This document shows positions 1 to 53,320 of a stretch of 53,320 nt of DNA, in pieces. A program made the translations under genes and the position numbers. The notes under the pieces are model-generated. The model worked only from the letters and a program-made list of their open reading frames with translations, searched no databases and had not been told where the DNA came from. Source of the DNA: a virus (lineage: Duplodnaviria; Caudoviricetes); the IMG/VR virus record IMGVR_UViG_3300021963_000165, positions 1 through 53,320 of that record. The stretch is one strand, 5' to 3'. Every line of letters begins with the position of its first letter. Positions within the stretch are counted from its first letter, which is position 1.

Positions 1-126
1 TGCACGATCGGCGGCAAGGGAAGCCGTCACGTCGAAACCGGCGGCCCGTTGCGCTTCAAGCCCGGTTCGGCCGTGGGTCGGTGCTTTGCTGTATTCATAC
101 AGCTTGACGGATCCCTCGGCGCGGGC
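1..126. repeat. Terminal direct repeat (circular-assembly overlap), left copy
   Basis: 1-126 identical to 53181-53306. Confidence 0.95.
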
Positions 127-756
127 CGCTTGCAACGCATCCGCAACGTTTACGCTTTCGCCCGCGTCAACCACAAGCCCGAACCGGCGCCGGATTGTTT
201 GCGCTTCAAGCGGTGAAGCCGGGAAGCGGCGCAAGTGCCATGCCACATCGTCGGTGCCGCGCAAGCGCACGGCAAGCGGCAAGCCATCGGCGGCCGCTTT
301 CGCCCATTGCCGGGCGATCGCCCATAGGATCGCCCGCGAATAGGTTTCAGGTTCGGCGATCATCGCCAGAGTCCGGCGGCCGCGGGCGGTTGCAACGGCC
401 GCGGAAAGCCCGCCGTGTCCCGCCCAAACGAGACAAGCGTTAGAGCAACCGGCCGTTGCCCACGGGCAGGCATTGTGACGGCGGGCGAGCTCGGCCGTTC
501 CGGTTTTGGCGGCAAGGGCGGCAAGGGCGGGAAGGAAAGCCCGCGGCGCAACCGCGGCATCGTTGCCGGGATCGATCGCCGCGGCAAGTGCACGGCCCGG
601 CAACGTGTGATGAATAACGGCCCGAGCGATCGCCGAACCTTTAACTAGTTTGGCGTTGTTGTCAGTTAGCAAGCCGTCAAGCGAAAGCCCGAAACGGGAA
701 AGCATGGCGGAAACATCCGCGGGAAGGGAAACGCGGGAACGGGAAGCGGAAAGCAT
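1..756 (-). CDS. GP88-like phage protein, 5' part (continues across the join into 53180..52878; about 352 aa total)
   Basis: Hand translation from ATG 756: LLTDNNAKLVKG, CPWATAGCSNACL, AVRLRGTDDVAW, LYEYSK; no stop, in frame with 52878..53210; motifs resemble the GP88 family. Confidence 0.75.
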   Translation of the reverse strand, partial: MLSASRSRVSLPADVSAMLSRFGLSLDGLLTDNNAKLVKGSAIARAVIHHTLPGRALAAAIDPGNDAAVAPRAFLPALAALAAKTGTAELARRHNACPWATAGCSNACLVWAGHGGLSAAVATARGRRTLAMIAEPETYSRAILWAIARQWAKAAADGLPLAVRLRGTDDVAWHLRRFPASPLEAQTIRRRFGLVVDAGESVNVADALQAARAEGSVKLYEYSKAPTHGRTGLEAQRAAGFDVTASLAADRA

Positions 757-832
757 GGCGTCAGGATCGAAAGGGAAAGCGCCGGTAAGGGCGGCGGGTG
801 AAACGTGAAACATCGAAAGGCCTTTCCTAGTT

Positions 833-866
833 GCCAATGGTTACAAGATGTGATGTAACCATTGGC
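833..866. promoter_or_regulatory. 13-bp perfect inverted repeat upstream of the GP88-like gene
   Basis: GCCAATGGTTACA-N8-TGTAACCATTGGC. Confidence 0.5.
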
Positions 867-888
867 GACATAAAAGGCAAGGGGAAAT

Positions 889-1077
889 TTAGTCCCGATC
901 GGAAACAATCCAGCGAACCGGCGCCGGTGCCGGTGAGATCAAACCGGCCCGGATTGCGTCGCTACGGGCGGCCGCGGCCTTTTCGGTTTCAAGGTATCGG
1001 GAAAGCACGGCCGAAAGCATGGCGGCCGTATCGGGATCAGTTGCGGCAATCCAGCCGCCCGGAACGCGGGAAAGCAT
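889..1077 (-). CDS. Small leader-region protein (62 aa)
   Basis: Starts at the recurrent GCCATGCTTTCC motif; tiles with neighbours. Confidence 0.55.
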   Translation of the reverse strand: MLSRVPGGWIAATDPDTAAMLSAVLSRYLETEKAAAARSDAIRAGLISPAPAPVRWIVSDRD

Positions 1078-1081
1078 GGCG

Positions 1082-1267
1082 TTAAGAGATGAGATCGGCA
1101 AAGTCGCCCGCTTCAAGGTGACAGGCAAAGTCGGAAAGGAAAGCGTTAAGAGTCGCGGCGGGAAGCCATGAGACAAGCTCGCCGAGCACAAGCTCGGCGC
1201 CGAGATGCTCGGCGAAATCATGCGCGACGACACGCGGCGCCGCGGCGGGCAGAGTGTAGGAAAGCAC
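1082..1267 (-). CDS. Small acidic leader-region protein
   Basis: ORF track; 8 D/E vs 1 R. Confidence 0.6.
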   Translation of the reverse strand: MLSYTLPAAAPRVVAHDFAEHLGAELVLGELVSWLPAATLNAFLSDFACHLEAGDFADLIS

Positions 1268-1273
1268 GACGGA

Positions 1274-1489
1274 TCAAACGAAAGAAATAGGAGAGTCTGA
1301 AAAGCTGCCGGATGAAAATTCTTCTACGGCGTCAATAATGGAATCATCTACCGTTTCGCAATCGCCCGCAAAATAGAGTGAAGCTATTTCATCCATGATT
1401 GCGTCATGATTGCCGGCATGTTCGGCAAGGAAAGCACCATCAACGTCTACGGAAACAACGTGATTAACGTTAAGAAGGAAGCGTGCCAT
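1274..1489 (-). CDS. Highly acidic small protein (DNA-mimic candidate)
   Basis: 71 aa from ATG 1489; 14 D/E vs 1 R, no K. Confidence 0.6.
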   Translation of the reverse strand: MARFLLNVNHVVSVDVDGAFLAEHAGNHDAIMDEIASLYFAGDCETVDDSIIDAVEEFSSGSFSDSPISFV

Positions 1490-1509
1490 AAGAGAGGAAA
1501 GCGAAAGGA

Positions 1510-1746
1510 TCAAACGAAAGCGGGAAGGGCGGCGCCGGTTGCCTGGCAGGCGGGAAGGGCGGCAACGGCCGCGGGATCCTCACCGGGAAGCGTCACGGGC
1601 GCGATGCGATACAGGCGGGCATCGCCGCGGCAAGCGCGATAAAGGCGCAACCGGCGGGCGGCCGTTTCAGCAGTCACAACGGCGGGCGACGCGGGAAGCC
1701 AGCCGGCCGCGGTGCCGCGAAAGGTTTCGATGCGAAAGGAAAGCAT
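1510..1746 (-). CDS. Small leader-region protein (78 aa)
   Basis: Starts at the GCCATGCTTTCC motif within ORF 1510..2058. Confidence 0.55.
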   Translation of the reverse strand: MLSFRIETFRGTAAGWLPASPAVVTAETAARRLRLYRACRGDARLYRIAPVTLPGEDPAAVAALPACQATGAALPAFV

Positions 1747-2048
1747 GGCGGAAAGATAAAAGCGTTTCGATCGGGCCGTTTCGCCCGTTGGTGGAATCAT
1801 GCCGAACCGGCGGCCAGGATCCCGGCACATGTAGACGGTTTCCCAACCGGCCCGCTTGTGCGGTGCTTTCGGGCGGTTGCGAGGGTACGGGCGAACCGAT
1901 CCCGGAAGGGAAAGGAAACGGGCGCCCGCGTGAAACCACACGGCCGGGCGATCCGTCAACCCGTTGTGGCAATCCGAAAGGATCGCCGCGGGCGGCCGAT
2001 AGTGTGCCAAACCGTACGCGGCGAAAGCATACGAAACCGAGCACCAGA

Positions 2049-2143
2049 GTTGGCACACCTAACTAGCTTGCACGGTTGGCACACCTAACCGTGCGCCGCG
2101 CCTAGTGCACCTAACCGTGCACAGGGTAAGTGCACCTAACCGT
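2049..2143. repeat. Four imperfect palindromic repeats (core CACCTAAC), period 26/26/25 bp
   Basis: CACCTAAC at 2056, 2082, 2108, 2133. Confidence 0.85.
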
Positions 2144-2149
2144 TGGAGG

Positions 2150-2219
2150 TTTGTATAAAGAATAAAACAGCACGGTTTGTATTAGTTACAAACAGCACTG
2201 TTTGAGATCTTTATACAAA
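2150..2219. repeat. 70-bp nested imperfect inverted repeat
   Basis: TTTGTATAAAGA...TCTTTATACAAA enclosing AAACAGCAC(G/T)GTTT at 2165 and 2190. Confidence 0.85.
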
Positions 2220-2284
2220 TAGTACAAATGTACGAATAGTACAAATGTACTATAGTACAAATGTACTATAGTAGATATATACTA
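2220..2284. promoter_or_regulatory. Tandem cyanobacterial-type LexA (SOS) boxes, 3 strong plus 1 degenerate
   Basis: TAGTACAAATGTACGA 2220; TAGTACAAATGTACTA 2237 and 2253; TAGTAGATATATACTA 2269; matches AGTAC-N4-GTACT. Confidence 0.7.
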
Positions 2285-2382
2285 ATTACGAAATCAGCGT
2301 GTAATAGGGCGGGCTAAAAACCGCCCCATGCCGTGTGTGAAAAAGGGCCTTAAGAACCGACCCCTTGCAAGTCCCCCGGCCC

Positions 2383-2589
2383 TTAAAAACCGGCCGGCCG
2401 CGAGTCCCCCGGCATTTCAATCCCGAGCTCCTCAGCCGCCTCGAGCAAGTCTTCGTCGCTGGCGGCCATCAGATCGTTGCGGGTCTCGATCATCTGGTCT
2501 TCGAACACATCGCCCCGCTTCACCATGGCGGCCACCATGGCGGCGATCAGGTCAATGCGCTGGTCTTCGGTGAGTGTGGTCTGGGTCAT
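2383..2589 (-). CDS. Small acidic hypothetical protein (paralog of 2586..2780)
   Basis: ATGA overlap with the upstream gene. Confidence 0.7.
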   Translation of the reverse strand: MTQTTLTEDQRIDLIAAMVAAMVKRGDVFEDQMIETRNDLMAASDEDLLEAAEELGIEMPGDSRPAGF

Positions 2590-2780
2590 GAGAGGCGGTT
2601 CCATTCTTCAGGGCATCGGTCGTCGCATTCGCGGCGCAGCTCGCTGTTGCTCAAGCCGGCCAGCCAGGCCTCGGTGTCTGCGATCTGGCTGTCGGTGATC
2701 TCGCCAATCTCGAGCATGGCGTCGAGCATGCTGTCAATGATCCGCACGCGGGCGGCGCGGGTGATGTAGGTGCCGGCCAT
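2586..2780 (-). CDS. Small acidic hypothetical protein
   Basis: ORF track; overlapping start/stop junctions. Confidence 0.7.
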   Translation of the reverse strand: MAGTYITRAARVRIIDSMLDAMLEIGEITDSQIADTEAWLAGLSNSELRRECDDRCPEEWNRLS

Positions 2781-3109
2781 CAGATCAGCCCCAGCAGGCG
2801 CAGCCAGGAGCCATCGGCGTCTGACTCAACGGTGTCGCCATCGGGTGTCTCGCAGCAGGTGTCGAACGTCCAGCGCTCAACGTCCTCCATCGAGGGCACG
2901 GGCCACCAGCGGTTCTGCCAGCGCAGCTTCAGCACCTTGGTGCCGTCCTTGCGGCTGAAGCGGCCGATGGCGCCATCACGCAGGAACTTCTCAACCGTGC
3001 CATCGGGCAGGGTTACGGCATTGATCAGGCGCTTGGGCACGAGGATGTCGTCGCCTTTGCGGCGCACGTTGACCGTGGCCGGGAACTGCAGGTCTTCGGT
3101 GATTTTCAC
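2780..3109 (-). CDS. Hypothetical phage protein (C-terminal CETPDGDTVESD...SWLRLLGLI)
   Basis: ORF 2780..3136; GTG 3109 is the likely start. Confidence 0.7.
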   Translation of the reverse strand: MKITEDLQFPATVNVRRKGDDILVPKRLINAVTLPDGTVEKFLRDGAIGRFSRKDGTKVLKLRWQNRWWPVPSMEDVERWTFDTCCETPDGDTVESDADGSWLRLLGLI

Positions 3110-3134
3110 GGGACTCAAAAGGTAAAGGGGACTC

Positions 3135-3157
3135 AAAAGCTCGGGGGACTCCCCGAG
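3135..3157 (-). terminator. Possible intrinsic terminator
   Basis: CTCGGGG/CCCCGAG hairpin followed by TTTT on the minus strand. Confidence 0.4.
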
Positions 3158-3376
3158 TCAGCGCATCGGGTGGACAGGGGCGGCGCAGCCATTGGCCAGC
3201 AGTTGATCAGCAAGGCGCTCGGCGCTGTCGAACACCATCAGCCAATCCTTAGGCAGCGGCCGATAGCCGATGCTGAGCAGCTCGTTGCGGAGCTCAAAGG
3301 CCTCGCGGTCCCAGCCGGCCAGATGCAAGGCGTCGATGACCTGCTGGGTGTAATTGCGGGTGAGGTACTGGTTCAT
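3158..3376 (-). CDS. Hypothetical protein
   Basis: ORF track; ATG 3376. Confidence 0.6.
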   Translation of the reverse strand: MNQYLTRNYTQQVIDALHLAGWDREAFELRNELLSIGYRPLPKDWLMVFDSAERLADQLLANGCAAPVHPMR

Positions 3377-3452
3377 GGGATAAGTGGCGCTTGCCTGAGG
3401 GAACAGTAAGCCGCCACCCACCCCTCGACTCCCGGAACGTTACAAACTGAAA

Positions 3453-3674
3453 CTATCGGCGGGTGCGGGTGCAGTAGCCGCCCTGCGGATACCAGCCAAC
3501 AGGGCAGCTGTTGCCAACCTTTGCGATCGCTTCCTGCCGGTTCTGGCTGAATGGCACGCAGTAGGCGCCTTGCGGGTAATAACCCACCGGGCAGCTGCCG
3601 CGCTTCACCACAGGCTGCTGAGCCATGGCGACAGACGAGACAAACACAAACGCAAGAGACAGCAGTCGGATCAT
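3453..3674 (-). CDS. Small secreted protein with two CPVGxYPQGxYC repeats
   Basis: Signal-peptide-like N-terminus ending AMA; duplicated Cys motif. Confidence 0.75.
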   Translation of the reverse strand: MIRLLSLAFVFVSSVAMAQQPVVKRGSCPVGYYPQGAYCVPFSQNRQEAIAKVGNSCPVGWYPQGGYCTRTRR

Positions 3675-4015
3675 GGCTTCACGCTCAGGCTGATGTAGGA
3701 CTTCGGGCGATCGGTGGCGACACCGAGCGACTGCTCGTCGAGCTGCATCTGCCGCAGCTGCAGGGCCAGGTGGTCACACACGGCGCTGTAGCTCCAGTTG
3801 TGCCGCTCCTTCTTCACCACCAGGAATCCCTCGGTGGCAATCCGGTCGAGCTGGTGGCGCTGCATGTGCCCCAGCAGAAATTCGCGATCTTTGCCTAGCT
3901 CGGCCTCGAGCTGCTGGATCTGCAACTGCAGGCGCTTGGCGCGGGCGAGGCGGCGGCCAATCGAGCCAGCAGGGCTGTAGGCCCGCTCACGGCGGGTGGT
4001 GGATGAGATGGTCAT
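3671..4015 (-). CDS. Hypothetical coiled-coil protein
   Basis: ORF track; ATG 4015. Confidence 0.65.
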   Translation of the reverse strand: MTISSTTRRERAYSPAGSIGRRLARAKRLQLQIQQLEAELGKDREFLLGHMQRHQLDRIATEGFLVVKKERHNWSYSAVCDHLALQLRQMQLDEQSLGVATDRPKSYISLSVKP

Positions 4016-4104
4016 GGTGCGCAGGTGAATTGCTGAACGCCCCACGAAATTACACGTCAACCAGCCCATGCTCCGCCCCGTGTAACAACCCGTAATAAGC
4101 CCGA

Positions 4105-4293
4105 CTACCGCCGGACCTTCCGCCCTAAATTCCGCTCCACGGTCTGCAGCGCCAGGCCCAGGAAAACCGGAATGGCGCGGGTGCCCGTCTCCCAGCGAGC
4201 GATCGTCACCCGGTCGACACCGAGCTTCTCCGCCAGCTGCTGCTGGGTCAGTTCGAGGCGCTCCCGGAGTGCAGCGAGTTCTTCTTTGGTCAT
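4105..4293 (-). CDS. XRE-family HTH regulator
   Basis: LRERLELTQQQLAEKLGVDRVTIARWETG. Confidence 0.9.
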   Translation of the reverse strand: MTKEELAALRERLELTQQQLAEKLGVDRVTIARWETGTRAIPVFLGLALQTVERNLGRKVRR

Positions 4294-4324
4294 GACAGAT
4301 GTGTAGCCGCTGGCCACAATACTG

Positions 4325-5098
4325 TCAACCGCCCATCACGTCCTTCAGCTTGCCGAACACCAGTTTCGGGAACTCCTGCCCGGCCACCCGGTCGGTGAGT
4401 CCGTAGAAGTCGTAGCGAGTCGCCACGCTCGGCGGGCTGGGGAAATACTTGAACAGCATGCTGATGTCCCGGCCCGAGCGCCGGTAGATGCCGGGCTTCA
4501 AACCCGAGCGGTTGCCAGGCCGCGCCATGAAGTACTCCTTCTTCGGCAACCGCTTCGCCGTGCCATAGCGCCGGTCGACAAAATCGGTCATCGCGCCGAT
4601 CGAATACAGCACCTGGGTGTACTGCCCCGGCGAGATGTTTCCGTATGAATTAAGCCGCGCCGCATCGCTCTGGCGGATCGGCAACATGTACGACCCAGAA
4701 GGTGTGAAACCTCGCCGGGCGAGCGCCTTGCTGAAGCGCGTGTCATAAACCTGCTTGGCGCCAGCCCCCGGCTCCTTCACCTGCGGGAAAAGGTATTTCG
4801 ATGCCGGGTTGCCCTTTGCACCGAACTCCTTGACGCCGATATACGAATACAGCTTCTGTTTGTCGGACTTCGTATAAAAAATCGAGTTCAACGTGAACGG
4901 CACCGGGTTACGAAACACCCGCTGCATTTCGCTTCGGTGCGCAGCCTGCAGGACCGGGCCGAGCTTGTTGAGCGCGTAGCTCATCACAAAGGGCATCTGC
5001 ACCCGGCGCACGATGTCCAGGTTCTTCACCACCGCGTCGGCGTCGAACGTGATCGAGCCCTGGCGGTAGACGCCACTCCCGGAGAAGGTGATCGCCAT
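4325..5098 (-). CDS. Putative virion morphogenesis / tail completion (gpZ-like) protein
   Basis: QMPF..SYALN...FRNPVPFTLNS motif typical of this family. Confidence 0.55.
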   Translation of the reverse strand: MAITFSGSGVYRQGSITFDADAVVKNLDIVRRVQMPFVMSYALNKLGPVLQAAHRSEMQRVFRNPVPFTLNSIFYTKSDKQKLYSYIGVKEFGAKGNPASKYLFPQVKEPGAGAKQVYDTRFSKALARRGFTPSGSYMLPIRQSDAARLNSYGNISPGQYTQVLYSIGAMTDFVDRRYGTAKRLPKKEYFMARPGNRSGLKPGIYRRSGRDISMLFKYFPSPPSVATRYDFYGLTDRVAGQEFPKLVFGKLKDVMGG

Positions 5099-5165
5099 CG
5101 GCGGCTCCTACGAAAAGACCCCGCCATGCAATCGGGGTCCGGTGGTCCTCTCATCCAGGGCGAGT

Positions 5166-5375
5166 CTAAGCGGTTCTGACGTTCCGCGCATCCCCGCAGA
5201 GCACCAGTCGCTGCTCCTTGCCCACCCAGACGGCCCCACGATCGCCCTGGAGGCCCTGCCAGGTGCCTGAGGCCCACTGAGAGCCCATGTAGACCTTCAC
5301 GGCCGCTCCACGGGGCAGGGACGGCCACCTGGTGGGGCTGGCGGCGAGGCGCTGGTAGTCAGAAGGGCTCGGCAT
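5166..5375 (-). CDS. Hypothetical protein
   Basis: ORF track; co-oriented with neighbours. Confidence 0.6.
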   Translation of the reverse strand: MPSPSDYQRLAASPTRWPSLPRGAAVKVYMGSQWASGTWQGLQGDRGAVWVGKEQRLVLCGDARNVRTA

Positions 5376-5384
5376 GGGCTTGGC

Positions 5385-5630
5385 TTAAGCCGTGCGCGAA
5401 ACTTTCACGCCACCGTCGATGACATTGACGCTGAACGCACAGCCCAGTCTTTGGCCAAAGCGGTTAGCGGTCACACGGATCGAAGAAAGACAACGGCCGT
5501 CTTTGTCTCGCCCATTGCTCATCGGGACAACAAAGGCATCGCCGACGCCGAGCTGCTCAAGCGGCCAGTCGATCACCTTCCGGCGGGATCTGGTGGGGAT
5601 CGAGTCAGCTCGGATGATCTGGTAATCCAT
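5385..5630 (-). CDS. Small putative DNA-binding protein
   Basis: WPLEQLGVGDAFVVP...GVKVSR; ATG 5630. Confidence 0.6.
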   Translation of the reverse strand: MDYQIIRADSIPTRSRRKVIDWPLEQLGVGDAFVVPMSNGRDKDGRCLSSIRVTANRFGQRLGCAFSVNVIDGGVKVSRTA

Positions 5631-5694
5631 GAGACGCTTCAAGAAACAGGATGAAGCGTAGCGGAAATGCGGCAACCGGGCGCCATGAGGGGCC

Positions 5695-5950
5695 TGTAAC
5701 AGCTGTGACGCTTTGTGACGGTCACCGTTACACCCAAACCCCTTGCAGGACAAGGGTTGTAACGCTGTAACAACTAATCCTACTCTTAAAGATAGTAGTA
5801 GTAGGGGTTCAGGGGGTCTGTAGGGCTATATATCTCTATGGGGCTTTCCTGGAAAAAAGCGTTACAAGCGTCACAAACGTCACAACCGTTGCGCCGCAAG
5901 GGTTTTCAGCGAAACGCTCACTGTTTCACGGAGCCCCAAACCGTTACACA
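5695..5950. other. Putative replication origin
   Basis: Mostly convergent TGT(A/G)AC / GT(T/C)ACA repeats around an AT-rich core, next to the primase-helicase gene. Confidence 0.55.
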
Positions 5951-8532
5951 GTCTCAAGCGTCTCAAGTGGGACCAACGTTGCGCGTGCGACGCCGCTGCC
6001 CTTGAACCGGACCGTTCCGTTACTGACCGAGGCACCAGTTAGCCGCCTCAAGGACTGCCGATAGGCGTTACCGGCCCACGGCGTGTCTTTGAGCAGGGCC
6101 TGCAGGTTGGTGCTGTTGTTGGCGACCGCCAGGGCACCACCGGCCACCTTCAGGCCGTAACGGCCGAGGATCGTCTCGATCTCGTCCGAGGGGTGATCAC
6201 GGCCGGGGATGGCGAAGATCACGCCGCGCTGGGCCATCTGCACCAGCTCGAGCACCGACATCTTCCGGGAGCCGTCCACCTGGATCAGGGACTGGAGGAT
6301 GTGGTTGATGCACTTCATCTCATCCGCGTCGGTGGCATCCACCTCGCGGCTTTCCCAGTCCATCATGTTGATCCACTCGATGGCCTGCTGCAGCGAAAGT
6401 TCGCCACCGCCACCGGGCTCGAGCGTCCAGGCACCGGCCAGCAACGTGCCGTGCTGATCGCCAAATCGCTGCCCGAAGCGCCGTGCAAGTGCAGCTGCGA
6501 GCGTCTTGGCATTCTTGCGAATGACGGGGATCTGCTGAATGGTTCTGGCGACAAGTTGCCGGCCGTTCTCTTCAGTGCAGGCGTTAAGAATCTCCTGCTC
6601 GAACTCGTTCCAGTCGTCCTTGTCCATGTGGTCTTTGCGTAGACCAAGGATGCAAAAACGATCGAGGTCAGCCCGCTGAATGAGGGCGACGTTGATGGAA
6701 CTGACGCAGAACATCGAGCGGATCTCAAAGGTGTTGGATCCGCCGTTGGTGGTGCCCTTGTAGATCTTGCCGCCTTCGGATGATGCGATCCGGGCAAGGG
6801 CGAGGATGTTCTGGACGACCTGCTTGTCCTTCTGTTCGTTCTGCTCGAGCTCGTCGAAAACGACCGGGATGGCGTCTGAGCGCAACTGACCGCGGAGGCC
6901 GGCTTCGGTAGTGCCACCGGTTGCACCCTCGAACATGCCGCCCAGCAGGGGCTTCATGAAGTGTTTGAGGATGGTGGTCTTGCCGGTGCCGGCACCGCCG
7001 GTGATCCAGACGTGCGGCCGCCAATCAAGAGAACCGCAGACGGGTGCCAGGACGATCCAGCCGAGCAGCAGGTTGGCTGAGGCGGGTGTTTCCCAGCGGA
7101 AGCGCTCTGCGATCAGGCGCACCTTGGCGCAGAGGTCATCAGAGAGCACCTGGCCGCCGGGGCCGTCGATCGCTTTGGCGTTCTCGTAGAAGTAGTAGCT
7201 CTTGAAGCCGGCCGGCAGCTTGGTGATGGGGTGCGAGCGCCCGTCGATCACGAGGCGGTTGCCGAGGTGCAGGATGACGCGGGAGGCATCAGCCCAGGCG
7301 CCGCGCCCCCGCACCCGGGAGGGGTCATAGACACCCTGGGAGATGCAGGAACCGAGGATGGCATTGACGGCCGAATCCCAGTCGATGCGGCCTTTGTCGT
7401 CGCCGAAACCGTTCGCCCACCACTCGAGGGGAGCGAGTGTCAGGAAGTGGCTCTTGTTGTGCTGAGCCGCGGTGAGTGCCACGACCTGGCAGGCCGCTGC
7501 GGGCAGGTAGTAGTAGATGCCGTGATCGAAGCCGAGGGGGCGGAAGGGCAGGCTGCTGGCGGGCTCGGGCTCGGGCTGCGGATCGATGGGGGCCGGTCGC
7601 GGTGGGAGCTGTCGCAGCTCCGGCGGCCCCGGCATGATCCGCCGTGGTGCCCGGTAGCCGTGCTCCTTGGCCCAGTACCAGAAGGTGCCGGCGGTGACTT
7701 CTGCGCCACCGGAGCCGGCCACCTGATCGATGCCGCGCCATTGCGGAGAGTGACTGGCCATCATCGAGATGGCGGTCTCAGCCGATGACCCGGTTTCCTG
7801 ACAGGCCCTGATCAGCCCCCAGAGAATGTTGCGGTACATCGGGTAGGTGTTGCCACCTGGCACCCGAGGCGGGATGCAGGAGAGGGCTTTCTGGATCTCG
7901 TCGAGCCCTTGGGTTTCGTAATCGGTAAAGGTCCGGGCCGCGACGTGACGCTGCACGATCTCTGGCTCGGGCAGCCGGGCGGCTAGATCAGCAAGGGTGT
8001 AGCGGGCGTCGGATTGGTGGATGATCGCAGCCTGCTCGCCGGTCTCGGGGTGTGGCGTGCCTGGCAGCCGCATGACCCTCGATGGGTTCTTGAGCTGGCG
8101 ATCGGCGTCGGCGTAATCGAGCAGTCGGGTTTGAACGGGTTTCCACTGCTCGGGCGATACCGGCTCGGAGAGGATCCAGTAGTTGTGGATGGACTTGCCA
8201 CCGGTGTCGACCTGCAGGCTGGGCTCCGGGAGTCCAAGGTCTTGCCAGGCGGTTACCTGCCAGTCCTTGGGTTTGTCATCCCACTCACAGAACAGGGCGA
8301 TGCACTCGGTGATGTCGGCATCCTTATCACCGCCGTTGTTGACGACGACATAGACGCCGCGCTTGTCGGCCACCCAGGACTCGACCAGCTGCTTGGTGGG
8401 CTCACCTTTGGCGCCGTGATCGTCGGCTTTGCGTGGATCGGTCTTGGCGTAGAAGCCACGCAGGCGGATGGCGCCTTTGGGCTTACCGAGAGCAGCTAGG
8501 AACTGGCGAGCGGCGTCGAAATCAGCGTGCAT
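5944..8532 (-). CDS. Primase-helicase (RepB-like primase, PriCT domain, P-loop helicase)
   Basis: TGGKSIHNYW, KNPSRVMRLPG, Walker A GGAGTGKTT, Walker B VVFDE. Confidence 0.85.
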   Translation of the reverse strand: MHADFDAARQFLAALGKPKGAIRLRGFYAKTDPRKADDHGAKGEPTKQLVESWVADKRGVYVVVNNGGDKDADITECIALFCEWDDKPKDWQVTAWQDLGLPEPSLQVDTGGKSIHNYWILSEPVSPEQWKPVQTRLLDYADADRQLKNPSRVMRLPGTPHPETGEQAAIIHQSDARYTLADLAARLPEPEIVQRHVAARTFTDYETQGLDEIQKALSCIPPRVPGGNTYPMYRNILWGLIRACQETGSSAETAISMMASHSPQWRGIDQVAGSGGAEVTAGTFWYWAKEHGYRAPRRIMPGPPELRQLPPRPAPIDPQPEPEPASSLPFRPLGFDHGIYYYLPAAACQVVALTAAQHNKSHFLTLAPLEWWANGFGDDKGRIDWDSAVNAILGSCISQGVYDPSRVRGRGAWADASRVILHLGNRLVIDGRSHPITKLPAGFKSYYFYENAKAIDGPGGQVLSDDLCAKVRLIAERFRWETPASANLLLGWIVLAPVCGSLDWRPHVWITGGAGTGKTTILKHFMKPLLGGMFEGATGGTTEAGLRGQLRSDAIPVVFDELEQNEQKDKQVVQNILALARIASSEGGKIYKGTTNGGSNTFEIRSMFCVSSINVALIQRADLDRFCILGLRKDHMDKDDWNEFEQEILNACTEENGRQLVARTIQQIPVIRKNAKTLAAALARRFGQRFGDQHGTLLAGAWTLEPGGGGELSLQQAIEWINMMDWESREVDATDADEMKCINHILQSLIQVDGSRKMSVLELVQMAQRGVIFAIPGRDHPSDEIETILGRYGLKVAGGALAVANNSTNLQALLKDTPWAGNAYRQSLRRLTGASVSNGTVRFKGSGVARATLVPLETLETV

Positions 8533-8627
8533 GCTTGCGTTGTGGTGAGTTGAGAGCGCGATTCATCTCGTCGTCGGTTGGCTCAGGAAACCAGACGGCG
8601 AGTTGGTGGAAGAAGCGTCGCAGCTGC

Positions 8628-8999
8628 TCAGACACCTCGGAAGGGCTCTGTCGCAATTCGCAACGCTTCGGCTGTGGTGCGGACGATGGCGGCGATACCA
8701 CCGGCGCGTCGGATGTGATCGATGAAGTTGCGCTGGGCTGGTGTGGCCCGGCCTGTGGCGGTTTTGATCTCGACGGCTGTGAAGACAGCGACGGTGCGTC
8801 CGACCATGTCGGGTGTGATGACGATCGACCGGTAACCGATGAGATCGGAGCCACCGGGTGAGGCGACACCGAACTGCACCCAGCGGCCAGTGCGTGGGTC
8901 GGGGAGTTTGCCGGAGTTGTTGCGCCAGAGGCGGAAACCGGAAAGAGACCCAACTGCGAGGCGGATTCGCTGCTGAAGGTCTGTTTCCTGGTTGGCCAA
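8628..8999 (-). CDS. VRR-NUC domain nuclease
   Basis: LWRNNSG, PGGSDLIG, AVEIKT..GRATPAQ..F. Confidence 0.85.
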   Translation of the reverse strand: MANQETDLQQRIRLAVGSLSGFRLWRNNSGKLPDPRTGRWVQFGVASPGGSDLIGYRSIVITPDMVGRTVAVFTAVEIKTATGRATPAQRNFIDHIRRAGGIAAIVRTTAEALRIATEPFRGV

Positions 9000-9024
9000 G
9001 GATCTGGGCAGGGCGCTGGGTCCA

Positions 9025-10392
9025 TCATGCTGCGCGTTGCTTGCGCTGTCTGGCCGCCAGCACATGCCGCGCCCAGCCATGTGGTGATTTCATTCCGCGG
9101 CGCCGGCCGATCTCGATGAGCTGCTCGAGGGTTTGCGCTTTGCCCTGCTCCTGGCGCTGCTGCCGGCGAAGGGTGTCGGGATCGAGCTCCACCAGCTCGC
9201 CATCACGCTCCTCAGGGCCTGATGCCACCGCCTCGCGTCGGTATTCATGCCCGCAACAGGGGCAGACGGGTGCTGGTGGGTGGCAGGCGTAGCAGCTGGG
9301 GCATTCTGTGACGGCTGGGGCCTTGCCGCCCTTCTTGGGTTTCGCGTCGAGGGTCCACTCGCGGGGATCTTGCGGAAAGCCGTGGGTGAACACACAGGAG
9401 GCGTGATCGAGAACGATGAGGTCGGGTTTACCGGGTGCGATGCGAAGGCCGCGGCCGACCGACTGCAGGTACATCGTGAGCGACTTGGTGGGTCGCAGCA
9501 GGATGACGCAGCCGATCTCGGGGCAGTCCACACCGGCGACCCAGAGGGCGCAGTTGCAGACGATGTCGATAGTTCCGCGGCGCAGACCGGTCAGCGCGGC
9601 CTGGCGCTCTTCACGGGTGGAGTTGCCGGAGATTGCAACAGCGCGGTAGCCGGCCTGGGTAAAGGCAGCAGCTGTGTGTTCTGCGTGCTTGATGTTGACG
9701 CAGAAGGCGACTGCACGGCGACCGTGGGCGTATTTGCGGTAGTGAGCAACGGCGTCACCAATGATGGAGGGCTTGTCGACGGCCTCGGCGAGCTGGTTGA
9801 GGGCGAAGTCACCCGCTTGGGTGCGGATGCCGGTTAAGTCTGGCTTGGTGGGGGCGTAGTAGCGGATGGGTGCGAGCAGGCCCTCGGCGATCAGGTCACC
9901 GGTGGAGCAGGTGGGGATGATGGTGTCGAACAGCTCCCCGAGGCCGCGGCCATCGAGACGCGCCGGTGAGCCAGACAAGCCCAGCAGCGGCGGATTGCCA
10001 GCGGCTTCGATGACCTTCTTATAGGTCTCAGCCACGGCCAGGTGGCACTCGTCGACGATGATCAGCCCCGGCGGCTTCACCACCGGCCTGCGCACTGCGG
10101 TCTGCACCGAAACCACCTGCACCGGCTTGAACGGGTTGCGGGGCATGCCGGCCATGATGAAGCCGTGCGGGATTTCGGCCTGCTCGAGGCGCCGGGCGGT
10201 GTCGTCGAGAATCTCGCGCAGGTGAGCGAGGAACCAAACATCGTTACCGCGTTGGACGGCGGATTTGATGATTTCTGCTGCTGTGTGGGTTTTGCCGAAA
10301 CCGGTTGCTGCGCACAGCAGCGGCGCTCGATAGCCCGCTCTGTAAGCTGCCCGGACATCTTCGATTGCCTTGATCTGACGTGGTCTAAGCAT
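9025..10392 (-). CDS. SF2 DEAD/DEAH-box helicase with Zn ribbon
   Basis: ATGFGKT, DECH, QSVGRGLR, CPSC...CPCC. Confidence 0.92.
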   Translation of the reverse strand: MLRPRQIKAIEDVRAAYRAGYRAPLLCAATGFGKTHTAAEIIKSAVQRGNDVWFLAHLREILDDTARRLEQAEIPHGFIMAGMPRNPFKPVQVVSVQTAVRRPVVKPPGLIIVDECHLAVAETYKKVIEAAGNPPLLGLSGSPARLDGRGLGELFDTIIPTCSTGDLIAEGLLAPIRYYAPTKPDLTGIRTQAGDFALNQLAEAVDKPSIIGDAVAHYRKYAHGRRAVAFCVNIKHAEHTAAAFTQAGYRAVAISGNSTREERQAALTGLRRGTIDIVCNCALWVAGVDCPEIGCVILLRPTKSLTMYLQSVGRGLRIAPGKPDLIVLDHASCVFTHGFPQDPREWTLDAKPKKGGKAPAVTECPSCYACHPPAPVCPCCGHEYRREAVASGPEERDGELVELDPDTLRRQQRQEQGKAQTLEQLIEIGRRRGMKSPHGWARHVLAARQRKQRAA

Positions 10393-10551
10393 GGGTCTTG
10401 ACCGCTGTGGTCAGCAATGGATAAATCAAAAAGTCGAGCAATCATAAACACTTAGCCGGTAAATGGCGTGAAGTGCGAAGAAATGCGACAAGGGAGATCG
10501 AAGGTGGATGAACTAGCGGTAAAGTCTGATCCACAGACACAAGACCAGCCT

Positions 10552-11373
10552 ATGGGGCTGACCAATGCGGAGTACCACGCGAGGCCCGAAGTCTCGAAAA
10601 GTGGGCTCGATCTAGCGCGGCGTTCACCGCTGCATTTCTGGAACCGCTATCTGAATCCCGATCGTGCGGTTGAGCCACCGACCGATGCGATGGTGCTGGG
10701 TTCTGCCCTGCATGCGCGGGTGCTGGAACCGCATCTGTACGAGGACGAGTACATCGCCGCACCGGAGGGCATCGACCGCCGCACCAAAGAGGGCAAGCTG
10801 CGGTGGGCGGATTTCGAGGCCGAAGCTGACGGCAAGATCGTGCTGAAGGCTGAGGATGCTGCCCGGATCGAGGCCATGGCCCAGGCGGTGCATCGCCACC
10901 CGGCGGCGCGGATGATCCTGCGGCTGCCGGGCAAGTGCGAGCAGTCTTACTTTTGGACTGATGAGACCAGCGGCGAGAACTGCAAATGCCGGCCTGACTG
11001 GCACAGCGACGACCGGCGGCTGATCGCTGACGTGAAGACCACCGAGGATGCGAGTCCCCGTGGATTCATCCGTTCAGTGATGAAATATCGGTATCACGTT
11101 CAGGCGTCGTTTTACAGTCAAGGCATTGGAGCCGATCAATTTTTGTTTATCGCAGTCGAGAAGAAGCCTCCTTTCGCAGTTGCGGTATACGCAACCCCGC
11201 CTGAGCTCTTGGAGCGAGGATTCAAAGAGGCTGTGGAAGATCTGCGACTCATCGCCACATGCCGGGTCGAAAATCGATGGCCCGGCTACGGCGACGAAAT
11301 CCAATCTTTGACTGTCCCAAATTGGCTCTCAGACGAGCCGTCCGAAAACATTGCCGAGATCGAAGGTTTCTAA
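10552..11373 (+). CDS. RecE/exonuclease VIII-like PD-(D/E)xK nuclease
   Basis: NAEYHA..EVSKSGL, GSALHA, KCRPDW, DVKTT, YHVQASFY. Confidence 0.88.
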   Translation: MGLTNAEYHARPEVSKSGLDLARRSPLHFWNRYLNPDRAVEPPTDAMVLGSALHARVLEPHLYEDEYIAAPEGIDRRTKEGKLRWADFEAEADGKIVLKAEDAARIEAMAQAVHRHPAARMILRLPGKCEQSYFWTDETSGENCKCRPDWHSDDRRLIADVKTTEDASPRGFIRSVMKYRYHVQASFYSQGIGADQFLFIAVEKKPPFAVAVYATPPELLERGFKEAVEDLRLIATCRVENRWPGYGDEIQSLTVPNWLSDEPSENIAEIEGF

Positions 11374-12038
11374 TGACCGAACAAACATCTGCCAGCAACG
11401 CGCTTGCCGTGAGTCAAGACTCAGGCGGCGTTTTCACTGGGATTCAACAATTTGAAAATGCACAAAGGATAGGGAAGGCGCTCGCCAGCAGCGCTTTGGT
11501 GCCGAAAGAATACCAAGGGCAACAGGGGCTTGCGAATGTCCTAGTGGCGATGGAGATCGCCAACCGCATGAACCTGTCACCCTTGCAGGTGATGCAGAAC
11601 CTTCACATTATCCACGGGCGGCCTAGTTGGTCGTCACAATTCATTATCGCCATGATCAATGGCTGCGGTCGTTTTACACCGCTTGATTACAATGTAACCG
11701 GGGAAGGAGACACTCTCAGCTGCTTCGCGTACGCAACTGAGTTGGCCACCGGTAAAGAACTGCGCGGTCCGGTCGTCACGATGGCTATGGCCAAACGTGA
11801 GGGCTGGGCGACTAAGTCGGGTTCTAAGTGGCAAACGATGCCGGACCTGATGTGTCGGTATCGGGCGGCTGCCTTTTGGGGCCGTCTCTACGTGCCCGAG
11901 TTTCTAGTGGGCATGAAAACACAAGAGGAGGTCATCGATATTGAGACAGTAGAGGTGCAAGAAGCGCCTTCGATTGTTGCTGACCTAAATGAAAAGATTA
12001 AGACCGAGGGGGATTCCCAAGATGACGCAGTCTGGTGA
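11373..12038 (+). CDS. RecT-like ssDNA annealing protein
   Basis: LSPLQVMQNLHIIHGRPSWSSQF, SKWQTMPDLMCRYRAAAFW; coupled to the RecE-like gene. Confidence 0.8.
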   Translation: MTEQTSASNALAVSQDSGGVFTGIQQFENAQRIGKALASSALVPKEYQGQQGLANVLVAMEIANRMNLSPLQVMQNLHIIHGRPSWSSQFIIAMINGCGRFTPLDYNVTGEGDTLSCFAYATELATGKELRGPVVTMAMAKREGWATKSGSKWQTMPDLMCRYRAAAFWGRLYVPEFLVGMKTQEEVIDIETVEVQEAPSIVADLNEKIKTEGDSQDDAVW

Positions 12039-12237
12039 CTACCTGACACCCCGTGAGCTTGCTGAGCGATGGCGTAATGTCGTTGCGCTCAGCACGCTCG
12101 ACAACTGGAGGTCGCAGCAACGCGGCCCCCGGTGGTTCAAGGCTGGTGGTCGGGTGCTCTACCCGATTAACGAAGTCGTTCAATTCGAGCAGCGCAACAT
12201 GCGCGGCTTTCCCAACAACATCAACGGAGACCGATGA
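12022..12237 (+). CDS. Excisionase-like HTH protein
   Basis: YLTPRELAERW...TLDNWR...GPRWFKAGGRVLY. Confidence 0.8.
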   Translation: MTQSGDYLTPRELAERWRNVVALSTLDNWRSQQRGPRWFKAGGRVLYPINEVVQFEQRNMRGFPNNINGDR

Positions 12238-12485
12238 ATCGCATCACCGCCGAGCAGGCACTCGCCCAGGTTGGCCGTCGATCGAAGACTGCACCACTGC
12301 GCAGTGAAATTCTCGATCTCGAGCCAGGCGAAGCGATTGAGGTCGGGTTTGACGAATACAAGCCCGGCACCATCACTCAGGTGGTCGGCAACCTGAGCCG
12401 TCGCGAAGCAGGCCGCCGTTATTCGGTGCGCAAGCGTCGCGATGGCCTGGGCTGCTTCATCATCTGCCAACCCAAAGCAAACTGA
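12234..12485 (+). CDS. Hypothetical protein
   Basis: ORF track; ATGA overlap. Confidence 0.65.
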   Translation: MNRITAEQALAQVGRRSKTAPLRSEILDLEPGEAIEVGFDEYKPGTITQVVGNLSRREAGRRYSVRKRRDGLGCFIICQPKAN

Positions 12486-12487
12486 TC

Positions 12488-12955
12488 ATGTTTAACGGAA
12501 CCCTTACCGGCAATCTCGGCCGCGACCCTGAGTTTCAGACCACGCAGTCTGGCCAGATGGTGGCGAAGTTCTCCCTTGCGGTGCGCCAGCCCAAGAAGCA
12601 GGGCCAGGACCAGCCTGCCTTCTGGGTGAAGGTGGAGGTTTGGGGCAAGCAGGCCGAGTATGTCGCCAACTACCTGAAGAAGGGCAACAGCGTCTGCGTC
12701 ACCGGTCAGGTGGCAGAAGAGAGCTGGAACGACAAGAACACCGGCGAGCTCAAGAAGGCCGTGGTGATCCGCAACGCCTCGGTGGAGAGCTGGCAAGCCC
12801 GCGGTGATGAGGCAGCGCCGGCTCCGGTGCAACAGCAGAGCTACGCGCAGGCCAGCCAGGCCTACGCGGCACCTGCACCTGCACCTGCTCCGGCGCCTGT
12901 GCCCCAGCAGGCCCCGCCTGCACCGGTGTACGACGACTCCGAGATCCCCTTCTGA
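12488..12955 (+). CDS. ssb: Single-stranded DNA-binding protein
   Basis: GNLGRDPE, WGKQAE..ANYLKKG, acidic tail DDSEIPF. Confidence 0.95.
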   Translation: MFNGTLTGNLGRDPEFQTTQSGQMVAKFSLAVRQPKKQGQDQPAFWVKVEVWGKQAEYVANYLKKGNSVCVTGQVAEESWNDKNTGELKKAVVIRNASVESWQARGDEAAPAPVQQQSYAQASQAYAAPAPAPAPAPVPQQAPPAPVYDDSEIPF

Positions 12956-13422
12956 TGCGCGAGAGGCTGGCATGGATCGCTGATCTGCGCCGCCGCCACC
13001 GGCCTGAGACTGTCCTAACGCTCTTGCAGCTGCAGGCACTCGGGCCGGGCCTCTACACGAGCGAGCAGCTGATCGAGCTGACGGGCATGAGCGAAAGTGC
13101 TCTGGTCACGTCATTCGCCCGGCTGCAGTGCCTCGGGCTAATCCGCTACGAAGGCTGGCCGAAGAAAGGCCGGCTGGTCTGGTGGATCGCCGACTGGGAT
13201 GCTCCACCACCGAACCCGGCTGCGCAGTTTCCCCGGTGGGTGCTGCAGGCCAATGCCATACGGACATTGGAGGTCTTGCTCGGCAAAGAGGCAGAGGCGG
13301 CCAACCGGCTCGGCGTCGACTTGAAGACATTCAGGAACTTTCTGGGCCGGCGGACCGGGTGTTACCGGCTGCTGGGCCAGTGGCAAATCCAACTCGACCC
13401 TGAACAATTCATTACCCAATGA
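12955..13422 (+). CDS. Hypothetical protein, possible HTH
   Basis: ORF track; operon-like coupling. Confidence 0.6.
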   Translation: MRERLAWIADLRRRHRPETVLTLLQLQALGPGLYTSEQLIELTGMSESALVTSFARLQCLGLIRYEGWPKKGRLVWWIADWDAPPPNPAAQFPRWVLQANAIRTLEVLLGKEAEAANRLGVDLKTFRNFLGRRTGCYRLLGQWQIQLDPEQFITQ

Positions 13423-13898
13423 CACTGATTTTCCCTAGCCGCGAACTCGATCGCCAGATCCCACTCCGGGAGGTGTGGGGTCTTGAGCTGGAAGACGCCC
13501 GGCAGCTGCACGTGGAGCTGACGATGGCTGTCCAGGGGCTTGATGACTCCATCCAGGAGGCGCAGCGGCTCGAGCACGACGCCGGGATCCCGTTCGATCG
13601 GGACTGGATGCACAAGGCGCGGAAGAAGCGCCGGATAACGATCATGTTTGCCAGCGAGACCAGGCGCCGGCTGTTCAAGCTGGAGGGCATCGAGGACATC
13701 AAGACCCGGAAGTCGCTGTACGAGAAGCAGCGGGACAGGTTCCACCAGATGCGCCACGACCGGCTGCGGGAGGCGCTTAAGGAAGAACTAGGGCCGGGTG
13801 TGCTCGAGGAGATCGAGGACGAGGCGCACGAGGCGGCCGAGGGTGACTTTGCGGCCTGGTTGAAGCGCGAAAAGTTTGAGCAGGTTTACCAGCCGTGA
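13419..13898 (+). CDS. Hypothetical protein
   Basis: ORF track; ATGA overlap. Confidence 0.7.
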   Translation: MTLIFPSRELDRQIPLREVWGLELEDARQLHVELTMAVQGLDDSIQEAQRLEHDAGIPFDRDWMHKARKKRRITIMFASETRRRLFKLEGIEDIKTRKSLYEKQRDRFHQMRHDRLREALKEELGPGVLEEIEDEAHEAAEGDFAAWLKREKFEQVYQP

Positions 13899-13970
13899 AG
13901 GTTTGTAACAGCGGCCGAGCGCGTTTGTGCCCGGCTTGCTTTGATAGGCCGGTCCACCACAGGAGGGACC

Positions 13971-14225
13971 ATGACACCCCTTGAAATCGTGGGCGTGGTT
14001 GCGCTTAGCGCGATCGCCCTACGGATCATCTACCGAACCTTCAAGCCGGCTTCCGGGCTGGTGAGCATCGATGTCGCCAGCAAGGCAGTCGACGCATCGG
14101 TGCGGGACGCCTTTGAGGCCGGCATGCTGTGCGCAGCCGACATGGTGACGCATTACGGCCAGGAGGAGGTCGCTGGCCGGATCCGCAAGGTCGTTGAGCA
14201 TACGAGAGCAGCCAATGACAACTGA
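13971..14225 (+). CDS. Small membrane-anchored protein
   Basis: AGGAGG RBS before ATG 13971; N-terminal hydrophobic helix. Confidence 0.65.
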   Translation: MTPLEIVGVVALSAIALRIIYRTFKPASGLVSIDVASKAVDASVRDAFEAGMLCAADMVTHYGQEEVAGRIRKVVEHTRAANDN

Positions 14226-14352
14226 TCAGCAGCTGGCGACACTGCGCCAGATCACGCAGGTGAAGCGGATGCTTCGCCGTCACGAGCTGATGCTGATGGC
14301 GATCATCGCGATCCAGCTCATCAATCTCATCCTTGGACTCACGAGACTATGA
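14215..14352 (+). CDS. Small hydrophobic protein (45 aa)
   Basis: Hand translation MTTDQQLATL...LILGLTRL; fills the gap with overlaps. Confidence 0.5.
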   Translation: MTTDQQLATLRQITQVKRMLRRHELMLMAIIAIQLINLILGLTRL

Positions 14353-14576
14353 AAGGCGAACCGATCACATTCCAGTGGCACGAGCACCCCACCAGCAGCC
14401 ATGGTCCGGGTGTGAGCAGGCCGTCTGCACCAGAGCGTGCCAAGCCTGTGGCGTTGCTGGTGAAGCAGGGCAGGGGCCGGCCGATGAAGGTCACCCTGAT
14501 GGCTGAGAGCAACAACCTGGCGGTGCGCTATGCGGAGAACCGCTGGCCTGGCGCTGAGGTGGAGGTGGCAGCCTGA
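14349..14576 (+). CDS. Hypothetical phage protein
   Basis: ORF track. Confidence 0.65.
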   Translation: MKGEPITFQWHEHPTSSHGPGVSRPSAPERAKPVALLVKQGRGRPMKVTLMAESNNLAVRYAENRWPGAEVEVAA

Positions 14577-14719
14577 TGGAACCACCTCTCGAGCTGATCG
14601 AGCACTGGGTCGAAGATGCAATCGACATGGTGCATGAAGGCGTGATCGACGCCGAGACCATCCCATTCCATGTCGCCTTCCAGGCTGCGGAGTGGGGCTA
14701 CAACCAAGCCAAGCAATGA
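14576..14719 (+). CDS. Small hypothetical protein (47 aa)
   Basis: MEPPLELIEHW...AAEWGYNQAKQ; TGATG and ATGA overlaps. Confidence 0.55.
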   Translation: MEPPLELIEHWVEDAIDMVHEGVIDAETIPFHVAFQAAEWGYNQAKQ

Positions 14720-14922
14720 AAGTCCCCGAAAAGCTTTGCCAACCCTGCGGCCGCAAGCTGGGTGGCTTCTATATCGACGAGCGCTTCGTCGGCCCGGCCA
14801 CCCACATCGCCACCTACACGCTGCGCTGCTGTGATGTGTGCGGCAAGAAGACCGCGGTGGGTGACCTGAAGGAATTCGGCGGTCTGAAGAAGGACTGGAC
14901 CTATTACCTGAAGGGCCGATGA
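14716..14922 (+). CDS. Small Zn-finger-like protein
   Basis: CQPC...CDVC. Confidence 0.6.
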   Translation: MKVPEKLCQPCGRKLGGFYIDERFVGPATHIATYTLRCCDVCGKKTAVGDLKEFGGLKKDWTYYLKGR

Positions 14923-15227
14923 CCTATCCCGAAAACCGCCTGCGGGAGATCTACCGCGAGCAGATGTCGCCACCGGTGACGCCGGATGCTGTGACGCTGA
15001 TCCGCTGGTGTGATCGCATCGAGACGCTGGCGCACTTCAATGTCGCCCGGCGCAACTGGAGCTATGAACAAGCCGGCACGCTGGTGGATGAGGTCAACGA
15101 GCTGATGCGCCTTTGGCGCGAGGAGCTGCCCACCTTCGTGGTGGAGATCCCGCAGCCCGATGGCACGGTGCTTAGCCGGCATGTGCAGGCACCGACCTAC
15201 GAGCAGGCCGTTCAGTTGTTTGAGTAG
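14919..15227 (+). CDS. Hypothetical protein
   Basis: ORF track. Confidence 0.65.
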   Translation: MTYPENRLREIYREQMSPPVTPDAVTLIRWCDRIETLAHFNVARRNWSYEQAGTLVDEVNELMRLWREELPTFVVEIPQPDGTVLSRHVQAPTYEQAVQLFE

Positions 15228-15406
15228 TCCATCAGCAGGAGCTCCAGCCTGGCAATCTCGTTGACGGCCTGCTGGAGCTGAAACTGCTGCTGACAGCACA
15301 GCCTGTAGAGCATTGCAGTACGAGGATCCTCCCTGCGTGCAACGGTTTCAACTGCCCATTTTTCTTCTGTCGTCATTTCAGCTTGAAGCCACTCGCCGAA
15401 CGTCAT
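15212..15406 (-). CDS. Small hypothetical protein, opposite strand to its neighbours
   Basis: MTFGEWLQAEM...QQAVNEIARLE; fills an otherwise empty gap. Confidence 0.55.
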   Translation of the reverse strand: MTFGEWLQAEMTTEEKWAVETVARREDPRTAMLYRLCCQQQFQLQQAVNEIARLELLLMDYSNN

Positions 15407-15884
15407 GGAGTTCAACAGCGATGATTTATCAACGCTAGGCACGCCTGTCTGTGAGCACAACAACCGATTTATCCGTGAATCGCGACCTCGCACTGATGGC
15501 CTGATCCGCCGCCGGTGGGAGTGCCGCGACTGCGGCGAGCGCTGGACGGTGTTCGGGCCTGATCGCAAGAAACGCCGCCGGCGCCGCAAGCCAGGCAAGC
15601 CACACCCGAAGCTGAAGCTCGAACACGTCCGCCGTGCGCTGATCGATCGGGAAACCTCGGATGTGAAGCTGGCGGCCGAGCTCGGTGTGTCGCGCCAGGC
15701 AATCCAGCAGATTCGTGCTGGCAAGACCTGGACGAAAGTGTTTCCGAACCTGAAGCGGCGGCCGCAGTGGCGCGATTGCACCGAATGCCGCCACTGGGAA
15801 GGCGATGGCTGCGGCCTGGGCTTCCCGGACCCGCTCGAGGAGGGCGTCGGTTTCGCCGTCGATTGCGATCTTTACGAAGTGTGA
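15405..15884 (+). CDS. Zn-ribbon + HTH + 4-Cys domain protein
   Basis: RRRWECRDCGERWT, LAAELGVSRQAIQQIR, CTECRHW. Confidence 0.75.
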   Translation: MEFNSDDLSTLGTPVCEHNNRFIRESRPRTDGLIRRRWECRDCGERWTVFGPDRKKRRRRRKPGKPHPKLKLEHVRRALIDRETSDVKLAAELGVSRQAIQQIRAGKTWTKVFPNLKRRPQWRDCTECRHWEGDGCGLGFPDPLEEGVGFAVDCDLYEV

Positions 15885-16069
15885 CAACCCGCGTGCCCGG
15901 TGCCGGACCGCCCGGCATCATTGACCTGTCCACCCCACCTCAAATGAAGCGCCTTCTGATTTTTTTGATCCCTGTGGCCACGATCGCCCTGATCGTCCAC
16001 GAGCACGCCACCAGCTGCAAAGTCGCCCATCACCCTGCTGCTGGATCTTTCCCTGTTTGCGAATGACCC

Positions 16070-16228
16070 ATGGAATCCAAGCAAAGTATTGATCTGATCA
16101 CGGCGGTCTACAGCCTCACCGACCAGTTGGTGGCGATGAACGGCACACTTGGGCTCATCGAGTCACGGCTGATGGAAATCGCAAACAGCGTCGACGTTTT
16201 GTCCGATGAGCTGACCAACGATGACTGA
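16070..16228 (+). CDS. Small hypothetical protein
   Basis: Hand translation MESKQSIDL...LTNDD. Confidence 0.45.
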   Translation: MESKQSIDLITAVYSLTDQLVAMNGTLGLIESRLMEIANSVDVLSDELTNDD

Positions 16229-16409
16229 ACGCCACTACCACTTCACCATCCCCCAGTCGAACGTCTACGACTTCGTCACCGCCGTGAGCTTCACCGATGC
16301 CAAATCCAAAGCCTTCGCCGAATACGGACCCTTCTGGAACCTCATCGAGTGGCTCGACCCGGAGGATGACGCTGAACGAAGCGCTGAGCCCATGGATGAG
16401 CGTGCGTGA
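16221..16409 (+). CDS. Hypothetical protein
   Basis: ORF track. Confidence 0.6.
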   Translation: MTERHYHFTIPQSNVYDFVTAVSFTDAKSKAFAEYGPFWNLIEWLDPEDDAERSAEPMDERA

Positions 16410-16617
16410 CGACATCGACTGGGACAGCTGCCCGGACAAGATCTGGGATCAGCTGCTCGAGCAGGCGCCCAAGGTGGCAGCCATCAGCCGGTTCTGGTTC
16501 CTGAAGGGGATCCACCGCGCTGTCACCGAGATGGAGCGCAAGATCGACGGCCGGCCGATGTGGCCCACCCGTCAAGACCTCATCGATCATCTCAACTCAA
16601 TCAATGCACCCAACTGA
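16366..16617 (+). CDS. Hypothetical protein
   Basis: ATG 16366 within ORF 16297..16617. Confidence 0.55.
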   Translation: MTLNEALSPWMSVRDDIDWDSCPDKIWDQLLEQAPKVAAISRFWFLKGIHRAVTEMERKIDGRPMWPTRQDLIDHLNSINAPN

Positions 16618-16993
16618 AGACGATTTTCGGCTGATCCCGGAAACTGCCAAGTACATGTCAGTCCGCACGCAGAACGCCCTGCTGCGGGGTGGCTTCTTTA
16701 CCGCTGAGCAGATCATGCTGGCCAGCACCGCCGACCTGATGAAGCTCAGGAGCTTCGGCATGCAGGCACTGGGCGAGGTCGCTGCCTGGCGCGATGCGCT
16801 GATGAAGCCCGACCCGACGCTCTACCGCGAGACCCACGAGGCCGTCACCAAGGCACTGAACGAGTGCGGCAGCTGCATGGCCGACCAGGAGGCCGTGGTG
16901 GCGATGAAGGTGATCTGGAATCGGATCGCCCGGGGGCCGTTCACTGCTGCCCGGATCCGTCAGATGCTGATGCCGGCAGAGGTGGAGGCGTGA
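16604..16993 (+). CDS. RNA polymerase alpha-CTD-like domain protein
   Basis: MSVRTQNALLRGG...DLMKLRSFGMQALGEV matches the alpha-CTD pattern LSVRS.NCL...LL...NFG.KSL.EI. Confidence 0.8.
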   Translation: MHPTEDDFRLIPETAKYMSVRTQNALLRGGFFTAEQIMLASTADLMKLRSFGMQALGEVAAWRDALMKPDPTLYRETHEAVTKALNECGSCMADQEAVVAMKVIWNRIARGPFTAARIRQMLMPAEVEA

Positions 16994-17187
16994 GCACTAT
17001 CCACCTAATTGGCGGCCCGGCTGATGGCCGTGAAGTGACCTGGAACTACGAAGGCTCGCAGCGGCTGCAGATGCCGATCTTTGGGCCAGATGGTCTGAGC
17101 TTCGGCAATTACCTGCAGGATCCAGACAACCCCAGCCGCTTTGTGTACGGCGGCATGGAGAAGCCGGAATGGAGCGCCGCTGAATGA
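16990..17187 (+). CDS. Hypothetical protein (LIGGPADG motif)
   Basis: GTG 16990 with GGAGG RBS. Confidence 0.6.
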   Translation: MSTIHLIGGPADGREVTWNYEGSQRLQMPIFGPDGLSFGNYLQDPDNPSRFVYGGMEKPEWSAAE

Positions 17188-17269
17188 CTCTTGCCACCGC
17201 CCTCTACTTCGCCGGTGCCTACTGGCTGATCTGTATCGCCTTCATCCTGATCTGCAGAAAGATCCTGCC

Positions 17270-17425
17270 ATGAACACGTTGCTTGCCGTCCTGGTGCTGG
17301 GCGGCTGCATAGTCTTTTACCTGCTGATCCTCGTCATGCTGGCGCTGATCACCTGCCACATCTGGCTTGAGCTCAAGGAAAGGCTCGAGGAGCGCCGTCG
17401 TCTTCGCTCCGGAGGTAAGCCATGA
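17270..17425 (+). CDS. Small membrane protein
   Basis: Long hydrophobic helix plus basic tail; preceded by a 29-aa hydrophobic ORF at 17184..17273. Confidence 0.55.
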   Translation: MNTLLAVLVLGGCIVFYLLILVMLALITCHIWLELKERLEERRRLRSGGKP

Positions 17426-17580
17426 CCATCGGCTACTACCGGATCCGCCTCACTCGCCAAGACGGCAGCGTCTGGATCTGGCTGACCTATGCCGTCTCTG
17501 CCACCAATGCCCATTGGATGGCGACCGAGCTCCACCCGACCTGCCAGGTCGAAGTGCTTGGCTTGGAAGGGCAATGGTGA
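17422..17580 (+). CDS. Small hypothetical protein
   Basis: GGAGG RBS; MTIGYYRIRL...LEGQW. Confidence 0.55.
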   Translation: MTIGYYRIRLTRQDGSVWIWLTYAVSATNAHWMATELHPTCQVEVLGLEGQW

Positions 17581-17771
17581 TTCACTCCGAGCAGGGCACC
17601 TGGAAGGGCCAGAACCACCCCTGCTACGGCGTTCATCCCGTCGACCGCGGGCTGGGGCTAGCGTTCCAGCCGTGGTGTTTCGACGGCGCCACGGTCACCT
17701 GGGGTCCGTCCTTCGAGACACACTCGGAGGCGATGACCTATGCACGCTCACTTGCTGGACACCATGTTTGA
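17574..17771 (+). CDS. Hypothetical phage protein
   Basis: YGVHP...FQPWCFDG..VTWGP. Confidence 0.55.
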   Translation: MVIHSEQGTWKGQNHPCYGVHPVDRGLGLAFQPWCFDGATVTWGPSFETHSEAMTYARSLAGHHV

Positions 17772-17976
17772 CTGCCACCCCCGCGAAGAACAGAAGAAGG
17801 CCGAATTTATCGACTTTCTTTATGAACAGAGCGGTCGCGATGAACTGCCTTATGGCCACCCGCTGCGCATGACCTACACCGGCCTCTGGCAGGAATTCAT
17901 GCAACGCAGTGCTGAAGAAGCGCGTGACGCTTGGTGGGACGTGCGTCAGATTGATGCAGAAGCATTCGATCGATGA
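17740..17976 (+). CDS. Hypothetical phage protein
   Basis: DFLYEQSGR....HP...TYTGLW motif. Confidence 0.65.
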   Translation: MHAHLLDTMFDCHPREEQKKAEFIDFLYEQSGRDELPYGHPLRMTYTGLWQEFMQRSAEEARDAWWDVRQIDAEAFDR

Positions 17977-18539
17977 ACAACGACTACGACCGCGACCGAC
18001 CACAACAGCTGATCGGGATCTATAGCCCGGCGCCGCAATCCGGCAAGACGTTCACCGCCACCGTGCTGACCCACCAAGGGTTCCAGCCGGTGTCATTTGC
18101 CGAGCCACTGAAGCGCATGGCGGTGACGTTTTTGATGGATTTCGGCTACCGCGAGGACGAAGCCTTGAAGCTGGTGTGGGTCGACAAGCACCGCCAGGTG
18201 CCTGAAATCGGCTGCACGGCTCGCGAGCTGCTGCAGCGCCTCGGCACTGAATTCGGCCGCCAGTGCATCGCTGACGACATCTGGATTCGGTGCTGGGAGA
18301 CACGGGTTCGGCGCTTCGACACGGTTGTCACCGACGACGTGCGTTTCCTCAACGAAGCAGAAGCGGTCAAGGCGCTCGGCGGCCAGATGTGGAAGGTTGT
18401 GCGGCCGTCGGCTGTTCGCAACACCGATCACGCATCTGAAGGCGGACTGGACAATTGGGACGGATTCGATGTCATCATTCAAAATGACGGCAGCCTTGAA
18501 CAATTCCGTCGCAAGATCGACGCGGCCTTATGGGGATGA
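17973..18539 (+). CDS. Deoxynucleoside monophosphate kinase
   Basis: SPAPQSGKT, SFAEPLK, RELLQRLGTEFGR, DDVRFLNE, HASE. Confidence 0.9.
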   Translation: MNNDYDRDRPQQLIGIYSPAPQSGKTFTATVLTHQGFQPVSFAEPLKRMAVTFLMDFGYREDEALKLVWVDKHRQVPEIGCTARELLQRLGTEFGRQCIADDIWIRCWETRVRRFDTVVTDDVRFLNEAEAVKALGGQMWKVVRPSAVRNTDHASEGGLDNWDGFDVIIQNDGSLEQFRRKIDAALWG

Positions 18540-18868
18540 TGCGGTTTCATGCTGGACGGATGGTGCTCTATCTAGAGCACTCCGTCTGGTGTGTTCGCGT
18601 CAAACTTGGCACGCGCCCTGATCAGCAGATCGATACAGCGCTGCAGACGGGTGAGGCAGAAGAGGCGATCTTCAGAGCGGAGCGAATCTACGCCGAACTG
18701 AAGCGCAGGCTGAACAAGAAAGCGGACGACAAGCCATTGTGCTGGCAGTGCATCCATTGGGAGGGCCTGAACGCACGATGTAGCTTCGGCTGGCCTGAGG
18801 CCCGCCAGACTGGTGGAAGATTCGCCGCGCAGTGCTCGGTTTTTAAGGCATGTCCGACCCGGAAGTGA
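18530..18868 (+). CDS. Hypothetical protein with C-terminal 4-Cys domain
   Basis: CWQCIHW...CSFGWPE...FAAQC. Confidence 0.65.
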   Translation: MGMMRFHAGRMVLYLEHSVWCVRVKLGTRPDQQIDTALQTGEAEEAIFRAERIYAELKRRLNKKADDKPLCWQCIHWEGLNARCSFGWPEARQTGGRFAAQCSVFKACPTRK

Positions 18869-19020
18869 TCAGCCGCATGGACCGCGACGGCGGCTACATC
18901 GAGACGCTCGATCGGCCGGGCTTTGAGATCTACTACCGCAGCTGCGCTCACGGCTACTGCCGGTACTCGAGCGACATGTGGCAGGCCGAGATCTACCTCG
19001 ACCACTTGCTGGCGCAATAG
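18850..19020 (+). CDS. Small hypothetical phage protein
   Basis: MSDPEVISR...YYRSCAHGYCRYSSDMWQAEIYL. Confidence 0.6.
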   Translation: MSDPEVISRMDRDGGYIETLDRPGFEIYYRSCAHGYCRYSSDMWQAEIYLDHLLAQ

Positions 19021-19120
19021 GTTGCCCGGTAGCCAGTCCTCCCGAGGTGCTGGCCTCACCGCTGCCGGGCGCAGCGGACGACTGAGATCCGAGATCAACA
19101 GAACCGTCAGGGTAGCAGGA

Positions 19121-19450
19121 TCACGACGCCAGGTGATCGTGCCTGCCCATGATCCAGTGAGTGATCGCCCATTCGTTCATCGCCGACCAAAAGGGCTGTT
19201 TCCTGTACCAGTCGACCCACGGGGACTTGCCCTTGGAAATGTTGCAGTTCCAGCAGGAGCTGACGAGGTTTTCCTTTACCGTCAGGCCGCCGTGGGCTTT
19301 GGGTACGACGTGATCCAGCGTCGGGCTACGGCCGAGCGGATCGTTGCAGTAGGCGCACCGATAGTCCCAGGCCAGGTGGATCTGGTCACGGAACCGAAGC
19401 CTCGCCTCCTTCCTCGTGATCAGCTCCGTCTCCGAGATCTGATGATCCAC
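19121..19450 (-). CDS. HNH endonuclease
   Basis: CAYC...TLDHVVPKAHGG...NLVSSCWNCN. Confidence 0.9.
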   Translation of the reverse strand: MDHQISETELITRKEARLRFRDQIHLAWDYRCAYCNDPLGRSPTLDHVVPKAHGGLTVKENLVSSCWNCNISKGKSPWVDWYRKQPFWSAMNEWAITHWIMGRHDHLAS

Positions 19451-19619
19451 CTGATTCCGGGGGTAGGGGAAAGGCATCCAGCTCGATGTGGACGATGTGC
19501 TCGTCCGACGGGATGAACTCGGCGATGCGGGCGTAGGTGTTCTTGATGAACTCCTCAACGGAGTCTTCGTCCGCATGCACGACGACCTTGGCCGACACCT
19601 CAAGCAGGTAGCTCGCCAT
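19386..19619 (-). CDS. Small acidic hypothetical protein
   Basis: ORF track. Confidence 0.6.
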   Translation of the reverse strand: MASYLLEVSAKVVVHADEDSVEEFIKNTYARIAEFIPSDEHIVHIELDAFPLPPESGGSSDLGDGADHEEGGEASVP

Positions 19620-19704
19620 CGGCGGAACCGGGCCAAGTCTTCATAGACGGTAGCCAGACGCACTGCGCGGCAAGGTTTTCTTTGGGATCACTGCGGGATT
19701 GGGG

Positions 19705-19988
19705 CTGCGCCAATAGTGCGCCAATGGCGTCGGCGGGCTTATTTCACACCCGCCGTCTGGAGTTCTAGGTGTCTGATTTCTTTGAGGAAAATGGTGCCCA
19801 GGGGCGGAATCGAACCACCGACACTGCGATTTTCAGTCGTACGTTTAGGACTTCACTCCTATTATTTCAGGTTCACGGAAATTACCGATTCCTAGCTAAA
19901 TCAATGCTTTACCTCGATTCGCTCTTCCCGTAAATTCACGCTCATTGGCGCAACTTTTTGCGATTCTGCGCCAATAGTGCGCCAATGG
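19705..19988. mobile_element. attP region with integrase arm-type repeats
   Basis: Identical 23-mer CTGCGCCAATAGTGCGCCAATGG at 19705 and 19966; inverted half-site at 19943; tRNA core between them; adjacent integrase. Confidence 0.85.
19792..19839 (-). tRNA. 3' half of tRNA-Phe(GAA), attP core (not a full tRNA)
   Basis: CGACTGAAAATCGCAGTGTCGGTGGTTCGATTCCGCCCCTGGGCACCA; D-arm and 5' acceptor strand absent. Confidence 0.9.
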
Positions 19989-19998
19989 GAGAGCCTGA

Positions 19999-21150
19999 AT
20001 GGCACTGCGGAAGGAAGACATCAAGGCCGCTGTCAAGAGCAAATCGGAGGGCTGGCTGAAGGATGAGAAGGTGGCCGGCCTCGGCGTGCTGATCACCGCC
20101 AAGGGCGCCGCGACCTGGTATCTGCGCTACCGCCTGCCGGACGGAAAGCAGGAGAAGCACAAGATCGGCCCAGCGCTATCCATCCCGCCGGAGATGGCCC
20201 GCGACGAAGCGCACAAGGTGCTCGGTGGGGTGGCTAAAGGCGAAACACCTACCAAGGATCGCCGCACGGTGCGCCGCGGCAAGACCGTCGCTGAGCTCTG
20301 CGAGATGGTGAAGGCCGAGCACTACGCCAAGCGCCGCAAGAACACCGTCGTCGGCTACATGGTGCTCTGGAACAACTGGATCCTGCCTGAGATCGGCTCC
20401 ACCAAGGTCGCGAGCCTCGAGACGCTGCAGGTGGTCGACCTGCTCAAGAAGATGCCGAAGACCCAGGCCAACCGGGCGCTGGCGGTGCTGCGCAAGGCGC
20501 TGAACCTGGCCGAGCTGTGGGGGCTGCGGCCGAAGTTCTCCAACCCCTGCAAGGGCATCGAGGGCAATGGCGAGCGCAAGATCAAGCGCTACCTAACCCG
20601 CGACGAGCTGGACCGGCTTCTCAAAGCACTGGATACGTTCGGCACGACCCCAGTGCGCTGGCGTTTTGCCCAACTGGTGCGGCTGCTGCTTCTGACGGGG
20701 TGCCGGGTGGGCGAGATCAAGAATGCTCGCTGGGAATGGCTCGACGACGAAGCAATGGTGCTGACTGTTCCCGCTGAGGAACATAAGACCGGCCAGGACG
20801 GTAACCCACGGATAGTTCATATCCCGCCCGAAGCGTGTCTCATCTTAAAAGAAATGAGACGCAAGTCGAATTCTGACTGGATTATTCAGGGCGATGGTGA
20901 TCACCCATTGGTGGGATATGCCCGCCTGTGGAGCAAATTGCTGGTCGCCGCGCAGATCAAGAACCTGCGCATTCACGACACGCGACATTCCTACGCCAGC
21001 TACGCCATCAGCAAGGCGAAGCTGACCCTCCCGGAGGTTGGTGGGCTGCTGGGCCACGCCAGCCCGCAGACAACGCAGCGCTACGCACACCTGATCGACG
21101 AGGCTGCCGCCAAGGCTGCTGCGATGGTGGCGGCGCAGCTGCGGCGCTAA
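19999..21150 (+). CDS. int: Tyrosine integrase with N-terminal arm-binding domain
   Basis: LLTGCRVGEI, HKT, RIHDTRHSYAS, LLGH...TQRYAHL. Confidence 0.95.
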   Translation: MALRKEDIKAAVKSKSEGWLKDEKVAGLGVLITAKGAATWYLRYRLPDGKQEKHKIGPALSIPPEMARDEAHKVLGGVAKGETPTKDRRTVRRGKTVAELCEMVKAEHYAKRRKNTVVGYMVLWNNWILPEIGSTKVASLETLQVVDLLKKMPKTQANRALAVLRKALNLAELWGLRPKFSNPCKGIEGNGERKIKRYLTRDELDRLLKALDTFGTTPVRWRFAQLVRLLLLTGCRVGEIKNARWEWLDDEAMVLTVPAEEHKTGQDGNPRIVHIPPEACLILKEMRRKSNSDWIIQGDGDHPLVGYARLWSKLLVAAQIKNLRIHDTRHSYASYAISKAKLTLPEVGGLLGHASPQTTQRYAHLIDEAAAKAAAMVAAQLRR

Positions 21151-21449
21151 TCCTCCTCGGTGTACCAGGGGCTCGGCTTGTAGCCGGGCTCCAGTTCATC
21201 GGTGAGCACCGGCTGCACCTGGCGCTGGATGATCATCTCGTAGAGGGTCGCGTAGGCGATCACCTCCTTCAAATGCTTGGACAGCGCCTCATATTCGCTC
21301 TGGCCGACCACGCCGATGTCGTTCTCCTGGTCGGCGTAGCAGAGAAACATCATGGCCGCCTCCTTTGGGCGGCCGTCTGCAAACAGCTCGTAGGCCATGG
21401 CCAGCCCCTCGCGTGGGCTCAGTTCGCCGTTGCGAGAGGCAAATCTCAT
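21147..21449 (-). CDS. Hypothetical protein
   Basis: ORF track. Confidence 0.65.
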   Translation of the reverse strand: MRFASRNGELSPREGLAMAYELFADGRPKEAAMMFLCYADQENDIGVVGQSEYEALSKHLKEVIAYATLYEMIIQRQVQPVLTDELEPGYKPSPWYTEED

Positions 21450-22177
21450 GGCGCTAGGCGTGCTCGGTGCAGCCTAGTCCGCTCATACCAGCCTGCGATC
21501 TCGGGCGCCCACACCTGGAACCGCGGCATCATGCCGTCACACAGCGCCTGGATTTCAGGCTGGGCATCGGCCTTGGCCCGCAGGTCAAGGAAGTGCATCA
21601 GCGCCCGCATACTGAACGACACGACGAAGTTCTGCCGGAAGTCGAACGGGATCATGCCGCGGGCATGCTCCTCAGCCCAGCCGGCGTTGATCTTCTCCTG
21701 GTAGCGGCCGGCCGCCATGAAGCACTCCTCAATGTCGCGCTCACGCTGCTCGGCGGTGTAGGTGTAGCGCTTGCCCTGCCGGTCGCGGTAGTTGCCCACC
21801 GGGCGCAGGTAGAACACGTCCTCGATGTTGAGCTCACCCGCCGCGGCCGCAATGATGCGCTTGCCGGTGTAGCGGCCAGACTGCACGTCGAAGCTGATGC
21901 CCACGCGATGCGTGCGTGCCTGCTGCATCACCGAGTGCGGAAAGCCTGCAGTGGCCAGCGTGATGCTCGGGTGCTCTAGCGGACCGTAGTGGCCGCGCTC
22001 ACCAGCTAGTAGGTGTTTGATCACCAGCTCGCCAGCGGTGCGCTCTTCGGGCGCCTCGCAGTCCAGCACCGAGCCCTCGTGGTAGTCGGTGTGCATGGCC
22101 CGCCAGATGGTGGTCTGCGGTTCAAAGGTCCAGCTCAAGATTCCGACGCGGAACCGGTCGTCGATCAGGCTTCCCAT
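21446..22177 (-). CDS. thyX: FAD-dependent thymidylate synthase (cyanobacterial type)
   Basis: GHYGPLEH, QQARTHRVGISFDVQSGRY, EHARG, HFLDLR..DAQ.EI. Confidence 0.95.
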   Translation of the reverse strand: MGSLIDDRFRVGILSWTFEPQTTIWRAMHTDYHEGSVLDCEAPEERTAGELVIKHLLAGERGHYGPLEHPSITLATAGFPHSVMQQARTHRVGISFDVQSGRYTGKRIIAAAAGELNIEDVFYLRPVGNYRDRQGKRYTYTAEQRERDIEECFMAAGRYQEKINAGWAEEHARGMIPFDFRQNFVVSFSMRALMHFLDLRAKADAQPEIQALCDGMMPRFQVWAPEIAGWYERTRLHRARLAP

Positions 22178-22683
22178 GACGGCATGACGTGGTTGTGCTT
22201 GTTGTAATGCCCAACGGCGGCATAGGAGATGTCCGGCACCCCAGCCATCAGGTGGAACACCATCTGTCCGACCTTCAGCCCGGGCCAGAGCTTCAGCGGC
22301 CGCAGCTGGCGGGCGTTGGTGAGCTCAAGAGTGAGCTTGGATCCGTTCCATTGTGGATCCGCGAAACCGGCATGGCTGTGCTCGAGGCCTTCGCGGGCGC
22401 GGCTGGACTTCAGGAAGAACAGCCCGGCAATGTCGTCGGGCATGTTGAACGTCTCCCAGGTCTCCGCGAGGATCCACTGGCCGGGCTTCAGCAGGTAGGG
22501 ATTCTCCTTGTTGTGCTCACTGATGTCGACACGCACCAGCTCATCGGTGGTGGCGCTTTCGATCATGATCTCGTTGCCCAGTAGCAGGTCATAGCTGGCC
22601 GGGTTGAGCTGCTCGACATCAAACGGGACGATCATGCGCTCCACTTCGCAGAGGCGCTTGATCTCTCGATCATGCAAAATCAC
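22165..22683 (-). CDS. dcd: dCTP deaminase
   Basis: ILHDREI, LNPASYDL, KSSRAREG, AGFADP.WNG. Confidence 0.92.
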   Translation of the reverse strand: MILHDREIKRLCEVERMIVPFDVEQLNPASYDLLLGNEIMIESATTDELVRVDISEHNKENPYLLKPGQWILAETWETFNMPDDIAGLFFLKSSRAREGLEHSHAGFADPQWNGSKLTLELTNARQLRPLKLWPGLKVGQMVFHLMAGVPDISYAAVGHYNKHNHVMPSWEA

Positions 22684-22757
22684 GGTCGCAGCAGGTCGCA
22701 GGGGATGCCCCAAGCTACCGGCAGCTCCAGCGGCGGTCCCGGATCAGTCGCAAAACG

Positions 22758-23933
22758 TCACTGTGAGACCAGCACCGCCCAGCCTGAGCCGGGGCCTTCA
22801 ACCTCCCAGCGCCGAAGCCAGTTCTTGCGGCTGTAGCCGATTGCGGCGCCCTTGCTGTTGACGTAGCCGCCGTTGACCATGTCGCACTCGCCGAACGGGT
22901 CGTTGTGGACGATCTGCAGCGGGTTATGGCCCACCACGACGCTCCAGTGGCCGCCACCGCTCGGTGCCGAGGCTGGACCCTTGTGCAGCCAGCCGACCGC
23001 CACCGGCCGCCCGGCGTTGATCTCGCGCTCGAGTATCGCCACGTTGCAGGACTGAATGAACTGCGCCTTCAGGCCGAGCGATTGCAGGGTCTTCACCTGC
23101 GCCCCGGCTTCGGTGGTGTCGCCGTACTGGGCGCGGATCTTGTTGTATTCGTCGTCGGTCTTCACCTTGCCGTAGAAGGCCGCGATCATGGCGCAGGACG
23201 ACGAGAAACACTCGCGGTAGCCCTCACCGGACTGGTTGTCGCGCTGGCTGAAGTAGGGCACGGTGAGCCGCACGGCATCAGCCGGCATCTCCTCCATGTC
23301 CTCCATCCAGAGCTTGCCTTCAGCGGTGCGCCGGCGCTTCAGGCCGGCCTCCACCGAGCTGCCCGGATTCCGGTACAGCAGCATCGCCGCCGGCACATCC
23401 TTCCACCGGCGCTCGTTCAGCGCAGCGGTGATGGTCATGAACCCGGAAGAGCCGTAGAAGCCCGAGCCGAGGTTGTAGGCGAACGAGATCAGCGCTGACT
23501 TCTGACAGTCGCCCATCTCCTTCCAGTGCGGAATGGTGCTGCCCAGCTTGGTCGCAATCCGATCGACCTCCTGACGCAGGAGCATGTCGGCCTCGATCGC
23601 GTTGATCTTGTCGCCCTTCTGCACCTTGCGGCCGTCGTTGTAGCGGGTGGTGCCGTAGCCGATCGTGGCCACGTCCCACCCGTGCAACGGATCGGGGTAA
23701 GCCTCGAGATGGCAACCCTCGAACTCCTTGATCAGCTTCAGCGCCGGCGCCAGGTCAGCCTGCTTGCCGTCTTGGCTCCAGGTGCTGAACCACGGCCGAT
23801 CGCGACGCATCGCAGCGGCGTAGCCGTTTTCGCGCAGATCGTTCTGCAACTCGACGATGGCCGCGGCCTGGTGGGGCAGGGCCTTGTAGTAGCGGAACAG
23901 CTGCTCGAGGCTAATCGGGGAGGCGTTGCTCAC
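22758..23933 (-). CDS. Endolysin: GH24 lysozyme plus C39-like peptidase
   Basis: IKEFEGCHLEAYPD...TIGYGTT; VPYFSQRD...ECFSSSCAM...GGGHW...HNDPFG. Confidence 0.9.
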   Translation of the reverse strand: MSNASPISLEQLFRYYKALPHQAAAIVELQNDLRENGYAAAMRRDRPWFSTWSQDGKQADLAPALKLIKEFEGCHLEAYPDPLHGWDVATIGYGTTRYNDGRKVQKGDKINAIEADMLLRQEVDRIATKLGSTIPHWKEMGDCQKSALISFAYNLGSGFYGSSGFMTITAALNERRWKDVPAAMLLYRNPGSSVEAGLKRRRTAEGKLWMEDMEEMPADAVRLTVPYFSQRDNQSGEGYRECFSSSCAMIAAFYGKVKTDDEYNKIRAQYGDTTEAGAQVKTLQSLGLKAQFIQSCNVAILEREINAGRPVAVGWLHKGPASAPSGGGHWSVVVGHNPLQIVHNDPFGECDMVNGGYVNSKGAAIGYSRKNWLRRWEVEGPGSGWAVLVSQ

Positions 23934-24106
23934 TCGCGACTCCAGGGCGACTTGATTTCCATGGCACCACCAAGCAGCCGGCTGTCACCGGTCTGCAGCT
24001 CTTCGTCGATCGGGTGATGCTCGATCACTGGGGCTGGCACGCTTTGTGGCTGTGTGGCGTGCCAGTCCTCGATAGCGCGATCAAGCCGCGGCCCGATCGT
24101 CAGCGT
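23930..24106 (-). CDS. Start-less ORF (58 aa), predicted -1 frameshift extension of the holin-like gene
   Basis: Open -1 frame after CCCAAAA; its stop overlaps the endolysin GTG. Confidence 0.6.
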   Translation of the reverse strand, partial: TLTIGPRLDRAIEDWHATQPQSVPAPVIEHHPIDEELQTGDSRLLGGAMEIKSPWSRE

Positions 24107-24237
24107 TTTGGGAAGGCAAGCCGCAGGAACTGCAGGATCAGCTGGATGATGCTGTTGGCACGCAGCGGGCTGAGCGCAATGGCCTCAGATGCAGCTGCGA
24201 CGATGATCGCGATAATGGCGGCGGTGGTGGGGTCCAT
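24100..24237 (-). CDS. Holin-like small membrane protein (45 aa)
   Basis: MDPTTAAIIAIIVAAASEAIALSPLRANSIIQLILQFLRLAFPKR, upstream of the endolysin. Confidence 0.7.
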   Translation of the reverse strand: MDPTTAAIIAIIVAAASEAIALSPLRANSIIQLILQFLRLAFPKR

Positions 24238-24276
24238 GCCGAGGATCACTAGGGGACTCCTTAAAGGCTAGCCCGA

Positions 24277-24537
24277 TCAGCGCGGCTGGGCATTGACCGG
24301 CTGCAGGTCAAGACGAAGGTGCCCCGTAATGAATGACGCAAACGGCGGCAGGATCAGGCTGGCGAGCACTGCGGCCAACACCACCTGCGCCATGCGTGTT
24401 TCCAGCTTTCCGATGCGCTGGAAGATGTCTTTCTTCTCGTCGTCATCTCGCGTCTGGCTCAGCAGGATGGCGTCCATCTTGCCTTGGAGCACGCCGAGCT
24501 CCCTATAGATTTCGGCGTGAGACACCTCGCGCTCCAT
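24277..24537 (-). CDS. Coiled-coil plus TM protein (lysis-associated)
   Basis: VSHAEIYRELGVLQGKMD, hydrophobic C-terminus; AGGAG RBS. Confidence 0.7.
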   Translation of the reverse strand: MEREVSHAEIYRELGVLQGKMDAILLSQTRDDDEKKDIFQRIGKLETRMAQVVLAAVLASLILPPFASFITGHLRLDLQPVNAQPR

Positions 24538-24561
24538 AGGTCTCCTCTCGACTGGGTAATC

Positions 24562-24714
24562 CTAGTCAGTGGGGATGGACGGACCATCACCGAGAGGATC
24601 AGGCCGGCCGGCGAGGATCGCAACAGCCCGCTTGTAGTACCAGTTGTCGGTTTTGCCCGCTGCCTCGAGAGCGTCCCTGACTTTTCGCCAGTTTTCGCGC
24701 TCGTAGGCGTCCAT
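24562..24714 (-). CDS. Small hypothetical phage protein (50 aa)
   Basis: MDAYERENWRKVRDALEAAGKTDNWYYKRAVAI; TAATG overlap. Confidence 0.65.
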   Translation of the reverse strand: MDAYERENWRKVRDALEAAGKTDNWYYKRAVAILAGRPDPLGDGPSIPTD

Positions 24715-24851
24715 TACCGGCCTTGCCCTCTGAGGGGCTTCTTGCCGCGCCGCCGAGGGCGGGACTGCTGCCCGAAACCCTGGCGGGTTGTCTTTGGCGG
24801 GCCAGCCTGGTGCTCGATGCGAGCGGTGCCGGTCTTGGACTTAACGGCCAT
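24714..24851 (-). CDS. Small basic protein (45 aa)
   Basis: MAVKSKTG...KKPLRGQGR; TGATG overlap. Confidence 0.6.
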   Translation of the reverse strand: MAVKSKTGTARIEHQAGPPKTTRQGFGQQSRPRRRGKKPLRGQGR

Positions 24852-25369
24852 CAGGCTGCCTCGCCATCGACAACAGGCTGAACCCCATCAGCAGGAGCAG
24901 GCTCAGCAGGAGCATAGGGATCACGAGGCCAAACCGGATAGTCGGCGCCTGTAATGTATCCGGCCAGTTCAGCTGTGTCAGTGGTTTGTGCGATTGCGCT
25001 GATCTTGGTGCCGGTGGCTAGGCGGATGTCTTCGCGCCAGGTCTTGATGGCGGGATCCGCGGGTTTGCCGTTATCAGCCTCGCGGATGATAGTCCAGTCA
25101 GTTGGGGTGAGCAGACTGTTGGCGGTGGCGCGTGTCTGCTGGGTCCACTGCTCGACCAGTTGTGCGTGATCTTTCCAGATTGGGTTGCCGCCTTCGGTCC
25201 AGCCCCACTGAAAACGCTGATCGTATGGCTGAGGGTCCGGCACTTCGGTGATGCCGATGGCGGTGCGCTCCTCAGGGGTTGCAAGCCGGAGCCAGTTGGC
25301 GGGGTATTGCACGCCATTGTGGGTGAACGCCACGTCTGGGCTCAGTGGCTTGCCGTCGAGGAGAAACAT
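24851..25369 (-). CDS. Tail fibre assembly chaperone
   Basis: QYPANWLRLAT.EER.AIGITE, LLTPTDW..IR. Confidence 0.75.
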   Translation of the reverse strand: MFLLDGKPLSPDVAFTHNGVQYPANWLRLATPEERTAIGITEVPDPQPYDQRFQWGWTEGGNPIWKDHAQLVEQWTQQTRATANSLLTPTDWTIIREADNGKPADPAIKTWREDIRLATGTKISAIAQTTDTAELAGYITGADYPVWPRDPYAPAEPAPADGVQPVVDGEAA

Positions 25370-25418
25370 GGCTAGGCGGGCTCTTGTTTGAGGTTAGCGG
25401 GACTGGTAGTCGTGTTCA

Positions 25419-25625
25419 CTAAGAGGGCAGCTCAGGATAATTAAAGAGCTTTTCGATTCGACTCACTTCTTGCTCGTAGAACTGGATCGCGTCGAACGGG
25501 TCAAGATCCTCGCCAGTGCGTAGCTTCACGGAGTCGGAAAGCGTATCCAGCCGATAGCGAACATCCTCGTTGCCCAGAAGTTCGACGATAAAGGCCCGAA
25601 TGAATTGTTTGTGGCTGGTTTTCAT
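25419..25625 (-). CDS. Hypothetical protein (moron-like)
   Basis: ORF track; lies between fibre and chaperone genes. Confidence 0.5.
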   Translation of the reverse strand: MKTSHKQFIRAFIVELLGNEDVRYRLDTLSDSVKLRTGEDLDPFDAIQFYEQEVSRIEKLFNYPELPS

Positions 25626-25683
25626 GAGTTGCCTAGCGGGTAGAACAGGTCAATGCAGTAAAAGCGGAACATCGGATGCAGGT

Positions 25684-28074
25684 TTAGCGTGCGCGGGCGT
25701 ATTGGAAGGGATTTTCGGCTACGGCGTAGTAGATGTAAGTGGCGCTGCTGATATTTTTGCCGCTGCCAGCTCCTCGAATTTTGAAGCCGTTTGAAAGAAT
25801 ATCAACACCCTGGCCAGTTCCAAGATTGTACGAACCTTCAGCATCACTGAGATCAGCAGCAAGGGTGTTGTCCCTAGCAGTATCAATTATTTCCCAGAAT
25901 GTGTAACCGTTATTAGTGCTGGAACACTTAAACATAATCCACCTCGGCCTAAACCCGGTATAAACAAACGGCCCATCTGCGCTGCCATTGCCGGTGTAGC
26001 TGCCGAAAGAAGAGTACCCGGCTACTGGGGCGAAGCAGTAGGCAACGTAAGTGCCGCCGCTTGCATTAACCGTCGCGTCAGTGCCAACGCTGAACACGGT
26101 CGAAGATGGCGCCGTGCTGTTCCAAACTGTTGTTGCAGATGCAGCGGCGTTTGTCAGGTTCAGTTGGATGCTGTTGGCTGCTGCGATGGAGGTGTGACGC
26201 ACCTGCCAGTTGCCGGTGGAGTTGCGGTGTTTGACGATGACCATGCCTGGCGCGACACCAAGGCCGTGGCCCACGGTGGCATTGGCGCCTGTTCCTGTGT
26301 AGGTGACGACGCTAAACCCCGCACTCGCATTAGCCCTCACCTGACTAGAGATGGAGCCTTGTGTGTTGGTAACTGTTGATGATCCGGCGTCCCAGGTCCA
26401 GGCGACGTAGGAATTGCTAGACGCATTTACACCAGGACTATTGCCAACCGTAAATCCGTCAGACGTAAATGCAGTCAACTTATCGACATCAGTAGATTCT
26501 GCATCGGTAAGATTACTATTAAGCTGTTTAGTGGCACCTCGAATTGTGTCAAACAGGCTGTGACTATTAGCCCCTGATCTGTTTTTATTCCACACCAAAT
26601 CCGGGCTAAACCCCAACCCGCTGATCGTCTGCGTGCTGCCATTACCGGTGTAGAGCTTCACGTCAAACGCCGTCGAAGGCTTGGCGACTACTGGGGCGGG
26701 GAGGTTGGTATCGCACAGTGCCTTGAAGCCACTTACGGGATAGGCGAAGGGGCGTTGGCCGAAGTTGGTGGCAAAAGAATCACCGGCAGCACCCGATCCA
26801 TCAGTCAGGGACGGGAAAAGTTCGGAGACAGTTCCAGAGATTGCGCCTTGTGATGCACCGTTTTTGTAAAAAGTAATCGTCCCTGCATCGACATCTACTG
26901 CAATACCGATTACATCGTTGGTTGTGTAAGAGGCTCCGTAGGTTGTTCCGGTTCCAGAAATGAACTTGCGCCCGTCCGTGTAGTAGAAAATTGCGCCAGT
27001 AACAGTCTGATTATTTGCTGTTGGGCTATAAGGAGATATGCCAATCATCGCGGTATTACCCGAGATGTATAAAACCTCCCAGTACCATTTGCCTGACGAT
27101 GGAAGCGCAAAAGTACCAAAAACATTTCCACCACCCGATGACGGCGTAGTAATGTCTAAATTGCCATTGGTGAATGTTGAAGCGGTAGAACTTTTGGCAA
27201 CAGGATTCCAAGTGCAATAGTTTCCCCTCACCTCCCCACCAGCGCCTGTATCGGTGCCGTAGCTCGTGGGCGTGTCCGTTAGGGAATCGTTGCCTGCACC
27301 AGCGGTGACGCTGAGGTTATTCGGCGTCCAGTTGTTGGAATTCCCGCTGTAATCCTTGCCAAGGGTGGTAGCAGTGGCGGCTGAGTTATCGGAGAATTTC
27401 AGCCAGAAACCATTTGTACCGAAACTTCCCGAATAAGCTTTAGGAACGAGTTGCCCAGTAGTGGCACTGACTTCTGTGAAGCTGGATGGTGTTAGGGCTT
27501 GGCCGTCGATGAAGTGGATGTCGGCGAGGTAGGCGTCTAAGAGTCGAGAAGAAAATTGCGATTCGCCTCCAATCCGGTGCTCAACATTATTATTGCAATA
27601 CGAGTCGGCATTGCTGGATGGATATACTACTGAGTAAGTGCCGCTGGCAAATTGAGTAATCCTCGACCCGTTTACATATAATCGAATTCTTTCTGTGCTG
27701 GTAGCGTTGGTTGAATCATACGCAAATACTACGTGCATCCAAGCCGAGTAGTCCCTGTAAACTGCCGCCGTCTGCAGGGTGGAGTTAAATGAAGATCCGT
27801 TGTAGTCGTAGTAAGTTAGCGCATCATTCTCAAATCTAAAAATAAAATTATTGCTAGTAGTAGTGAACAGCGATTGGTAAGTCTGTTGCGCCGCACTCCG
27901 CTTCACCCACCCCGCCCAAGTCCACGTCTTGCGGTTGCCGGCTGATGCGGGGGTGCGGGACAAGTAGGCACTGTCACTACTGTTGAATCGCAGGCTGCGT
28001 TCAATTTGATAGGCAGCAGCGGCTCCCCCCTGGCCAGAGGAGCCGATCAGCATGTTCTCGTGGAAGACTGACAT
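25684..28074 (-). CDS. Tail fibre / receptor-binding protein with LamG- and SPRY-like domains
   Basis: SLRFN...RKTWTW, SGKWYWEV, YTGNG repeats, GFSPDLVW. Confidence 0.8.
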   Translation of the reverse strand: MSVFHENMLIGSSGQGGAAAAYQIERSLRFNSSDSAYLSRTPASAGNRKTWTWAGWVKRSAAQQTYQSLFTTTSNNFIFRFENDALTYYDYNGSSFNSTLQTAAVYRDYSAWMHVVFAYDSTNATSTERIRLYVNGSRITQFASGTYSVVYPSSNADSYCNNNVEHRIGGESQFSSRLLDAYLADIHFIDGQALTPSSFTEVSATTGQLVPKAYSGSFGTNGFWLKFSDNSAATATTLGKDYSGNSNNWTPNNLSVTAGAGNDSLTDTPTSYGTDTGAGGEVRGNYCTWNPVAKSSTASTFTNGNLDITTPSSGGGNVFGTFALPSSGKWYWEVLYISGNTAMIGISPYSPTANNQTVTGAIFYYTDGRKFISGTGTTYGASYTTNDVIGIAVDVDAGTITFYKNGASQGAISGTVSELFPSLTDGSGAAGDSFATNFGQRPFAYPVSGFKALCDTNLPAPVVAKPSTAFDVKLYTGNGSTQTISGLGFSPDLVWNKNRSGANSHSLFDTIRGATKQLNSNLTDAESTDVDKLTAFTSDGFTVGNSPGVNASSNSYVAWTWDAGSSTVTNTQGSISSQVRANASAGFSVVTYTGTGANATVGHGLGVAPGMVIVKHRNSTGNWQVRHTSIAAANSIQLNLTNAAASATTVWNSTAPSSTVFSVGTDATVNASGGTYVAYCFAPVAGYSSFGSYTGNGSADGPFVYTGFRPRWIMFKCSSTNNGYTFWEIIDTARDNTLAADLSDAEGSYNLGTGQGVDILSNGFKIRGAGSGKNISSATYIYYAVAENPFQYARAR

Positions 28075-30398
28075 CAGGCGAAGGCTTTGGTGAGGACTGC
28101 GTGGATGCTGCCGCTTGCGCGGACGATGTAATCAATACGATCCACGGCACTGGCTGCCGTGCTTAGCGTAGGTGCCGTTCCCCCCGCAAACTCCCAATCC
28201 GACGAATACGCAAGTGTTCGTGATCCAGTGCCGTCTTGCGTCACAAAAATGGACCCGGACTGCCCAGCTACCTGATTGGTGGGGTTGCCCAGTGTGCGGT
28301 TGCCGCCGAGCGTGACGCTGAAGTTGTTGCTATCGGCAAAGTCCACAGCAATCGTCGCCGCATCGGTCAACGCCGTCACCTCAGCACGCTGGCCCTTTGT
28401 CCAGGTCTGCGCGGTGTCGATTGCGCCGTAACCGGAAATCGTCTGGCCAGCAGCGAAGGTAATCGTGCCGGTCATCGTGCCACCGGCTTTCGGCAGCGCA
28501 GCATTAGCTAGGTCATAGGCCGACTTCACCGCGTTGGGTGTTGCCGCTGTTGTTGTGCTGGTGCTGCTGGTGGAGTCGGTGAGCTGCACCACGCCCACCA
28601 CGCTGGTGGTGCCAGCAACGATCTTGCTGCCGCTGATCGCCGCGCTGGCATTGATGTCAGCATCAACGATCGTGCCATCAGCGATCATCGTGCTGGTGAC
28701 TGTGCCGCTGTCACCGGTGGTGATTACAGTGCCGCTGACATTGGGCAGCAGGATCGACCGGTCACCAGTCGGATCCACCACATTCAGGGTGGTCTCAAAG
28801 GCGTTGTCATTTGTGCCTTCAAATGCCAGTGAACCAGTGGTGCCGATCAGCAACTCACCAGTGACGGTGCCGCCAGCTTTGGGCAGTTTTTCAGTATCTA
28901 CCTCTTCGATTGCAGCCTGAACATTTGTGGCGCTAACTCCACCGGCGGGAGTAAACGACACGTTCGCAGCCACCTGCGAGGTGATCGTCTGCGAAACGTC
29001 GATTTCGGTCCAGGCAGCGCCGTTCGACAGAATGATGTCCGGCGGGCTGAGTGCAACGGTGGGAGCAGGTGCAACACCAGTGCCAGCCTCAGCAACCACC
29101 AAGTAATAACGATTGTTGGCAGCAGCGGCAGCAGGCAGTGCCTGGCCAACCACCAAACCAACAGCGGTGCCATCACTGGTAACGGACGCCACGAGGTTGG
29201 TGCTGGCGTCATAGGTGCCGGCGAAGACGATTTCACCCACCGAGATGCCGATGGGCTGCCAGACGTTGCCGTCCCAGATGTAGATGTCGCGGGACAGCGA
29301 GTTGAAGTACAGCTGCCCGGTGTATTCCGCGGTCGGTTGGCTTGCACCAAACTGCGCGGTCGAGCTGTTGGCCAGCTTCACACCGGTAATCGTGTTGCTG
29401 GCGATCCGAGCGATGTCGAGCGTGCCAGAAGTCAGCTTGGCAGCGCTGTGGTTGGGTACGTCGGTATCGGCCAACGTGTCGCCAGTGGTAACGTGCCCCT
29501 GAGCATCAACCGTCACCTTCGTGTAGGTGCCAGGTGTGGCTGAGCTGCTGTGATTCAGGTTGCCTGAGCCATCGACGGCAAGGCCGCTGCCGGGGATGAC
29601 TGCGCCCAGCACCGAGCTCGTAGCAGGCGGCAGATCAGCGCCGGTGATTGCCCGGCCAGCGGTGACCAGACCCTTGGCGTTGTAAGTGACGACGTGGTGC
29701 GTAGCGCTGAGCGTTACGTCGTTGTCCACCTCGAGGGTGTCGCCGTCTAGGCGTAGACCCTCGCCGTTGACGATCACGCCACCTTTTGCACTGGTGGTTG
29801 CGGTCGGCAGGTCGGCGCCGGTGATGGTCCGATAGGCCACAGCGCCAGCGTTGGCAGCTGGGCCAGCCAAGAACTGTGCTGCGGCCGCAGTGTTATCCAG
29901 CGATGTGGTGATCGTGACCTGATCGCCGCTGGTGGTGATCGTCAGGTTGACGATGCCGGCGGTGTCGCCCACCACTGTGTTGACCGAGCCAGCAGCCTTG
30001 ATGGACTGCCACGCAGAGCCATCCCAGCAGTAGATCTTCAGGTCGTCGGTATCGAGCGCCAGCTGGCCTATGTAGGCGCCAGAGCCGGGCAGGTTGGTGA
30101 CCAGGTCAACAGTGGATTGATCTGCCAGCTTGTCGGCGGTCACGCCGTCATTCGCCAGCTGTGTCGTGCCGATGCCGCCAGTGGCGATCGAGCTGCCGAC
30201 AATCTGGCCAGCGCTGAACAGAATCTTGGCGCCAGGGATGGTCGCGTCAGCGATCAGTGTGGTGGCATTGCCCACCAGATCGGTGACGGTGATCTTCTTG
30301 GTCTCGCTCGCAGAGACATCAACAACGGGCAGAAGGTCGCCCGCTGCTAGGTTGGCGCCGGCTAGTGCGGCTAGTTCACTGATCTTCAGGTCCGCCAT
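28074..30398 (-). CDS. Tail fibre protein
   Basis: MADLKISEL N-terminus, TKVTVDAQG repeats, AATPNAVKSAYDLA. Confidence 0.8.
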   Translation of the reverse strand: MADLKISELAALAGANLAAGDLLPVVDVSASETKKITVTDLVGNATTLIADATIPGAKILFSAGQIVGSSIATGGIGTTQLANDGVTADKLADQSTVDLVTNLPGSGAYIGQLALDTDDLKIYCWDGSAWQSIKAAGSVNTVVGDTAGIVNLTITTSGDQVTITTSLDNTAAAAQFLAGPAANAGAVAYRTITGADLPTATTSAKGGVIVNGEGLRLDGDTLEVDNDVTLSATHHVVTYNAKGLVTAGRAITGADLPPATSSVLGAVIPGSGLAVDGSGNLNHSSSATPGTYTKVTVDAQGHVTTGDTLADTDVPNHSAAKLTSGTLDIARIASNTITGVKLANSSTAQFGASQPTAEYTGQLYFNSLSRDIYIWDGNVWQPIGISVGEIVFAGTYDASTNLVASVTSDGTAVGLVVGQALPAAAAANNRYYLVVAEAGTGVAPAPTVALSPPDIILSNGAAWTEIDVSQTITSQVAANVSFTPAGGVSATNVQAAIEEVDTEKLPKAGGTVTGELLIGTTGSLAFEGTNDNAFETTLNVVDPTGDRSILLPNVSGTVITTGDSGTVTSTMIADGTIVDADINASAAISGSKIVAGTTSVVGVVQLTDSTSSTSTTTAATPNAVKSAYDLANAALPKAGGTMTGTITFAAGQTISGYGAIDTAQTWTKGQRAEVTALTDAATIAVDFADSNNFSVTLGGNRTLGNPTNQVAGQSGSIFVTQDGTGSRTLAYSSDWEFAGGTAPTLSTAASAVDRIDYIVRASGSIHAVLTKAFA

Positions 30399-30413
30399 GC
30401 CAGCAACAGCGAG

Positions 30414-31310
30414 TTAGCCGTCAACCTCTTGAAGCAGGCTAGCAGTGGCATCCTGATCCAGAAGGATGTCATCGGTGTTCTCCTGCAGAATTTTGTCGTA
30501 TGTAACGGTCTGGGTCTTGAGCCTGATCGGTCCAGTGGTGATGAACTCAATCGTGCTTTCCACGATCGTGCCGGGCGTGAACTGCACGGCCGAGCCGGTG
30601 ATCACACCGCTGACCTCGTACCAAATTTGATCATCAGCCTGGCCCGCGACGCCGCTCGGGTTGTATTCATTGGTCTTCAGGAACAGTTGCGCGTTGAACT
30701 CACTGCCGACTTCAGTGCGAACAGCGAGCTGCAGCAGATACTGCGCTGTCTCGTACTCACCATTGCCGCAGCAGTCCTTGTAGTCCCACTGGCAGCTGAT
30801 GCGGCCAGAGCCTGACATGAGCGAAGACCACTGAGAGCGAAACTGATCCGACAGCGAAGTGATGTCCACTGACTCGCGCTGCGTGCTCAGCTCGTAACCC
30901 GTTATCGCGCCCAGGATTCGCCTCTGCTGGTTGGCGATCACCACCTTGATGGGGATGTTGGTGTTGATGGTATCCAGCGCGATCGCGTTTGCGCTACCGC
31001 CATTCAGCGCATTGGCAAAGCTGGAATACAGCCTGATTCCGCCTAGCTCATCGACATTCACAAACCATTTGCCGTTTGACTGCTTCGTACTGTTGCTCCA
31101 TCCGGCTGTGCTGATCCACGACAGCGTGGAGCCGTCGGTGCTGGTGATCTCAATCTGATCGCCAGTGATCAGGTAGCCCTGGTCGAAATCAAATGAGAAC
31201 CGTTTCCGCGTGGTGTTCACGTCGGACGGGTTCACAATCGACTCCAGTGCGCCGTGGTCTGACTTGCGCTGAAGCGTGACTCTGCCGAATGTCCCGAGGT
31301 AGACAGCCAT
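30414..31310 (-). CDS. Structural tail protein (tube-like fold plus insertion)
   Basis: Position; YELSTQRESVDITSLSD...SGSG. Confidence 0.6.
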   Translation of the reverse strand: MAVYLGTFGRVTLQRKSDHGALESIVNPSDVNTTRKRFSFDFDQGYLITGDQIEITSTDGSTLSWISTAGWSNSTKQSNGKWFVNVDELGGIRLYSSFANALNGGSANAIALDTINTNIPIKVVIANQQRRILGAITGYELSTQRESVDITSLSDQFRSQWSSLMSGSGRISCQWDYKDCCGNGEYETAQYLLQLAVRTEVGSEFNAQLFLKTNEYNPSGVAGQADDQIWYEVSGVITGSAVQFTPGTIVESTIEFITTGPIRLKTQTVTYDKILQENTDDILLDQDATASLLQEVDG

Positions 31311-31741
31311 CAGATGCTCGCGGTGGTTAGCGCTCCAGTGCCCTGGAAGCTGACCTGTGCTGTGACGATCTCGCCCACCGCGGCGCCGATCGTGGCGCTG
31401 GTGATGTAGGCCGTCAGCGTGACATCGTTGAGATCGCTGCCATCAGCAAGCCGCAGAGTCAGAGTCACGTCATCGGAGACGGCAACGCCACTGTTGCCGG
31501 TCTTCACCAGCCTGGTCAGCAGGTTGCTTGCGTCGATCTTGTTGTCGTCGGACTTGTAATAGATCAGGGCTGCAGTGCCGCTGAAAGACTGCACGCCGGG
31601 GGTGAAGCTGCGCACCCCATCGCCCAGCGTGGTGGTCTCGAGCATCTCTACGTCTGCCTGAAGGCTCCAACTGGTCACCTTGACCAGCGTGCTGGTGCCC
31701 AGCAGAAGCCGGCCATCGCGTCCGGTGTAAGCCTTAGCCAT
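31310..31741 (-). CDS. Tail tube-like protein
   Basis: GRDG...SWSL...LETTTLGD...SFSGT...SFQGTG. Confidence 0.65.
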   Translation of the reverse strand: MAKAYTGRDGRLLLGTSTLVKVTSWSLQADVEMLETTTLGDGVRSFTPGVQSFSGTAALIYYKSDDNKIDASNLLTRLVKTGNSGVAVSDDVTLTLRLADGSDLNDVTLTAYITSATIGAAVGEIVTAQVSFQGTGALTTASI

Positions 31742-31764
31742 CGGTCAGCCTCCCTGCCAGCAGT

Positions 31765-32142
31765 CTAGAGAACACCAACAAGCTTTATCTGCACCGAGCT
31801 GATGCCCGGCTTGACGCTTTGCACTTGCGGGGCGTCCGCATAGCGCCAGGTGTTGCCAGAAGCGGCTGCACCCAGCGCATCTGTGTTGCCGGCCCATCCA
31901 CTTCTCACTCCGGTGCTCAGAGTGAACGTGCCGTAGGTGCCCTGTACCTCGTTGTAGTGATCGAGAAACAGCTCAGCGTCGGCGTCCGCGATGTTGTTGT
32001 AGGACAGCTGCAGGCTCATGCCGGTCCTGTTGCTGCCGTAGAGGATGCGAGTCTCAGAACCGTTCTGCGAGCGAAAGGTCTTGACCGGCCAATCACCGGC
32101 GTCAAACGTCCTGCTGCTGGGTTTGAGGGTCGGGAAAGCCAT
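31765..32142 (-). CDS. Minor tail (distal tail-like) protein
   Basis: Position; ORF track. Confidence 0.55.
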   Translation of the reverse strand: MAFPTLKPSSRTFDAGDWPVKTFRSQNGSETRILYGSNRTGMSLQLSYNNIADADAELFLDHYNEVQGTYGTFTLSTGVRSGWAGNTDALGAAASGNTWRYADAPQVQSVKPGISSVQIKLVGVL

Positions 32143-35100
32143 TAGCTGTCAAAGGTGAAGCGGGATCGATTGTTCGAGATCAAGTCCTGCGCAATCAGGC
32201 TAGACAGCTTGCTGTCACAAGGGAACTCGGAAGCCGTGACTTGCACGGTGCCATCCTCGCTCAACGTGATCTGTTCGACCATGTAGACGTTCTCGGAGGA
32301 CGTTGCCTCAACAACCGTGAACAGCGAGCCGTAGAGAGTGGAATCGGTGACGCGGCCGTTGGAGACGGTCATCGTGCCGCTGCTGACATCGTCGGAACCA
32401 GGCTTGTAGTACAGGATGCTGTACTGCTCATCGGTAAGCGGCGTCACGCTGGTGATGACGCCGGTGTCGCTGATCACGCCGTTACGCGCTGAAGAATAAG
32501 GACTGGCTTCGGTCACTACCCGGATGTAGCTACCCGGCGCAAGGTCCATGCCATAGGGCAGGGTGCTGAATCGAACCGTGTGCGTGATGCGCTTACGGAT
32601 TGACAGGAAATAACGGCCGACCAGCTCAGCGTGGTCGCGGTTGGTGCAGTAGCTAATCAGATCAAAGGACTCAATGGGCGCATACTCGCTGGCATCGGCC
32701 CAGTTGACCACCACGTTGCGCTCCTGTGGGAGCTCGTTCGGGCGCTCCTCGCGGTAGCGCACCACCGCCTGCATCGGCTTGCGCTCCTCGGCGCCGAGGT
32801 ACTCAACCTGGAAGGTGTCCTCGATGATGTTGCCCGAGGTGAAGAGCTGGCTGATCTTCACCGGGCTGGTGCTGATGCTGCCGCCACTGGTGGTCGGCAA
32901 TGCCGGCACCAGGCTGAACTTGCCCTCGCTAATCACGAAGTTGCACAGGAAGTTTGGCGCTGTATCAGCGATGAACTGCCGGACGTTGATCGCCTCACCA
33001 ATCACGCCATTGAAGAACAGCTTGTTTCGCTTGAGGAACTTCGCCGTGCGCACCAGGTCGTCGGTGTTGATCATCTCGGATGCCGTTGAGGCGTCGATGT
33101 TCAGCACCTTGCCCAGACCCGCGACATCATCGGTCAGCAGGTGAAACACCAGATCGCAGAACAGATTGCTCGGACCATAGGCGTCGTCATCGTCAGGGTG
33201 GAACCGCTTGACGTGCAGCCCGCTTGCCAGCCAAACCCGCAGCTGATCAAGGTTGTTGAAGTTGCGCGATGCCTTCAGCGCCAAACCGCAAATGCTCATC
33301 CGGTCGTACTCCGGCTTCACATCGTTGGCCACCATCTGATTGACATAGGTGATGGCGTGCTCAGGCGAGTTCTGGTTCGACTTCTCGACCAACGCGCTGT
33401 AGTAGCTCACGTCTCCGTACTGGCTGCTGCCATCAAACTGGCGGTCGGCATTGAGCTCGGATGTTCTAAATATGCTTTTCTCAATACCAAAGACGATGAG
33501 CTGCAATCCCACCTCAGCGCCGTCTTTGTAGAACGGATTGCCCGAGCTGACGGTGTAATTTTTGCTAACGAGATCGCCAGCGGACCAGTTAGTGGTGCTG
33601 GCACTGGTTTTGACAGGCGTGATGGTCATCGTCTTGGTGTCCCAGATCTTGGTGCGCCCAGAGAAGTGATCTGTGACGGCGATGACCGAAAGGCTGAAAG
33701 ACGCACGCAGTTTGCGCCCGCTCTTTTCAAAGTCCACCGCGACAGTTCTGCGGTGACCGACTTGGTATGAGGTGGCCTTACCGAGTATCTCTTCAAACAC
33801 CGCCTGACTACGGCCGCCTGTTGATCCACCATTGCGCACCTGGCTGACCCTGAGCAAAACGCCAACAGCGGTCATGCTCGGCTGTGCCGGTGGATTGCGG
33901 AATGGGTTGGTGGAGTCGACTGTGCGCTTGACCACAAACTGCTGCAGGATGTTGAAATCACCGCTGCTGCCGGTGACATCAAACTGGTCAACGACAAATA
34001 TTGAAGACTTGCCGCTGAAGTGACCAGACGCCAGCGCAGTTTTGGTGGCTCGATAGTTGATCGTGATCCATTGGCCATTGGGCAATGCTTCACGAACGAA
34101 GCTGTAAACGGCGGCACCGAGGGGTAGTTTTGATGCGTCGGCGTCACCGAAAAGCTCGTATCCAAAGGCGGCAATGCGGCCGCTTGTGATGTTGCTGGGC
34201 TCGCTATAGGAGCCGAGCAGCTCAACAGCTGAGGCGGTTGTCTTGTCCGGGTCTATGTCAGGCAGAAAAGAGTTAATGCCGACAGCGCTGGGGTAGCCAT
34301 CTGCCTCAGTGCCACCTGTAAGTTTGCCGCTGGTTGTTAACTCGACGTTGTAGCGAATCTCGCTTTTTTGCACTTTCTTGCCCACGGTCAGTACCGTGAA
34401 CGATCCATAGCGCGTGCTTAACGTGTCGCTCAGGATGTTGCTGTTTGCGGCACTGTCCAGCGATGCGTTAGCGTTTAGCTGCCAGTACACTGTGTCGGCC
34501 GCGTCTCCACGCAGAGAGGCGCTGTTGCGGGGCACAAATCTGTATTCATACTGCTTTTGGTCTGGGTGCTTGAAGCGGATAAAGTTGTACTGATCGACCG
34601 GGTTGTTGCCAACAACAACGAAGTGAACGCCGATGCGGCTCCACTTGTATTCACCGCCAGAAGATGTCAGGCCAGCCGGCCGTACATACACGTCGAACGC
34701 TGACGCCCTGCGGGTGTAGGCCGTAATAGTGCCGTTGGTGATTGAAATGCTTTGGTTGTCTGAGCTGCGCAGCTGAGCAGGTGAGGGGATCGTGCGGAAA
34801 TTGCAGAGGCCATTCAGTCGCTGGTAAACCCGGCTGCGAATACCGATTTCAGTTACATCGCACGGCCGCGTGTTGCGAGCCAAGGCGACTGACATGCGCA
34901 GCAACGGATAGAAGGCTGTGCCAGCGTGCAGCTTGTTGGTTTCGCCGTTGTCGTCGCTCAGATAGCTGCGCTTAAGCATGGCGTCTGAAACGACGCCGAT
35001 CTGATCGGACCCAATAACCTCGACGCATTTCAGCGTGATGATCTGATCTTTCTTGTCTTCAGGCCGCCACGCCGCTAGCTCACGTCCCGTGACCTGCCAG

Positions 35101-36551
35101 ACGGTCTTGCGGATCATGAACAAGCTGCCAATCTGCAACGCATCATCGGCTGCAATTCGCTGCTCATTTAGCTCATCATTGATGTCATCAACGGTTACAT
35201 TGCTGTCTTTTACTTTGCCTGTTCTTTTGTCTTTGTAATCGTAAAAGTCGTCTGGGATTTGAGTTGCTGAGATCTTAAAGCTGATAACATCTCCAACTGC
35301 AGCGGTGCGCTCTGCCACGCCGTCGCTGGTGCTGACGCTTTGATTGTTGAGCTTGATGACGCCCATCCGGCGGCTGTAGTTGCGGCCGGTGCCCTCCATG
35401 CCAAGCTTCCACTCGCCGCCCTCGGCCATGTCGACCGTGCCGTTTTTGTCGCCAGCAATCTTGCGGCGTTCACGGGTTTGCACAAAGTCCTTGTCATCAT
35501 TCCAGGCGTTGTCGCCGGATGTCTTAGGAATAGAAATGACACGCCAGTTCAGGCGATATGGCGTACCGTTAGCAATGGGCGAGTAGCAGCCGAACTCGTA
35601 GTTATTGCTCAGTGAGTGCGCCGAGCTGAAGCCGGTATCAGTGACGCTGTTTGCAGTAGGGCAGGAGAAGATGTCGTCTGCTGTTTCGGGGTCTCCACTG
35701 GCCAGCTTGCCCCTTGTGCCATAAAACAGATTTGATGCCCTGATTCGCGTGGTGTTTGAGATCGTCGTATTGCGCTTCCAGTAGAACGCAAACGTTGTCT
35801 CGTAGATCGTGTCCAGCGCACCATTGCCTAAGAAAATGCCCCGCAGTGATGGCGGCGCAATGCCCTGCGGGCTCTGCGTGCCAGACGCGCCTTGCTCGCC
35901 AACGACGAACAGCATCTTGACGCCTTGTTCTCTGCCGTAGCTGAACATGCGCGACCACACCATCTTGGGCGCGTACAGCAGGCCGCCGGTGCCACTCTTC
36001 TCGTCGTAGCGGGCGAAAATGATCGGGATCGGCTCGCCGTAGTCCGCTAGCTCCGCCTGCGTGTCAAAGCCGAATGAAGGAGCAAACCGGTTAGAGCCGG
36101 TGACGCTGGCCAGCGTGCGGGAGCGTCCGCGTGAGCCCTCGGCTTTCGGCTTTGGAGTTAGAAAGTAGGAAGCAGCGCTAAGCGCAAGGCCGATTGCTAG
36201 GTTGATAAGTATCGGCACAAGCGGACCCATTCGGATCTCAGGGATGTGCTCATACCCCGCCGGGCGAATATGCCCGCGGCGGATCGCTTCAGCTTCAAGC
36301 TTTCGATAATCCTCTTCCGTGCAACCAATCAGCTCAATGATCTGCCTTTCGTACGGAAGCAGTGGTGTCTGCCAACGCTTTGCACCGAAGACCAGGCCAC
36401 TCTCTCCAGGTGCCGGTTGATGTAGAGAATCCCGGTCTGCCATGTCACCGCGAAAGCCCAGCTGTCCTGAGCCAACAGCAAGATGTCTCCATCGTACAGG
36501 GGCTCGACTGCCCGATCCCCCCATGCCATCAGATCCCTGACCACCTGCCAT
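32142..36551 (-). CDS. Tail tip / host-specificity protein (lambda J-like); start uncertain
   Basis: YGEPIPIIF, NLFCDLV, C-terminal LAPGSYIRV...EDGTVQVTASEFP; about 1400 aa. Confidence 0.8.
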   Translation of the reverse strand: MAGGQGSDGMGGSGSRAPVRWRHLAVGSGQLGFRGDMADRDSLHQPAPGESGLVFGAKRWQTPLLPYERQIIELIGCTEEDYRKLEAEAIRRGHIRPAGYEHIPEIRMGPLVPILINLAIGLALSAASYFLTPKPKAEGSRGRSRTLASVTGSNRFAPSFGFDTQAELADYGEPIPIIFARYDEKSGTGGLLYAPKMVWSRMFSYGREQGVKMLFVVGEQGASGTQSPQGIAPPSLRGIFLGNGALDTIYETTFAFYWKRNTTISNTTRIRASNLFYGTRGKLASGDPETADDIFSCPTANSVTDTGFSSAHSLSNNYEFGCYSPIANGTPYRLNWRVISIPKTSGDNAWNDDKDFVQTRERRKIAGDKNGTVDMAEGGEWKLGMEGTGRNYSRRMGVIKLNNQSVSTSDGVAERTAAVGDVISFKISATQIPDDFYDYKDKRTGKVKDSNVTVDDINDELNEQRIAADDALQIGSLFMIRKTVWQVTGRELAAWRPEDKKDQIITLKCVEVIGSDQIGVVSDAMLKRSYLSDDNGETNKLHAGTAFYPLLRMSVALARNTRPCDVTEIGIRSRVYQRLNGLCNFRTIPSPAQLRSSDNQSISITNGTITAYTRRASAFDVYVRPAGLTSSGGEYKWSRIGVHFVVVGNNPVDQYNFIRFKHPDQKQYEYRFVPRNSASLRGDAADTVYWQLNANASLDSAANSNILSDTLSTRYGSFTVLTVGKKVQKSEIRYNVELTTSGKLTGGTEADGYPSAVGINSFLPDIDPDKTTASAVELLGSYSEPSNITSGRIAAFGYELFGDADASKLPLGAAVYSFVREALPNGQWITINYRATKTALASGHFSGKSSIFVVDQFDVTGSSGDFNILQQFVVKRTVDSTNPFRNPPAQPSMTAVGVLLRVSQVRNGGSTGGRSQAVFEEILGKATSYQVGHRRTVAVDFEKSGRKLRASFSLSVIAVTDHFSGRTKIWDTKTMTITPVKTSASTTNWSAGDLVSKNYTVSSGNPFYKDGAEVGLQLIVFGIEKSIFRTSELNADRQFDGSSQYGDVSYYSALVEKSNQNSPEHAITYVNQMVANDVKPEYDRMSICGLALKASRNFNNLDQLRVWLASGLHVKRFHPDDDDAYGPSNLFCDLVFHLLTDDVAGLGKVLNIDASTASEMINTDDLVRTAKFLKRNKLFFNGVIGEAINVRQFIADTAPNFLCNFVISEGKFSLVPALPTTSGGSISTSPVKISQLFTSGNIIEDTFQVEYLGAEERKPMQAVVRYREERPNELPQERNVVVNWADASEYAPIESFDLISYCTNRDHAELVGRYFLSIRKRITHTVRFSTLPYGMDLAPGSYIRVVTEASPYSSARNGVISDTGVITSVTPLTDEQYSILYYKPGSDDVSSGTMTVSNGRVTDSTLYGSLFTVVEATSSENVYMVEQITLSEDGTVQVTASEFPCDSKLSSLIAQDLISNNRSRFTFDS

Positions 36552-36709
36552 TTGCTTGCCTCGTACCAGCTCGGATTGAACGGTGGCGTGTCGATGCCGA
36601 GGTGATCGAGCACCGCGTAAACCATGTGGATGCAGTCGATTTCGCCATTGGTGCCGTCAGCACCAAGGCGGTAACGCATCCCAATCAGATCACTGCAGGT
36701 TGACAGCAC
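36329..36709 (-). CDS. NlpC/P60-like tail assembly protein (lambda K-like)
   Basis: DLIGMRYRLG...IDCIHMV. Confidence 0.7.
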   Translation of the reverse strand: MLSTCSDLIGMRYRLGADGTNGEIDCIHMVYAVLDHLGIDTPPFNPSWYEASKWQVVRDLMAWGDRAVEPLYDGDILLLAQDSWAFAVTWQTGILYINRHLERVAWSSVQSVGRHHCFRTKGRSLS

Positions 36710-37154
36710 TGGTCACCGGAATCGCGCCAATCAGCTTCTGCGTCAGCCGGCGCACCGGTGCATCGCCGCCGACAGCATCCAGCACGGTGTTCAGCACCAG
36801 CTTGAGCGCCGTCTCGTCCCAATCGCCCTGCGCCACCTGTCCTGAATACTGGTGCAGCAAAGTGACGGTGCTTGAGTCGGAAGGATCGAGCAGCATTACT
36901 TTGATATTCGCCAGCCAACGATCCTGGATGGCCTCAACGCCCCACGGCCTGCTCAGCTTGTTGTTGGGGAAGACCAGGCTGGCTTCGGTGTTGTCGCCGG
37001 TGCGGTTCACCGTGACGCCAGAAAAGCCAAACGGCATGAAGCCGTAGCTGTTGCTGTCATAGGTGACGGTCTTGCCTATGAAGAAGTTCTGGAACCGATA
37101 GGTGGTGCCCTTGGCAGCGGTCAGGGTCAGGTAGTTGCCGACTGCGTAATCCAT
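36690..37154 (-). CDS. Minor tail protein
   Basis: Directly after the tape measure gene. Confidence 0.65.
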   Translation of the reverse strand: MDYAVGNYLTLTAAKGTTYRFQNFFIGKTVTYDSNSYGFMPFGFSGVTVNRTGDNTEASLVFPNNKLSRPWGVEAIQDRWLANIKVMLLDPSDSSTVTLLHQYSGQVAQGDWDETALKLVLNTVLDAVGGDAPVRRLTQKLIGAIPVTSAVNLQ

Positions 37155-40100
37155 CAGACGCCAATCCTCTTGCGGGTGCTCACGCTTGTCTGCAGACGCC
37201 GCAGAGTGCGCTGCTCACCTTGAGCTGCACCGCGTGCTGCGGCCTCCCTCATGCCCATCTGAAACTGCTCTGCGGTCACATACTCGACGTTGTTGATCCG
37301 CTCGACGGTATAGCGCACGTCGATTGCGCCACCCGTGGCCGCACCGCCGGCCGACATGGCGCCGCCGCTTTCGTTGTCGCCAGCCACGGTGCCCATTGCG
37401 CTGATCGGCCGGTAACGATTCAGGGCATCGCTGCGCTGCTGGACCTTCACCGGGATGGTGCGGCCATCGGGTAGGGGCACAAATGCTTCGGGGCCGCGCT
37501 CGCCGTAGAGCGCCACCTGGGGCTCGCGAGCGATGCCGCCAGCCGCGTAGCGCTTCATAGGCACCACGTTGTTCGACATGACGCCGCCAGTGGCGAACTT
37601 CTTCAGTGGCGCCGAGCTGTTGGGGCCGGTAGCGCCACCGGTGGCTGCCATGCCGATTTTCAGGCCAGGGAAGGCAGCGAACAGCGCCTTGAACAGCGCG
37701 TACTTGATGAAGATCGCACCGAGCTCCTTGAGGATGCTGGCGGCCAATTCCTTGAACGCCGCCTTGCCGCCGGAGGCCATCTCCACAAGGGCATTGGAGA
37801 TGCCGTCGATTGCGCCCACGACGACGTTGCCCAACTGGCCGCCAAGGTCAGTGGCCGACTTGTAGGCATCCTGCAGGGTCTGCTTAAAGCGCTCGCCGAA
37901 GTCCTTGGCCTTGTCCGCAGCGGCGGCCTGAGCTCTGGCGTTGTCCTCCATTGCCTTGGACAGCTGTGGGTACAGCTTCACCAGCGCCTCGATGGCCTCT
38001 CGCAGCCTGTTCGCCTGATCGCTGTTGCCTTCCCCTTTCTCCTCAAGGATCTTGAGCGCTTCGCCAGCGGCGTTGACCTGAGCAGTGAGCTGACGAGCGG
38101 CTTCGGCCTTCTTGAGCTGATACTCAATAAGCTCGGGCCGCATGCCTGCCGCCTCGAGCTTGTTGCGGTACTCGAGCATGAAGTTTTGATCTTCCTGCGC
38201 CTTGATCTGCTCGCGAATCTGCTCAGTGAAGTCGGAAACGAAGCCGGTGCCGATCGCGGACTTCAGCTTTTCGATCTGCTGCGTCGTCATCTGCGCGATC
38301 TGCTCGGCAGTCTGCAGATCAACGCCCTCGGCGCCAGCAGTGCCAGCTGCACGAACAGCACGGCGTTCTTGAGCGGCCGCACCCGTCGCGCCGTTACCCT
38401 TCATCGCGCTGTTGGCCATCAGGTGCAGGGCACGCATGGTGCCCTCGGGCGTCATCACCTCGATCGCGTAGCCGCCGGCACCGGTGTTCCCAAGGTCGCG
38501 GCCGAAGGTGGCGCCGCCCTTGAGGCTGATCTGCGAGCCGGCCGGAGTGCCAAAGTCGATGCCCTTGTGGAAGTTGCGGCCAAACAGGCTGCGGGGGCCG
38601 TACTCGCTGGTGACGCCAAACGAGCTGGGCGCCTTGCCGTTGACTAGGAAATACTTGTCGGCGTCAGCTCTGGTGATCGGCCGCCCATCGCCCCAGCGCA
38701 GGTCGAGGTGAGCGCCAGTGCTTTGGCCGGTGTTGCCCGTGCGAGCCACGATACCGGTGGACGCGCCCCCGGCAGTGACCGTCGCCATCGACTGAGCCGA
38801 CCGCAGCTGCTGCTGGGCGTTCTGCACTCCGATGCTGGCGTCCAGCGACCGGGTGCGCAGGTCGCCGATCTGCTTCAGGAAGCCGGCGATCATGCCAGCG
38901 GCAGACTTGCCGGCGCCGGTGAAGCCCTTCACCCAGTTGTCGAGCTCGATGTTTTGCAGCTCGCGCTGATACTCGTGCCGGCGACGGATCAGCTCCATCG
39001 CATTGCGGTGGACCGCGTCCTGCAGCGCGATCTCGGCGCGGGCGGTGGATTCGTTGAGCTGCTGCTGGAGAGCGGCTTCGCGCTCGGCGTCGTCGGCGGC
39101 CTTCTTGGCGCTCTTCCCGTCGTCGTCTTTCGGGTTGGCAAAGTTAGTGAGCCCCTTGCCGGTCTTGTCCTGCGTGTCCTTCAGGCGCTCCAGCGAGGCG
39201 CGAGTTTCGTCAATCCGGCCCTGGATGCGCTTCTGGTCGGCCTCAAACGCATCAATCTGCTTGGCGCTCAGGCTGTCAGCCGGCACCTTGCGCAGAACTT
39301 CCTGCACCTCTTGCAGATAGCGCAGGTTCTGCTCAAGCCCGGCCTTGTTGCTCTGCGGCGTGATCGCCTTCTCCAACGCCAGCGCACGCTTGCGGAACTC
39401 GGTGATCTCAGCAGCACTGAAGCCCTGCCGTTTCAGCGGACCTATGCCTTGCAGCCCGAGCGGCTGGTTTGCGTCCTTCAATCGCTGCGCTAGGTCCGCA
39501 TCGCGGCCGGCGGCGTTCATCTCGTTGAGCGCGTCCTTCACCAGGCCCAGCGACTTCAGCGTCCGGGTGGCGAGCTCAGCGACCTTGGCGATAATTGTGG
39601 CGATCGAGCTGGTGATCGGCATCACCGCGCTACCAAAAGCCGCCTGCAGGTCGGTCAGCGCGACCTTCATACGAGCGGTCGAGTCCTCCTGCGACTTGGC
39701 CATCTTGAGCGCCGTGCCGGCGTTCTGCTCGCTCAATGCCATGGAGAACTTCATGACATCGTTGAGGCCGACCGTGCCTTCTTTCAACGCTTCGCTGAGC
39801 TGGGCACCGGTGCGGCCGGTTGCAGCTGCAAAGCGGGTGAAAGCACCCGGCAGACGCTCACCGAGCTGGCCAGAGAGTTCTTCCGCAGAGACCTTGCCCT
39901 TGGAGAACACCTGACTCATGGCGGTCAGAGCGCCCGCCACGTCCTCTGATGTGCCGCCGGTAGCCTTGATCGCCTCAGTGACGCCGCGGAACACGACCTC
40001 GGCATCACGCACATTGCCGCCCGCACCCTGTACCGAGGCCAGCAGCTTGGTGAAGCCCTGGGTTGCCTCGAGTGTCGGGACATTGAGTTCGGTGGTGACG

Positions 40101-41551
40101 CTGCGGATGACACGCTGCGCCTCGGCGTAGTCCTGCTGAGTGCTAGTGAGTTCCTTGAGCGCGATATTGAGCCGGCCGATCGTGGCGGCGTACTCAGCCG
40201 ATGCAGTGACCTGCTGGCGTACCAGGCTGATCTGGGCACCAATAGCCGCACCAGCAAACGCGCCGCCAACGGTTCCAATGCCGGGAATGGCTGAGCCGAC
40301 CACCGCGCCGATCGTGCCGCCGACAGCGCCTTCAACGCCGCCAAAGATGCCGCCCGATGCAATTGCGCCGGCGGCCTGCAGCCGCTGACCCAGCTTGTTG
40401 CCACCGCCCTGGGTCTTCTCCAGCTGGCGGTCGATCTTGGCCAGCTCGCGGCTGGCCTCCTTGAATTCAGCGCTGCTGCTGTTGACCGCGTTGCGCAGCG
40501 ATTCCCACGCCGAGCGCTGCGACCGCAGGCTGTTGATGCTGCCGTCCGAGGCGGCCGTCGCACCGCGGATGTCCTGGGCGACCTGCTTGTAGCTGTTGCC
40601 CATCAGCTCGTTTTGCTGGGCAATGCGGCTCAGACCAACCGCTTGGATTGAGCGATACAGCTCGCTCGTCTCCATCATCGGCAGCTCGATGGCTGCCTGG
40701 CCTTGCTTGCGCTGGTTGCGAGCGATCGACTTCTCGATCGCGATCCGGTCGCCAATCGTGCTGGCGCTTTGCGAGAACGCCAGGAAACCGCTGCTGGTGT
40801 TGCGGCTGGCCTCGAGGCGCCGACGAGCTGCCTCGACGGCCGGGTTGGCGAATTCCTGATTGAGCTGGCGCTGGACGTTTGCGATTTCACGCGATACCCG
40901 GATCCAGTCCGTGCCACCGCGACTCAGGTTGACAAATTCCTCGTTGAGCTCGCTCAGCCGCTGCTGCAGCCCGGCCGTGGTGTTCGGCAGCTCCGGCAGC
41001 GCTGCTCCACCCTTGCCGCCCTCCCTGAACGTTTCAAAGCCAGCGATGACGTTCTGCCGACCCAGCGCCGTGTTGAACGGCAGCTGGCGGCGCTGGATTT
41101 CGGTGAGGGCGTCGGTGTACTGCCGCGAGTAGACGCTGAGATCCTGCAGACCGCGGCGCAGCGCAGCGATCTGTTTGTCAAATGTGCCCGGCTTGGAGCC
41201 GACAATCTGCGCCTTGAGTTGCGCGTCGGTGAACTGCTTGACGCCCGTCGACGCTTCCTTGTAGGCGCCGCCAAGGTCTTTGATGTCCTTGCCGAGCTTC
41301 TTATAGACAGTGCCGCTGATGGACGCCTGCCCCTGCAGCGCCTTGAGCGCCTCGATCTGGCCGCGCAGTGACTGCTCGGTCTGCTCGCCGGCCTTGCCGA
41401 AGGCCAGGATTTCCTTCCGCGCCTTGCTCAGCTGCTGGTCGCTCGGACCGATCGCCTGCTGAAGACCCTTAAACGCGCCCTTGAGTTTGTCGAAGCCTTC
41501 TAGGCCTTCGATCTGGGCGAGGATCTTAAGCCGTGCGACCTGTTCAGCCAT
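37154..41551 (-). CDS. Tape measure protein with M23 peptidase module
   Basis: AMSQVFSKGKVSAEELSGQLGERLPG; helical Ala-rich; GERGPEAFVPL; HKGID. Confidence 0.92.
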   Translation of the reverse strand: MAEQVARLKILAQIEGLEGFDKLKGAFKGLQQAIGPSDQQLSKARKEILAFGKAGEQTEQSLRGQIEALKALQGQASISGTVYKKLGKDIKDLGGAYKEASTGVKQFTDAQLKAQIVGSKPGTFDKQIAALRRGLQDLSVYSRQYTDALTEIQRRQLPFNTALGRQNVIAGFETFREGGKGGAALPELPNTTAGLQQRLSELNEEFVNLSRGGTDWIRVSREIANVQRQLNQEFANPAVEAARRRLEASRNTSSGFLAFSQSASTIGDRIAIEKSIARNQRKQGQAAIELPMMETSELYRSIQAVGLSRIAQQNELMGNSYKQVAQDIRGATAASDGSINSLRSQRSAWESLRNAVNSSSAEFKEASRELAKIDRQLEKTQGGGNKLGQRLQAAGAIASGGIFGGVEGAVGGTIGAVVGSAIPGIGTVGGAFAGAAIGAQISLVRQQVTASAEYAATIGRLNIALKELTSTQQDYAEAQRVIRSVTTELNVPTLEATQGFTKLLASVQGAGGNVRDAEVVFRGVTEAIKATGGTSEDVAGALTAMSQVFSKGKVSAEELSGQLGERLPGAFTRFAAATGRTGAQLSEALKEGTVGLNDVMKFSMALSEQNAGTALKMAKSQEDSTARMKVALTDLQAAFGSAVMPITSSIATIIAKVAELATRTLKSLGLVKDALNEMNAAGRDADLAQRLKDANQPLGLQGIGPLKRQGFSAAEITEFRKRALALEKAITPQSNKAGLEQNLRYLQEVQEVLRKVPADSLSAKQIDAFEADQKRIQGRIDETRASLERLKDTQDKTGKGLTNFANPKDDDGKSAKKAADDAEREAALQQQLNESTARAEIALQDAVHRNAMELIRRRHEYQRELQNIELDNWVKGFTGAGKSAAGMIAGFLKQIGDLRTRSLDASIGVQNAQQQLRSAQSMATVTAGGASTGIVARTGNTGQSTGAHLDLRWGDGRPITRADADKYFLVNGKAPSSFGVTSEYGPRSLFGRNFHKGIDFGTPAGSQISLKGGATFGRDLGNTGAGGYAIEVMTPEGTMRALHLMANSAMKGNGATGAAAQERRAVRAAGTAGAEGVDLQTAEQIAQMTTQQIEKLKSAIGTGFVSDFTEQIREQIKAQEDQNFMLEYRNKLEAAGMRPELIEYQLKKAEAARQLTAQVNAAGEALKILEEKGEGNSDQANRLREAIEALVKLYPQLSKAMEDNARAQAAAADKAKDFGERFKQTLQDAYKSATDLGGQLGNVVVGAIDGISNALVEMASGGKAAFKELAASILKELGAIFIKYALFKALFAAFPGLKIGMAATGGATGPNSSAPLKKFATGGVMSNNVVPMKRYAAGGIAREPQVALYGERGPEAFVPLPDGRTIPVKVQQRSDALNRYRPISAMGTVAGDNESGGAMSAGGAATGGAIDVRYTVERINNVEYVTAEQFQMGMREAAARGAAQGEQRTLRRLQTSVSTRKRIGV

Positions 41552-41876
41552 TGTCGTTCAGCACCTGAAGAGCGGCCGCTTCCATGACCTGGATGCCCTC
41601 CAGCATGGCCTTGTGGTCCTCAACTGAGTATAGGTCGCACATCCAGCGCAGGGCTTCGTACTTCAGTCCGGTGAAGCCGCCCATTGTGGTGTTCCACTGA
41701 GTCTGGAGACGCAGAAACATCATCACGATGTCCCAGTTCTCGTCCCAAACCTCGAAATCTGTTTCAGCCGGCTCAGGATTAGGCAGGACGACGCCCATTA
41801 AGCGAGCGTCGTCCTCCGTCTCATCCTTCACCGCACCCGCTGCGGCCCAGTATTGAGCCGCGTCCTCTAGTTTTTT
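41544..41876 (-). CDS. Tail assembly chaperone, frameshifted part (gpT / DUF1799-like)
   Basis: FEVWDENW...FLRLQTQW...GLKY; reached by -1 shift at AAAAAAC. Confidence 0.8.
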   Translation of the reverse strand, partial: KKLEDAAQYWAAAGAVKDETEDDARLMGVVLPNPEPAETDFEVWDENWDIVMMFLRLQTQWNTTMGGFTGLKYEALRWMCDLYSVEDHKAMLEGIQVMEAAALQVLNDNG

Positions 41877-42193
41877 GCTTTGCCGCCTTCCAGGCTTGCC
41901 AGGTAGGCGGCGATGATCCCACGGGTGAAATAGGGATCATCCAGCAACTCCTTGAGGTTCGCCTTGTTGAAGGGAACATCCTTGCCGGCTTCGTCCGCAA
42001 TGCCTTCCCAACCAGTGAGGACGGTCTCGACTAACTCGAGGTCGCCCTTGTCGATCAGCTTCTGAAATTCAGCGCGACCGATCCGCTTGAAGATTGCGTC
42101 GAAGGTCTCGCTTTCAAACCGGCCGCCGTCGACAGGGGATTCAACGGTGACCGGCCACTTGAAAGTCGAAGACTTCTTGCGGACGAATGCCAT
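41867..42193 (-). CDS. Tail assembly chaperone (gpG-like)
   Basis: Between tube and TMP genes; ends GCA AAA AAC TAG. Confidence 0.85.
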   Translation of the reverse strand: MAFVRKKSSTFKWPVTVESPVDGGRFESETFDAIFKRIGRAEFQKLIDKGDLELVETVLTGWEGIADEAGKDVPFNKANLKELLDDPYFTRGIIAAYLASLEGGKAKN

Positions 42194-42211
42194 GCAGGTG
42201 TTCTCCCAGGA

Positions 42212-43144
42212 TCAGGTGAAGGCGAGGCTGACCTCGTCGTTACCGGCAGAGGTCGGAATTGCCACGTAGGGCAGGTTCAGCATTTGGATGCCGTCGCTGT
42301 CACTATACGTGGGGTTGCCAATGTCGACCTTCTGTGCAGTGAAGGTGACAATGTTGCCTGCGGTAGTGCCGTGGGCAAAAGTCAGGCTGCCGGTGGTGTT
42401 GTTGTTGGCGATCGTGAAGTAATCCTTCTGAGCGATCGTCGGGGCTTCAATCACGACCTCGCCAGCGGGGGCGCGGTTGGTGATCAGGGTCTGCTTGGTG
42501 CAGCCGATCAGCTCGCGGTACACAACCTCGTTCGCCACATCGAAGCTGACGTTCATCAGACAGCCGCTGTAAGACAGCAGGCTGAAGTTGGAGGTGTTGC
42601 CCTCCTTGAAGATCAGCGGGGTGGCCTGGTTGCTGTAGGTGGTGGTCGGAGCCGCAGTGTCGGTCGGGGCGTTGTAGATGCCGGTCATCGTGAACGAGAT
42701 CACCGGGATCTCATTCAGGTTGCAGGTCATCGTGAAGGTGCCGCGGCAGCCAGTGGCCTTGTGCAGCACACCATCATTGTTGAAATAGATGGTGGCCGAG
42801 CTGAAGCTGCTCGAGACCGGCGCGTAGGTCACGCTGGTGGAAGCCACTACGGTCTCAGAGAAGCCGCACGCCTTCAGCAGTGCGCCGTAGCGAGGAGCGG
42901 TGCCAGCGGTGCCGGAGCCAGCCAGTTCCACCTCAAAGGTGATGCCCACGCGGGTGTTGCCGAGCAGCTGCTCGGAGTTGCCAAGGTAGGGACGGATCAA
43001 GTCCCGGCTGACAACGTCGGCCTCCAGCGGGGTGATGTCGAGATTACGGACAAGAACGGCATCAGCGCCGACAGGGGTGCTGTCAGTGCCGTAAGTCGTC
43101 TCAGCCTTCGCCAGAATCAGGCGCTTGCGAGTCAGCAGAGCCAT
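42212..43144 (-). CDS. Major tail tube protein
   Basis: ILAKAETTYGTD, ELAGSGTAGTAP, LLKACG. Confidence 0.85.
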   Translation of the reverse strand: MALLTRKRLILAKAETTYGTDSTPVGADAVLVRNLDITPLEADVVSRDLIRPYLGNSEQLLGNTRVGITFEVELAGSGTAGTAPRYGALLKACGFSETVVASTSVTYAPVSSSFSSATIYFNNDGVLHKATGCRGTFTMTCNLNEIPVISFTMTGIYNAPTDTAAPTTTYSNQATPLIFKEGNTSNFSLLSYSGCLMNVSFDVANEVVYRELIGCTKQTLITNRAPAGEVVIEAPTIAQKDYFTIANNNTTGSLTFAHGTTAGNIVTFTAQKVDIGNPTYSDSDGIQMLNLPYVAIPTSAGNDEVSLAFT

Positions 43145-43280
43145 CGGTGGTTACCTCAGGAGTTGCGTGAGCAGGGGTGTAGGCCGGCTCAGTACGCTCG
43201 ATGAGCTTCCGCTTGCCGGTTTTGGGGTCCAGGAGGTAAGACCCTCCCTGCCCATGGTATTCATCGACCGTGATAGCCAT
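43101..43280 (-). CDS. Small hypothetical structural-region protein
   Basis: DEYHGQGGSYLLDPKTGKRKLIERT. Confidence 0.6.
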   Translation of the reverse strand: MAITVDEYHGQGGSYLLDPKTGKRKLIERTEPAYTPAHATPEVTTDGSADSQAPDSGEG

Positions 43281-43282
43281 CG

Positions 43283-43705
43283 TCAGGCGCTCAAGTTGGT
43301 GATGGAGGTTCTGTACCTGACAAGGTAGTCGCACATGACAACACCTGCAGGTTGATCGGCCTCAACTGTTTGGAACTCTACTCGCAGTGGCTGAATGTCC
43401 ATGGATAGGCCACCAAGGGTGAGGTCGTTCATCACCTTGGCGTGCAGACTTTCGACAATCGGATCAGCAGCTTGATCCGGCACGTTTGCACGCACCACAA
43501 CAGCAATCCTGACGGTCAGCGACCAATCAAGTGTCGGCAGGCTGGTGTTCTGCTGGGCGGTGTCCTCGAGCGGCTCAACAACGATGGCCGGGCTTTCCTG
43601 CCGCGCCATCGGCTCCACCCTGCTGCGATAGATCCGAGTGCCAACACCGGTGGTGCTGGTCAATGCGCTGCGGATAGCAGCGAGGATCTGTTCGCGCTTG
43701 CTCAT
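43283..43705 (-). CDS. Tail terminator protein
   Basis: MSKREQIL...RIYRSR...DLTLGGL. Confidence 0.75.
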   Translation of the reverse strand: MSKREQILAAIRSALTSTTGVGTRIYRSRVEPMARQESPAIVVEPLEDTAQQNTSLPTLDWSLTVRIAVVVRANVPDQAADPIVESLHAKVMNDLTLGGLSMDIQPLRVEFQTVEADQPAGVVMCDYLVRYRTSITNLSA

Positions 43706-43767
43706 GGGTTCAGATTAGCCGGGTTGCGTGATGTGGGCGCGGGCAAACGCGGGACATTCCTAGAAGA

Positions 43768-44160
43768 TCAGCACGTTGCGGCGGCGTACATCACCCCAGT
43801 GCCTTCGGTAATGGTGCTGGCCGAGTCGTTGTAGACAAGGAACGCAGTCTCCTGGCCGACCTGCAGCACTGTTCCGCCGCCCTTGGCGATGTCCAGTGTC
43901 TGCTCGTCCTCGTTCCACGCCAGCTCGCCAGCGGTGTCTGCGTTGCCGCCAGTCGTCAGCAGCTGGATCGACTGCAACGTCGGGTTGCGATTCCACGGCG
44001 CATACTCCAGCGCCGACCACACCGAACTGCCGTTGCCAACCTTGGCCTGCTTAGTGTCGGTCTCGTAGCCGATCTCACCCGCCGCAAGCACAGGATTGGC
44101 TGCCGTCCAGTTGGCTGCCGTGTCTCGGCGAAGCTTGATTCGCTGGCGAGTAGTAGCCAT
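43768..44160 (-). pseudogene. Mtd N-terminal-domain fibre protein, probably truncated
   Basis: IKLRRDTAANWTAANPVLAAGEIGYETDT..KVGNG..W..L.Y, then an abrupt stop. Confidence 0.55.
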
Positions 44161-44591
44161 CAGCTCGCGCCTCCGCCGTCGATCTCGTTGGTATCAACCC
44201 ATTCTGATCCGTTGTAGATCAGGGCATCGCCCTGCTGAGCGCTGGTGATGTTCACGTCGGTGAGATCAGCAAGGCCAAAGTCACGCGGATCCTGGCCAGG
44301 GGCAGAGCTTTCGGGTGCCAGCCTCGTCAGCATCAGATCGGTGAACATGCCGTCATCGATCTTCATCGCTTCCCGTACCTGATAATTCACGCCATCGACC
44401 GTGATCGGCGAGCCGTATAGCAAACCGCCAAAATCGGCAGTCCGCACGGTCAGTTTGTAGTCGGTGGTCAGCACCATGCCATCGGCCACCACCTGCGACG
44501 GCATGTCCAAGATTCCCTTGGCGGTCACGGCGCCACTGGTGCAGGTGACGCCGAAGTCCTCGAGGAACAGATTCAGATCTTCCGTGATCAC
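44160..44591 (-). CDS. Head-tail joining protein with fibre-like C-terminal extension
   Basis: EDL..FL.DFGV...ITVDGVNYQVRE; tail LADLTDV..GDALIYNG.EW..IDGG. Confidence 0.75.
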   Translation of the reverse strand: MITEDLNLFLEDFGVTCTSGAVTAKGILDMPSQVVADGMVLTTDYKLTVRTADFGGLLYGSPITVDGVNYQVREAMKIDDGMFTDLMLTRLAPESSAPGQDPRDFGLADLTDVNITSAQQGDALIYNGSEWVDTNEIDGGGAS

Positions 44592-45598
44592 AGCGCCACC
44601 GCCTTGCCGCGTGCAATCAGGCTAGCCGCATCGGCTGCCAGCACTGAAACCTCGGTTCCAGCCCAAGTCTGCCGGCCGCCCAGCATCACGTTGCCCAGCA
44701 GACGGATGCGCTGCTCGCGGCCGATTGGACGCCGTGGCATCACCTGCTTAAGTCGCTCGATTCGAAACACACCCGTCGCGCAATCCAAGTCATTGCGCCC
44801 ATAGCTCACCAGCGCCTTGCTGCCATACACCTCCAGCCCGCCGGGAAAGACGCACATTGGCTGCCAGCCTTGAGCGTGTTCCGGTGCCCCCCAGTCGTCC
44901 TGCGCCGTCACGACCGGCGATTGCGAAATCATCCGCGGAGCATGTGGTGATGCCGCGTCAAACGTCAGGAATCCCATGTGGTACAGACGATGCCGCCGAG
45001 GATGCTTCTCCCAGCTGTGCATCATCATGATCTTCTGGCCCTCCCAGTCGACCGCCGGCGAGCCACCGCTCAGCCGGCCCCACTGCCAGCTCACCGGCGC
45101 ATGGCGCCATTCCTGAACCACCTCATCGCCATCGAGCTCCAGCACCACCCAGCCAGCTGTGCCCATGTCGTAGATGCACCGCAGCGCACCCTCCGCCTCA
45201 AAAAACGTCCAGTTCTTTTCCTTGCCTGACCAATCATTGGCGCCGTACTTCGGCACGATCACACTGGCCAGCGTCCAGGTCTTGCCTTTCTTTACCCGCC
45301 CATAGGCTTGCACACACTTCCAGCCCTTCTCGTCGCCATAGCGGGCGATTGAAAACGCAATCCAAACATCGCCGCCGAACCAGAACAGCCTTGGATCTTC
45401 AAAGGAGCACCCGGCGTAGCCCGCGACCTTCAAGCGCTGGTTTTTCAGCACCTTCATGTCGCGATCCATCTCAGCGAGCACGATCTCACTGACCTTGAAA
45501 TCCTCAGGCTCAGAACGGTACGCCAACAGAAAGCCCTCCCCAGTCGAAACCAGGGAGGGGTTGTAGTTCCGCTTGGCCTGGATCAGACCAGCGATCAT
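44588..45598 (-). CDS. Five-bladed propeller glycosidase-like (GH130/GH43 clan) protein with a small C-terminal domain
   Basis: YNPSL, EDPRLF, EKNWTFF, SGGSP, VFPGGL...SYG.ND. Confidence 0.7.
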   Translation of the reverse strand: MIAGLIQAKRNYNPSLVSTGEGFLLAYRSEPEDFKVSEIVLAEMDRDMKVLKNQRLKVAGYAGCSFEDPRLFWFGGDVWIAFSIARYGDEKGWKCVQAYGRVKKGKTWTLASVIVPKYGANDWSGKEKNWTFFEAEGALRCIYDMGTAGWVVLELDGDEVVQEWRHAPVSWQWGRLSGGSPAVDWEGQKIMMMHSWEKHPRRHRLYHMGFLTFDAASPHAPRMISQSPVVTAQDDWGAPEHAQGWQPMCVFPGGLEVYGSKALVSYGRNDLDCATGVFRIERLKQVMPRRPIGREQRIRLLGNVMLGGRQTWAGTEVSVLAADAASLIARGKAVAL

Positions 45599-45600
45599 GC

Positions 45601-47850
45601 TCAGGACAGAGCGCCGGTGCCGTAGCAGAAGGCGCCGGCCTGCTTCACAGCGAAGTCGACATCCTGCAGAGCAATGATGCGCACGGTGCCGCTGGTGGCG
45701 CCGGCGTAGGGATCGAGGGTCAGGTCAAGACCGGACCACATGCCCATGATCATCTGGTTGAAAGCACCGAACACGATGTCATCCAGCAGCAGCTGGTTGG
45801 ACAGCACCACGGGGTAGCCGTTCACTTCGTCGTTCTCGTAGACGAACTTGGCTTCCGTGCCAGCCACGCTGGTGGTCTTCAGAGCGCCGCGAGCAGAGGC
45901 GTTCATCAGATAGCGCATGGCGCCGATGTCGGCGTTGTCCTTGGCGACCTCGGTCTCCATCTGCACCAGCTGGGCGAAAGTGCCGTAGCCGGTCAGGTTG
46001 ACGGTGTTGATGCCAGCGGTGTTAATCAGGCCCAGGGGCTGGTTGCTGTTACCGGAGCCATACAGGCCAGCGCGGTCGATCTCGAGAGCGATCACGCGAG
46101 CCAGGTCGTTGCGCACCATCTGCTCCACATCGATGGAGCTCTGGAGCAGCAGGCGACGGCTGTAGTCGACGAAGGCGCCCACGGTCTTGGGCGACATGGT
46201 CACCTGACCCAGGGTCTGCTCGGACTCGGTCGGAGCGTTGCCTTCACCCACCCAGTAAGCAGTGGCAGCGCCGGTCTGCTTGGGAATAGCGACGTTGCCC
46301 TGCAGGCCGTTCAGCACGGTGGCGCCGACTTGAGCCAGAGCGAGGCGGTTGCGAAGCAGCTCGATGAAGGAGCCAGCCAGCAGATCGGTGGCAACAAGGT
46401 TGCCGCCAGCGGTAGCGGGGGAGGTGGCCAGGTCACGGCGCAGCACCTCGTTGGGCACCATCAGGCCGTTGGCAGGCTTGCCGTAGGCCTTGGTGGCAGC
46501 GTCAGAAACTTCGCGCTCGAAAGCGGCAGCTTCAGCGGCCTGCTTGTCGCCAGGGTTGGCGAGGTAGTTCAGGGCGCGGAGGAAGGAGTAGCTGCGGGTC
46601 TCCTTCTCGTTCAGGCCGACCTCATTGGTCGATTCGATGCGGTGCTCCACTTTGGTGCTGCGGGTGTCGATTTTTTCGAGGAAGGCAGCACGGGCCTCGT
46701 CGAGGCTGCGGCCACCGTCGATGAGCTCACGTGCAAGCTCGGTCATGCCGTGCTTGTCGCCGAGGGCGGTGATGGAAGCGATACGGCTACGCTCGGCCTC
46801 GACGGCCTTGGACCGGATCACCTCCACGTCAGGGGTGGTGTTCTCCATTTGAACCTCAGGTTCTTGAGGGGTTGGTGATGCGGCGGTGGCCGCAGAGTCG
46901 ATCGCAAGCGACCGGCCTACACCCACAGTGGGGTCTGCCGGGATGCTAACAACCGACACTTCGTACGGACTCCACTGAGTGGCTACGAAGTTGTCGCCTC
47001 GCTCCTCCATCTTGTCGATGGCATAGCCAAAGCTGACGCCCCGAAGAACGCCGTCTTTAACATCAGCCATCACCTCCTTGGCGAAGCTATTGCGAGAGAA
47101 GCGGACTTTGACGTAGCCACGCTTCTTTTTGCCGTCGACCCATGCACGCTCGACGACACCCACCACCTTGTCAGGGTTGTGGTTGAAGAGCAGAGGTGCG
47201 CCCGAATTGAGTCGGGTCAGGTCAGCGGCTTCACCCTCGTGGCTCAGCACTTCGTTGCCGAAGTATCGAGCTACGGGGTATTCGGAGCTGAAGGGAAACT
47301 CGAAAGTCCGATCCTCCACCTCCGCGAAGACGGTGGCTTCGGTGCGCTGATATTTTCCTTCCATCGAGCGAAGGGCGTCGATCTTGGTCAGGGTGCTGAA
47401 GCGATGACCAACCATCGTCTCAGTTGCCTGCCAACCTTCTGCACCTTCGCGGAAAATGCGGATCAGCGCAGCGGGATCCTCTTCTGAGGCCTCGATGCTG
47501 AACTCGCTGTCGGGAACACCTAGTGTTCCCTCGCGCATGATGTGCTCGATCTGGCCACGGGCGCGGCCGCCAGAGCTATTCCAGCTGACGAAATCGCCAG
47601 TCTTAAGGTCGCCAGGCTTGGCTCGCTCGATGACCATCGGCATCACCTCTTCCTCGGCTGCTTCTTCAGCTTCGGTTTCGGCCTCGGGGTCTTCGCCAGA
47701 GAGGGTCTCGATCACATCCTCGACCACTTCGGCCATGTGCTCAGCCACGACCTCGGCCACGGTTTCACCAATAGCCGCTACTTGTTCTTCGGAAAGATCG
47801 TGCATTGCACGCTCTTTCTGCTCGTTGGTTTGTTCTTTGAGTTCGTCCAT
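45601..47850 (-). CDS. Prohead protease - major capsid fusion (HK97 fold)
   Basis: PLLFNH, GVSFGY, EVSVVSIPAD; GGNLVATD, SRRLLLQSSIDVE. Confidence 0.92.
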   Translation of the reverse strand: MDELKEQTNEQKERAMHDLSEEQVAAIGETVAEVVAEHMAEVVEDVIETLSGEDPEAETEAEEAAEEEVMPMVIERAKPGDLKTGDFVSWNSSGGRARGQIEHIMREGTLGVPDSEFSIEASEEDPAALIRIFREGAEGWQATETMVGHRFSTLTKIDALRSMEGKYQRTEATVFAEVEDRTFEFPFSSEYPVARYFGNEVLSHEGEAADLTRLNSGAPLLFNHNPDKVVGVVERAWVDGKKKRGYVKVRFSRNSFAKEVMADVKDGVLRGVSFGYAIDKMEERGDNFVATQWSPYEVSVVSIPADPTVGVGRSLAIDSAATAASPTPQEPEVQMENTTPDVEVIRSKAVEAERSRIASITALGDKHGMTELARELIDGGRSLDEARAAFLEKIDTRSTKVEHRIESTNEVGLNEKETRSYSFLRALNYLANPGDKQAAEAAAFEREVSDAATKAYGKPANGLMVPNEVLRRDLATSPATAGGNLVATDLLAGSFIELLRNRLALAQVGATVLNGLQGNVAIPKQTGAATAYWVGEGNAPTESEQTLGQVTMSPKTVGAFVDYSRRLLLQSSIDVEQMVRNDLARVIALEIDRAGLYGSGNSNQPLGLINTAGINTVNLTGYGTFAQLVQMETEVAKDNADIGAMRYLMNASARGALKTTSVAGTEAKFVYENDEVNGYPVVLSNQLLLDDIVFGAFNQMIMGMWSGLDLTLDPYAGATSGTVRIIALQDVDFAVKQAGAFCYGTGALS

Positions 47851-49484
47851 CAGTTAAGCGGTCCTTCTGGACGCTCAGATTGAACTTCATCCACCTTAGT
47901 CGCTTTCTTGCGACGCGATCTTGTCGGGCGGCGGGGAGGCTCCGGGGCAACAGACGCCTCCCCGCCGTCGACCACCGGCTCCTCGGGAGTTGAAGGAGCA
48001 GGCGATGCTGGTGCTGCAGCCATGTCTACATCGAGCTGGACGCCAAGGTCGGCGGCCGTCTTCCGCTCGCGAGCGATCTGCTGCAGGTTCTCGTCTAGAT
48101 CACCACCCAGCTGGGCGCAGATCTGGGCCTTGGTCATGTAGCCAGCGGCTTCCATCTCCCGGTAGGCCTTCACCTCCTTGAGCGGATCCACCCAGCTCCA
48201 GCCGCGGGCAAGCCATTTCGGGCTGTCGTAGCGCTCCGGCCGCAGTTCGTAGTCGGGCAGTGCCAGCTCGCCGCTGAGCACAGCCACGTCGAGCCACTCG
48301 CGGAACACCCGCATGTGGAAGTTTTCGATCAGGTAGGACTGCACCACCTTCCAGTGGTCGCGATCCTCGAGCAGCGACAGGCGGCTGCTGCTGTAGTTCG
48401 TCTCCGAGAAGTCGCGGCTCAGGGTTTCATAGGAGCAGCCGAAGCCAGACGCGAACCGGCGCGTCTTGGCACGCACGAAGTCCTCGTACTGGTCGTCCGG
48501 CGACGAGATGTTCGGCACAGTCACCTGCTGGCCGGGGTCTAGGTACTTGAACACCCCAGGCTCAAACTCGCTGATCCGCTGTTCGCCCTCAACGTCATCC
48601 GCCTCGAGCTCGCCCTCGGGGCTGGTGACGAAGCCCATCAGCGATGCCGCCGAGCGGGCACGCACAACCGCAGCCTCTTCGTAGCCCGCCAACTGGTGCG
48701 CATCGGTGATCACTGGGGCAAACCAGGGCACGCCTCGGTGCTGGTTGGGGCGCTCGGGCACAAACAGGTGGATCACGTCCCGCGCCGGCAGGAAGACGTG
48801 CTTCACCGTCGACTTGTCCGGCGCACCTTGGAACCAGTAATCGCCGGGGTGGCGGGTCAGGAACGCATACTGCACCGGGCGGCCGTAGCGGTCGATCTCG
48901 ACCCCCATGCGCCACTCGTTGCCCTTGGCGCTCACCGCACCGTTGTACTCATCGTCGAGCAGATCGCTTTCGATGATCTCCAGCGCCAGCGGAATCTTGC
49001 TGCCGCCAAACGGCTTGCGGTGGATACGAAACAGCACCTCGCCGCTCTCGGGTAGGGCGCCCGCGGCCAGCCACTCAAACATGTGGAAGCTGCTCTTGCC
49101 CGCCACATCGCAGTGATCTTTCCGGCACCACCGCTCCCACTTGGTCTCGGTTGCCGCGTTGATCCGCTCGTCGCGCTTGTTGCCGCGCAGGGTCATCACC
49201 TGCGACTGCAGCTTGATGCCCTGACCCACCACGTTGATCTGGGTGGTGCGCTTTGCCTGCTTTGCGTACGGGTTGTCCCGCACCATCTGGCGGCTGCGGT
49301 CACGCAGCTTGCGCAGGCTGGTCTTGATCTCGGCGTCGGCGCTGGTGCCGTTGCTGATCCAGTCGCTCGTCAGCCGGTTGATGATCGCGCCCGCATAGGT
49401 GCGCCGCCTGCGCCGAGCCGGTTCCGGCGCCGCAGGCTTCGGCCCAAATCCGAGGGCCGTCATGACTCGAGTGCGGATGCCCAT
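47850..49484 (-). CDS. Portal protein, lambda family
   Basis: LRDRSRQMVRDN, QHRGVPWF, NYSSSRLSLLE, WVDPLKEV. Confidence 0.95.
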   Translation of the reverse strand: MGIRTRVMTALGFGPKPAAPEPARRRRRTYAGAIINRLTSDWISNGTSADAEIKTSLRKLRDRSRQMVRDNPYAKQAKRTTQINVVGQGIKLQSQVMTLRGNKRDERINAATETKWERWCRKDHCDVAGKSSFHMFEWLAAGALPESGEVLFRIHRKPFGGSKIPLALEIIESDLLDDEYNGAVSAKGNEWRMGVEIDRYGRPVQYAFLTRHPGDYWFQGAPDKSTVKHVFLPARDVIHLFVPERPNQHRGVPWFAPVITDAHQLAGYEEAAVVRARSAASLMGFVTSPEGELEADDVEGEQRISEFEPGVFKYLDPGQQVTVPNISSPDDQYEDFVRAKTRRFASGFGCSYETLSRDFSETNYSSSRLSLLEDRDHWKVVQSYLIENFHMRVFREWLDVAVLSGELALPDYELRPERYDSPKWLARGWSWVDPLKEVKAYREMEAAGYMTKAQICAQLGGDLDENLQQIARERKTAADLGVQLDVDMAAAPASPAPSTPEEPVVDGGEASVAPEPPRRPTRSRRKKATKVDEVQSERPEGPLN

Positions 49485-50071
49485 CAGCGGTTACCGAAGC
49501 GGACGAACAGGTTGTGGGGGTTACCCAGGCCGTTGGCGATCATCGCCGCCTTGTTCTCGCGGGCGACCGCAGCCTTCAGGCGGGACTCCAGAGCGAGCAG
49601 CTCAGCCAGGTCGTAACGCTTCAGGCTACGGGTGCCGATCCGGTACTCCTGCACCGCACCGCCACTCATCAGCGCACGGATCGCGGCCTGCACAGAGTCC
49701 AGATCCTTTTGCGCCTGGCTGCGACCGTCAACGGCGGCAGGTGTTCCGGTGTAGGCGAGATTGGGGTCAACCTCGAACGTGCCTGAACCCAGCGTCGTCT
49801 TTGCGCCGCCAACCAGTGCTGTTGCAGTTGCCTGCCAGTAGCCGGTGTCGTCCTCGTGAAACCCAGCCGTGGTATTGGCGCTCAGCGTGAACTTCCACCC
49901 ACTGCCTTCAGCCACGCCCACTGCAGTGGCGCCGTGGTTGTTGCGGTTGAACCGGACGAAATAGGTGAGGCTGTGAGTGGCACTCGTAATCGGCGCACCG
50001 AAAACGTCCACCGTGGGATCGTCCACCCACACAACCGTGTCGCCGGCCCGGATTTTCGAGGGGATCTTCAC
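49484..50071 (-). CDS. Head completion protein (gpW-like C-terminus)
   Basis: VQEYRIGTRSLKRYDLAEL; lies between terminase and portal. Confidence 0.7.
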   Translation of the reverse strand: MKIPSKIRAGDTVVWVDDPTVDVFGAPITSATHSLTYFVRFNRNNHGATAVGVAEGSGWKFTLSANTTAGFHEDDTGYWQATATALVGGAKTTLGSGTFEVDPNLAYTGTPAAVDGRSQAQKDLDSVQAAIRALMSGGAVQEYRIGTRSLKRYDLAELLALESRLKAAVARENKAAMIANGLGNPHNLFVRFGNR

Positions 50072-50075
50072 GGCC

Positions 50076-51929
50076 TCACCACTGACGGACAAAACTCCGT
50101 TTCGGAGCCTTGTTCGATCTTAGCGGCGCCTTTCGCTCCCTTTCTACGGGCTTTTCGAGCCGTTTCTCCAGCTGATCCCAGATTGTTCTGCGGTCATACC
50201 GCTGATACAGCCGATTTAATCCTGCATACGCATAAACAAGCTCGTCTAACGCTTCATTTCGCTGGCTTGATTTCTTTACCCATACCCTTTCGGGGTAACC
50301 GCGAACGAATCGAGTGATCTGCTTTTCTGCAGTCAATTCCTCGAAATACTCTTTCCCGGCCTCAGCGTAGAAGTGCAAATAGCCCGGCCCGGGCTCGTTG
50401 TGCTTCAACCTGCCGAACAGCAGGCTCTTCACGGTGTCCGAGCCCACCGGATACACCTCGGCGCCTTTCTTCAGCGCCCGGCCCTTGTGGTTCAGGTCGA
50501 CCTTGGTGGGCTTACCAATCGGCGGCTTGCCCTTCTGGCTCTGGCCCTTCACCGCGATCACGCCCAGGTTCTGGCGCTCGCGGGCGTACTGGTACACCTC
50601 CATCGTGTGGTGACCGCCGGAGTCAATGCACACCACGTCCGGCCGCAGCTCGCCGCCGAGCGCATGCTTGAACGGCCTCAGGATGATCTCGTCGAGCTGC
50701 TTCCACGGCTCCGGCCGGCTCGGGTCGCCATAGATCACCGACCGATCCACCAGCCATCCCTCTTCCTCGCGCCCCCAGGCCCAGATCGACAGGCTGAGCC
50801 TGTTGTCCTGCACGTCGCAGCCGATCGTCACCGCTGACGCCTCGGCCGGGATCATCTTCGCCTCGTAGAACTCCGCACGCTCGAGCAGGCTGTCGGCGCC
50901 AACCTTCGCCGCGTAATCGTCCTCCCAGCTCTCGCCGAGCACCGTGTTGACGAACGTCTTCAGCGCCTCGGGATCACTCTTCGCCTCGAGAAACTCATCC
51001 CTGAGGTTTTCCCAGCTCGCATTTGGTGAGTAGCTGTAGGCCGCCCAGATGTGGAACGAGGCGTGCTTGCCGTTGCCCGGTGCAGTCGGCCGCCATTCGC
51101 CGCGCTCCACCATCCAGCGCTTCTTGGAATGCGGGATCAGAACACCGCACTGCTCGCACACGTAATGCACCGGGGAGTAGGGATCCTCCCAGCGCATGTT
51201 TGCCCACTTGAGGTACTGCATGTGCCCGCAATCGGGACACGGGCAGAAATACCGCCGCTGGTCGCCCTGGCTGAACAGCCGCTCGATCCGGCTCGCATCC
51301 TTCAGGGTCGGTGTCGACCCCGCCACGATCTTGCGGTTCCAGTAATACTCAGTCCGTCGGATGCCCAGCTTGATCTGGTCGCCCTCAGGGCCGGCACTCG
51401 GTGGGTAGCCGTCCGTCTCGTCAAACATCACCACCCGGCGGCTGACACGGCGGAAGCCACGCGGCGAGTTGGCGCCCACCAGGCCAAGCGTGCCGCCCGG
51501 GTACTGCTTTTGCAGGATGGTGTTCGCGCCGTCCTTTGCCTTGCTGTCGGACACCAGCCCCTTCAGCACCGGCACGTCGCGCAGCATCGGCGCGATCTCT
51601 TCCTTGGAATAGCCCTGCGCGTCCTCGATCGTGGGCTGCACCAGCATCATCGGGCAGGGATCCTGGTGGATGTGGAACGCGATGCAGGCGTTGAGGCACT
51701 TGGTGTAGCCAACCCGAGCGCTCTTCATCACCGAGATCTGCTCGATGCTCGGATCGGTGATCGCGTCCATGATCCCCTTCTGGTAGGGGAGCGTGTGCCA
51801 GCGGCCGGCCTCAGCGCTGCTTTCCGCTGATAAGTAGAAATGCCGATCTGCCCACTCGCTGAGGGTGAGCTTCTCCGGTGGCTTCCACGCCCGGAGCGCA
51901 GACGTAGCAAGCTCGCTAACTTCAGCCAT
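50076..51929 (-). CDS. terL: Terminase large subunit, GpA family
   Basis: KSARVGYT, DETDGY, STPT, GCDVQ, IDSGG, NEALD. Confidence 0.97.
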   Translation of the reverse strand: MAEVSELATSALRAWKPPEKLTLSEWADRHFYLSAESSAEAGRWHTLPYQKGIMDAITDPSIEQISVMKSARVGYTKCLNACIAFHIHQDPCPMMLVQPTIEDAQGYSKEEIAPMLRDVPVLKGLVSDSKAKDGANTILQKQYPGGTLGLVGANSPRGFRRVSRRVVMFDETDGYPPSAGPEGDQIKLGIRRTEYYWNRKIVAGSTPTLKDASRIERLFSQGDQRRYFCPCPDCGHMQYLKWANMRWEDPYSPVHYVCEQCGVLIPHSKKRWMVERGEWRPTAPGNGKHASFHIWAAYSYSPNASWENLRDEFLEAKSDPEALKTFVNTVLGESWEDDYAAKVGADSLLERAEFYEAKMIPAEASAVTIGCDVQDNRLSLSIWAWGREEEGWLVDRSVIYGDPSRPEPWKQLDEIILRPFKHALGGELRPDVVCIDSGGHHTMEVYQYARERQNLGVIAVKGQSQKGKPPIGKPTKVDLNHKGRALKKGAEVYPVGSDTVKSLLFGRLKHNEPGPGYLHFYAEAGKEYFEELTAEKQITRFVRGYPERVWVKKSSQRNEALDELVYAYAGLNRLYQRYDRRTIWDQLEKRLEKPVERERKAPLRSNKAPKRSFVRQW

Positions 51930-52497
51930 CGGCCTCCGCTAGCTCCTCCAGAGCTTCGCGCACGATGTCCTCGAGGATCGCGATCTGGTCCTGAGTGAGA
52001 TCAGGGATCCGCTGCTTGGCTTTCGACGGCACGCCCAGCACCTTGGTGCGGCTGATCGTAATCACCTCCACCCACTTCGCTTCGACATCGGCCGCCCGCA
52101 CCAACAGGCCTTCCTTCTCCTTGCGCTCGAGCTCGAGCAGCTCGGCCTTAAGGAACTCAGTGCGGGCACGGCTCTCGTTGTACTCAGGGACGATCTCGCC
52201 AGCCTCGGGCGAGGCTAGGCGCTCGGGCTCTGGTGCCTGGCGCTTCGGCCGCGGCTCCGGCCAGGCGGTCTCACCCATCGCGGGCTTGGGACCGACGCCG
52301 ACCTTCTTCATTGTCGTGGCGAACCAGTCCTCGCGCAGCGTCTCCGACTTGATCAGCTCGCGGCCGTCAGCAGTCCGCACGACCGGCAGGCGGCCCTGCT
52401 TGATCGCTTTGTAAACCGCCGTCCGGGACACCCCGAGCGCGTCGGCTGCTTCTGATTTCGTGATCAGCGGCAAGGTGTTGCCGGAGTTGTAAACCAA
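51922..52497 (-). CDS. terS: Terminase small subunit (likely start TTG 52473)
   Basis: N-terminal HTH EAADALGVSRTAVYKA; overlaps the terL start. Confidence 0.85.
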   Translation of the reverse strand: MVYNSGNTLPLITKSEAADALGVSRTAVYKAIKQGRLPVVRTADGRELIKSETLREDWFATTMKKVGVGPKPAMGETAWPEPRPKRQAPEPERLASPEAGEIVPEYNESRARTEFLKAELLELERKEKEGLLVRAADVEAKWVEVITISRTKVLGVPSKAKQRIPDLTQDQIAILEDIVREALEELAEADG

Positions 52498-52826
52498 GGT
52501 TACAGGTTTACAGTCTTGGTTGACGCTAGGACCACAAACCCAGTCTGGAAGGGTAGTCTGGTCGGTTGCCTCGTTCTCGGGGAAAGGGGTGTCTTTGCGT
52601 GAGACTCACAAGACCAGAACTAACTTGCAAAAATCGTGCCTAGGAAAATACTGGGATTCGAATCAACCCACGAGTGCTGCGGCCCAACAGGACCCAATTG
52701 CAGTATCACGCTAGCGTTATGCCGTGGGGCCAGGGGCCGGCCGGCCGCCGATCGGGCGCCGCAATCCGCCAGGCGATCGCCCGCGGATTGCCTGGCAAGC
52801 GAAAGCCCGCCGATAGGGCGGGCATG

Positions 52827-52851
52827 AAAAAGCCGCCCGGTTAAGGGCGGC
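52827..52851 (-). terminator. Intrinsic terminator after the GP88-like gene
   Basis: GCCGCCC-N6-GGGCGGC then TTTTT on the minus strand. Confidence 0.65.
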
Positions 52852-52877
52852 CGTTTCGCTTTCGGCTTCGTCGCCTG

Positions 52878-53320
52878 TCAGTTCGGCAATAGCTGGATCA
52901 AGCCGTCAGGCAAGCGAACCGCGGGAGCATTGGGCAGGATGAAACCGGAAACCGCAGGATCGGCACCGCGGGAACGTTTCGCCCGCAAGATCACGGCAAC
53001 CTTTGCCGGATCGTTCCACCGATGATCGGTTTCGTCGCCCGGTACGGTTTGGAGGATCATCGTTTCGCCGTTGTAGGAGATTGCGACGCGGGCGGGAAGC
53101 GGGTCGGCTTTGCCTAGTTCGATCGGAATCGCAATCCGAAAGCCCGCCCTAGCAGCCGCGAAAGCGTCACGGGCGGCCGTTGCACGATCGGCGGCAAGGG
53201 AAGCCGTCACGTCGAAACCGGCGGCCCGTTGCGCTTCAAGCCCGGTTCGGCCGTGGGTCGGTGCTTTGCTGTATTCATACAGCTTGACGGATCCCTCGGC
53301 GCGGGCAGTTTGGAACGAAT
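52878..53320 (-). CDS. GP88-like protein, 3' part
   Basis: VPGDETDHRWNDP..VILRAK; frame open to the contig end. Confidence 0.75.
   Translation of the reverse strand, partial: SFQTARAEGSVKLYEYSKAPTHGRTGLEAQRAAGFDVTASLAADRATAARDAFAAARAGFRIAIPIELGKADPLPARVAISYNGETMILQTVPGDETDHRWNDPAKVAVILRAKRSRGADPAVSGFILPNAPAVRLPDGLIQLLPN
53181..53306. repeat. Terminal direct repeat, right copy
   Basis: Identical to 1-126. Confidence 0.95.

Follow-up and report, generated by a model that had tools for sequence, protein, structure and literature searches.

Analysis of the window, i.e. the complete 53,320-nt stretch of the IMG/VR virus record IMGVR_UViG_3300021963_000165, revealed an array of three stacked repeat blocks that we interpret, with a probability of about one half, as an SOS-gated promoter/operator complex facing a small operon, which comprises three small ORFs and a GP88-family gene and has a conserved terminator at its end (Table 1). 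In this short gene-free stretch, four LexA docking sites adjoin two virus-specific repeat sets, and the array most likely serves the dormant phage in sensing DNA damage of its host. Of the original prediction, the multi-protein docking platform or master control region is supported, one block consisting of consensus host LexA sites and the three-part array being kept in relatives.

Table 1. Positions of the array, its parts and further elements of the window.
Feature	Position	Strand	Basis	Remarks
Array of three stacked blocks	2045..2284			
Block 1, four ~26-bp tandem iterons	2045..2143	none	repeat finding and TRF	starts at 2045, 2071, 2097 and 2122
Block 2, 70-bp AT-rich inverted repeat	2150..2219	none	repeat finding, folding, motif scan	
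Outer arms of block 2	2150-2161 / 2208-2219			perfect 12-nt repeats
Inner arms of block 2	2165-2181 / 2187-2203			17 nt, 82% complementary
Two AAACAG-NN-C(T/G)GTTT palindromes of block 2	2165-2178, 2190-2203			AAACAGCNCTGTTT-like boxes
Block 3, four abutting 16-bp LexA-type boxes	2219..2284	none	repeat finding, TRF, motif scan	
14-nt cores of the LexA-type boxes	2221-2234, 2238-2251, 2254-2267, 2270-2283			
Candidate -10-like hexamer TATAAA	2210..2215	-	read from sequence	5 nt downstream of LexA box 1
GC-rich hairpin	2304..2329	-	inverted repeat search	last GGTTTTTAG copy in loop
Three copies of the family-wide repeat ACTTGCRRGGGGTCGGTT(T/C)TTAAGG	2315..2410	-	motif scan	minus-strand reading
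Conserved leader block GGTTGACGGATCGCC...TGGTT...	1921..1961	-		between iterons and first ORF
Three small, poorly conserved ORFs downstream of the array	1746-1510, 1489-1274, 1077-889	-	ORF analysis	
GP88-family gene (PF17338), first part	1..756	-		remainder 53180-52878 across assembly junction
Intrinsic terminator directly after the GP88-family gene	52827..52852	-	read from sequence	
cos site, 13-nt cohesive end GGTTGATTCGAAT	52656..52668	-	contig stops and motif at termini	
HTH protein	4105-4317			
Integrase	19999-21150			

The three stacked operator types were recovered where the original prediction had placed them. Block 1 repeats at the claimed 26-bp period (spacing 26, 26 and 25), although the GTTRG-N5-CTAAC-type dyad ascribed to all four units is found, as a partial symmetry, in units 1, 2 and 4 only, unit 3 showing the right half alone. 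The iterons are 73–100% identical over 22 nt (TRF score 82) and share the core GCAC(AC)CTAAC, which reads CACGGTTAGGTG(C/T)GC on the minus strand; three of the four GCACCTAACCGT-like sites in the window fall inside the array. For the inverted repeat with its two palindromic units, likewise borne out, a fold of −17.5 kcal/mol was computed as single-stranded DNA (z −7.96; 0 of 200 shuffles as good) and of −27 kcal/mol as minus-strand RNA (z −8.27), the predicted minus-strand form being a 17-bp hairpin followed by a U-rich tail. At up to two mismatches, AAACAGCNCTGTTT has six matches in the window, four of them in the array with both strands counted, against a chance expectation of 0.9, and six matches were reached in 0 of 100 shuffles. 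The four 16-bp boxes were returned by TRF as 4.1 copies with 90% matches (score 95). Each of the three motif types is a single-site feature of the genome. The region is AT-rich as claimed, with a GC content of 0.43–0.49 over 1951-2400 compared with about 0.63 elsewhere. The proposed composition border holds insofar as a purine-rich plus-strand stretch (about 450-2100) stops at the array, but positions 1-2050 are not a non-coding leader: the window starts at an assembly junction, and the odd composition of this segment is that of a small minus-strand operon.

The assignment of block 3 as four abutting predicted sites for the host SOS repressor LexA is well supported. In PMC3091678, the LexA box consensus derived for cyanobacteria is given as AGTACWNWTGTACT / RGTACNNNDGTWCB, and the boxes of the array (AGTACAAATGTACT twice, AGTACAAATGTACG and AGTAGATATATACT) fit it at every specified position in two cases, with one mismatch in one and with two mismatches in another. 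The same paper lists GGTACAAATGTATT and AGTACACATGTACT among the lexA and recA sites of marine Synechococcus and Prochlorococcus, remarks on a "tandem repeat structure" of sites, and mentions cyanobacteria in which LexA is reported not to serve as SOS regulator; for marine Synechococcus, a LexA regulon of the SOS type is the subject of PMC3744912. The predicted boxes have the same 14-nt consensus as the SOS boxes at cyanobacterial lexA, recA and umuCD promoters (PMC3091678, PMC3744912), from which they differ by lying on a phage genome, four in a row at a 16-bp period, and by being interleaved with Fur-box-like palindromes in phage relatives. Throughout the 53-kb window, the two central cores are the sole perfect matches to AGTACNNNNGTACT, the first and the last core deviating at one and two positions, respectively. 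Genome-wide, eight matches at up to two mismatches compare with 6.5 by chance and are not above chance; the LexA-box signal is one of clustering and perfect matches, not of genome-wide count. Among the results listed by literature searches, none gave an account of LexA boxes on cyanophage genomes, although such an account may exist.

The window phage is probably a temperate siphovirus infecting picocyanobacteria, its host being assigned from phage homology and box type rather than from a host genome. Its terS, TerL, portal, capsid, tail genes, helicase, VRR-NUC and endolysin are 30–57% identical to those of Synechococcus phage S-LBS1, Synechococcus phage S-H1 provides the best match to the primase-helicase among cultured phages, and the runs holding the stretch are marine, estuary and freshwater metagenomes. 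A blastn search of positions 1-6000 against cultured phages gave no match, the array alone gave chance matches only at E values up to 10, and neither S-LBS1 nor S-H1 has a LexA-like cluster or the GGTCGGTTT repeat. When genome contigs were searched with TerL, the single match was a distant one (36% identity) in a Pyrinomonadaceae MAG, and neither a host genome nor a prophage copy came up. An integrase is encoded, and six-frame searches for LexA_DNA_bind (PF01726) and the CI-type Peptidase_S24 domain (PF00717) returned 0 matches each; this combination, a temperate phage without a self-cleaving S24 repressor, agrees with a LexA-gated switch.

Next to LexA box 1 lies the candidate -10-like hexamer, which reads TATAAA in the window, L026 and L046 (L numbers denote related contigs and loci) and TACAAT in L028 and is degenerate in L024 (TGTCAA); in L049 and L050, the last box is followed by TATAAT or TATATT. 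In the aligned relatives, boxes, -10-like element and an invariant palindrome stand at fixed mutual spacing. This palindrome, the one nearest the LexA sites (AAACAGTGCTGTTT on the minus strand), is unchanged and at constant spacing in 5 of 5 aligned relatives, and the central palindrome of block 2 has both arms altered in L024. No -35 element accompanies the hexamer, and a scan for sigma-70 consensus promoters gave 0 sites in 1400-2700. As none of the listed runs holding the stretch is an RNA run, start site, direction and inducibility are predictions from the DNA.

Downstream of the array, the leader block is kept in the window, L024 and L028. The three small ORFs gave one weak PHROG match only (phrog_14769), and their homologs are partial or missing in relatives. 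The GP88-family protein has about 360–379 aa in total; its AlphaFold model (pLDDT 88) has radical-SAM enzymes as best, weak structural neighbours (Z 5.2–6.6), the gene also occurs in integrase-less relatives, and a literature search for PF17338/GP88 returned nothing relevant. Family searches detected no anti-repressor signature in the products of the three small ORFs or the GP88-family gene. In each of the six genomes inspected (window, L024, L026, L027, L028 and L029), the GP88-family gene is followed by a hairpin with T-run, which would close the transcription unit starting at the array. On the other side of the boxes, the GC-rich hairpin may be the end structure of an upstream early operon; its covariation is weak: in a poor alignment of seven sequences, both partners differ in at least one sequence for five of the six pairs. 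The ACTTGCRRGGGGTCGGTT(T/C)TTAAGG repeats (4 matches compared with 0.33 expected) are followed by a conserved TTTTTCACACAC; in relatives they keep a constant orientation downstream of the gene for a 257-aa protein, and the first LexA-like box lies 32–95 bp past the last repeat in 14 of the 15 loci having both. This neighbouring 257-aa protein, encoded at 4325-5098, has no Pfam family and no PDB sequence match, and a fold search returned nothing convincing (Foldseek E at least 0.47; best VIA Z 5.6). An Rfam search of 1-6000 gave nothing near thresholds, and no tRNA genes were found.

Taken as an SOS-gated complex, the array would work as follows. In a lysogen or an undamaged cell, LexA dimers would occupy a leftward (minus-strand) promoter from about −13 to −76, its presumed -10 element being the TATAAA at 2215-2210. 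Upon DNA damage, RecA-stimulated cleavage of LexA would free the promoter, and transcription would cross the palindromes and the four iterons, proceed through the three small variable ORFs into the GP88-family gene and stop at the conserved terminator just before cos. Palindromes and iterons would provide a second, phage-specific control layer, as operators or as roadblocks downstream of the start site. Since an integrase is present and a self-cleaving CI/LexA-type repressor is missing, DNA damage would probably reach the lytic switch through this operon, possibly via an anti-repressor-like product.

LexA-repressed anti-repressor modules of temperate phages are known from coliphage 186 (tum) and the Gifsy prophages of Salmonella. 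There, too, the phage repressor does not cleave itself, and LexA occupies the promoter of a separate small operon that lies away from the integrase and relays DNA damage, as the operon described here would. In contrast to these modules, the present array comes with no detectable anti-repressor homolog, comprises four abutting predicted boxes instead of one or two, and has boxes of the cyanobacterial type stacked with palindromes and 26-bp iterons. Host LexA also serves as prophage repressor in the Bacillus thuringiensis phage GIL01 (PMC6182141). GIL01 resembles the window phage in being a temperate phage without a classical CI repressor and with host LexA sites, here predicted ones, at its own promoters; it differs in being a small tectivirus whose early as well as late promoters have LexA sites and which encodes LexA-like accessory proteins of its own, whereas in the window phage the LexA_DNA_bind domain is missing and the sites form a single cluster.

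Conservation at the same boundary in relatives, proposed as a check in the original prediction, was found: rather than being absent or elsewhere, the same three-part array sits at the same place in L024, L026, L046 and L028. A 22-mer spanning two boxes was found unchanged in 13 IMG/VR contigs, whose GC contents are 0.39–0.62. Across 52 loci encoding the 257-aa protein, 62 LexA-like boxes were counted compared with 12.8 ± 3.9 in 50 block shuffles (maximum 21), with at least one box in 26 loci and at least two in 17. Clustered boxes, located at the same place, go together with an integrase in 5 of 5 genomes (the window and 4/4 complete relatives), these five being related to one another and not independent. 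An integrase was found in 0 of 4 relatives without box clusters, in which the rest of the module is kept; two integrase-bearing proviruses without boxes have GC contents of 0.66–0.68 and a 257-aa homolog of 26–28% identity. As apparently lytic relatives share the module apart from its LexA boxes, with iteron arrays reaching about 30 copies, the core function of the region may be unrelated to SOS.

This distribution bears on the main rival explanation, an iteron-type replication origin, which we regard as possible but rather unlikely. Here, a phage protein would bind the 26-bp dyad iterons, the AT-rich palindromic stretch including the LexA boxes would be the unwinding element, and LexA, where present, would only modulate firing, for example as part of an SOS-dependent origin or through transcriptional activation. 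Dyad-symmetric repeats beside an AT-rich stretch are the layout of ori-lambda and of iteron plasmids, and the array resembles it in its four dyad repeats with a period of about 24–26 bp, followed by a stretch of 25–45% GC in a 63% GC genome and a large palindrome; tandem repeats beside an AT-rich element are indeed what was found. Its position at the end of the replication module (helicase, primase-helicase), its single-copy nature and the recurrence of 24–26-bp iterons beside an AT-rich palindromic stretch in relatives with or without LexA boxes also fit an origin. However, the array, unlike ori-lambda, does not lie in or beside an initiator gene, no recognisable one adjoining the iterons. 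The same iteron core occurs in L024 (2×), L026 (3×), L046 (at least 6×) and L031 (about 8×), and other relatives have 24–26-bp iterons of different sequence in 3 to about 30 copies, the latter number (L060) being far beyond known origins. Moreover, L027 and L029 lack tandem iterons at the site despite primase-helicases 84–86% identical to that of the window, while L031 has the same core with a primase only 40% identical, and since L027 and L029 have the enzyme without iterons, the iterons are neither universal nor co-varying with the primase. Fixed spacing of boxes, -10-like element and palindrome, together with the integrase link, better matches transcription control.

Iterons and palindromes are predicted sites for clade-specific DNA-binding proteins, and two candidate iteron binders were considered. 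The primase-helicase was rejected as iteron binder on the grounds of its close counterparts in L027 and L029. The HTH protein encoded at 4105-4317 accompanies the GGTTAGGTG iterons in four genomes (window, L024, L026 and L046) and is missing in L027–L029; it was dropped as a firm binder because L031 has the same iterons with the gene missing from its locus and L028 retains the proximal palindrome without it. Further conceivable binders of the iterons, the palindromes or the GGTCGGTTT repeats are a zinc-ribbon HTH protein encoded at 15405-15884 and the 257-aa protein.

Less probable is a decoy function, in which the replicating genome would titrate host LexA (and a Fur-like regulator in relatives) along with phage regulators, so that host SOS or iron genes would be derepressed or regulator levels buffered, with no control of a local promoter. 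At least four abutting consensus boxes are more than one promoter needs, and iteron copy number is highly variable. In relatives, up to six LexA-like boxes are interleaved with TGAGAAT-N-ATTCTCA palindromes, candidate Fur-box-like elements by their sequence, which number 36 compared with 1.7 ± 1.4 in shuffles, 19 of the 36 lying within 150 bp of a LexA-like box. A pure sink, however, needs neither the fixed position nor the fixed spacing of the boxes relative to the -10-like element and the operon, and the association with an integrase suggests control of lysogeny, not lytic take-over.

The remaining alternatives depend on the genome ends. The first and last 140 nt of the contig agree at 136 of 140 positions, the first 126 being identical; the contig is a circular assembly, and this 126–140-nt overlap is an assembly junction inside a gene. 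The physical ends were found elsewhere: in Pseudomonas F10-like phages, no further gene stands between the homolog of the 257-aa protein and cos, which allowed the cos motif to be located. In both runs X1 and X2, contig stops lie at 52668 and at 52656 with a 13-nt overlap, the left piece of run X3 stops at 52668, the IMG/VR contigs L026, L029 and L039 terminate at the same motif, and the record of Pseudomonas phage F10 has it at both ends. The site precedes terS by about 160 bp. In L025 and L046, contig ends close to the array were rejected as physical ends, both contigs breaking inside tandem repeats. As cos maps to 52656-52668, the array is neither cos nor a genome end.

It is very unlikely that array-bound proteins act as a T5-like injection stop, halting entry until the genes of the terminal segment are expressed. 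The array happens to lie 2.57–2.81 kb from the right cohesive end, and because of this coincidental distance of about 2.6–2.8 kb a role in DNA entry keeps a very small share of the probability. By analogy with lambda, the right cohesive end is packaged last and ejected first, and the terminal segment here consists of small, fast-evolving ORFs of unusual composition. Like the array, the T5 signal is a cluster of repeats, direct and inverted, whose distance from one end is a few percent of the genome length. In T5, the signal is embedded in long terminal direct repeats where the first-step-transfer DNA ends, and DNA transfer proceeds in two steps with dependence on pre-early proteins, whereas this phage is a lambda-like packaging siphovirus related to S-LBS1, with 13-nt cohesive ends and no long terminal repeats as in T5. 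Furthermore, the leader premise behind this proposal failed at the assembly junction, the terminal operon reads toward the end from a promoter that would enter last, and LexA boxes are confined to integrase-bearing members. Least credible is a packaging site, cos or pac, with repeats for the terminase small subunit: terS does encode an N-terminal HTH, and CCTAACC-core repeats crowd the non-coding stretch upstream of the S-LBS1 terS (39% identical), but three lines of evidence place cos about 2.6 kb from the iterons.

Beyond the SOS-gated complex itself, we tentatively propose, as an extension that is itself rather unlikely, that a widespread group of uncultured picocyanobacterial siphoviruses shares a modular control region near the right genome end that senses host stress. 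A fixed scaffold of GGTCGGTTT repeats, an AT-rich palindromic core and 24–26-bp iteron arrays would accept sites for host regulators that differ between lineages, such as LexA (DNA damage) or Fur-like boxes (iron). Host physiology, read directly by the phage genome instead of through a CI-type repressor, would then set the choice of lysogeny or lysis, and a gated promoter-coupled origin may be the means.

Lysogeny appears to be rare in unicellular cyanobacteria (PMC6157547). For this phage group, the analysis provides a defined 13-nt cos site, and tandem TAGTAC-N4-GTACTA boxes after GGTCGGTTT repeats offer a signature with which such phages may be searched for in metagenomes. Lysogeny and its induction in marine and freshwater picocyanobacteria are poorly understood, and the array offers a concrete, testable wiring, in which integrase-bearing S-LBS1 relatives have clustered predicted LexA sites and no cleavable repressor, while integrase-less ones are without such clusters.

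Analysis of the window sequence confirmed that the array (~2045-2284) consists of three stacked blocks at the predicted positions, and motif scans identified it as the sole place in the 53-kb sequence for all three motif types. As proposed in the original prediction, the purine-rich plus-strand composition of ~450-2100 stops at the array, where the GC content falls to 0.43-0.49. The first block had been described as four palindromic units, which holds in part for units 1, 2 and 4, each partly dyad-symmetric, and fails for unit 3, which has the right half only. The second block contains two AAACAG-NN-C(T/G)GTTT palindromes within its inverted repeat, and its folding is far more stable than that of shuffled sequences: -17.5 kcal/mol (z -7.96) for the DNA and -27 kcal/mol (z -8.27) for minus-strand RNA.

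Features of the array, its surroundings and the phage genome (window coordinates unless stated; genes called with PHROG/Pfam where noted)
Feature	Position	Strand	Remarks
Block 1	repeat starts 2045, 2071, 2097, 2122		four direct repeats, spacing 26, 26, 25; core GCAC(AC)CTAAC
Block 2, outer arms	2150-2161 + 2208-2219		70-bp inverted repeat; perfect 12-nt repeats
Block 2, inner arms	2165-2181 + 2187-2203		17 nt each
Block 3	2219-2284		four abutting 16-bp boxes
-10-like TATAAA	2215-2210	minus (sense)	first element downstream of boxes
Conserved leader block	1921-1961		downstream of iterons
Three small variable ORFs	1746-1510, 1489-1274, 1077-889	minus
GP88-family gene (PF17338)	1-756 + 52878-53180	minus	L024:10238-11317
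cos	52656-52668		13-nt cohesive ends, ~160 bp upstream of terS
terS, lambda-type TerL, portal, capsid-protease fusion, tail genes, endolysin		minus	PHROG/Pfam
Helicase	9025-10392	minus	PHROG/Pfam; module running down to array
Primase-helicase	5944-8532	minus	PHROG/Pfam; module running down to array
Exonuclease, RecT-like protein, SSB		plus	PHROG/Pfam
Tyrosine integrase	19999-21150	plus	PHROG/Pfam

The boxes of the third block (AGTACAAATGTACG, AGTACAAATGTACT, AGTACAAATGTACT and AGTAGATATATACT, in order) depart at 1, 0, 0 and 2 of the specified positions from the cyanobacterial LexA box AGTACWNWTGTACT derived by Li et al., who also list GGTACAAATGTATT-type sites in front of the lexA genes of marine Synechococcus and Prochlorococcus (PMC3091678). 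An SOS-type LexA regulon is described for marine Synechococcus in a further study (PMC3744912). As neither a LexA DNA-binding domain nor an S24 peptidase domain was found in any frame of the phage genome, the phage is without a self-cleaving repressor and a host protein is the likely ligand of the boxes.

According to PHROG and Pfam scans, the virus is a siphovirus, whose whole structural module, terS, TerL, helicase, VRR-NUC protein, SSB and endolysin share 30-57% identity with Synechococcus phage S-LBS1, a freshwater cyanosiphovirus with an integrase (PMC6157547). Synechococcus phage S-H1 provides the best match to the primase-helicase among cultured phages, and the stretch occurs in metagenome runs from marine, estuary and freshwater sites. 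These homologies together with the aquatic runs make a picocyanobacterial host likely; one genome scan returned no prophage copy. Of two ORFs at 16604-16993 and 15405-15884, one matches the RNA polymerase alpha subunit C-terminal domain (E 7e-6) and the other, common to S-LBS1, carries an NrdR-type zinc ribbon and an HTH_3 domain. A dNMP kinase, a thymidylate-synthase-like protein and a dCTP deaminase are encoded at 17973-18539, 21446-22177 and 22165-22713, in its N-terminal part the primase is similar to the cyanophage S-2L primase-polymerase, and modified DNA bases are a possibility in this phage. Immediately after the primase-helicase gene, a gap of lower GC contains 3.7 copies of the 9-bp tandem repeat AAGCGTCAC (5857-5889).

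An exact 22-mer across two boxes was recovered from 13 IMG/VR contigs with GC contents of 0.39 to 0.62, in every case with boxes in tandem at a 16-bp period. Conservation at the same boundary was likewise borne out: in close relatives the three-part array is flanked by the final small early ORF and the GP88-family gene. L024 and L026 each have 4 boxes, with 2 iterons and 2-3 palindromes in the former and 3 iterons and 4 palindromes in the latter; L046 has at least 6 iterons, inside which its contig breaks; and L028 combines 5 boxes and the proximal palindrome with different downstream repeats. In a five-way alignment, the palindrome AAACAGTGCTGTTT is invariant and stands at a fixed distance from a TTTGTATAAAG-like stretch and from the last LexA box.

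Besides the window, all four complete relatives with clustered boxes (G001-G004; 4/6, 4/4, 2/2 and 2/2 box matches clustered at the array site) encode an integrase, and no integrase match was obtained in four relatives without box clusters (G005, G006, G008 and G009, the last at 71% completeness). Because the five positives are mutually related, this is an association and not five independent events. In two GC-rich proviruses (G007, G010) an integrase is present and boxes are absent; their homologs of the 257-aa protein encoded next to the array (4325-5098) reach only 26-28% identity, and these proviruses may infect other hosts. Relatives without an integrase retain GGTCGGTTT repeats, a TTTTCACACAC stretch, an AT-rich palindromic stretch and 24-26-bp tandem iterons of phage-specific sequence in 3 to ~30 copies, so that the LexA boxes look like an insertion into a pre-existing scaffold.

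Across 52 IMG/VR loci encoding a homolog of the 257-aa protein, 62 LexA-like boxes (at most 1 mismatch) were counted versus 12.8 +/- 3.9 (maximum 21) in 50 block shuffles; one or more boxes were present in 26 loci and two or more in 17. These boxes lie downstream of the 257-aa gene, after a second conserved element, ACTTGCRRGGGGTCGGTTTWWRGG, present in 2-4 same-strand copies (2315-2410 in the window), with 32-95 bp between its last repeat and the first box in 14 of the 15 loci having both, window included (exception L041). Just after the 257-aa gene, ACTTGCRRGGGGTCGGTTTWWRGG is nearly invariant in phages of GC 0.37 to 0.66 (e.g. L036:6750-6900, L049:6790-6890). In other clades, LexA-like boxes are interleaved with TGAGAAT-N-ATTCTCA palindromes, which resemble what we take to be the classical 7-1-7 Fur box; 36 copies (at most 2 mismatches; shuffles 1.7 +/- 1.4) were found, 19 of them no more than 150 bp from a LexA-like box and none in the window. 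Such clusters stand beside LexA-like boxes in L033, L034, L035, L040, L048 and L062 (e.g. L048:6959-7107, 9128-9200), and a second cluster follows 2-3 kb further on, in L026, L028 and L029 just upstream of the cos motif. Seven relatives (L031, L039, L043, L044, L045, L055, L057) encode, just after the 257-aa gene, where the window has a small HTH gene, a 240-256-aa protein comprising only an NAD-dependent DNA-ligase adenylation domain; the four of these checked lack an integrase.

In minus-strand sense, the boxes are preceded by the end of the early operon and a GC-rich hairpin (2304-2329) with weak covariation support, and are followed by TATAAA, palindromes, iterons, leader block, three ORFs and the GP88-family gene, whose stop codon is followed within ~30 nt by a hairpin and T-run in all six genomes inspected. 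The GP88-family protein (confident model, pLDDT 88) has three invariant cysteines (Cx6Cx3C) and is highly conserved, with at least 51% identity among 120 listed metagenome homologs (the best 120 of 478 with E <= 0.001). Foldseek returned no match to its model, and the structures closest to it belong to radical-SAM enzymes, among them spore photoproduct lyase and QueE, with weak Z values of 5.2-6.6. Within 698-1750, GAAAGCATGGCG occurs five times on the plus strand, corresponding to CGCCATGCTTTC on the minus strand, so that several minus-strand ORFs start MLS..., sometimes twice in frame; CATGCTTTCC of the same region recurs in L028.

An iteron-type replication origin is a possible, if doubtful, alternative, as the layout and position of the array would fit. 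However, L027 and L029 lack iterons though their primase-helicases are 84-86% identical to that of the window, whereas L031 shares the iteron core with a primase only 40% identical. In relatives, the 26-bp tandem iterons reach ~30 copies (L060:9960-10730), 14 (L057:9340-9680) and 10 (L044:8245-8505); many have a GTGA-N4-TCAC-type core, and the period stays at 24-26 bp as the sequence changes from phage to phage. In four genomes GGTTAGGTG iterons are accompanied by a small HTH protein (4105-4317 in the window), a pattern broken by L031 and L028, so that this protein is no firm assignment for the iteron binder. CCTAACC/GGTTAGG repeats, whose core resembles the window iterons, crowd the non-coding stretch before terS at the end of the S-LBS1 record (L078:34237-34641), which also has a direct repeat of ~120 bp; the searched passages of the S-LBS1 paper (PMC6157547) do not mention this feature. 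That the array acts as a transcription-factor sponge is unlikely, since its fixed geometry would be left unexplained.

The remaining alternatives concern the physical ends. The first and last 140 nt of the window match at 136 positions (the first 126 identical), which makes the nominally linear record a circular assembly of ~53.18 kb opened within the GP88-family gene. Three IMG/VR contigs (L026, L029, L039) terminate at a common conserved motif, ...GGGTCC...GG(T/G)T(A/G)(A/G)ATTCG(A/G)AT, 250-300 bp after this gene. Logan contigs aligned on 51800-53320 end at 52668 and 52656 in two runs, overlapping by 13 nt (GGTTGATTCGAAT on the minus strand), and the left piece of a relative in a third run also ends at 52668. 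Pseudomonas phage F10 shows the GGTAATTCGAGC motif at either end of its record, with its homolog of the 257-aa gene as the final gene ahead of terS. Contig stops, IMG/VR ends and F10 termini thus define the cos site, whose ends are preceded by a conserved GGGTCC...GGGAC motif (52640-52700) common to the F10 termini and several IMG/VR contig ends. An injection-pause signal is very improbable: the distance of 2.57-2.81 kb between the array and the right cohesive end would allow it, but the original prediction had taken the window start, in fact the assembly junction, for the genome end. Least probable of all is a packaging site, with the end mapping contradicting cos or pac and ruling out the array as cos itself.

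Functionally, the closest known systems to control by host LexA are the LexA-operated switches of temperate phages, among them 186 tum and the Gifsy anti-repressors. GIL01 (PMC6182141) is another. The present case differs in host phylum and box type, in its four abutting boxes, in their placement on a conserved, iteron-bearing scaffold of repeats, and in an apparent swap of host-regulator sites between lineages; none of the papers listed in our literature search describes LexA sites on cyanophage genomes.

The LexA-type consensus boxes are unique in the genome, conserved in place and associated with an integrase, with no cleavable phage repressor and with a bounded operon downstream. We propose that host LexA on the four boxes would block a leftward promoter, a reading against which count the failure of a promoter scan to find a consensus promoter and the presence of the scaffold in apparently lytic relatives as well. 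DNA damage would lift the block, the operon would be expressed, and one of its products may alert the lytic programme to the damage, much as in phages whose anti-repressor is under LexA control, although family scans gave no anti-repressor signature, which counts against such a role. The palindromes and iterons would serve as sites for phage or clade-specific proteins and may thereby provide further control.

Follow-up and report, generated by a model that had tools for sequence, protein, structure and literature searches.

An alphaproteobacterial-type tRNA-Phe attachment site in a complete temperate siphovirus resembling Synechococcus phages

The window analysed here, IMGVR_UViG_3300021963_000165:1-53320, comprises an entire IMG/VR virus record (53,320 b; CheckV completeness, 100%). 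A PHROG 1617 gene leaves the record at position 1 and resumes at its opposite end; it spans both ends, and the record therefore closes on itself. The genome is that of a lambda-like siphovirus, complete and temperate. Pfam and PHROG comparisons distinguished (i) structural genes, encoding a gpA-type large terminase, a lambda-family portal, a protease-capsid fusion, a tail tube and a tape measure protein, and (ii) other genes, encoding an endolysin, dCTP deaminase, ThyX, a dNMP kinase, SSB, a helicase and a primase. Of the 66 ORFs of the window, these family scans covered 40 with Pfam and 35 with PHROGs. The features of the integration module, and two others, are as follows:

2221..2267, no strand assigned: three tandem AGTACAAATGTAC[G/T] palindromes, a cyanobacterial-type LexA-box pattern, outside attP
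11989..12237, plus strand: candidate excisionase or small HTH regulator, with a weak match (E = 4.9e-4) to PHROG 66, "excisionase and transcriptional regulator"
19706-19714 and 19717-19725, plus strand: P-arm, two direct TGCGCCAAT copies (arm-type repeat)
19792..19839, minus strand: attP core, the final 48 nt of a tRNA-Phe(GAA) gene of alphaproteobacterial type, as judged by identity to tRNA-Phe genes
19899..19911, plus strand: IHF-consensus-like site of putative function, between the core and the integrase-proximal arm sites
19944..19952, minus strand: P'-arm, one inverted TGCGCCAAT copy (arm-type repeat)
19967..19986, plus strand: P'-arm, two direct TGCGCCAAT copies (arm-type repeat), ending 13 nt short of the integrase start
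19999..21150, plus strand: tyrosine integrase of 383 aa, with Pfam Phage_integrase and N-terminal arm-DNA-binding domains

The initial annotation had described a tRNA-Phe core with a TCGCA strand and the end CCTGGGC-ACCA, and this can be read directly on the minus strand from 19839 to 19792, as CGA-CTGAAAA-TCGCA-GTGTC-GGTGG-TTCGATT-CCGCC-CCTGGGC-A-CCA. The core is composed of 3 nt of the 5' anticodon-stem strand, the GAA anticodon loop, the stem strand TCGCA, the variable loop, the T arm, the acceptor strand and an encoded CCA. It is a tRNA fragment and not a gene; ARAGORN predicted no tRNA gene within the 53-kb window, and the Rfam tRNA model gives the core 17.3 bits versus a cut-off of 29.

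The core is flanked on both sides by the arm-type repeat. The window has five copies of TGCGCCAAT (expectation, 0.82), every one of them within 19706-19986, and five copies were reached in none of 100 shuffles. The attPs of related phages have their own versions of such a repeat on both sides of the core. The stretch AATCAATGCTTTA at 19899-19911 is an exact match to the IHF consensus WATCAANNNNTTR, present and unique in the window as the initial annotation had stated. A chance match is common (0.46 expected per window, at least one in 34 of 100 shuffles), and the site therefore carries weight only by its position inside attP; the exact consensus is not retained at the aligned position in the relatives L124, L144 or L166. 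The adjacent integrase matches PF00589 (Phage_integrase, 2.7e-20) and PF13356 (Arm-DNA-bind_3, 1.4e-12), and its translation shows the motifs TGCRVGE, HDTRH and GH...RYAHL. The integrase is intact, and the module has the standard anatomy of an ordinary tRNA-targeting attP.

In the predicted reaction, the N-terminal domain of the integrase would bind the five TGCGCCAAT arm sites, while the core-binding and catalytic domains would bind the imperfect inverted repeat made by the anticodon stem. Strand exchange in the host tRNA-Phe gene would take place inside or adjoining its anticodon loop of 7 nt, and a bending protein may act on the IHF-like site. The 48 nt carried by the phage would take the place of the displaced 3' part of tRNA-Phe, so that an intact tRNA-Phe gene would stand at one prophage end, and the displaced host copy of this 3' part would adjoin int at the other. 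The product of 11989..12237, kept at 51-71% in the related phages G402-G406, is a tentative candidate for the excisionase.

The genome at large is cyanophage-like, as the initial annotation had proposed. In a nucleotide search of 19000-23000 against cultured phages, 13 of the 14 records matched were Synechococcus phages, and 27 of the 66 ORFs match the cultured Synechococcus siphoviruses S-CBS1, S-CBS3, S-LBS1 or S-H1. The identity to these phages reaches 50-54% for the capsid, 51-53% for the portal, up to 67% for the tail tube, 68-70% for part of the endolysin and 60% for ThyX. Two roseophages with the same head module match 8 ORFs, and only at 23-47%. The lambda-like head and tail module of the window (gpA terminase, lambda-family portal, protease-capsid fusion and tail tube, 35-67% identical) is shared with S-CBS1 and S-CBS3 from Chesapeake Bay and S-LBS1 from Lake Bourget (PMC6157547, available part), and it is in the lysozyme part of the endolysin that the 68-70% identity to these three is found.

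The window is larger than the genomes of the same three phages (53 kb compared with 30-35 kb) and adds the genes for ThyX, dCTP deaminase and dNMP kinase. S-CBS1 and S-CBS3 are without an annotated integrase, and that of S-LBS1 has no match to the integrase of the window. All three cultured phages carry a cyanobacterial group-2 sigma factor, which is found in none of the six genomes formed by the window and G402-G406; no sigma-factor or photosynthesis-type auxiliary family was detected among the 40 Pfam-scanned and 35 PHROG-scanned ORFs of the window. The portal tree unites the three cultured cyanophages in one clade (100/100) that leaves the window outside; the terminase tree joins the window to S-LBS1 (100/100). 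The terminase tree is thus mosaic, and genes have therefore moved between branches of the lineage. We counted the missing sigma factor and the separate portal clade in favour of an alphaproteobacterial host, and the ratio of 27 cyanophage-like to 8 roseophage-like ORFs against it.

The attP core gives the opposite signal. In all seven alphaproteobacterial loci read, it is identical to the last 48 of the 76 nt of tRNA-Phe, and the 76-nt gene is the same throughout. Scanning one genome per species for exact copies of 40 nt of the core gave at least 120 stretches; among the 120 matches listed, 119 are proteobacterial and one is an "Actinomycetes" MAG according to the record titles, every proteobacterial match named below phylum level is alphaproteobacterial, and none is cyanobacterial. 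Of 101 alphaproteobacterial genomes sampled evenly, 7 contain the 48-mer exactly (6 of 100 without the centre genome G001, which was chosen for its match) and 14 contain it within three mismatches. The core is thus specific to part of the Alphaproteobacteria, so that the absence of cyanobacteria from the 120 rows carries information if these rows are a fair sample. The earlier assignment of the core to this class therefore holds, and with it the conflict of host signals is real, since an alphaproteobacterial-type core lies in a cyanosiphovirus-like genome.

IMG/VR contains 20 stretches with the exact core, of which 10 are fragments and 10 are whole tRNA-Phe genes adjoining proviruses, the latter all with the same 5' half. 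A tRNA-Phe search of the plasmid collection matched 240 records, with no cyanobacterial record among the 60 listed; 1029 records were matched in the phage collection, namely phage-borne tRNAs and a few bacterial contigs, none of them of use. The motif given for cyanobacterial tRNA-Phe in the initial annotation, which is also of chloroplast type, occurs at no fewer than 110 IMG/VR loci. When the literature was searched for tRNA-Phe or att sequences in print, a single chloroplast-genome paper had the motif, the other papers being unrelated.

Several candidates from these searches were set aside. The only relative of the window among the listed loci with the chloroplast-type motif (L186) has it inside a gene, by chance. 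Two inoviruses labelled with Synechococcus hosts match the tRNA-Phe fragment at 88%, and we distrust this host label. The one in Yong-M4-251 (L122) was ruled out, as its anticodon arm and acceptor stem differ from those of the core.

An artificial origin of the conflict, in which the tRNA-like repeat would have led the assembly to fuse cyanophage DNA with a piece of alphaproteobacterial prophage, was considered by comparing contigs of four public runs over 15000-25000. Contigs of X1 and X3 stop within the core, at 19810-19820 and 19818-19847, respectively, which was counted in favour of a fusion. A shared repeat has this effect on an assembly graph; one set of these loose ends continues as the 5' half of the alphaproteobacterial-type tRNA, as is expected where a cellular tRNA gene has the repeat in common. 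Against a fusion, a single 4481-nt contig of X2, which comes from another study, spans 19067-23538 with 90 differing letters; it covers attP, the integrase and the genes on either side, and so crosses both module edges. The complete genomes G402, G403, G404 and G406 are arranged alike, and the PHROG 1617 gene joins the two ends of the window. The chimeric assembly that the initial annotation had listed among three ways out is thereby refuted, and we regard it as barely credible. The high summed depth over the bin of the core in X1 and X4 was discarded as a clue, since it is unassignable to an organism when contigs are as low as 90% alike.

Another way out was a recent cross-phylum capture, whereby a cyanophage would have taken the module from an alphaproteobacterial phage or island and would now carry it uselessly or use it for lysogeny in a second host. 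Opposed host signals on one verified molecule would fit such an event, as would the proteobacterial origin of the closest integrases of cultured phages (Ralstonia and Aeromonas phages, 34-36%) and the module exchange seen in the terminase tree. The uncultured relatives argue otherwise. The integrase has 22 relatives in IMG/VR with 52-61% identity, whose attP cores comprise two of the same tRNA-Phe, 14 of an initiator-tRNA 3' half and four that are not tRNA, the remaining two relatives being too short for the core to be told. All tRNA cores of the relatives end in an encoded CCA.

Five of these records (G402, G403, G404, G405 and G406) were taken whole. They share 19-32 of the 66 ORFs of the window, and a window-like capsid (51-66%) is present in G402, G403, G404 and G406, but not in G405. 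The four capsid-sharing genomes, which are the IMG/VR records behind L124, L131, L133 and L166, are smaller than the window (38-44 kb compared with 53 kb) and have the same integrase family and attP plan; G402 and G406 carry a tRNA-Phe core identical to that of the window, whereas G403 and G404 differ in targeting an initiator tRNA. The local order endolysin, dCTP deaminase, int, attP, HNH is common to the window and the complete relatives. In an alignment of four attPs, the core is invariant, the flanks have diverged and the arm repeats co-vary with the integrase. That four diverged phages have kept the core without a single change is an argument for its being in use. Since the integrase, the arm plan, the tRNA-type core and the gene order are shared at 40-61% integrase identity, the module is old in this clade. 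Neither G+C nor GC3 shifts abruptly where the module lies, the integrase having a GC3 of 0.81 compared with 0.84-0.89 in the neighbouring genes. With integrase, attP and gene order kept in this way, a recent capture, one of the explanations proposed initially, is distinctly improbable.

The candidate core of the G405 type is not a tRNA, has no Rfam match and is absent from 151 alphaproteobacterial genomes. Among 67 ORFs from G403, G404 and G406, Pfam revealed no host-specific gene.

The sister phages add a diagnostic of their own. The 14 initiator-tRNA cores fall into three variants, all with CTCATAACCTGAAGG, i.e., U41. According to the available part of PMC5389676, initiator tRNAs have three G:C pairs of extraordinary conservation, and U41 (A29:U41) is a feature of every alphaproteobacterium and of a few mycoplasmas. 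One core variant is exact in 10 of 301 alphaproteobacterial genomes and within three mismatches in 98 of them, and a second is exact in 9 of 301, with the unpublished G041 uncounted. In each of three genomes (G011, G042 and G070), exact copies of the tRNA-Phe core and of an initiator-tRNA core occur together. In the best explanation, the integrase-bearing branch of the lineage would thus target alphaproteobacterial tRNAs. Distant integrases occupy the same places in alphaproteobacterial DNA: those of L063 and L077, of 32% identity, adjoin tRNA-Phe, and that of G114, of 37% identity, lies 265 nt from an exact initiator tRNA. The closest integrases of cultured phages, those of the Ralstonia and Aeromonas phages, were likewise counted in favour of an alphaproteobacterial host. 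Organism labels are available for three relatives, all of them metagenome bins, namely Rhodospirillales (integrase, 60%) and Marivivens and Gammaproteobacteria (terminase, 74-76%), and are weak host evidence.

We conclude that the phage is probably a temperate alphaproteobacterial phage akin to cyanosiphoviruses, whose host would most likely be an aquatic alphaproteobacterium. This is the unexpected host that the initial annotation had offered as the remaining way out, and the only one of the three that gained support. The cyanophage look of the genome would arise because the only cultured relatives of a widespread lineage are Synechococcus siphoviruses; the terminase has hundreds of relatives at 73-76% identity, on contigs of up to 62.7 kb among the clusters looked up.

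The main rival is an ordinary temperate cyanosiphovirus of a picocyanobacterium (Synechococcus/Cyanobium type) whose tRNA-Phe happens to have the same 3' half, in which case there would be no conflict at all. Gene content and identity to S-CBS1, S-CBS3, S-LBS1 and S-H1 and the grouping of the terminase with S-LBS1 fit this explanation, as does the presence of the phage in marine- and freshwater-labelled metagenome runs of three other studies. It is also in keeping with tRNA-Phe being a documented hotspot for integration by tyrosine recombinases in Synechococcus and Cyanobium (PMC8995045, available part), and this, together with the mosaic terminase tree and the unexplained LexA boxes described below, was counted against an alphaproteobacterial host. 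Moreover, among the best 120 matches, contigs with an integrase relative of at least 52% identity do not exceed 83 kb, so that prophage copies on long contigs are missing from these matches, and lysogeny is described as rare in unicellular cyanobacteria (PMC6157547, available part).

The failure to find an integrated copy also counts against an alphaproteobacterial host. No close prophage relative was found in the sampled alphaproteobacterial genomes, where the best integrases have 32-37% identity, and the ten genomes with an exact initiator tRNA contain no integrase above 37%. The tail tube finds matches of any kind in 25 of 401 alphaproteobacterial genomes (a sample of the class), the best at 42%. 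A search for the core-plus-arm junction expected of a lysogen gave no match in IMG/VR, and the sole match in metagenome contigs was dismissed as chance, lying inside a membrane-protein gene. Composition tests (Shine-Dalgarno enrichment, HIP1, palindrome and GANTC avoidance) were abandoned, as they failed to separate cyanophages from alphaproteobacterial DNA; HIP1, for instance, occurs 6 times in the window versus 3.1 expected.

Several observations nevertheless stand against a picocyanobacterial host. Not one of the 120 exact matches listed is cyanobacterial, though just about 6-7% of the sampled alphaproteobacterial species match, and few cyanobacterial species can therefore share the core if the rows are a fair sample; this cyanobacterial negative comes from the exact scan and from the sister phages, whose cores are U41 initiator tRNAs of the kind described in PMC5389676 (available part). 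Every core ends in an encoded CCA, and the sigma factor of the cultured cyanophages is missing. A picocyanobacterial host is consequently judged unlikely.

An alphaproteobacterial host does not account for the LexA-like boxes. The cyanobacterial consensus is AGTACWNWTGTACT in the available part of PMC3091678, and the three boxes at 2221-2267 fit it perfectly, which bears out the cyanobacterial type assigned to them initially. The pattern has 3 sites with 5 matches over both strands (expectation, 0.22), and none of 100 shuffles reaches 5, while the alphaproteobacterial motif GTTCN7GTTC is at chance level in the window (2 versus 1.45 expected). In five alphaproteobacterial genomes with an exact attB, the cyanobacterial pattern occurs 3-11 times per genome versus 32-135 for the reversed control, and nothing in these five genomes resembles the phage boxes. 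As the pattern is both rare and dissimilar there, an alphaproteobacterial LexA leaves the boxes unexplained, and they count as support for a picocyanobacterial host. On the other hand, the boxes are located in a repeat-rich, A+T-rich stretch upstream of the packaging operon, and they are absent from G402-G406 as well as from S-CBS1, S-CBS3, S-LBS1 and S-H1. Four CCTAACC-type iterons adjoin the boxes, and S-LBS1 has such iterons beside its terminase genes. The boxes may be sites of some phage protein.

The S-CBS1-like lineage might, alternatively, straddle two phyla, with this phage carrying working parts for both, either as a host-jumper or as a two-host phage; we consider this very unlikely. 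Under such a reading, the triplet of LexA operators would head the packaging and structural operon, and attP would fit only an alphaproteobacterial tRNA-Phe. The phage could then be a recent host-jumper, or it could grow in a picocyanobacterium and be lysogenic in a co-occurring alphaproteobacterium.

The case warns against predicting hosts from gene similarity alone. Gene similarity would give the label "cyanophage", yet the temperate branch has cores diagnostic of Alphaproteobacteria. If the preferred alphaproteobacterial host is correct, structural and lysis proteins of 50-75% identity cross a phylum boundary, and cyanophage abundance, where estimated by read recruitment to genomes like S-CBS1 or S-LBS1, may include phages of heterotrophs; estimates of picocyanobacterial lysogeny obtained by the same recruitment may likewise include them. 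If the host is a cyanobacterium instead, the window would represent a temperate picocyanophage of a rare kind, complete, with its attP defined and with LexA control as a possibility.

Among known systems, the tycheposon-like elements of marine Synechococcus and Cyanobium occupy the tRNA-Phe(GAA) gene that precedes the phycobilisome rod region. In common with the phage they have a tyrosine recombinase, tRNA-Phe as the target and a remnant tRNA copy at the far end (PMC8995045, available part). They differ in being small cellular islands, and the likeness of target is one of gene name. The integration module itself is textbook, and its interest lies in the host. The attPs of the lambda/P4 style likewise combine an arm-binding integrase, arm repeats on both sides, a possible IHF site and a core that extends from the anticodon stem-loop to the 3' end of the tRNA, so that the gene is rebuilt after insertion. 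A tyrosine-integrase attP aimed at the anticodon-loop region of a tRNA reportedly falls within the sublocation classes set out by Williams in 2002 and within the "A" class of Islander. Known here from sequence alone, the attP of the window differs from the lambda/P4 style in nothing essential; what is new is the arm-site word and the host.

The following features bear on the extent of the genome and on the domain make-up of two of its proteins:
1-837 and 52878-53320, minus strand: a single PHROG 1617 gene, divided between both record ends
22758-23933: endolysin gene, compared with endolysin loci L307:7377-8456 and L304:2638-3717
45601-47850: capsid gene in which three parts are fused, namely an Hva1 domain (TUDOR-like), a prohead protease (S78) and a capsid protein of the HK97 type

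The division of the PHROG 1617 gene indicates that the 'linear' IMG/VR record represents a closed or permuted genome. The endolysin is composed of a lysozyme domain and a C39/C70-like cysteine peptidase, whereas in the endolysins of two uncultured relatives (G403 and G404) the lysozyme part (71-73% identical to that of the window) is fused to a Peptidase_M15_3 domain; the difference is a domain swap. No ORFs above the GC3 filter were found in the region 25626-28073 (approximately 2.4 kb), and the G+C minimum of the whole window (0.518) is located at 26001-28000.

Four integrase relatives of the type found in another uncultured virus, G405 (loci L140-L143), retain the arm-site plan, with the core position occupied by a conserved non-tRNA sequence. 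This sequence has no Rfam match and gave no hit in the 151 alphaproteobacterial genomes searched. In a separate observation, a 3' fragment of tRNA-Phe is present at positions 1501-1550 of L122 (OM868077.1), an inovirus whose recorded host is Synechococcus sp. PCC 7002; the fragment lies downstream of an integrase gene and a hypothetical gene. Since the anticodon arm of this fragment matches neither the alphaproteobacterial type nor the cyanobacterial motif given in the initial annotation, the host label may merit checking.

Near the left end, two groups of short repeated elements were distinguished:
2072-2140: four copies of a GCAC(A)CCTAACCG repeat, adjoining the palindromes
2221-2267: three near-perfect LexA-box-like palindromes in tandem (AGTACAAATGTAC[G/T]; 14 bp each)

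The palindromes, spaced by 16-17 bp, agree exactly with the cyanobacterial LexA-box consensus; they precede, on the leftward side, both the PHROG 1617 gene and the packaging/structural operon. None were found in the compared relatives (G402-G406) or in the cultured cyanosiphoviruses S-CBS1, S-CBS3, S-LBS1 and S-H1. The region 840-2000 (approximately 1.2 kb) lacks a convincing ORF and is rich in GGAAAGCA-like words, e.g., GGAAAGCATGGCG. At the location equivalent to that of the four-copy repeat, S-LBS1 contains repeated (T)GCCTAACCT words (L149 34262-34617), which adjoin its small terminase gene, and the repeats of both phages may represent terminase-binding or origin iterons common to the lineage.

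Follow-up and report, generated by a model that had tools for sequence, protein, structure and literature searches.

A probable programmed −1 ribosomal frameshift, conserved among relatives, at the end of a small membrane-protein gene in a cyanosiphovirus lysis cassette

The lysis cassette of the cyanosiphovirus genome analysed here (the window, meaning the whole stretch of 53,320 nucleotides) probably contains a conserved programmed −1 ribosomal frameshift, located at the 3' end of a gene for a small membrane protein, a new gene context for such a site. According to the proposed mechanism, most ribosomes would stop at the zero-frame TGA and release a two-helix membrane protein, of 49 aa if read from GTG 24249 or of 45 aa if read from ATG 24237. 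A fraction of them would slip back one base on the heptamer C_CCA_AAA, as tRNA-Pro re-pairs on CCC and tRNA-Lys on AAA, and would go on for 58 codons, yielding a predicted isoform of 106 or 102 aa from the same two starts, respectively. This long isoform would keep the membrane anchor of the short one and add to it a small, folded and acidic C-terminal domain, which would have no start codon of its own and would end on the start codon of the endolysin. Comparison of related loci makes it likely that slippage takes place at C_CCA_AAA. The site lies between tail-fibre-like genes and the endolysin, and the features involved are collected in Table 1.

Table 1. Coordinates of the features of the cassette in the window
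Feature	Position	Strand	Remarks
Endolysin, 391 aa	22758..23933	-	GTG 23933-23931 overlaps the extension TGA as GTGA
−1-frame extension ORF	23930..24109	-	58 codons after the slip-site Lys, then TGA 23932-23930
GGAG, the endolysin's own ribosome-binding site	23940..23943	-	6 nt upstream of GTG, inside the extension ORF
Hairpin, 9-bp stem and 4-nt loop, candidate stimulator	24078..24099	-	begins 6 nt past the heptamer
Small membrane-protein gene ("holin-like")	24100..24249	-	zero-frame stop TGA 24102-24100
Slippery heptamer C_CCA_AAA	24106..24112	-	in phase with the small ORF; CGC is the only codon between it and the stop
Shine-Dalgarno-like AAGGAG	24257..24262	-	7 nt upstream of GTG 24249; read from sequence
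86-aa protein, second small membrane protein of the cassette	24277..24537	-	ORF

The slip site and the −1 frame in the window

On the minus strand, the small ORF ends with TTC CCA AAA CGC TGA. The coordinates and the phase given in the initial annotation for the heptamer at the end of this ORF were confirmed, and the 6-nt spacer, the 9-bp hairpin and the overlap of the extension TGA with the endolysin GTG were also found in the sequence as described there. Upstream of the heptamer the −1 frame is already open, and it stays so down to its TGA; the first ATG, GTG or TTG past its upstream stop is a GTG at 24040, in agreement with the earlier description of a 58-codon frame with no start before codon 23. 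Heptamers of the V_VVA_AAR type occur 30 times in the window, counting both strands, and only at the C_CCA_AAA of 24112-24106 does an upstream ORF of 45 or more codons coincide with a stop no more than one codon away and with a −1 frame that stays open for 58 codons or longer. No Shine-Dalgarno-like sequence was seen by eye in the window 10-14 nt upstream of the heptamer. Among the sequencing runs listed as containing the stretch, none is of RNA.

Taken alone, the sequence of the window makes a modest case for a frameshift over chance, and it is the comparative evidence across related loci that places this case far above chance. In this sense, the frameshift with a short and a C-terminally extended isoform that had been proposed from the single sequence found its support in the comparison of homologs, the single sequence being insufficient for it.

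Conservation of the junction among relatives

The extension family comprises 380 relatives in IMG/VR, 80 of which were fetched. Loci with a match to the extension numbered 93; 88 of them were evaluable, corresponding to 64 distinct junctions. In all of the 88 evaluable loci, two isolate phage genomes included, the extension occupies the −1 frame relative to the membrane-protein gene and is uninterrupted from the slip position onward. Together with contigs from three further runs (two separate studies), which cross the junction of the window without inserted or deleted letters, this constancy effectively refutes the reading in which a sequencing or assembly indel splits one continuous gene, even though homopolymer runs are error-prone and one database protein, P0064, looks like such an error-containing sequence. 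The database proteins point in the same direction, as none of the 15 longer homologs is a natural in-frame fusion of the membrane protein with the extension; the N-termini of these longer homologs come from reading through the upstream gene out of frame.

At 61 of the 64 distinct junctions, an X_XXY_YYZ heptamer stands in phase, with a single codon between it and the stop. One further junction carries its heptamer three codons before the stop, which brings the in-phase heptamers to 62/64, and no heptamer was found at the other two (L136 and L161). Among the 61, A_AAA_AAG was the most frequent type (36), followed by C_CCA_AAG (20), C_CCA_AAA (4) and G_GGA_AAG (1), and these four types span three different C-terminal peptide contexts (FPK[RK], xKKx and PGKR). 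All of them are of the V_VVA_AAR type, which PMC4066793 describes as the most shift-prone class in E. coli. The codon preceding AAA AAG was always NNA, over seven codons for six amino acids, and TTC CCA AAR was used in 25 of 26 distinct FPK tails, with CCA accounting for only 15-28% of the Pro codons. Both preferences, for NNA and for CCA, argue for synonymous selection for slipperiness. At the other end of the extension, its stop and the start of the endolysin overlap in 59 of 60 junctions, the shared stretch being 4-32 nt long.

An ordinary separate gene could also account for the extension, if its translation began internally, or after termination and reinitiation close to the stop, perhaps from a non-canonical codon, with the heptamer as a by-product of a conserved Lys-rich tail of the membrane protein. 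We consider this unlikely. Independent initiation could indeed serve the 9 of 64 junctions whose first ATG, GTG or TTG in the −1 frame lies upstream of the zero-frame stop or overlaps it (five of them overlapping), and L136, where the heptamer is missing, has a GTG overlapping the TGA. In addition, public annotation gives own starts to S-CBS3 gp22 and S-CBS1 gp23, and distant relatives of the extension exist as free-standing genes, 62 of 78 of them starting with an ATG of their own. Moreover, TTC CCA AAR is kept in 14 of 20 distinct FPK tails of those relatives in which the membrane-protein gene abuts the endolysin and no extension is present, so part of the conservation of the heptamer may reflect history or another constraint. 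(In these extension-less relatives, the −1 frame continues for 4-347 nt into the endolysin, but it encodes an Arg-rich off-frame sequence that does not resemble the extension; no product is proposed from it.)

However, several features of the junctions speak against a separate gene. No ATG, GTG or TTG is found in the first quarter of the extension, which is conserved as protein, in 35 of the 64 junctions, nor in its first half in 19 of them, and one junction lacks such codons throughout the extension. Where starts exist, the position of the first one varies among junctions and is not conserved. In the family alignment, the protein conservation of the extension begins at the slip site, and the annotated ATG of S-CBS3 gp22 falls inside the conserved block. 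In the start-less part, differences at third positions dominate in three subgroups (for example, 0.107/0.065/0.320 at codon positions 1/2/3, upstream of any start), and within the 10-sequence subgroup of the window they are concentrated there; the start-less region is thus coding and under purifying selection. The overlapping codon at the stop varies with the stop itself and may be CTG, CTA or TTA, which leaves no common codon for reinitiation. Finally, the third-position A before AAA AAG over seven codons is inexplicable by protein conservation, and 61/64 junctions have the heptamer in the same phase at the same position. Within the clade, the homologs did not show the combination of own starts and no slip site that the initial annotation had set against a frameshift.

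The long protein could also be made through slippage of the RNA polymerase on the run of A, instead of slippage of the ribosome. Six or seven consecutive A's are indeed present in 36 of the 64 junctions, whereas 24 of them, that of the window included, have just three or four A's after CCC, and bacterial transcriptional slippage usually needs longer runs. It does not need the X_XXY_YYZ phase either, yet this phase is kept in 62/64, and we regard transcriptional slippage as very improbable.

The signal of ribosomal frameshifting could also be real in the relatives and the extension of the window be a remnant that is decaying or not translated. Loss of the whole extension is seen in close relatives, among them L007, whose endolysin is 77% identical and whose membrane-protein gene abuts it, and the heptamer of the window ends in A and not in the more shift-prone G. 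Nevertheless, the extension of the window is intact and 88-95% identical to those of four relatives, the differences within its subgroup are concentrated at third positions, as mentioned above, and its hairpin shows compensatory changes, all of which makes decay a highly unlikely explanation.

This hairpin is the minimum-free-energy fold of its region, although its energy in the window does not stand out from that of shuffled sequences (z −0.62, with 51 of 200 shuffles equally good). In the 10-sequence subgroup of the window, 86.7% of cells are paired and two pairs show compensatory change, whereas none of 18 pairs was compensatory in a second subgroup, and no signal of downstream structure was detected across the family (mean z −0.5 over 64 junctions). 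Thus, the stimulator role proposed for the hairpin gained support in the subgroup of the window and not as a general property of the family; the alignment of homologous cassettes revealed a conserved heptamer and no covariation in the second subgroup.

The extension domain and the cassette around it

The extension is confidently predicted to be a real folded domain (AF2 pLDDT 86.8, 57 rows). No PHROG family was found for it, and a fold search of the PDB with its model gave no matches at E<=0.001; in BFVD, the same model retrieved only its own relatives and an uncharacterised protein of S-PM2. No homolog of the endolysin or of the membrane protein was found within 1.5 kb of any of 80 distant relatives. 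As these relatives are standalone genes in another genomic context, the domain is not intrinsically a lysis module. Some individual proteins were also inspected. In P0007, the other protein of the cassette is fused to the extension, in one contig only. For P0053, none of 63 pattern matches in viral contigs was confirmed, and the search with P0057 returned lysozyme-domain matches only, the fusion locus not being recovered.

Regarding the short product, the 45-aa membrane protein was modelled with two helices, at residues 3-22 and 29-41 (AF2, 52-row alignment, pLDDT 78.4), and its tail ends with Lys-Arg. Its gene is separated from the downstream endolysin by 166 nt, and a homolog precedes the endolysin in 64 of 85 loci. 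The best PHROG was 22542 (3.1e-12), of unknown function category, and no Pfam family was retrieved at E<=0.01, so neither Pfam nor PHROG places the protein in a described holin family. A dual-start motif conserved at the N-terminus was not seen by eye in the zero-frame translations. The name "holin-like" used in the initial annotation is therefore supported by size, helices and the neighbouring endolysin, and not by a match to a holin family. The holin-like traits present are the small size, the transmembrane helices of the AF2 model, the charged C-terminal tail and an endolysin neighbour without a secretion signal. Because its gene adjoins an endolysin that has no signal peptide, the small membrane protein may act in lysis.

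The endolysin itself contains the domains Phage_lysozyme (4e-23) and Peptidase_C39_2 (2e-07) of Pfam, matches PHROG endolysin families (3e-87), and has an N-terminus that is not hydrophobic, as judged by eye. The 86-aa protein, encoded on the other side of the small membrane-protein gene, presents a coiled-coil-like N-terminal part and a hydrophobic C-terminal segment. In the architecture without extension, a homolog of this protein follows the small membrane-protein gene and starts at a GTG of its own that overlaps the stop of that gene.

Shifted ribosomes that terminate on the start codon of the endolysin might add to its translation. The endolysin has its own GGAG, and a dependence of its translation on frameshifting, as had been suggested earlier, is no more than a possibility.

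Comparison with known systems and possible role in lysis

In tailed phages, −1 programmed frameshifting is textbook knowledge for tail chaperones and for a few capsid and replication genes, whereas dual starts and separate antiholins are the textbook means of timing lysis. The two themes would meet in a conserved frameshift of the lysis cassette. In the dual-start motif of lambda S105/S107, holin and antiholin differ by two N-terminal residues as a result of alternative initiation. The cassette described here resembles lambda in having one membrane-protein gene, two (predicted) isoforms and a ratio set by translation. However, its isoforms would differ by a C-terminal domain of 58 residues, produced through recoding.

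A further precedent comes from the RNA phage MS2, in which, as reportedly found by Kastelein in 1982 and Berkhout in 1987, the lysis gene is expressed as a consequence of frameshifting and termination within the coat gene that it overlaps. Translation of a lysis gene is there tied to a rare upstream frameshift and termination, which resembles the proposed feeding of the endolysin by shifted ribosomes. In contrast, the frameshifts of MS2 are spontaneous and give no functional trans-frame protein, whereas here the predicted trans-frame protein is itself conserved, and a ribosome-binding site of its own precedes the endolysin.

A close parallel among tailed phages is the −1 frameshift of the tail assembly chaperone genes G/GT, described for lambda and most tailed phages (Levin 1993 and Xu 2004, as cited in PMC5009743). 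G/GT also places the heptamer at the extreme 3' end of a short ORF, with a start-less −1 extension that reaches the next gene, and yields two products with a common N-terminal part at a fixed ratio, a strong stimulator being unnecessary. It differs in that its short product is a chaperone encoded upstream of the tape measure gene, and not a membrane protein next to an endolysin; moreover, the extension found here belongs to an unrelated family, without a PHROG match. The same genome carries a classic tail-chaperone site of its own, in which A_AAA_AAC is directly followed by TAG (41876-41867), upstream of the tape measure gene (1465-aa ORF, 37154-41551), and thereby offers a precedent within the genome itself. 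The site under study is not next to the tape measure gene, and its assignment as the G/GT frameshift was rejected.

The −1 frameshifts of E. coli dnaX (tau/gamma) and of IS3/IS911 elements make use of the same class of heptamers (A_AAA_AAG, C_CCA_AAG and G_GGA_AAG; PMC4066793), and in the IS elements covered there the zero-frame stop is also close to the motif. According to the same source, these systems have a demonstrated upstream Shine-Dalgarno sequence or downstream hairpin or pseudoknot, whereas here there is only a candidate hairpin specific to one subgroup. Neither literature searches nor a keyword check of the major review PMC5009743 turned up any frameshift described for a holin gene or for another gene of a lysis cassette, the phage-cluster tables S4-S8 of PMC4066793 being outside the scope of this search.

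A role for the two isoforms can be proposed only tentatively. The long isoform might modulate the timing of lysis or the short isoform itself, in a ratio fixed by the efficiency of slippage. More broadly, and with similar caution, this could be the first recoding-controlled lysis cassette of a dsDNA phage, in which a fixed fraction of the holin-like protein would receive a folded, acidic cytoplasmic domain that tunes the timing of the lesion, in an antiholin-like or timer-like manner, while shifted ribosomes would feed the endolysin. As the same domain is free-standing in other aquatic phages, it might be a modular regulator captured by this clade through recoding. If this were true, the cassette would represent a new route to two membrane-protein isoforms at a hard-wired ratio, and a single slip frequency would determine both this ratio and some of the dose of endolysin.

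The same order of membrane-protein gene, slip site and −1 extension is found in dozens of related phages. Gene callers assign arbitrary starts or junk N-termini to the extension ORF; in the reference genomes of S-CBS1 and S-CBS3, it is annotated as a separate hypothetical gene. The site is carried by two cultured phage-host pairs, S-CBS1 with Synechococcus CB0201 and S-CBS3 with CB0202. The related phages infect picocyanobacteria (Synechococcus hosts), so the control of their lysis may bear on the turnover of aquatic carbon.

The proposed slip site and its setting in the window

The window is a complete IMG/VR virus record (53,320 bp); among named phages, the Synechococcus siphoviruses S-CBS3 and S-CBS1 come nearest to it. 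The candidate frameshift locus lies on the minus strand, with tail-fibre-like genes to one side and a 391-aa endolysin gene to the other. The gene order of the cassette is the same in S-CBS3, S-CBS1, and the window: a coiled-coil membrane protein, a small membrane protein, a small "hypothetical protein", and the endolysin. The window's endolysin has two catalytic-type domains, a lysozyme (residues 69-205) and a C39-like peptidase (residues 223-346), and its N-terminal region of ~68 residues is conserved, without a family match.

Features of the lysis cassette and of the tail-chaperone site (window positions)
Feature	Position	Strand	Details
Small membrane-protein ORF, stop codon	24102-24100	minus	ORF end TTC CCA AAA CGC TGA
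Slippery heptamer	24112-24106	minus	C_CCA_AAA, in phase with the small ORF
Hairpin	24099-24078	minus	9-bp stem, 4-nt loop, 6-nt spacer from the heptamer
Extension (-1 frame), stop codon	23932-23930	minus	TGA, overlaps the endolysin GTG (23933) as GTGA
Endolysin, 391 aa	22758-23933	minus	Phage_lysozyme and Peptidase_C39_2 domains
Coiled-coil and membrane protein, 86 aa	24277-24537		window cassette
Tail-assembly-chaperone -1 site	41876-41867	minus	A_AAA_AAC, then TAG at once
108-aa ORF of this site	41867-42193	minus	ends GCA AAA AAC TAG, heptamer in phase

Translation of the small ORF would give 45 aa if it begins at ATG 24237 and 49 aa if it begins at GTG 24249, a codon preceded by AAGGAG at a distance of 7 nt. 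The -1 frame stays open across the slip site as far as the TGA of the extension, so that the predicted shifted product has 102 or 106 aa; the earliest start codon of this frame in the window is a GTG at 24040. The initial annotation had described the ORF end, heptamer, spacer, stem, -1 frame, and GTGA overlap, and all of them are present. Out of 30 V_VVA_AAR-class heptamers on the two strands of the window, only this one joins a real upstream ORF, a stop at most one codon away, and a long open -1 frame. From the window sequence alone, the case for a frameshift is moderate. Two V_VVA_AAG heptamers at 12213 and 19303 (minus strand) also have candidate zero frames and 60-71 open -1 codons, with the zero-frame stop 4-8 codons downstream.

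Conservation and coding signal across related cassettes

Related loci were fetched via the endolysin (80 loci) and via the extension alignment (80 loci, taken from 380 relatives in IMG/VR), and showed three cassette architectures. In architecture A, the membrane-protein gene is followed by the extension ORF and the endolysin, while in B it directly adjoins the endolysin. In C, seen in L010-L036 and similar loci (e.g., L010:2238-2495), the next gene encodes a protein homologous to the 86-aa one of the window; it begins at its own GTG, which overlaps the preceding stop, and the heptamer is missing. This homolog thus lies downstream of the small membrane-protein gene in C and upstream of it in the window, the order of lysis-cassette genes being shuffled between relatives.

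Architecture A was evaluable in 88 of the 93 loci with an extension match; four others were cut by a contig end, and in L103, which does have the heptamer, the upstream gene escaped the motif search. In all 88, the extension occupies the -1 frame relative to the membrane-protein gene and can be read without interruption from the slip position. The initial annotation had proposed looking for a conserved heptamer in aligned cassettes, and one was found at a fixed position: 61 of 64 distinct junctions, which fall into 15 single-linkage clusters at 80% extension identity and are not independent samples, have an in-phase heptamer, then exactly one codon, then the stop. These heptamers were A_AAA_AAG (36), C_CCA_AAG (20), C_CCA_AAA (4), and G_GGA_AAG (1). 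In L139, the heptamer is three codons ahead of the stop, and it is absent from L136 and L161. S-CBS3 and S-CBS1 fit the pattern as well: their membrane-protein genes close with A_AAA_AAG in phase, a single codon, and the stop, and in either phage the gene annotated next uses the -1 frame, which is open from the slip site onward.

The codon ahead of AAA AAG is always A-ending (GGA, AGA, CGA, GCA, CCA, GTA, or CAA), and TTC CCA AAR is used in 25 of 26 distinct Phe-Pro-Lys tails, even though, among Pro codons, CCA has a share of just 15% in the window and 28% in the loci. These synonymous choices speak for selection at the nucleotide rather than the protein level. PMC4066793 reports the class to which the four heptamers belong as the most shift-prone in E. 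coli, with frameshifting of ~0.3% when no stimulator is present and as much as 54% with a pseudoknot.

Homologs of the extension with their own starts and no slip site would speak for separate translation. Besides the slip sites described, 35 of 64 junctions have their earliest ATG, GTG, or TTG of the -1 frame past the first quarter of the extension and 19 have it past the half, L159 has none anywhere, and the positions vary where such codons exist. Protein conservation begins at the slip-site Lys and covers the start-less part. There, pairwise differences at codon positions 1/2/3 were 0.107/0.065/0.320 in the window's 10-sequence subgroup, and 0.223/0.171/0.422 and 0.183/0.119/0.417 in two others. 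By this pattern of substitution, the extension is coding though without a start of its own. Independent initiation may nevertheless operate in a minority of junctions, given the nine whose earliest -1-frame start lies upstream of or overlaps the zero-frame stop and the two lacking the heptamer. Reference annotation gives the extension its own start, an ATG in S-CBS3 gp22 (L002:2435-2602) and a TTG in S-CBS1 gp23 (L004:1675-1887); the gp22 ATG falls within the family-wide conserved block. We consider it very likely that the window locus carries a real, conserved recoding signal.

Candidate stimulators, predicted products, and known systems

The hairpin proposed as a stimulator is the minimum-free-energy fold, its region being no more stable than dinucleotide shuffles (z -0.62). 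In the window's subgroup, a small and closely related set, it is kept in 86.7% of cells, with compensatory double changes in two pairs (0 of 500 shuffles matched the observed covariation), and RNAalifold independently recovered an identical 7-bp core. Support for the hairpin is confined to this subgroup: the downstream 55 nt showed no unusual stability across the 64 junctions (mean z -0.5), and a second subgroup's candidate hairpin had compensatory changes in 0 of 18 pairs. Apart from the heptamer, one feature alone is universal: the zero frame meets its stop exactly one codon further on. This distance might play a part in pausing or might simply follow from the Leu-type codons that most tails have across the stop when read in the -1 frame.

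AlphaFold2 (57 rows) folded the 59-residue extension as helix, strand, helix, and strand (mean pLDDT 86.8), and the small membrane protein is predicted to form two helices, of 20 and then 13 residues, joined by a short loop. We regard slippage into the -1 frame at the heptamer as well supported; it would yield a membrane-anchored long isoform bearing a folded acidic domain, and the isoform ratio would be set by slip efficiency. The membrane protein matched none of the named holin families; we infer its action in lysis from its position beside an endolysin whose N-terminus is not hydrophobic by eye. Its C-terminus is probably cytoplasmic, as judged by applying the positive-inside rule by eye, and a possible role of the long isoform is to modulate the short one or lysis timing. 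In 59 of 60 junctions, the stop of the extension and the start of the endolysin gene overlap by 4-32 nt, an arrangement that fits the proposed translational coupling, although the window's endolysin GTG is preceded by a separate GGAG at a distance of 6 nt.

The closest known system in logic and anatomy is the tail-chaperone G/GT frameshift, which differs in genes and function. In the window's own chaperone site, the -1 frame continues via a 95-aa ORF to 41544, beside ATG 41551 of a 1465-aa tape-measure-like ORF. Lambda S105/S107 is alike only in that two isoforms come from a lysis-cassette membrane-protein gene. In the titles and abstracts searched, we found no published frameshift site in a holin gene or in S-CBS1 or S-CBS3, nor the word "holin" in 300,000 characters of a 2016 recoding review.

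Relatives without the extension and the domain elsewhere

TTC CCA AAR is also kept in 14 of 20 distinct Phe-Pro-Lys tails of extension-less relatives, mostly three codons before the stop. In L063-L084 (e.g., L063:2354-2497), the membrane-protein gene adjoins the endolysin with the in-phase C_CCA_AAG kept, and the -1 frame extends 95-347 nt inside the endolysin gene, as off-frame endolysin sequence. Either these relatives lost the extension recently, as L007 appears to have done, or the heptamer codons are favoured by something else too.

A profile search of 1.84 billion representatives gave only 91 clusters matching the extension, standalone relatives among them. The latter (L245-L324, e.g., L248:1501-1812) come from aquatic metagenome contigs of 46% GC. 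An ATG stands at residue 1 in 62 of 78, and no homolog of the endolysin or of the membrane protein lies within 1.5 kb in any of the 80. In L248, the standalone gene and the end of a 284-aa ORF overlap. Going by these sequences, the domain can also occur as a separate protein away from lysis cassettes; any claim of a dedicated role in lysis regulation is weakened by this. Two longer homologs, each a single database cluster, carry the domain in-frame with a lysozyme domain (P0057, 218 aa) or fused to an S-CBS3 gp20-like coiled-coil membrane protein (P0007, 154 aa); the source locus was recovered for neither. Finally, the extension model matched in BFVD the uncharacterised 132-aa protein Q5GQH8 of the T4-like cyanomyovirus Synechococcus phage S-PM2 (Foldseek E 9.9e-3, query-normalised TM-score 0.52, 24% identity), a structural similarity that hints at a spread of the domain across cyanophage families.
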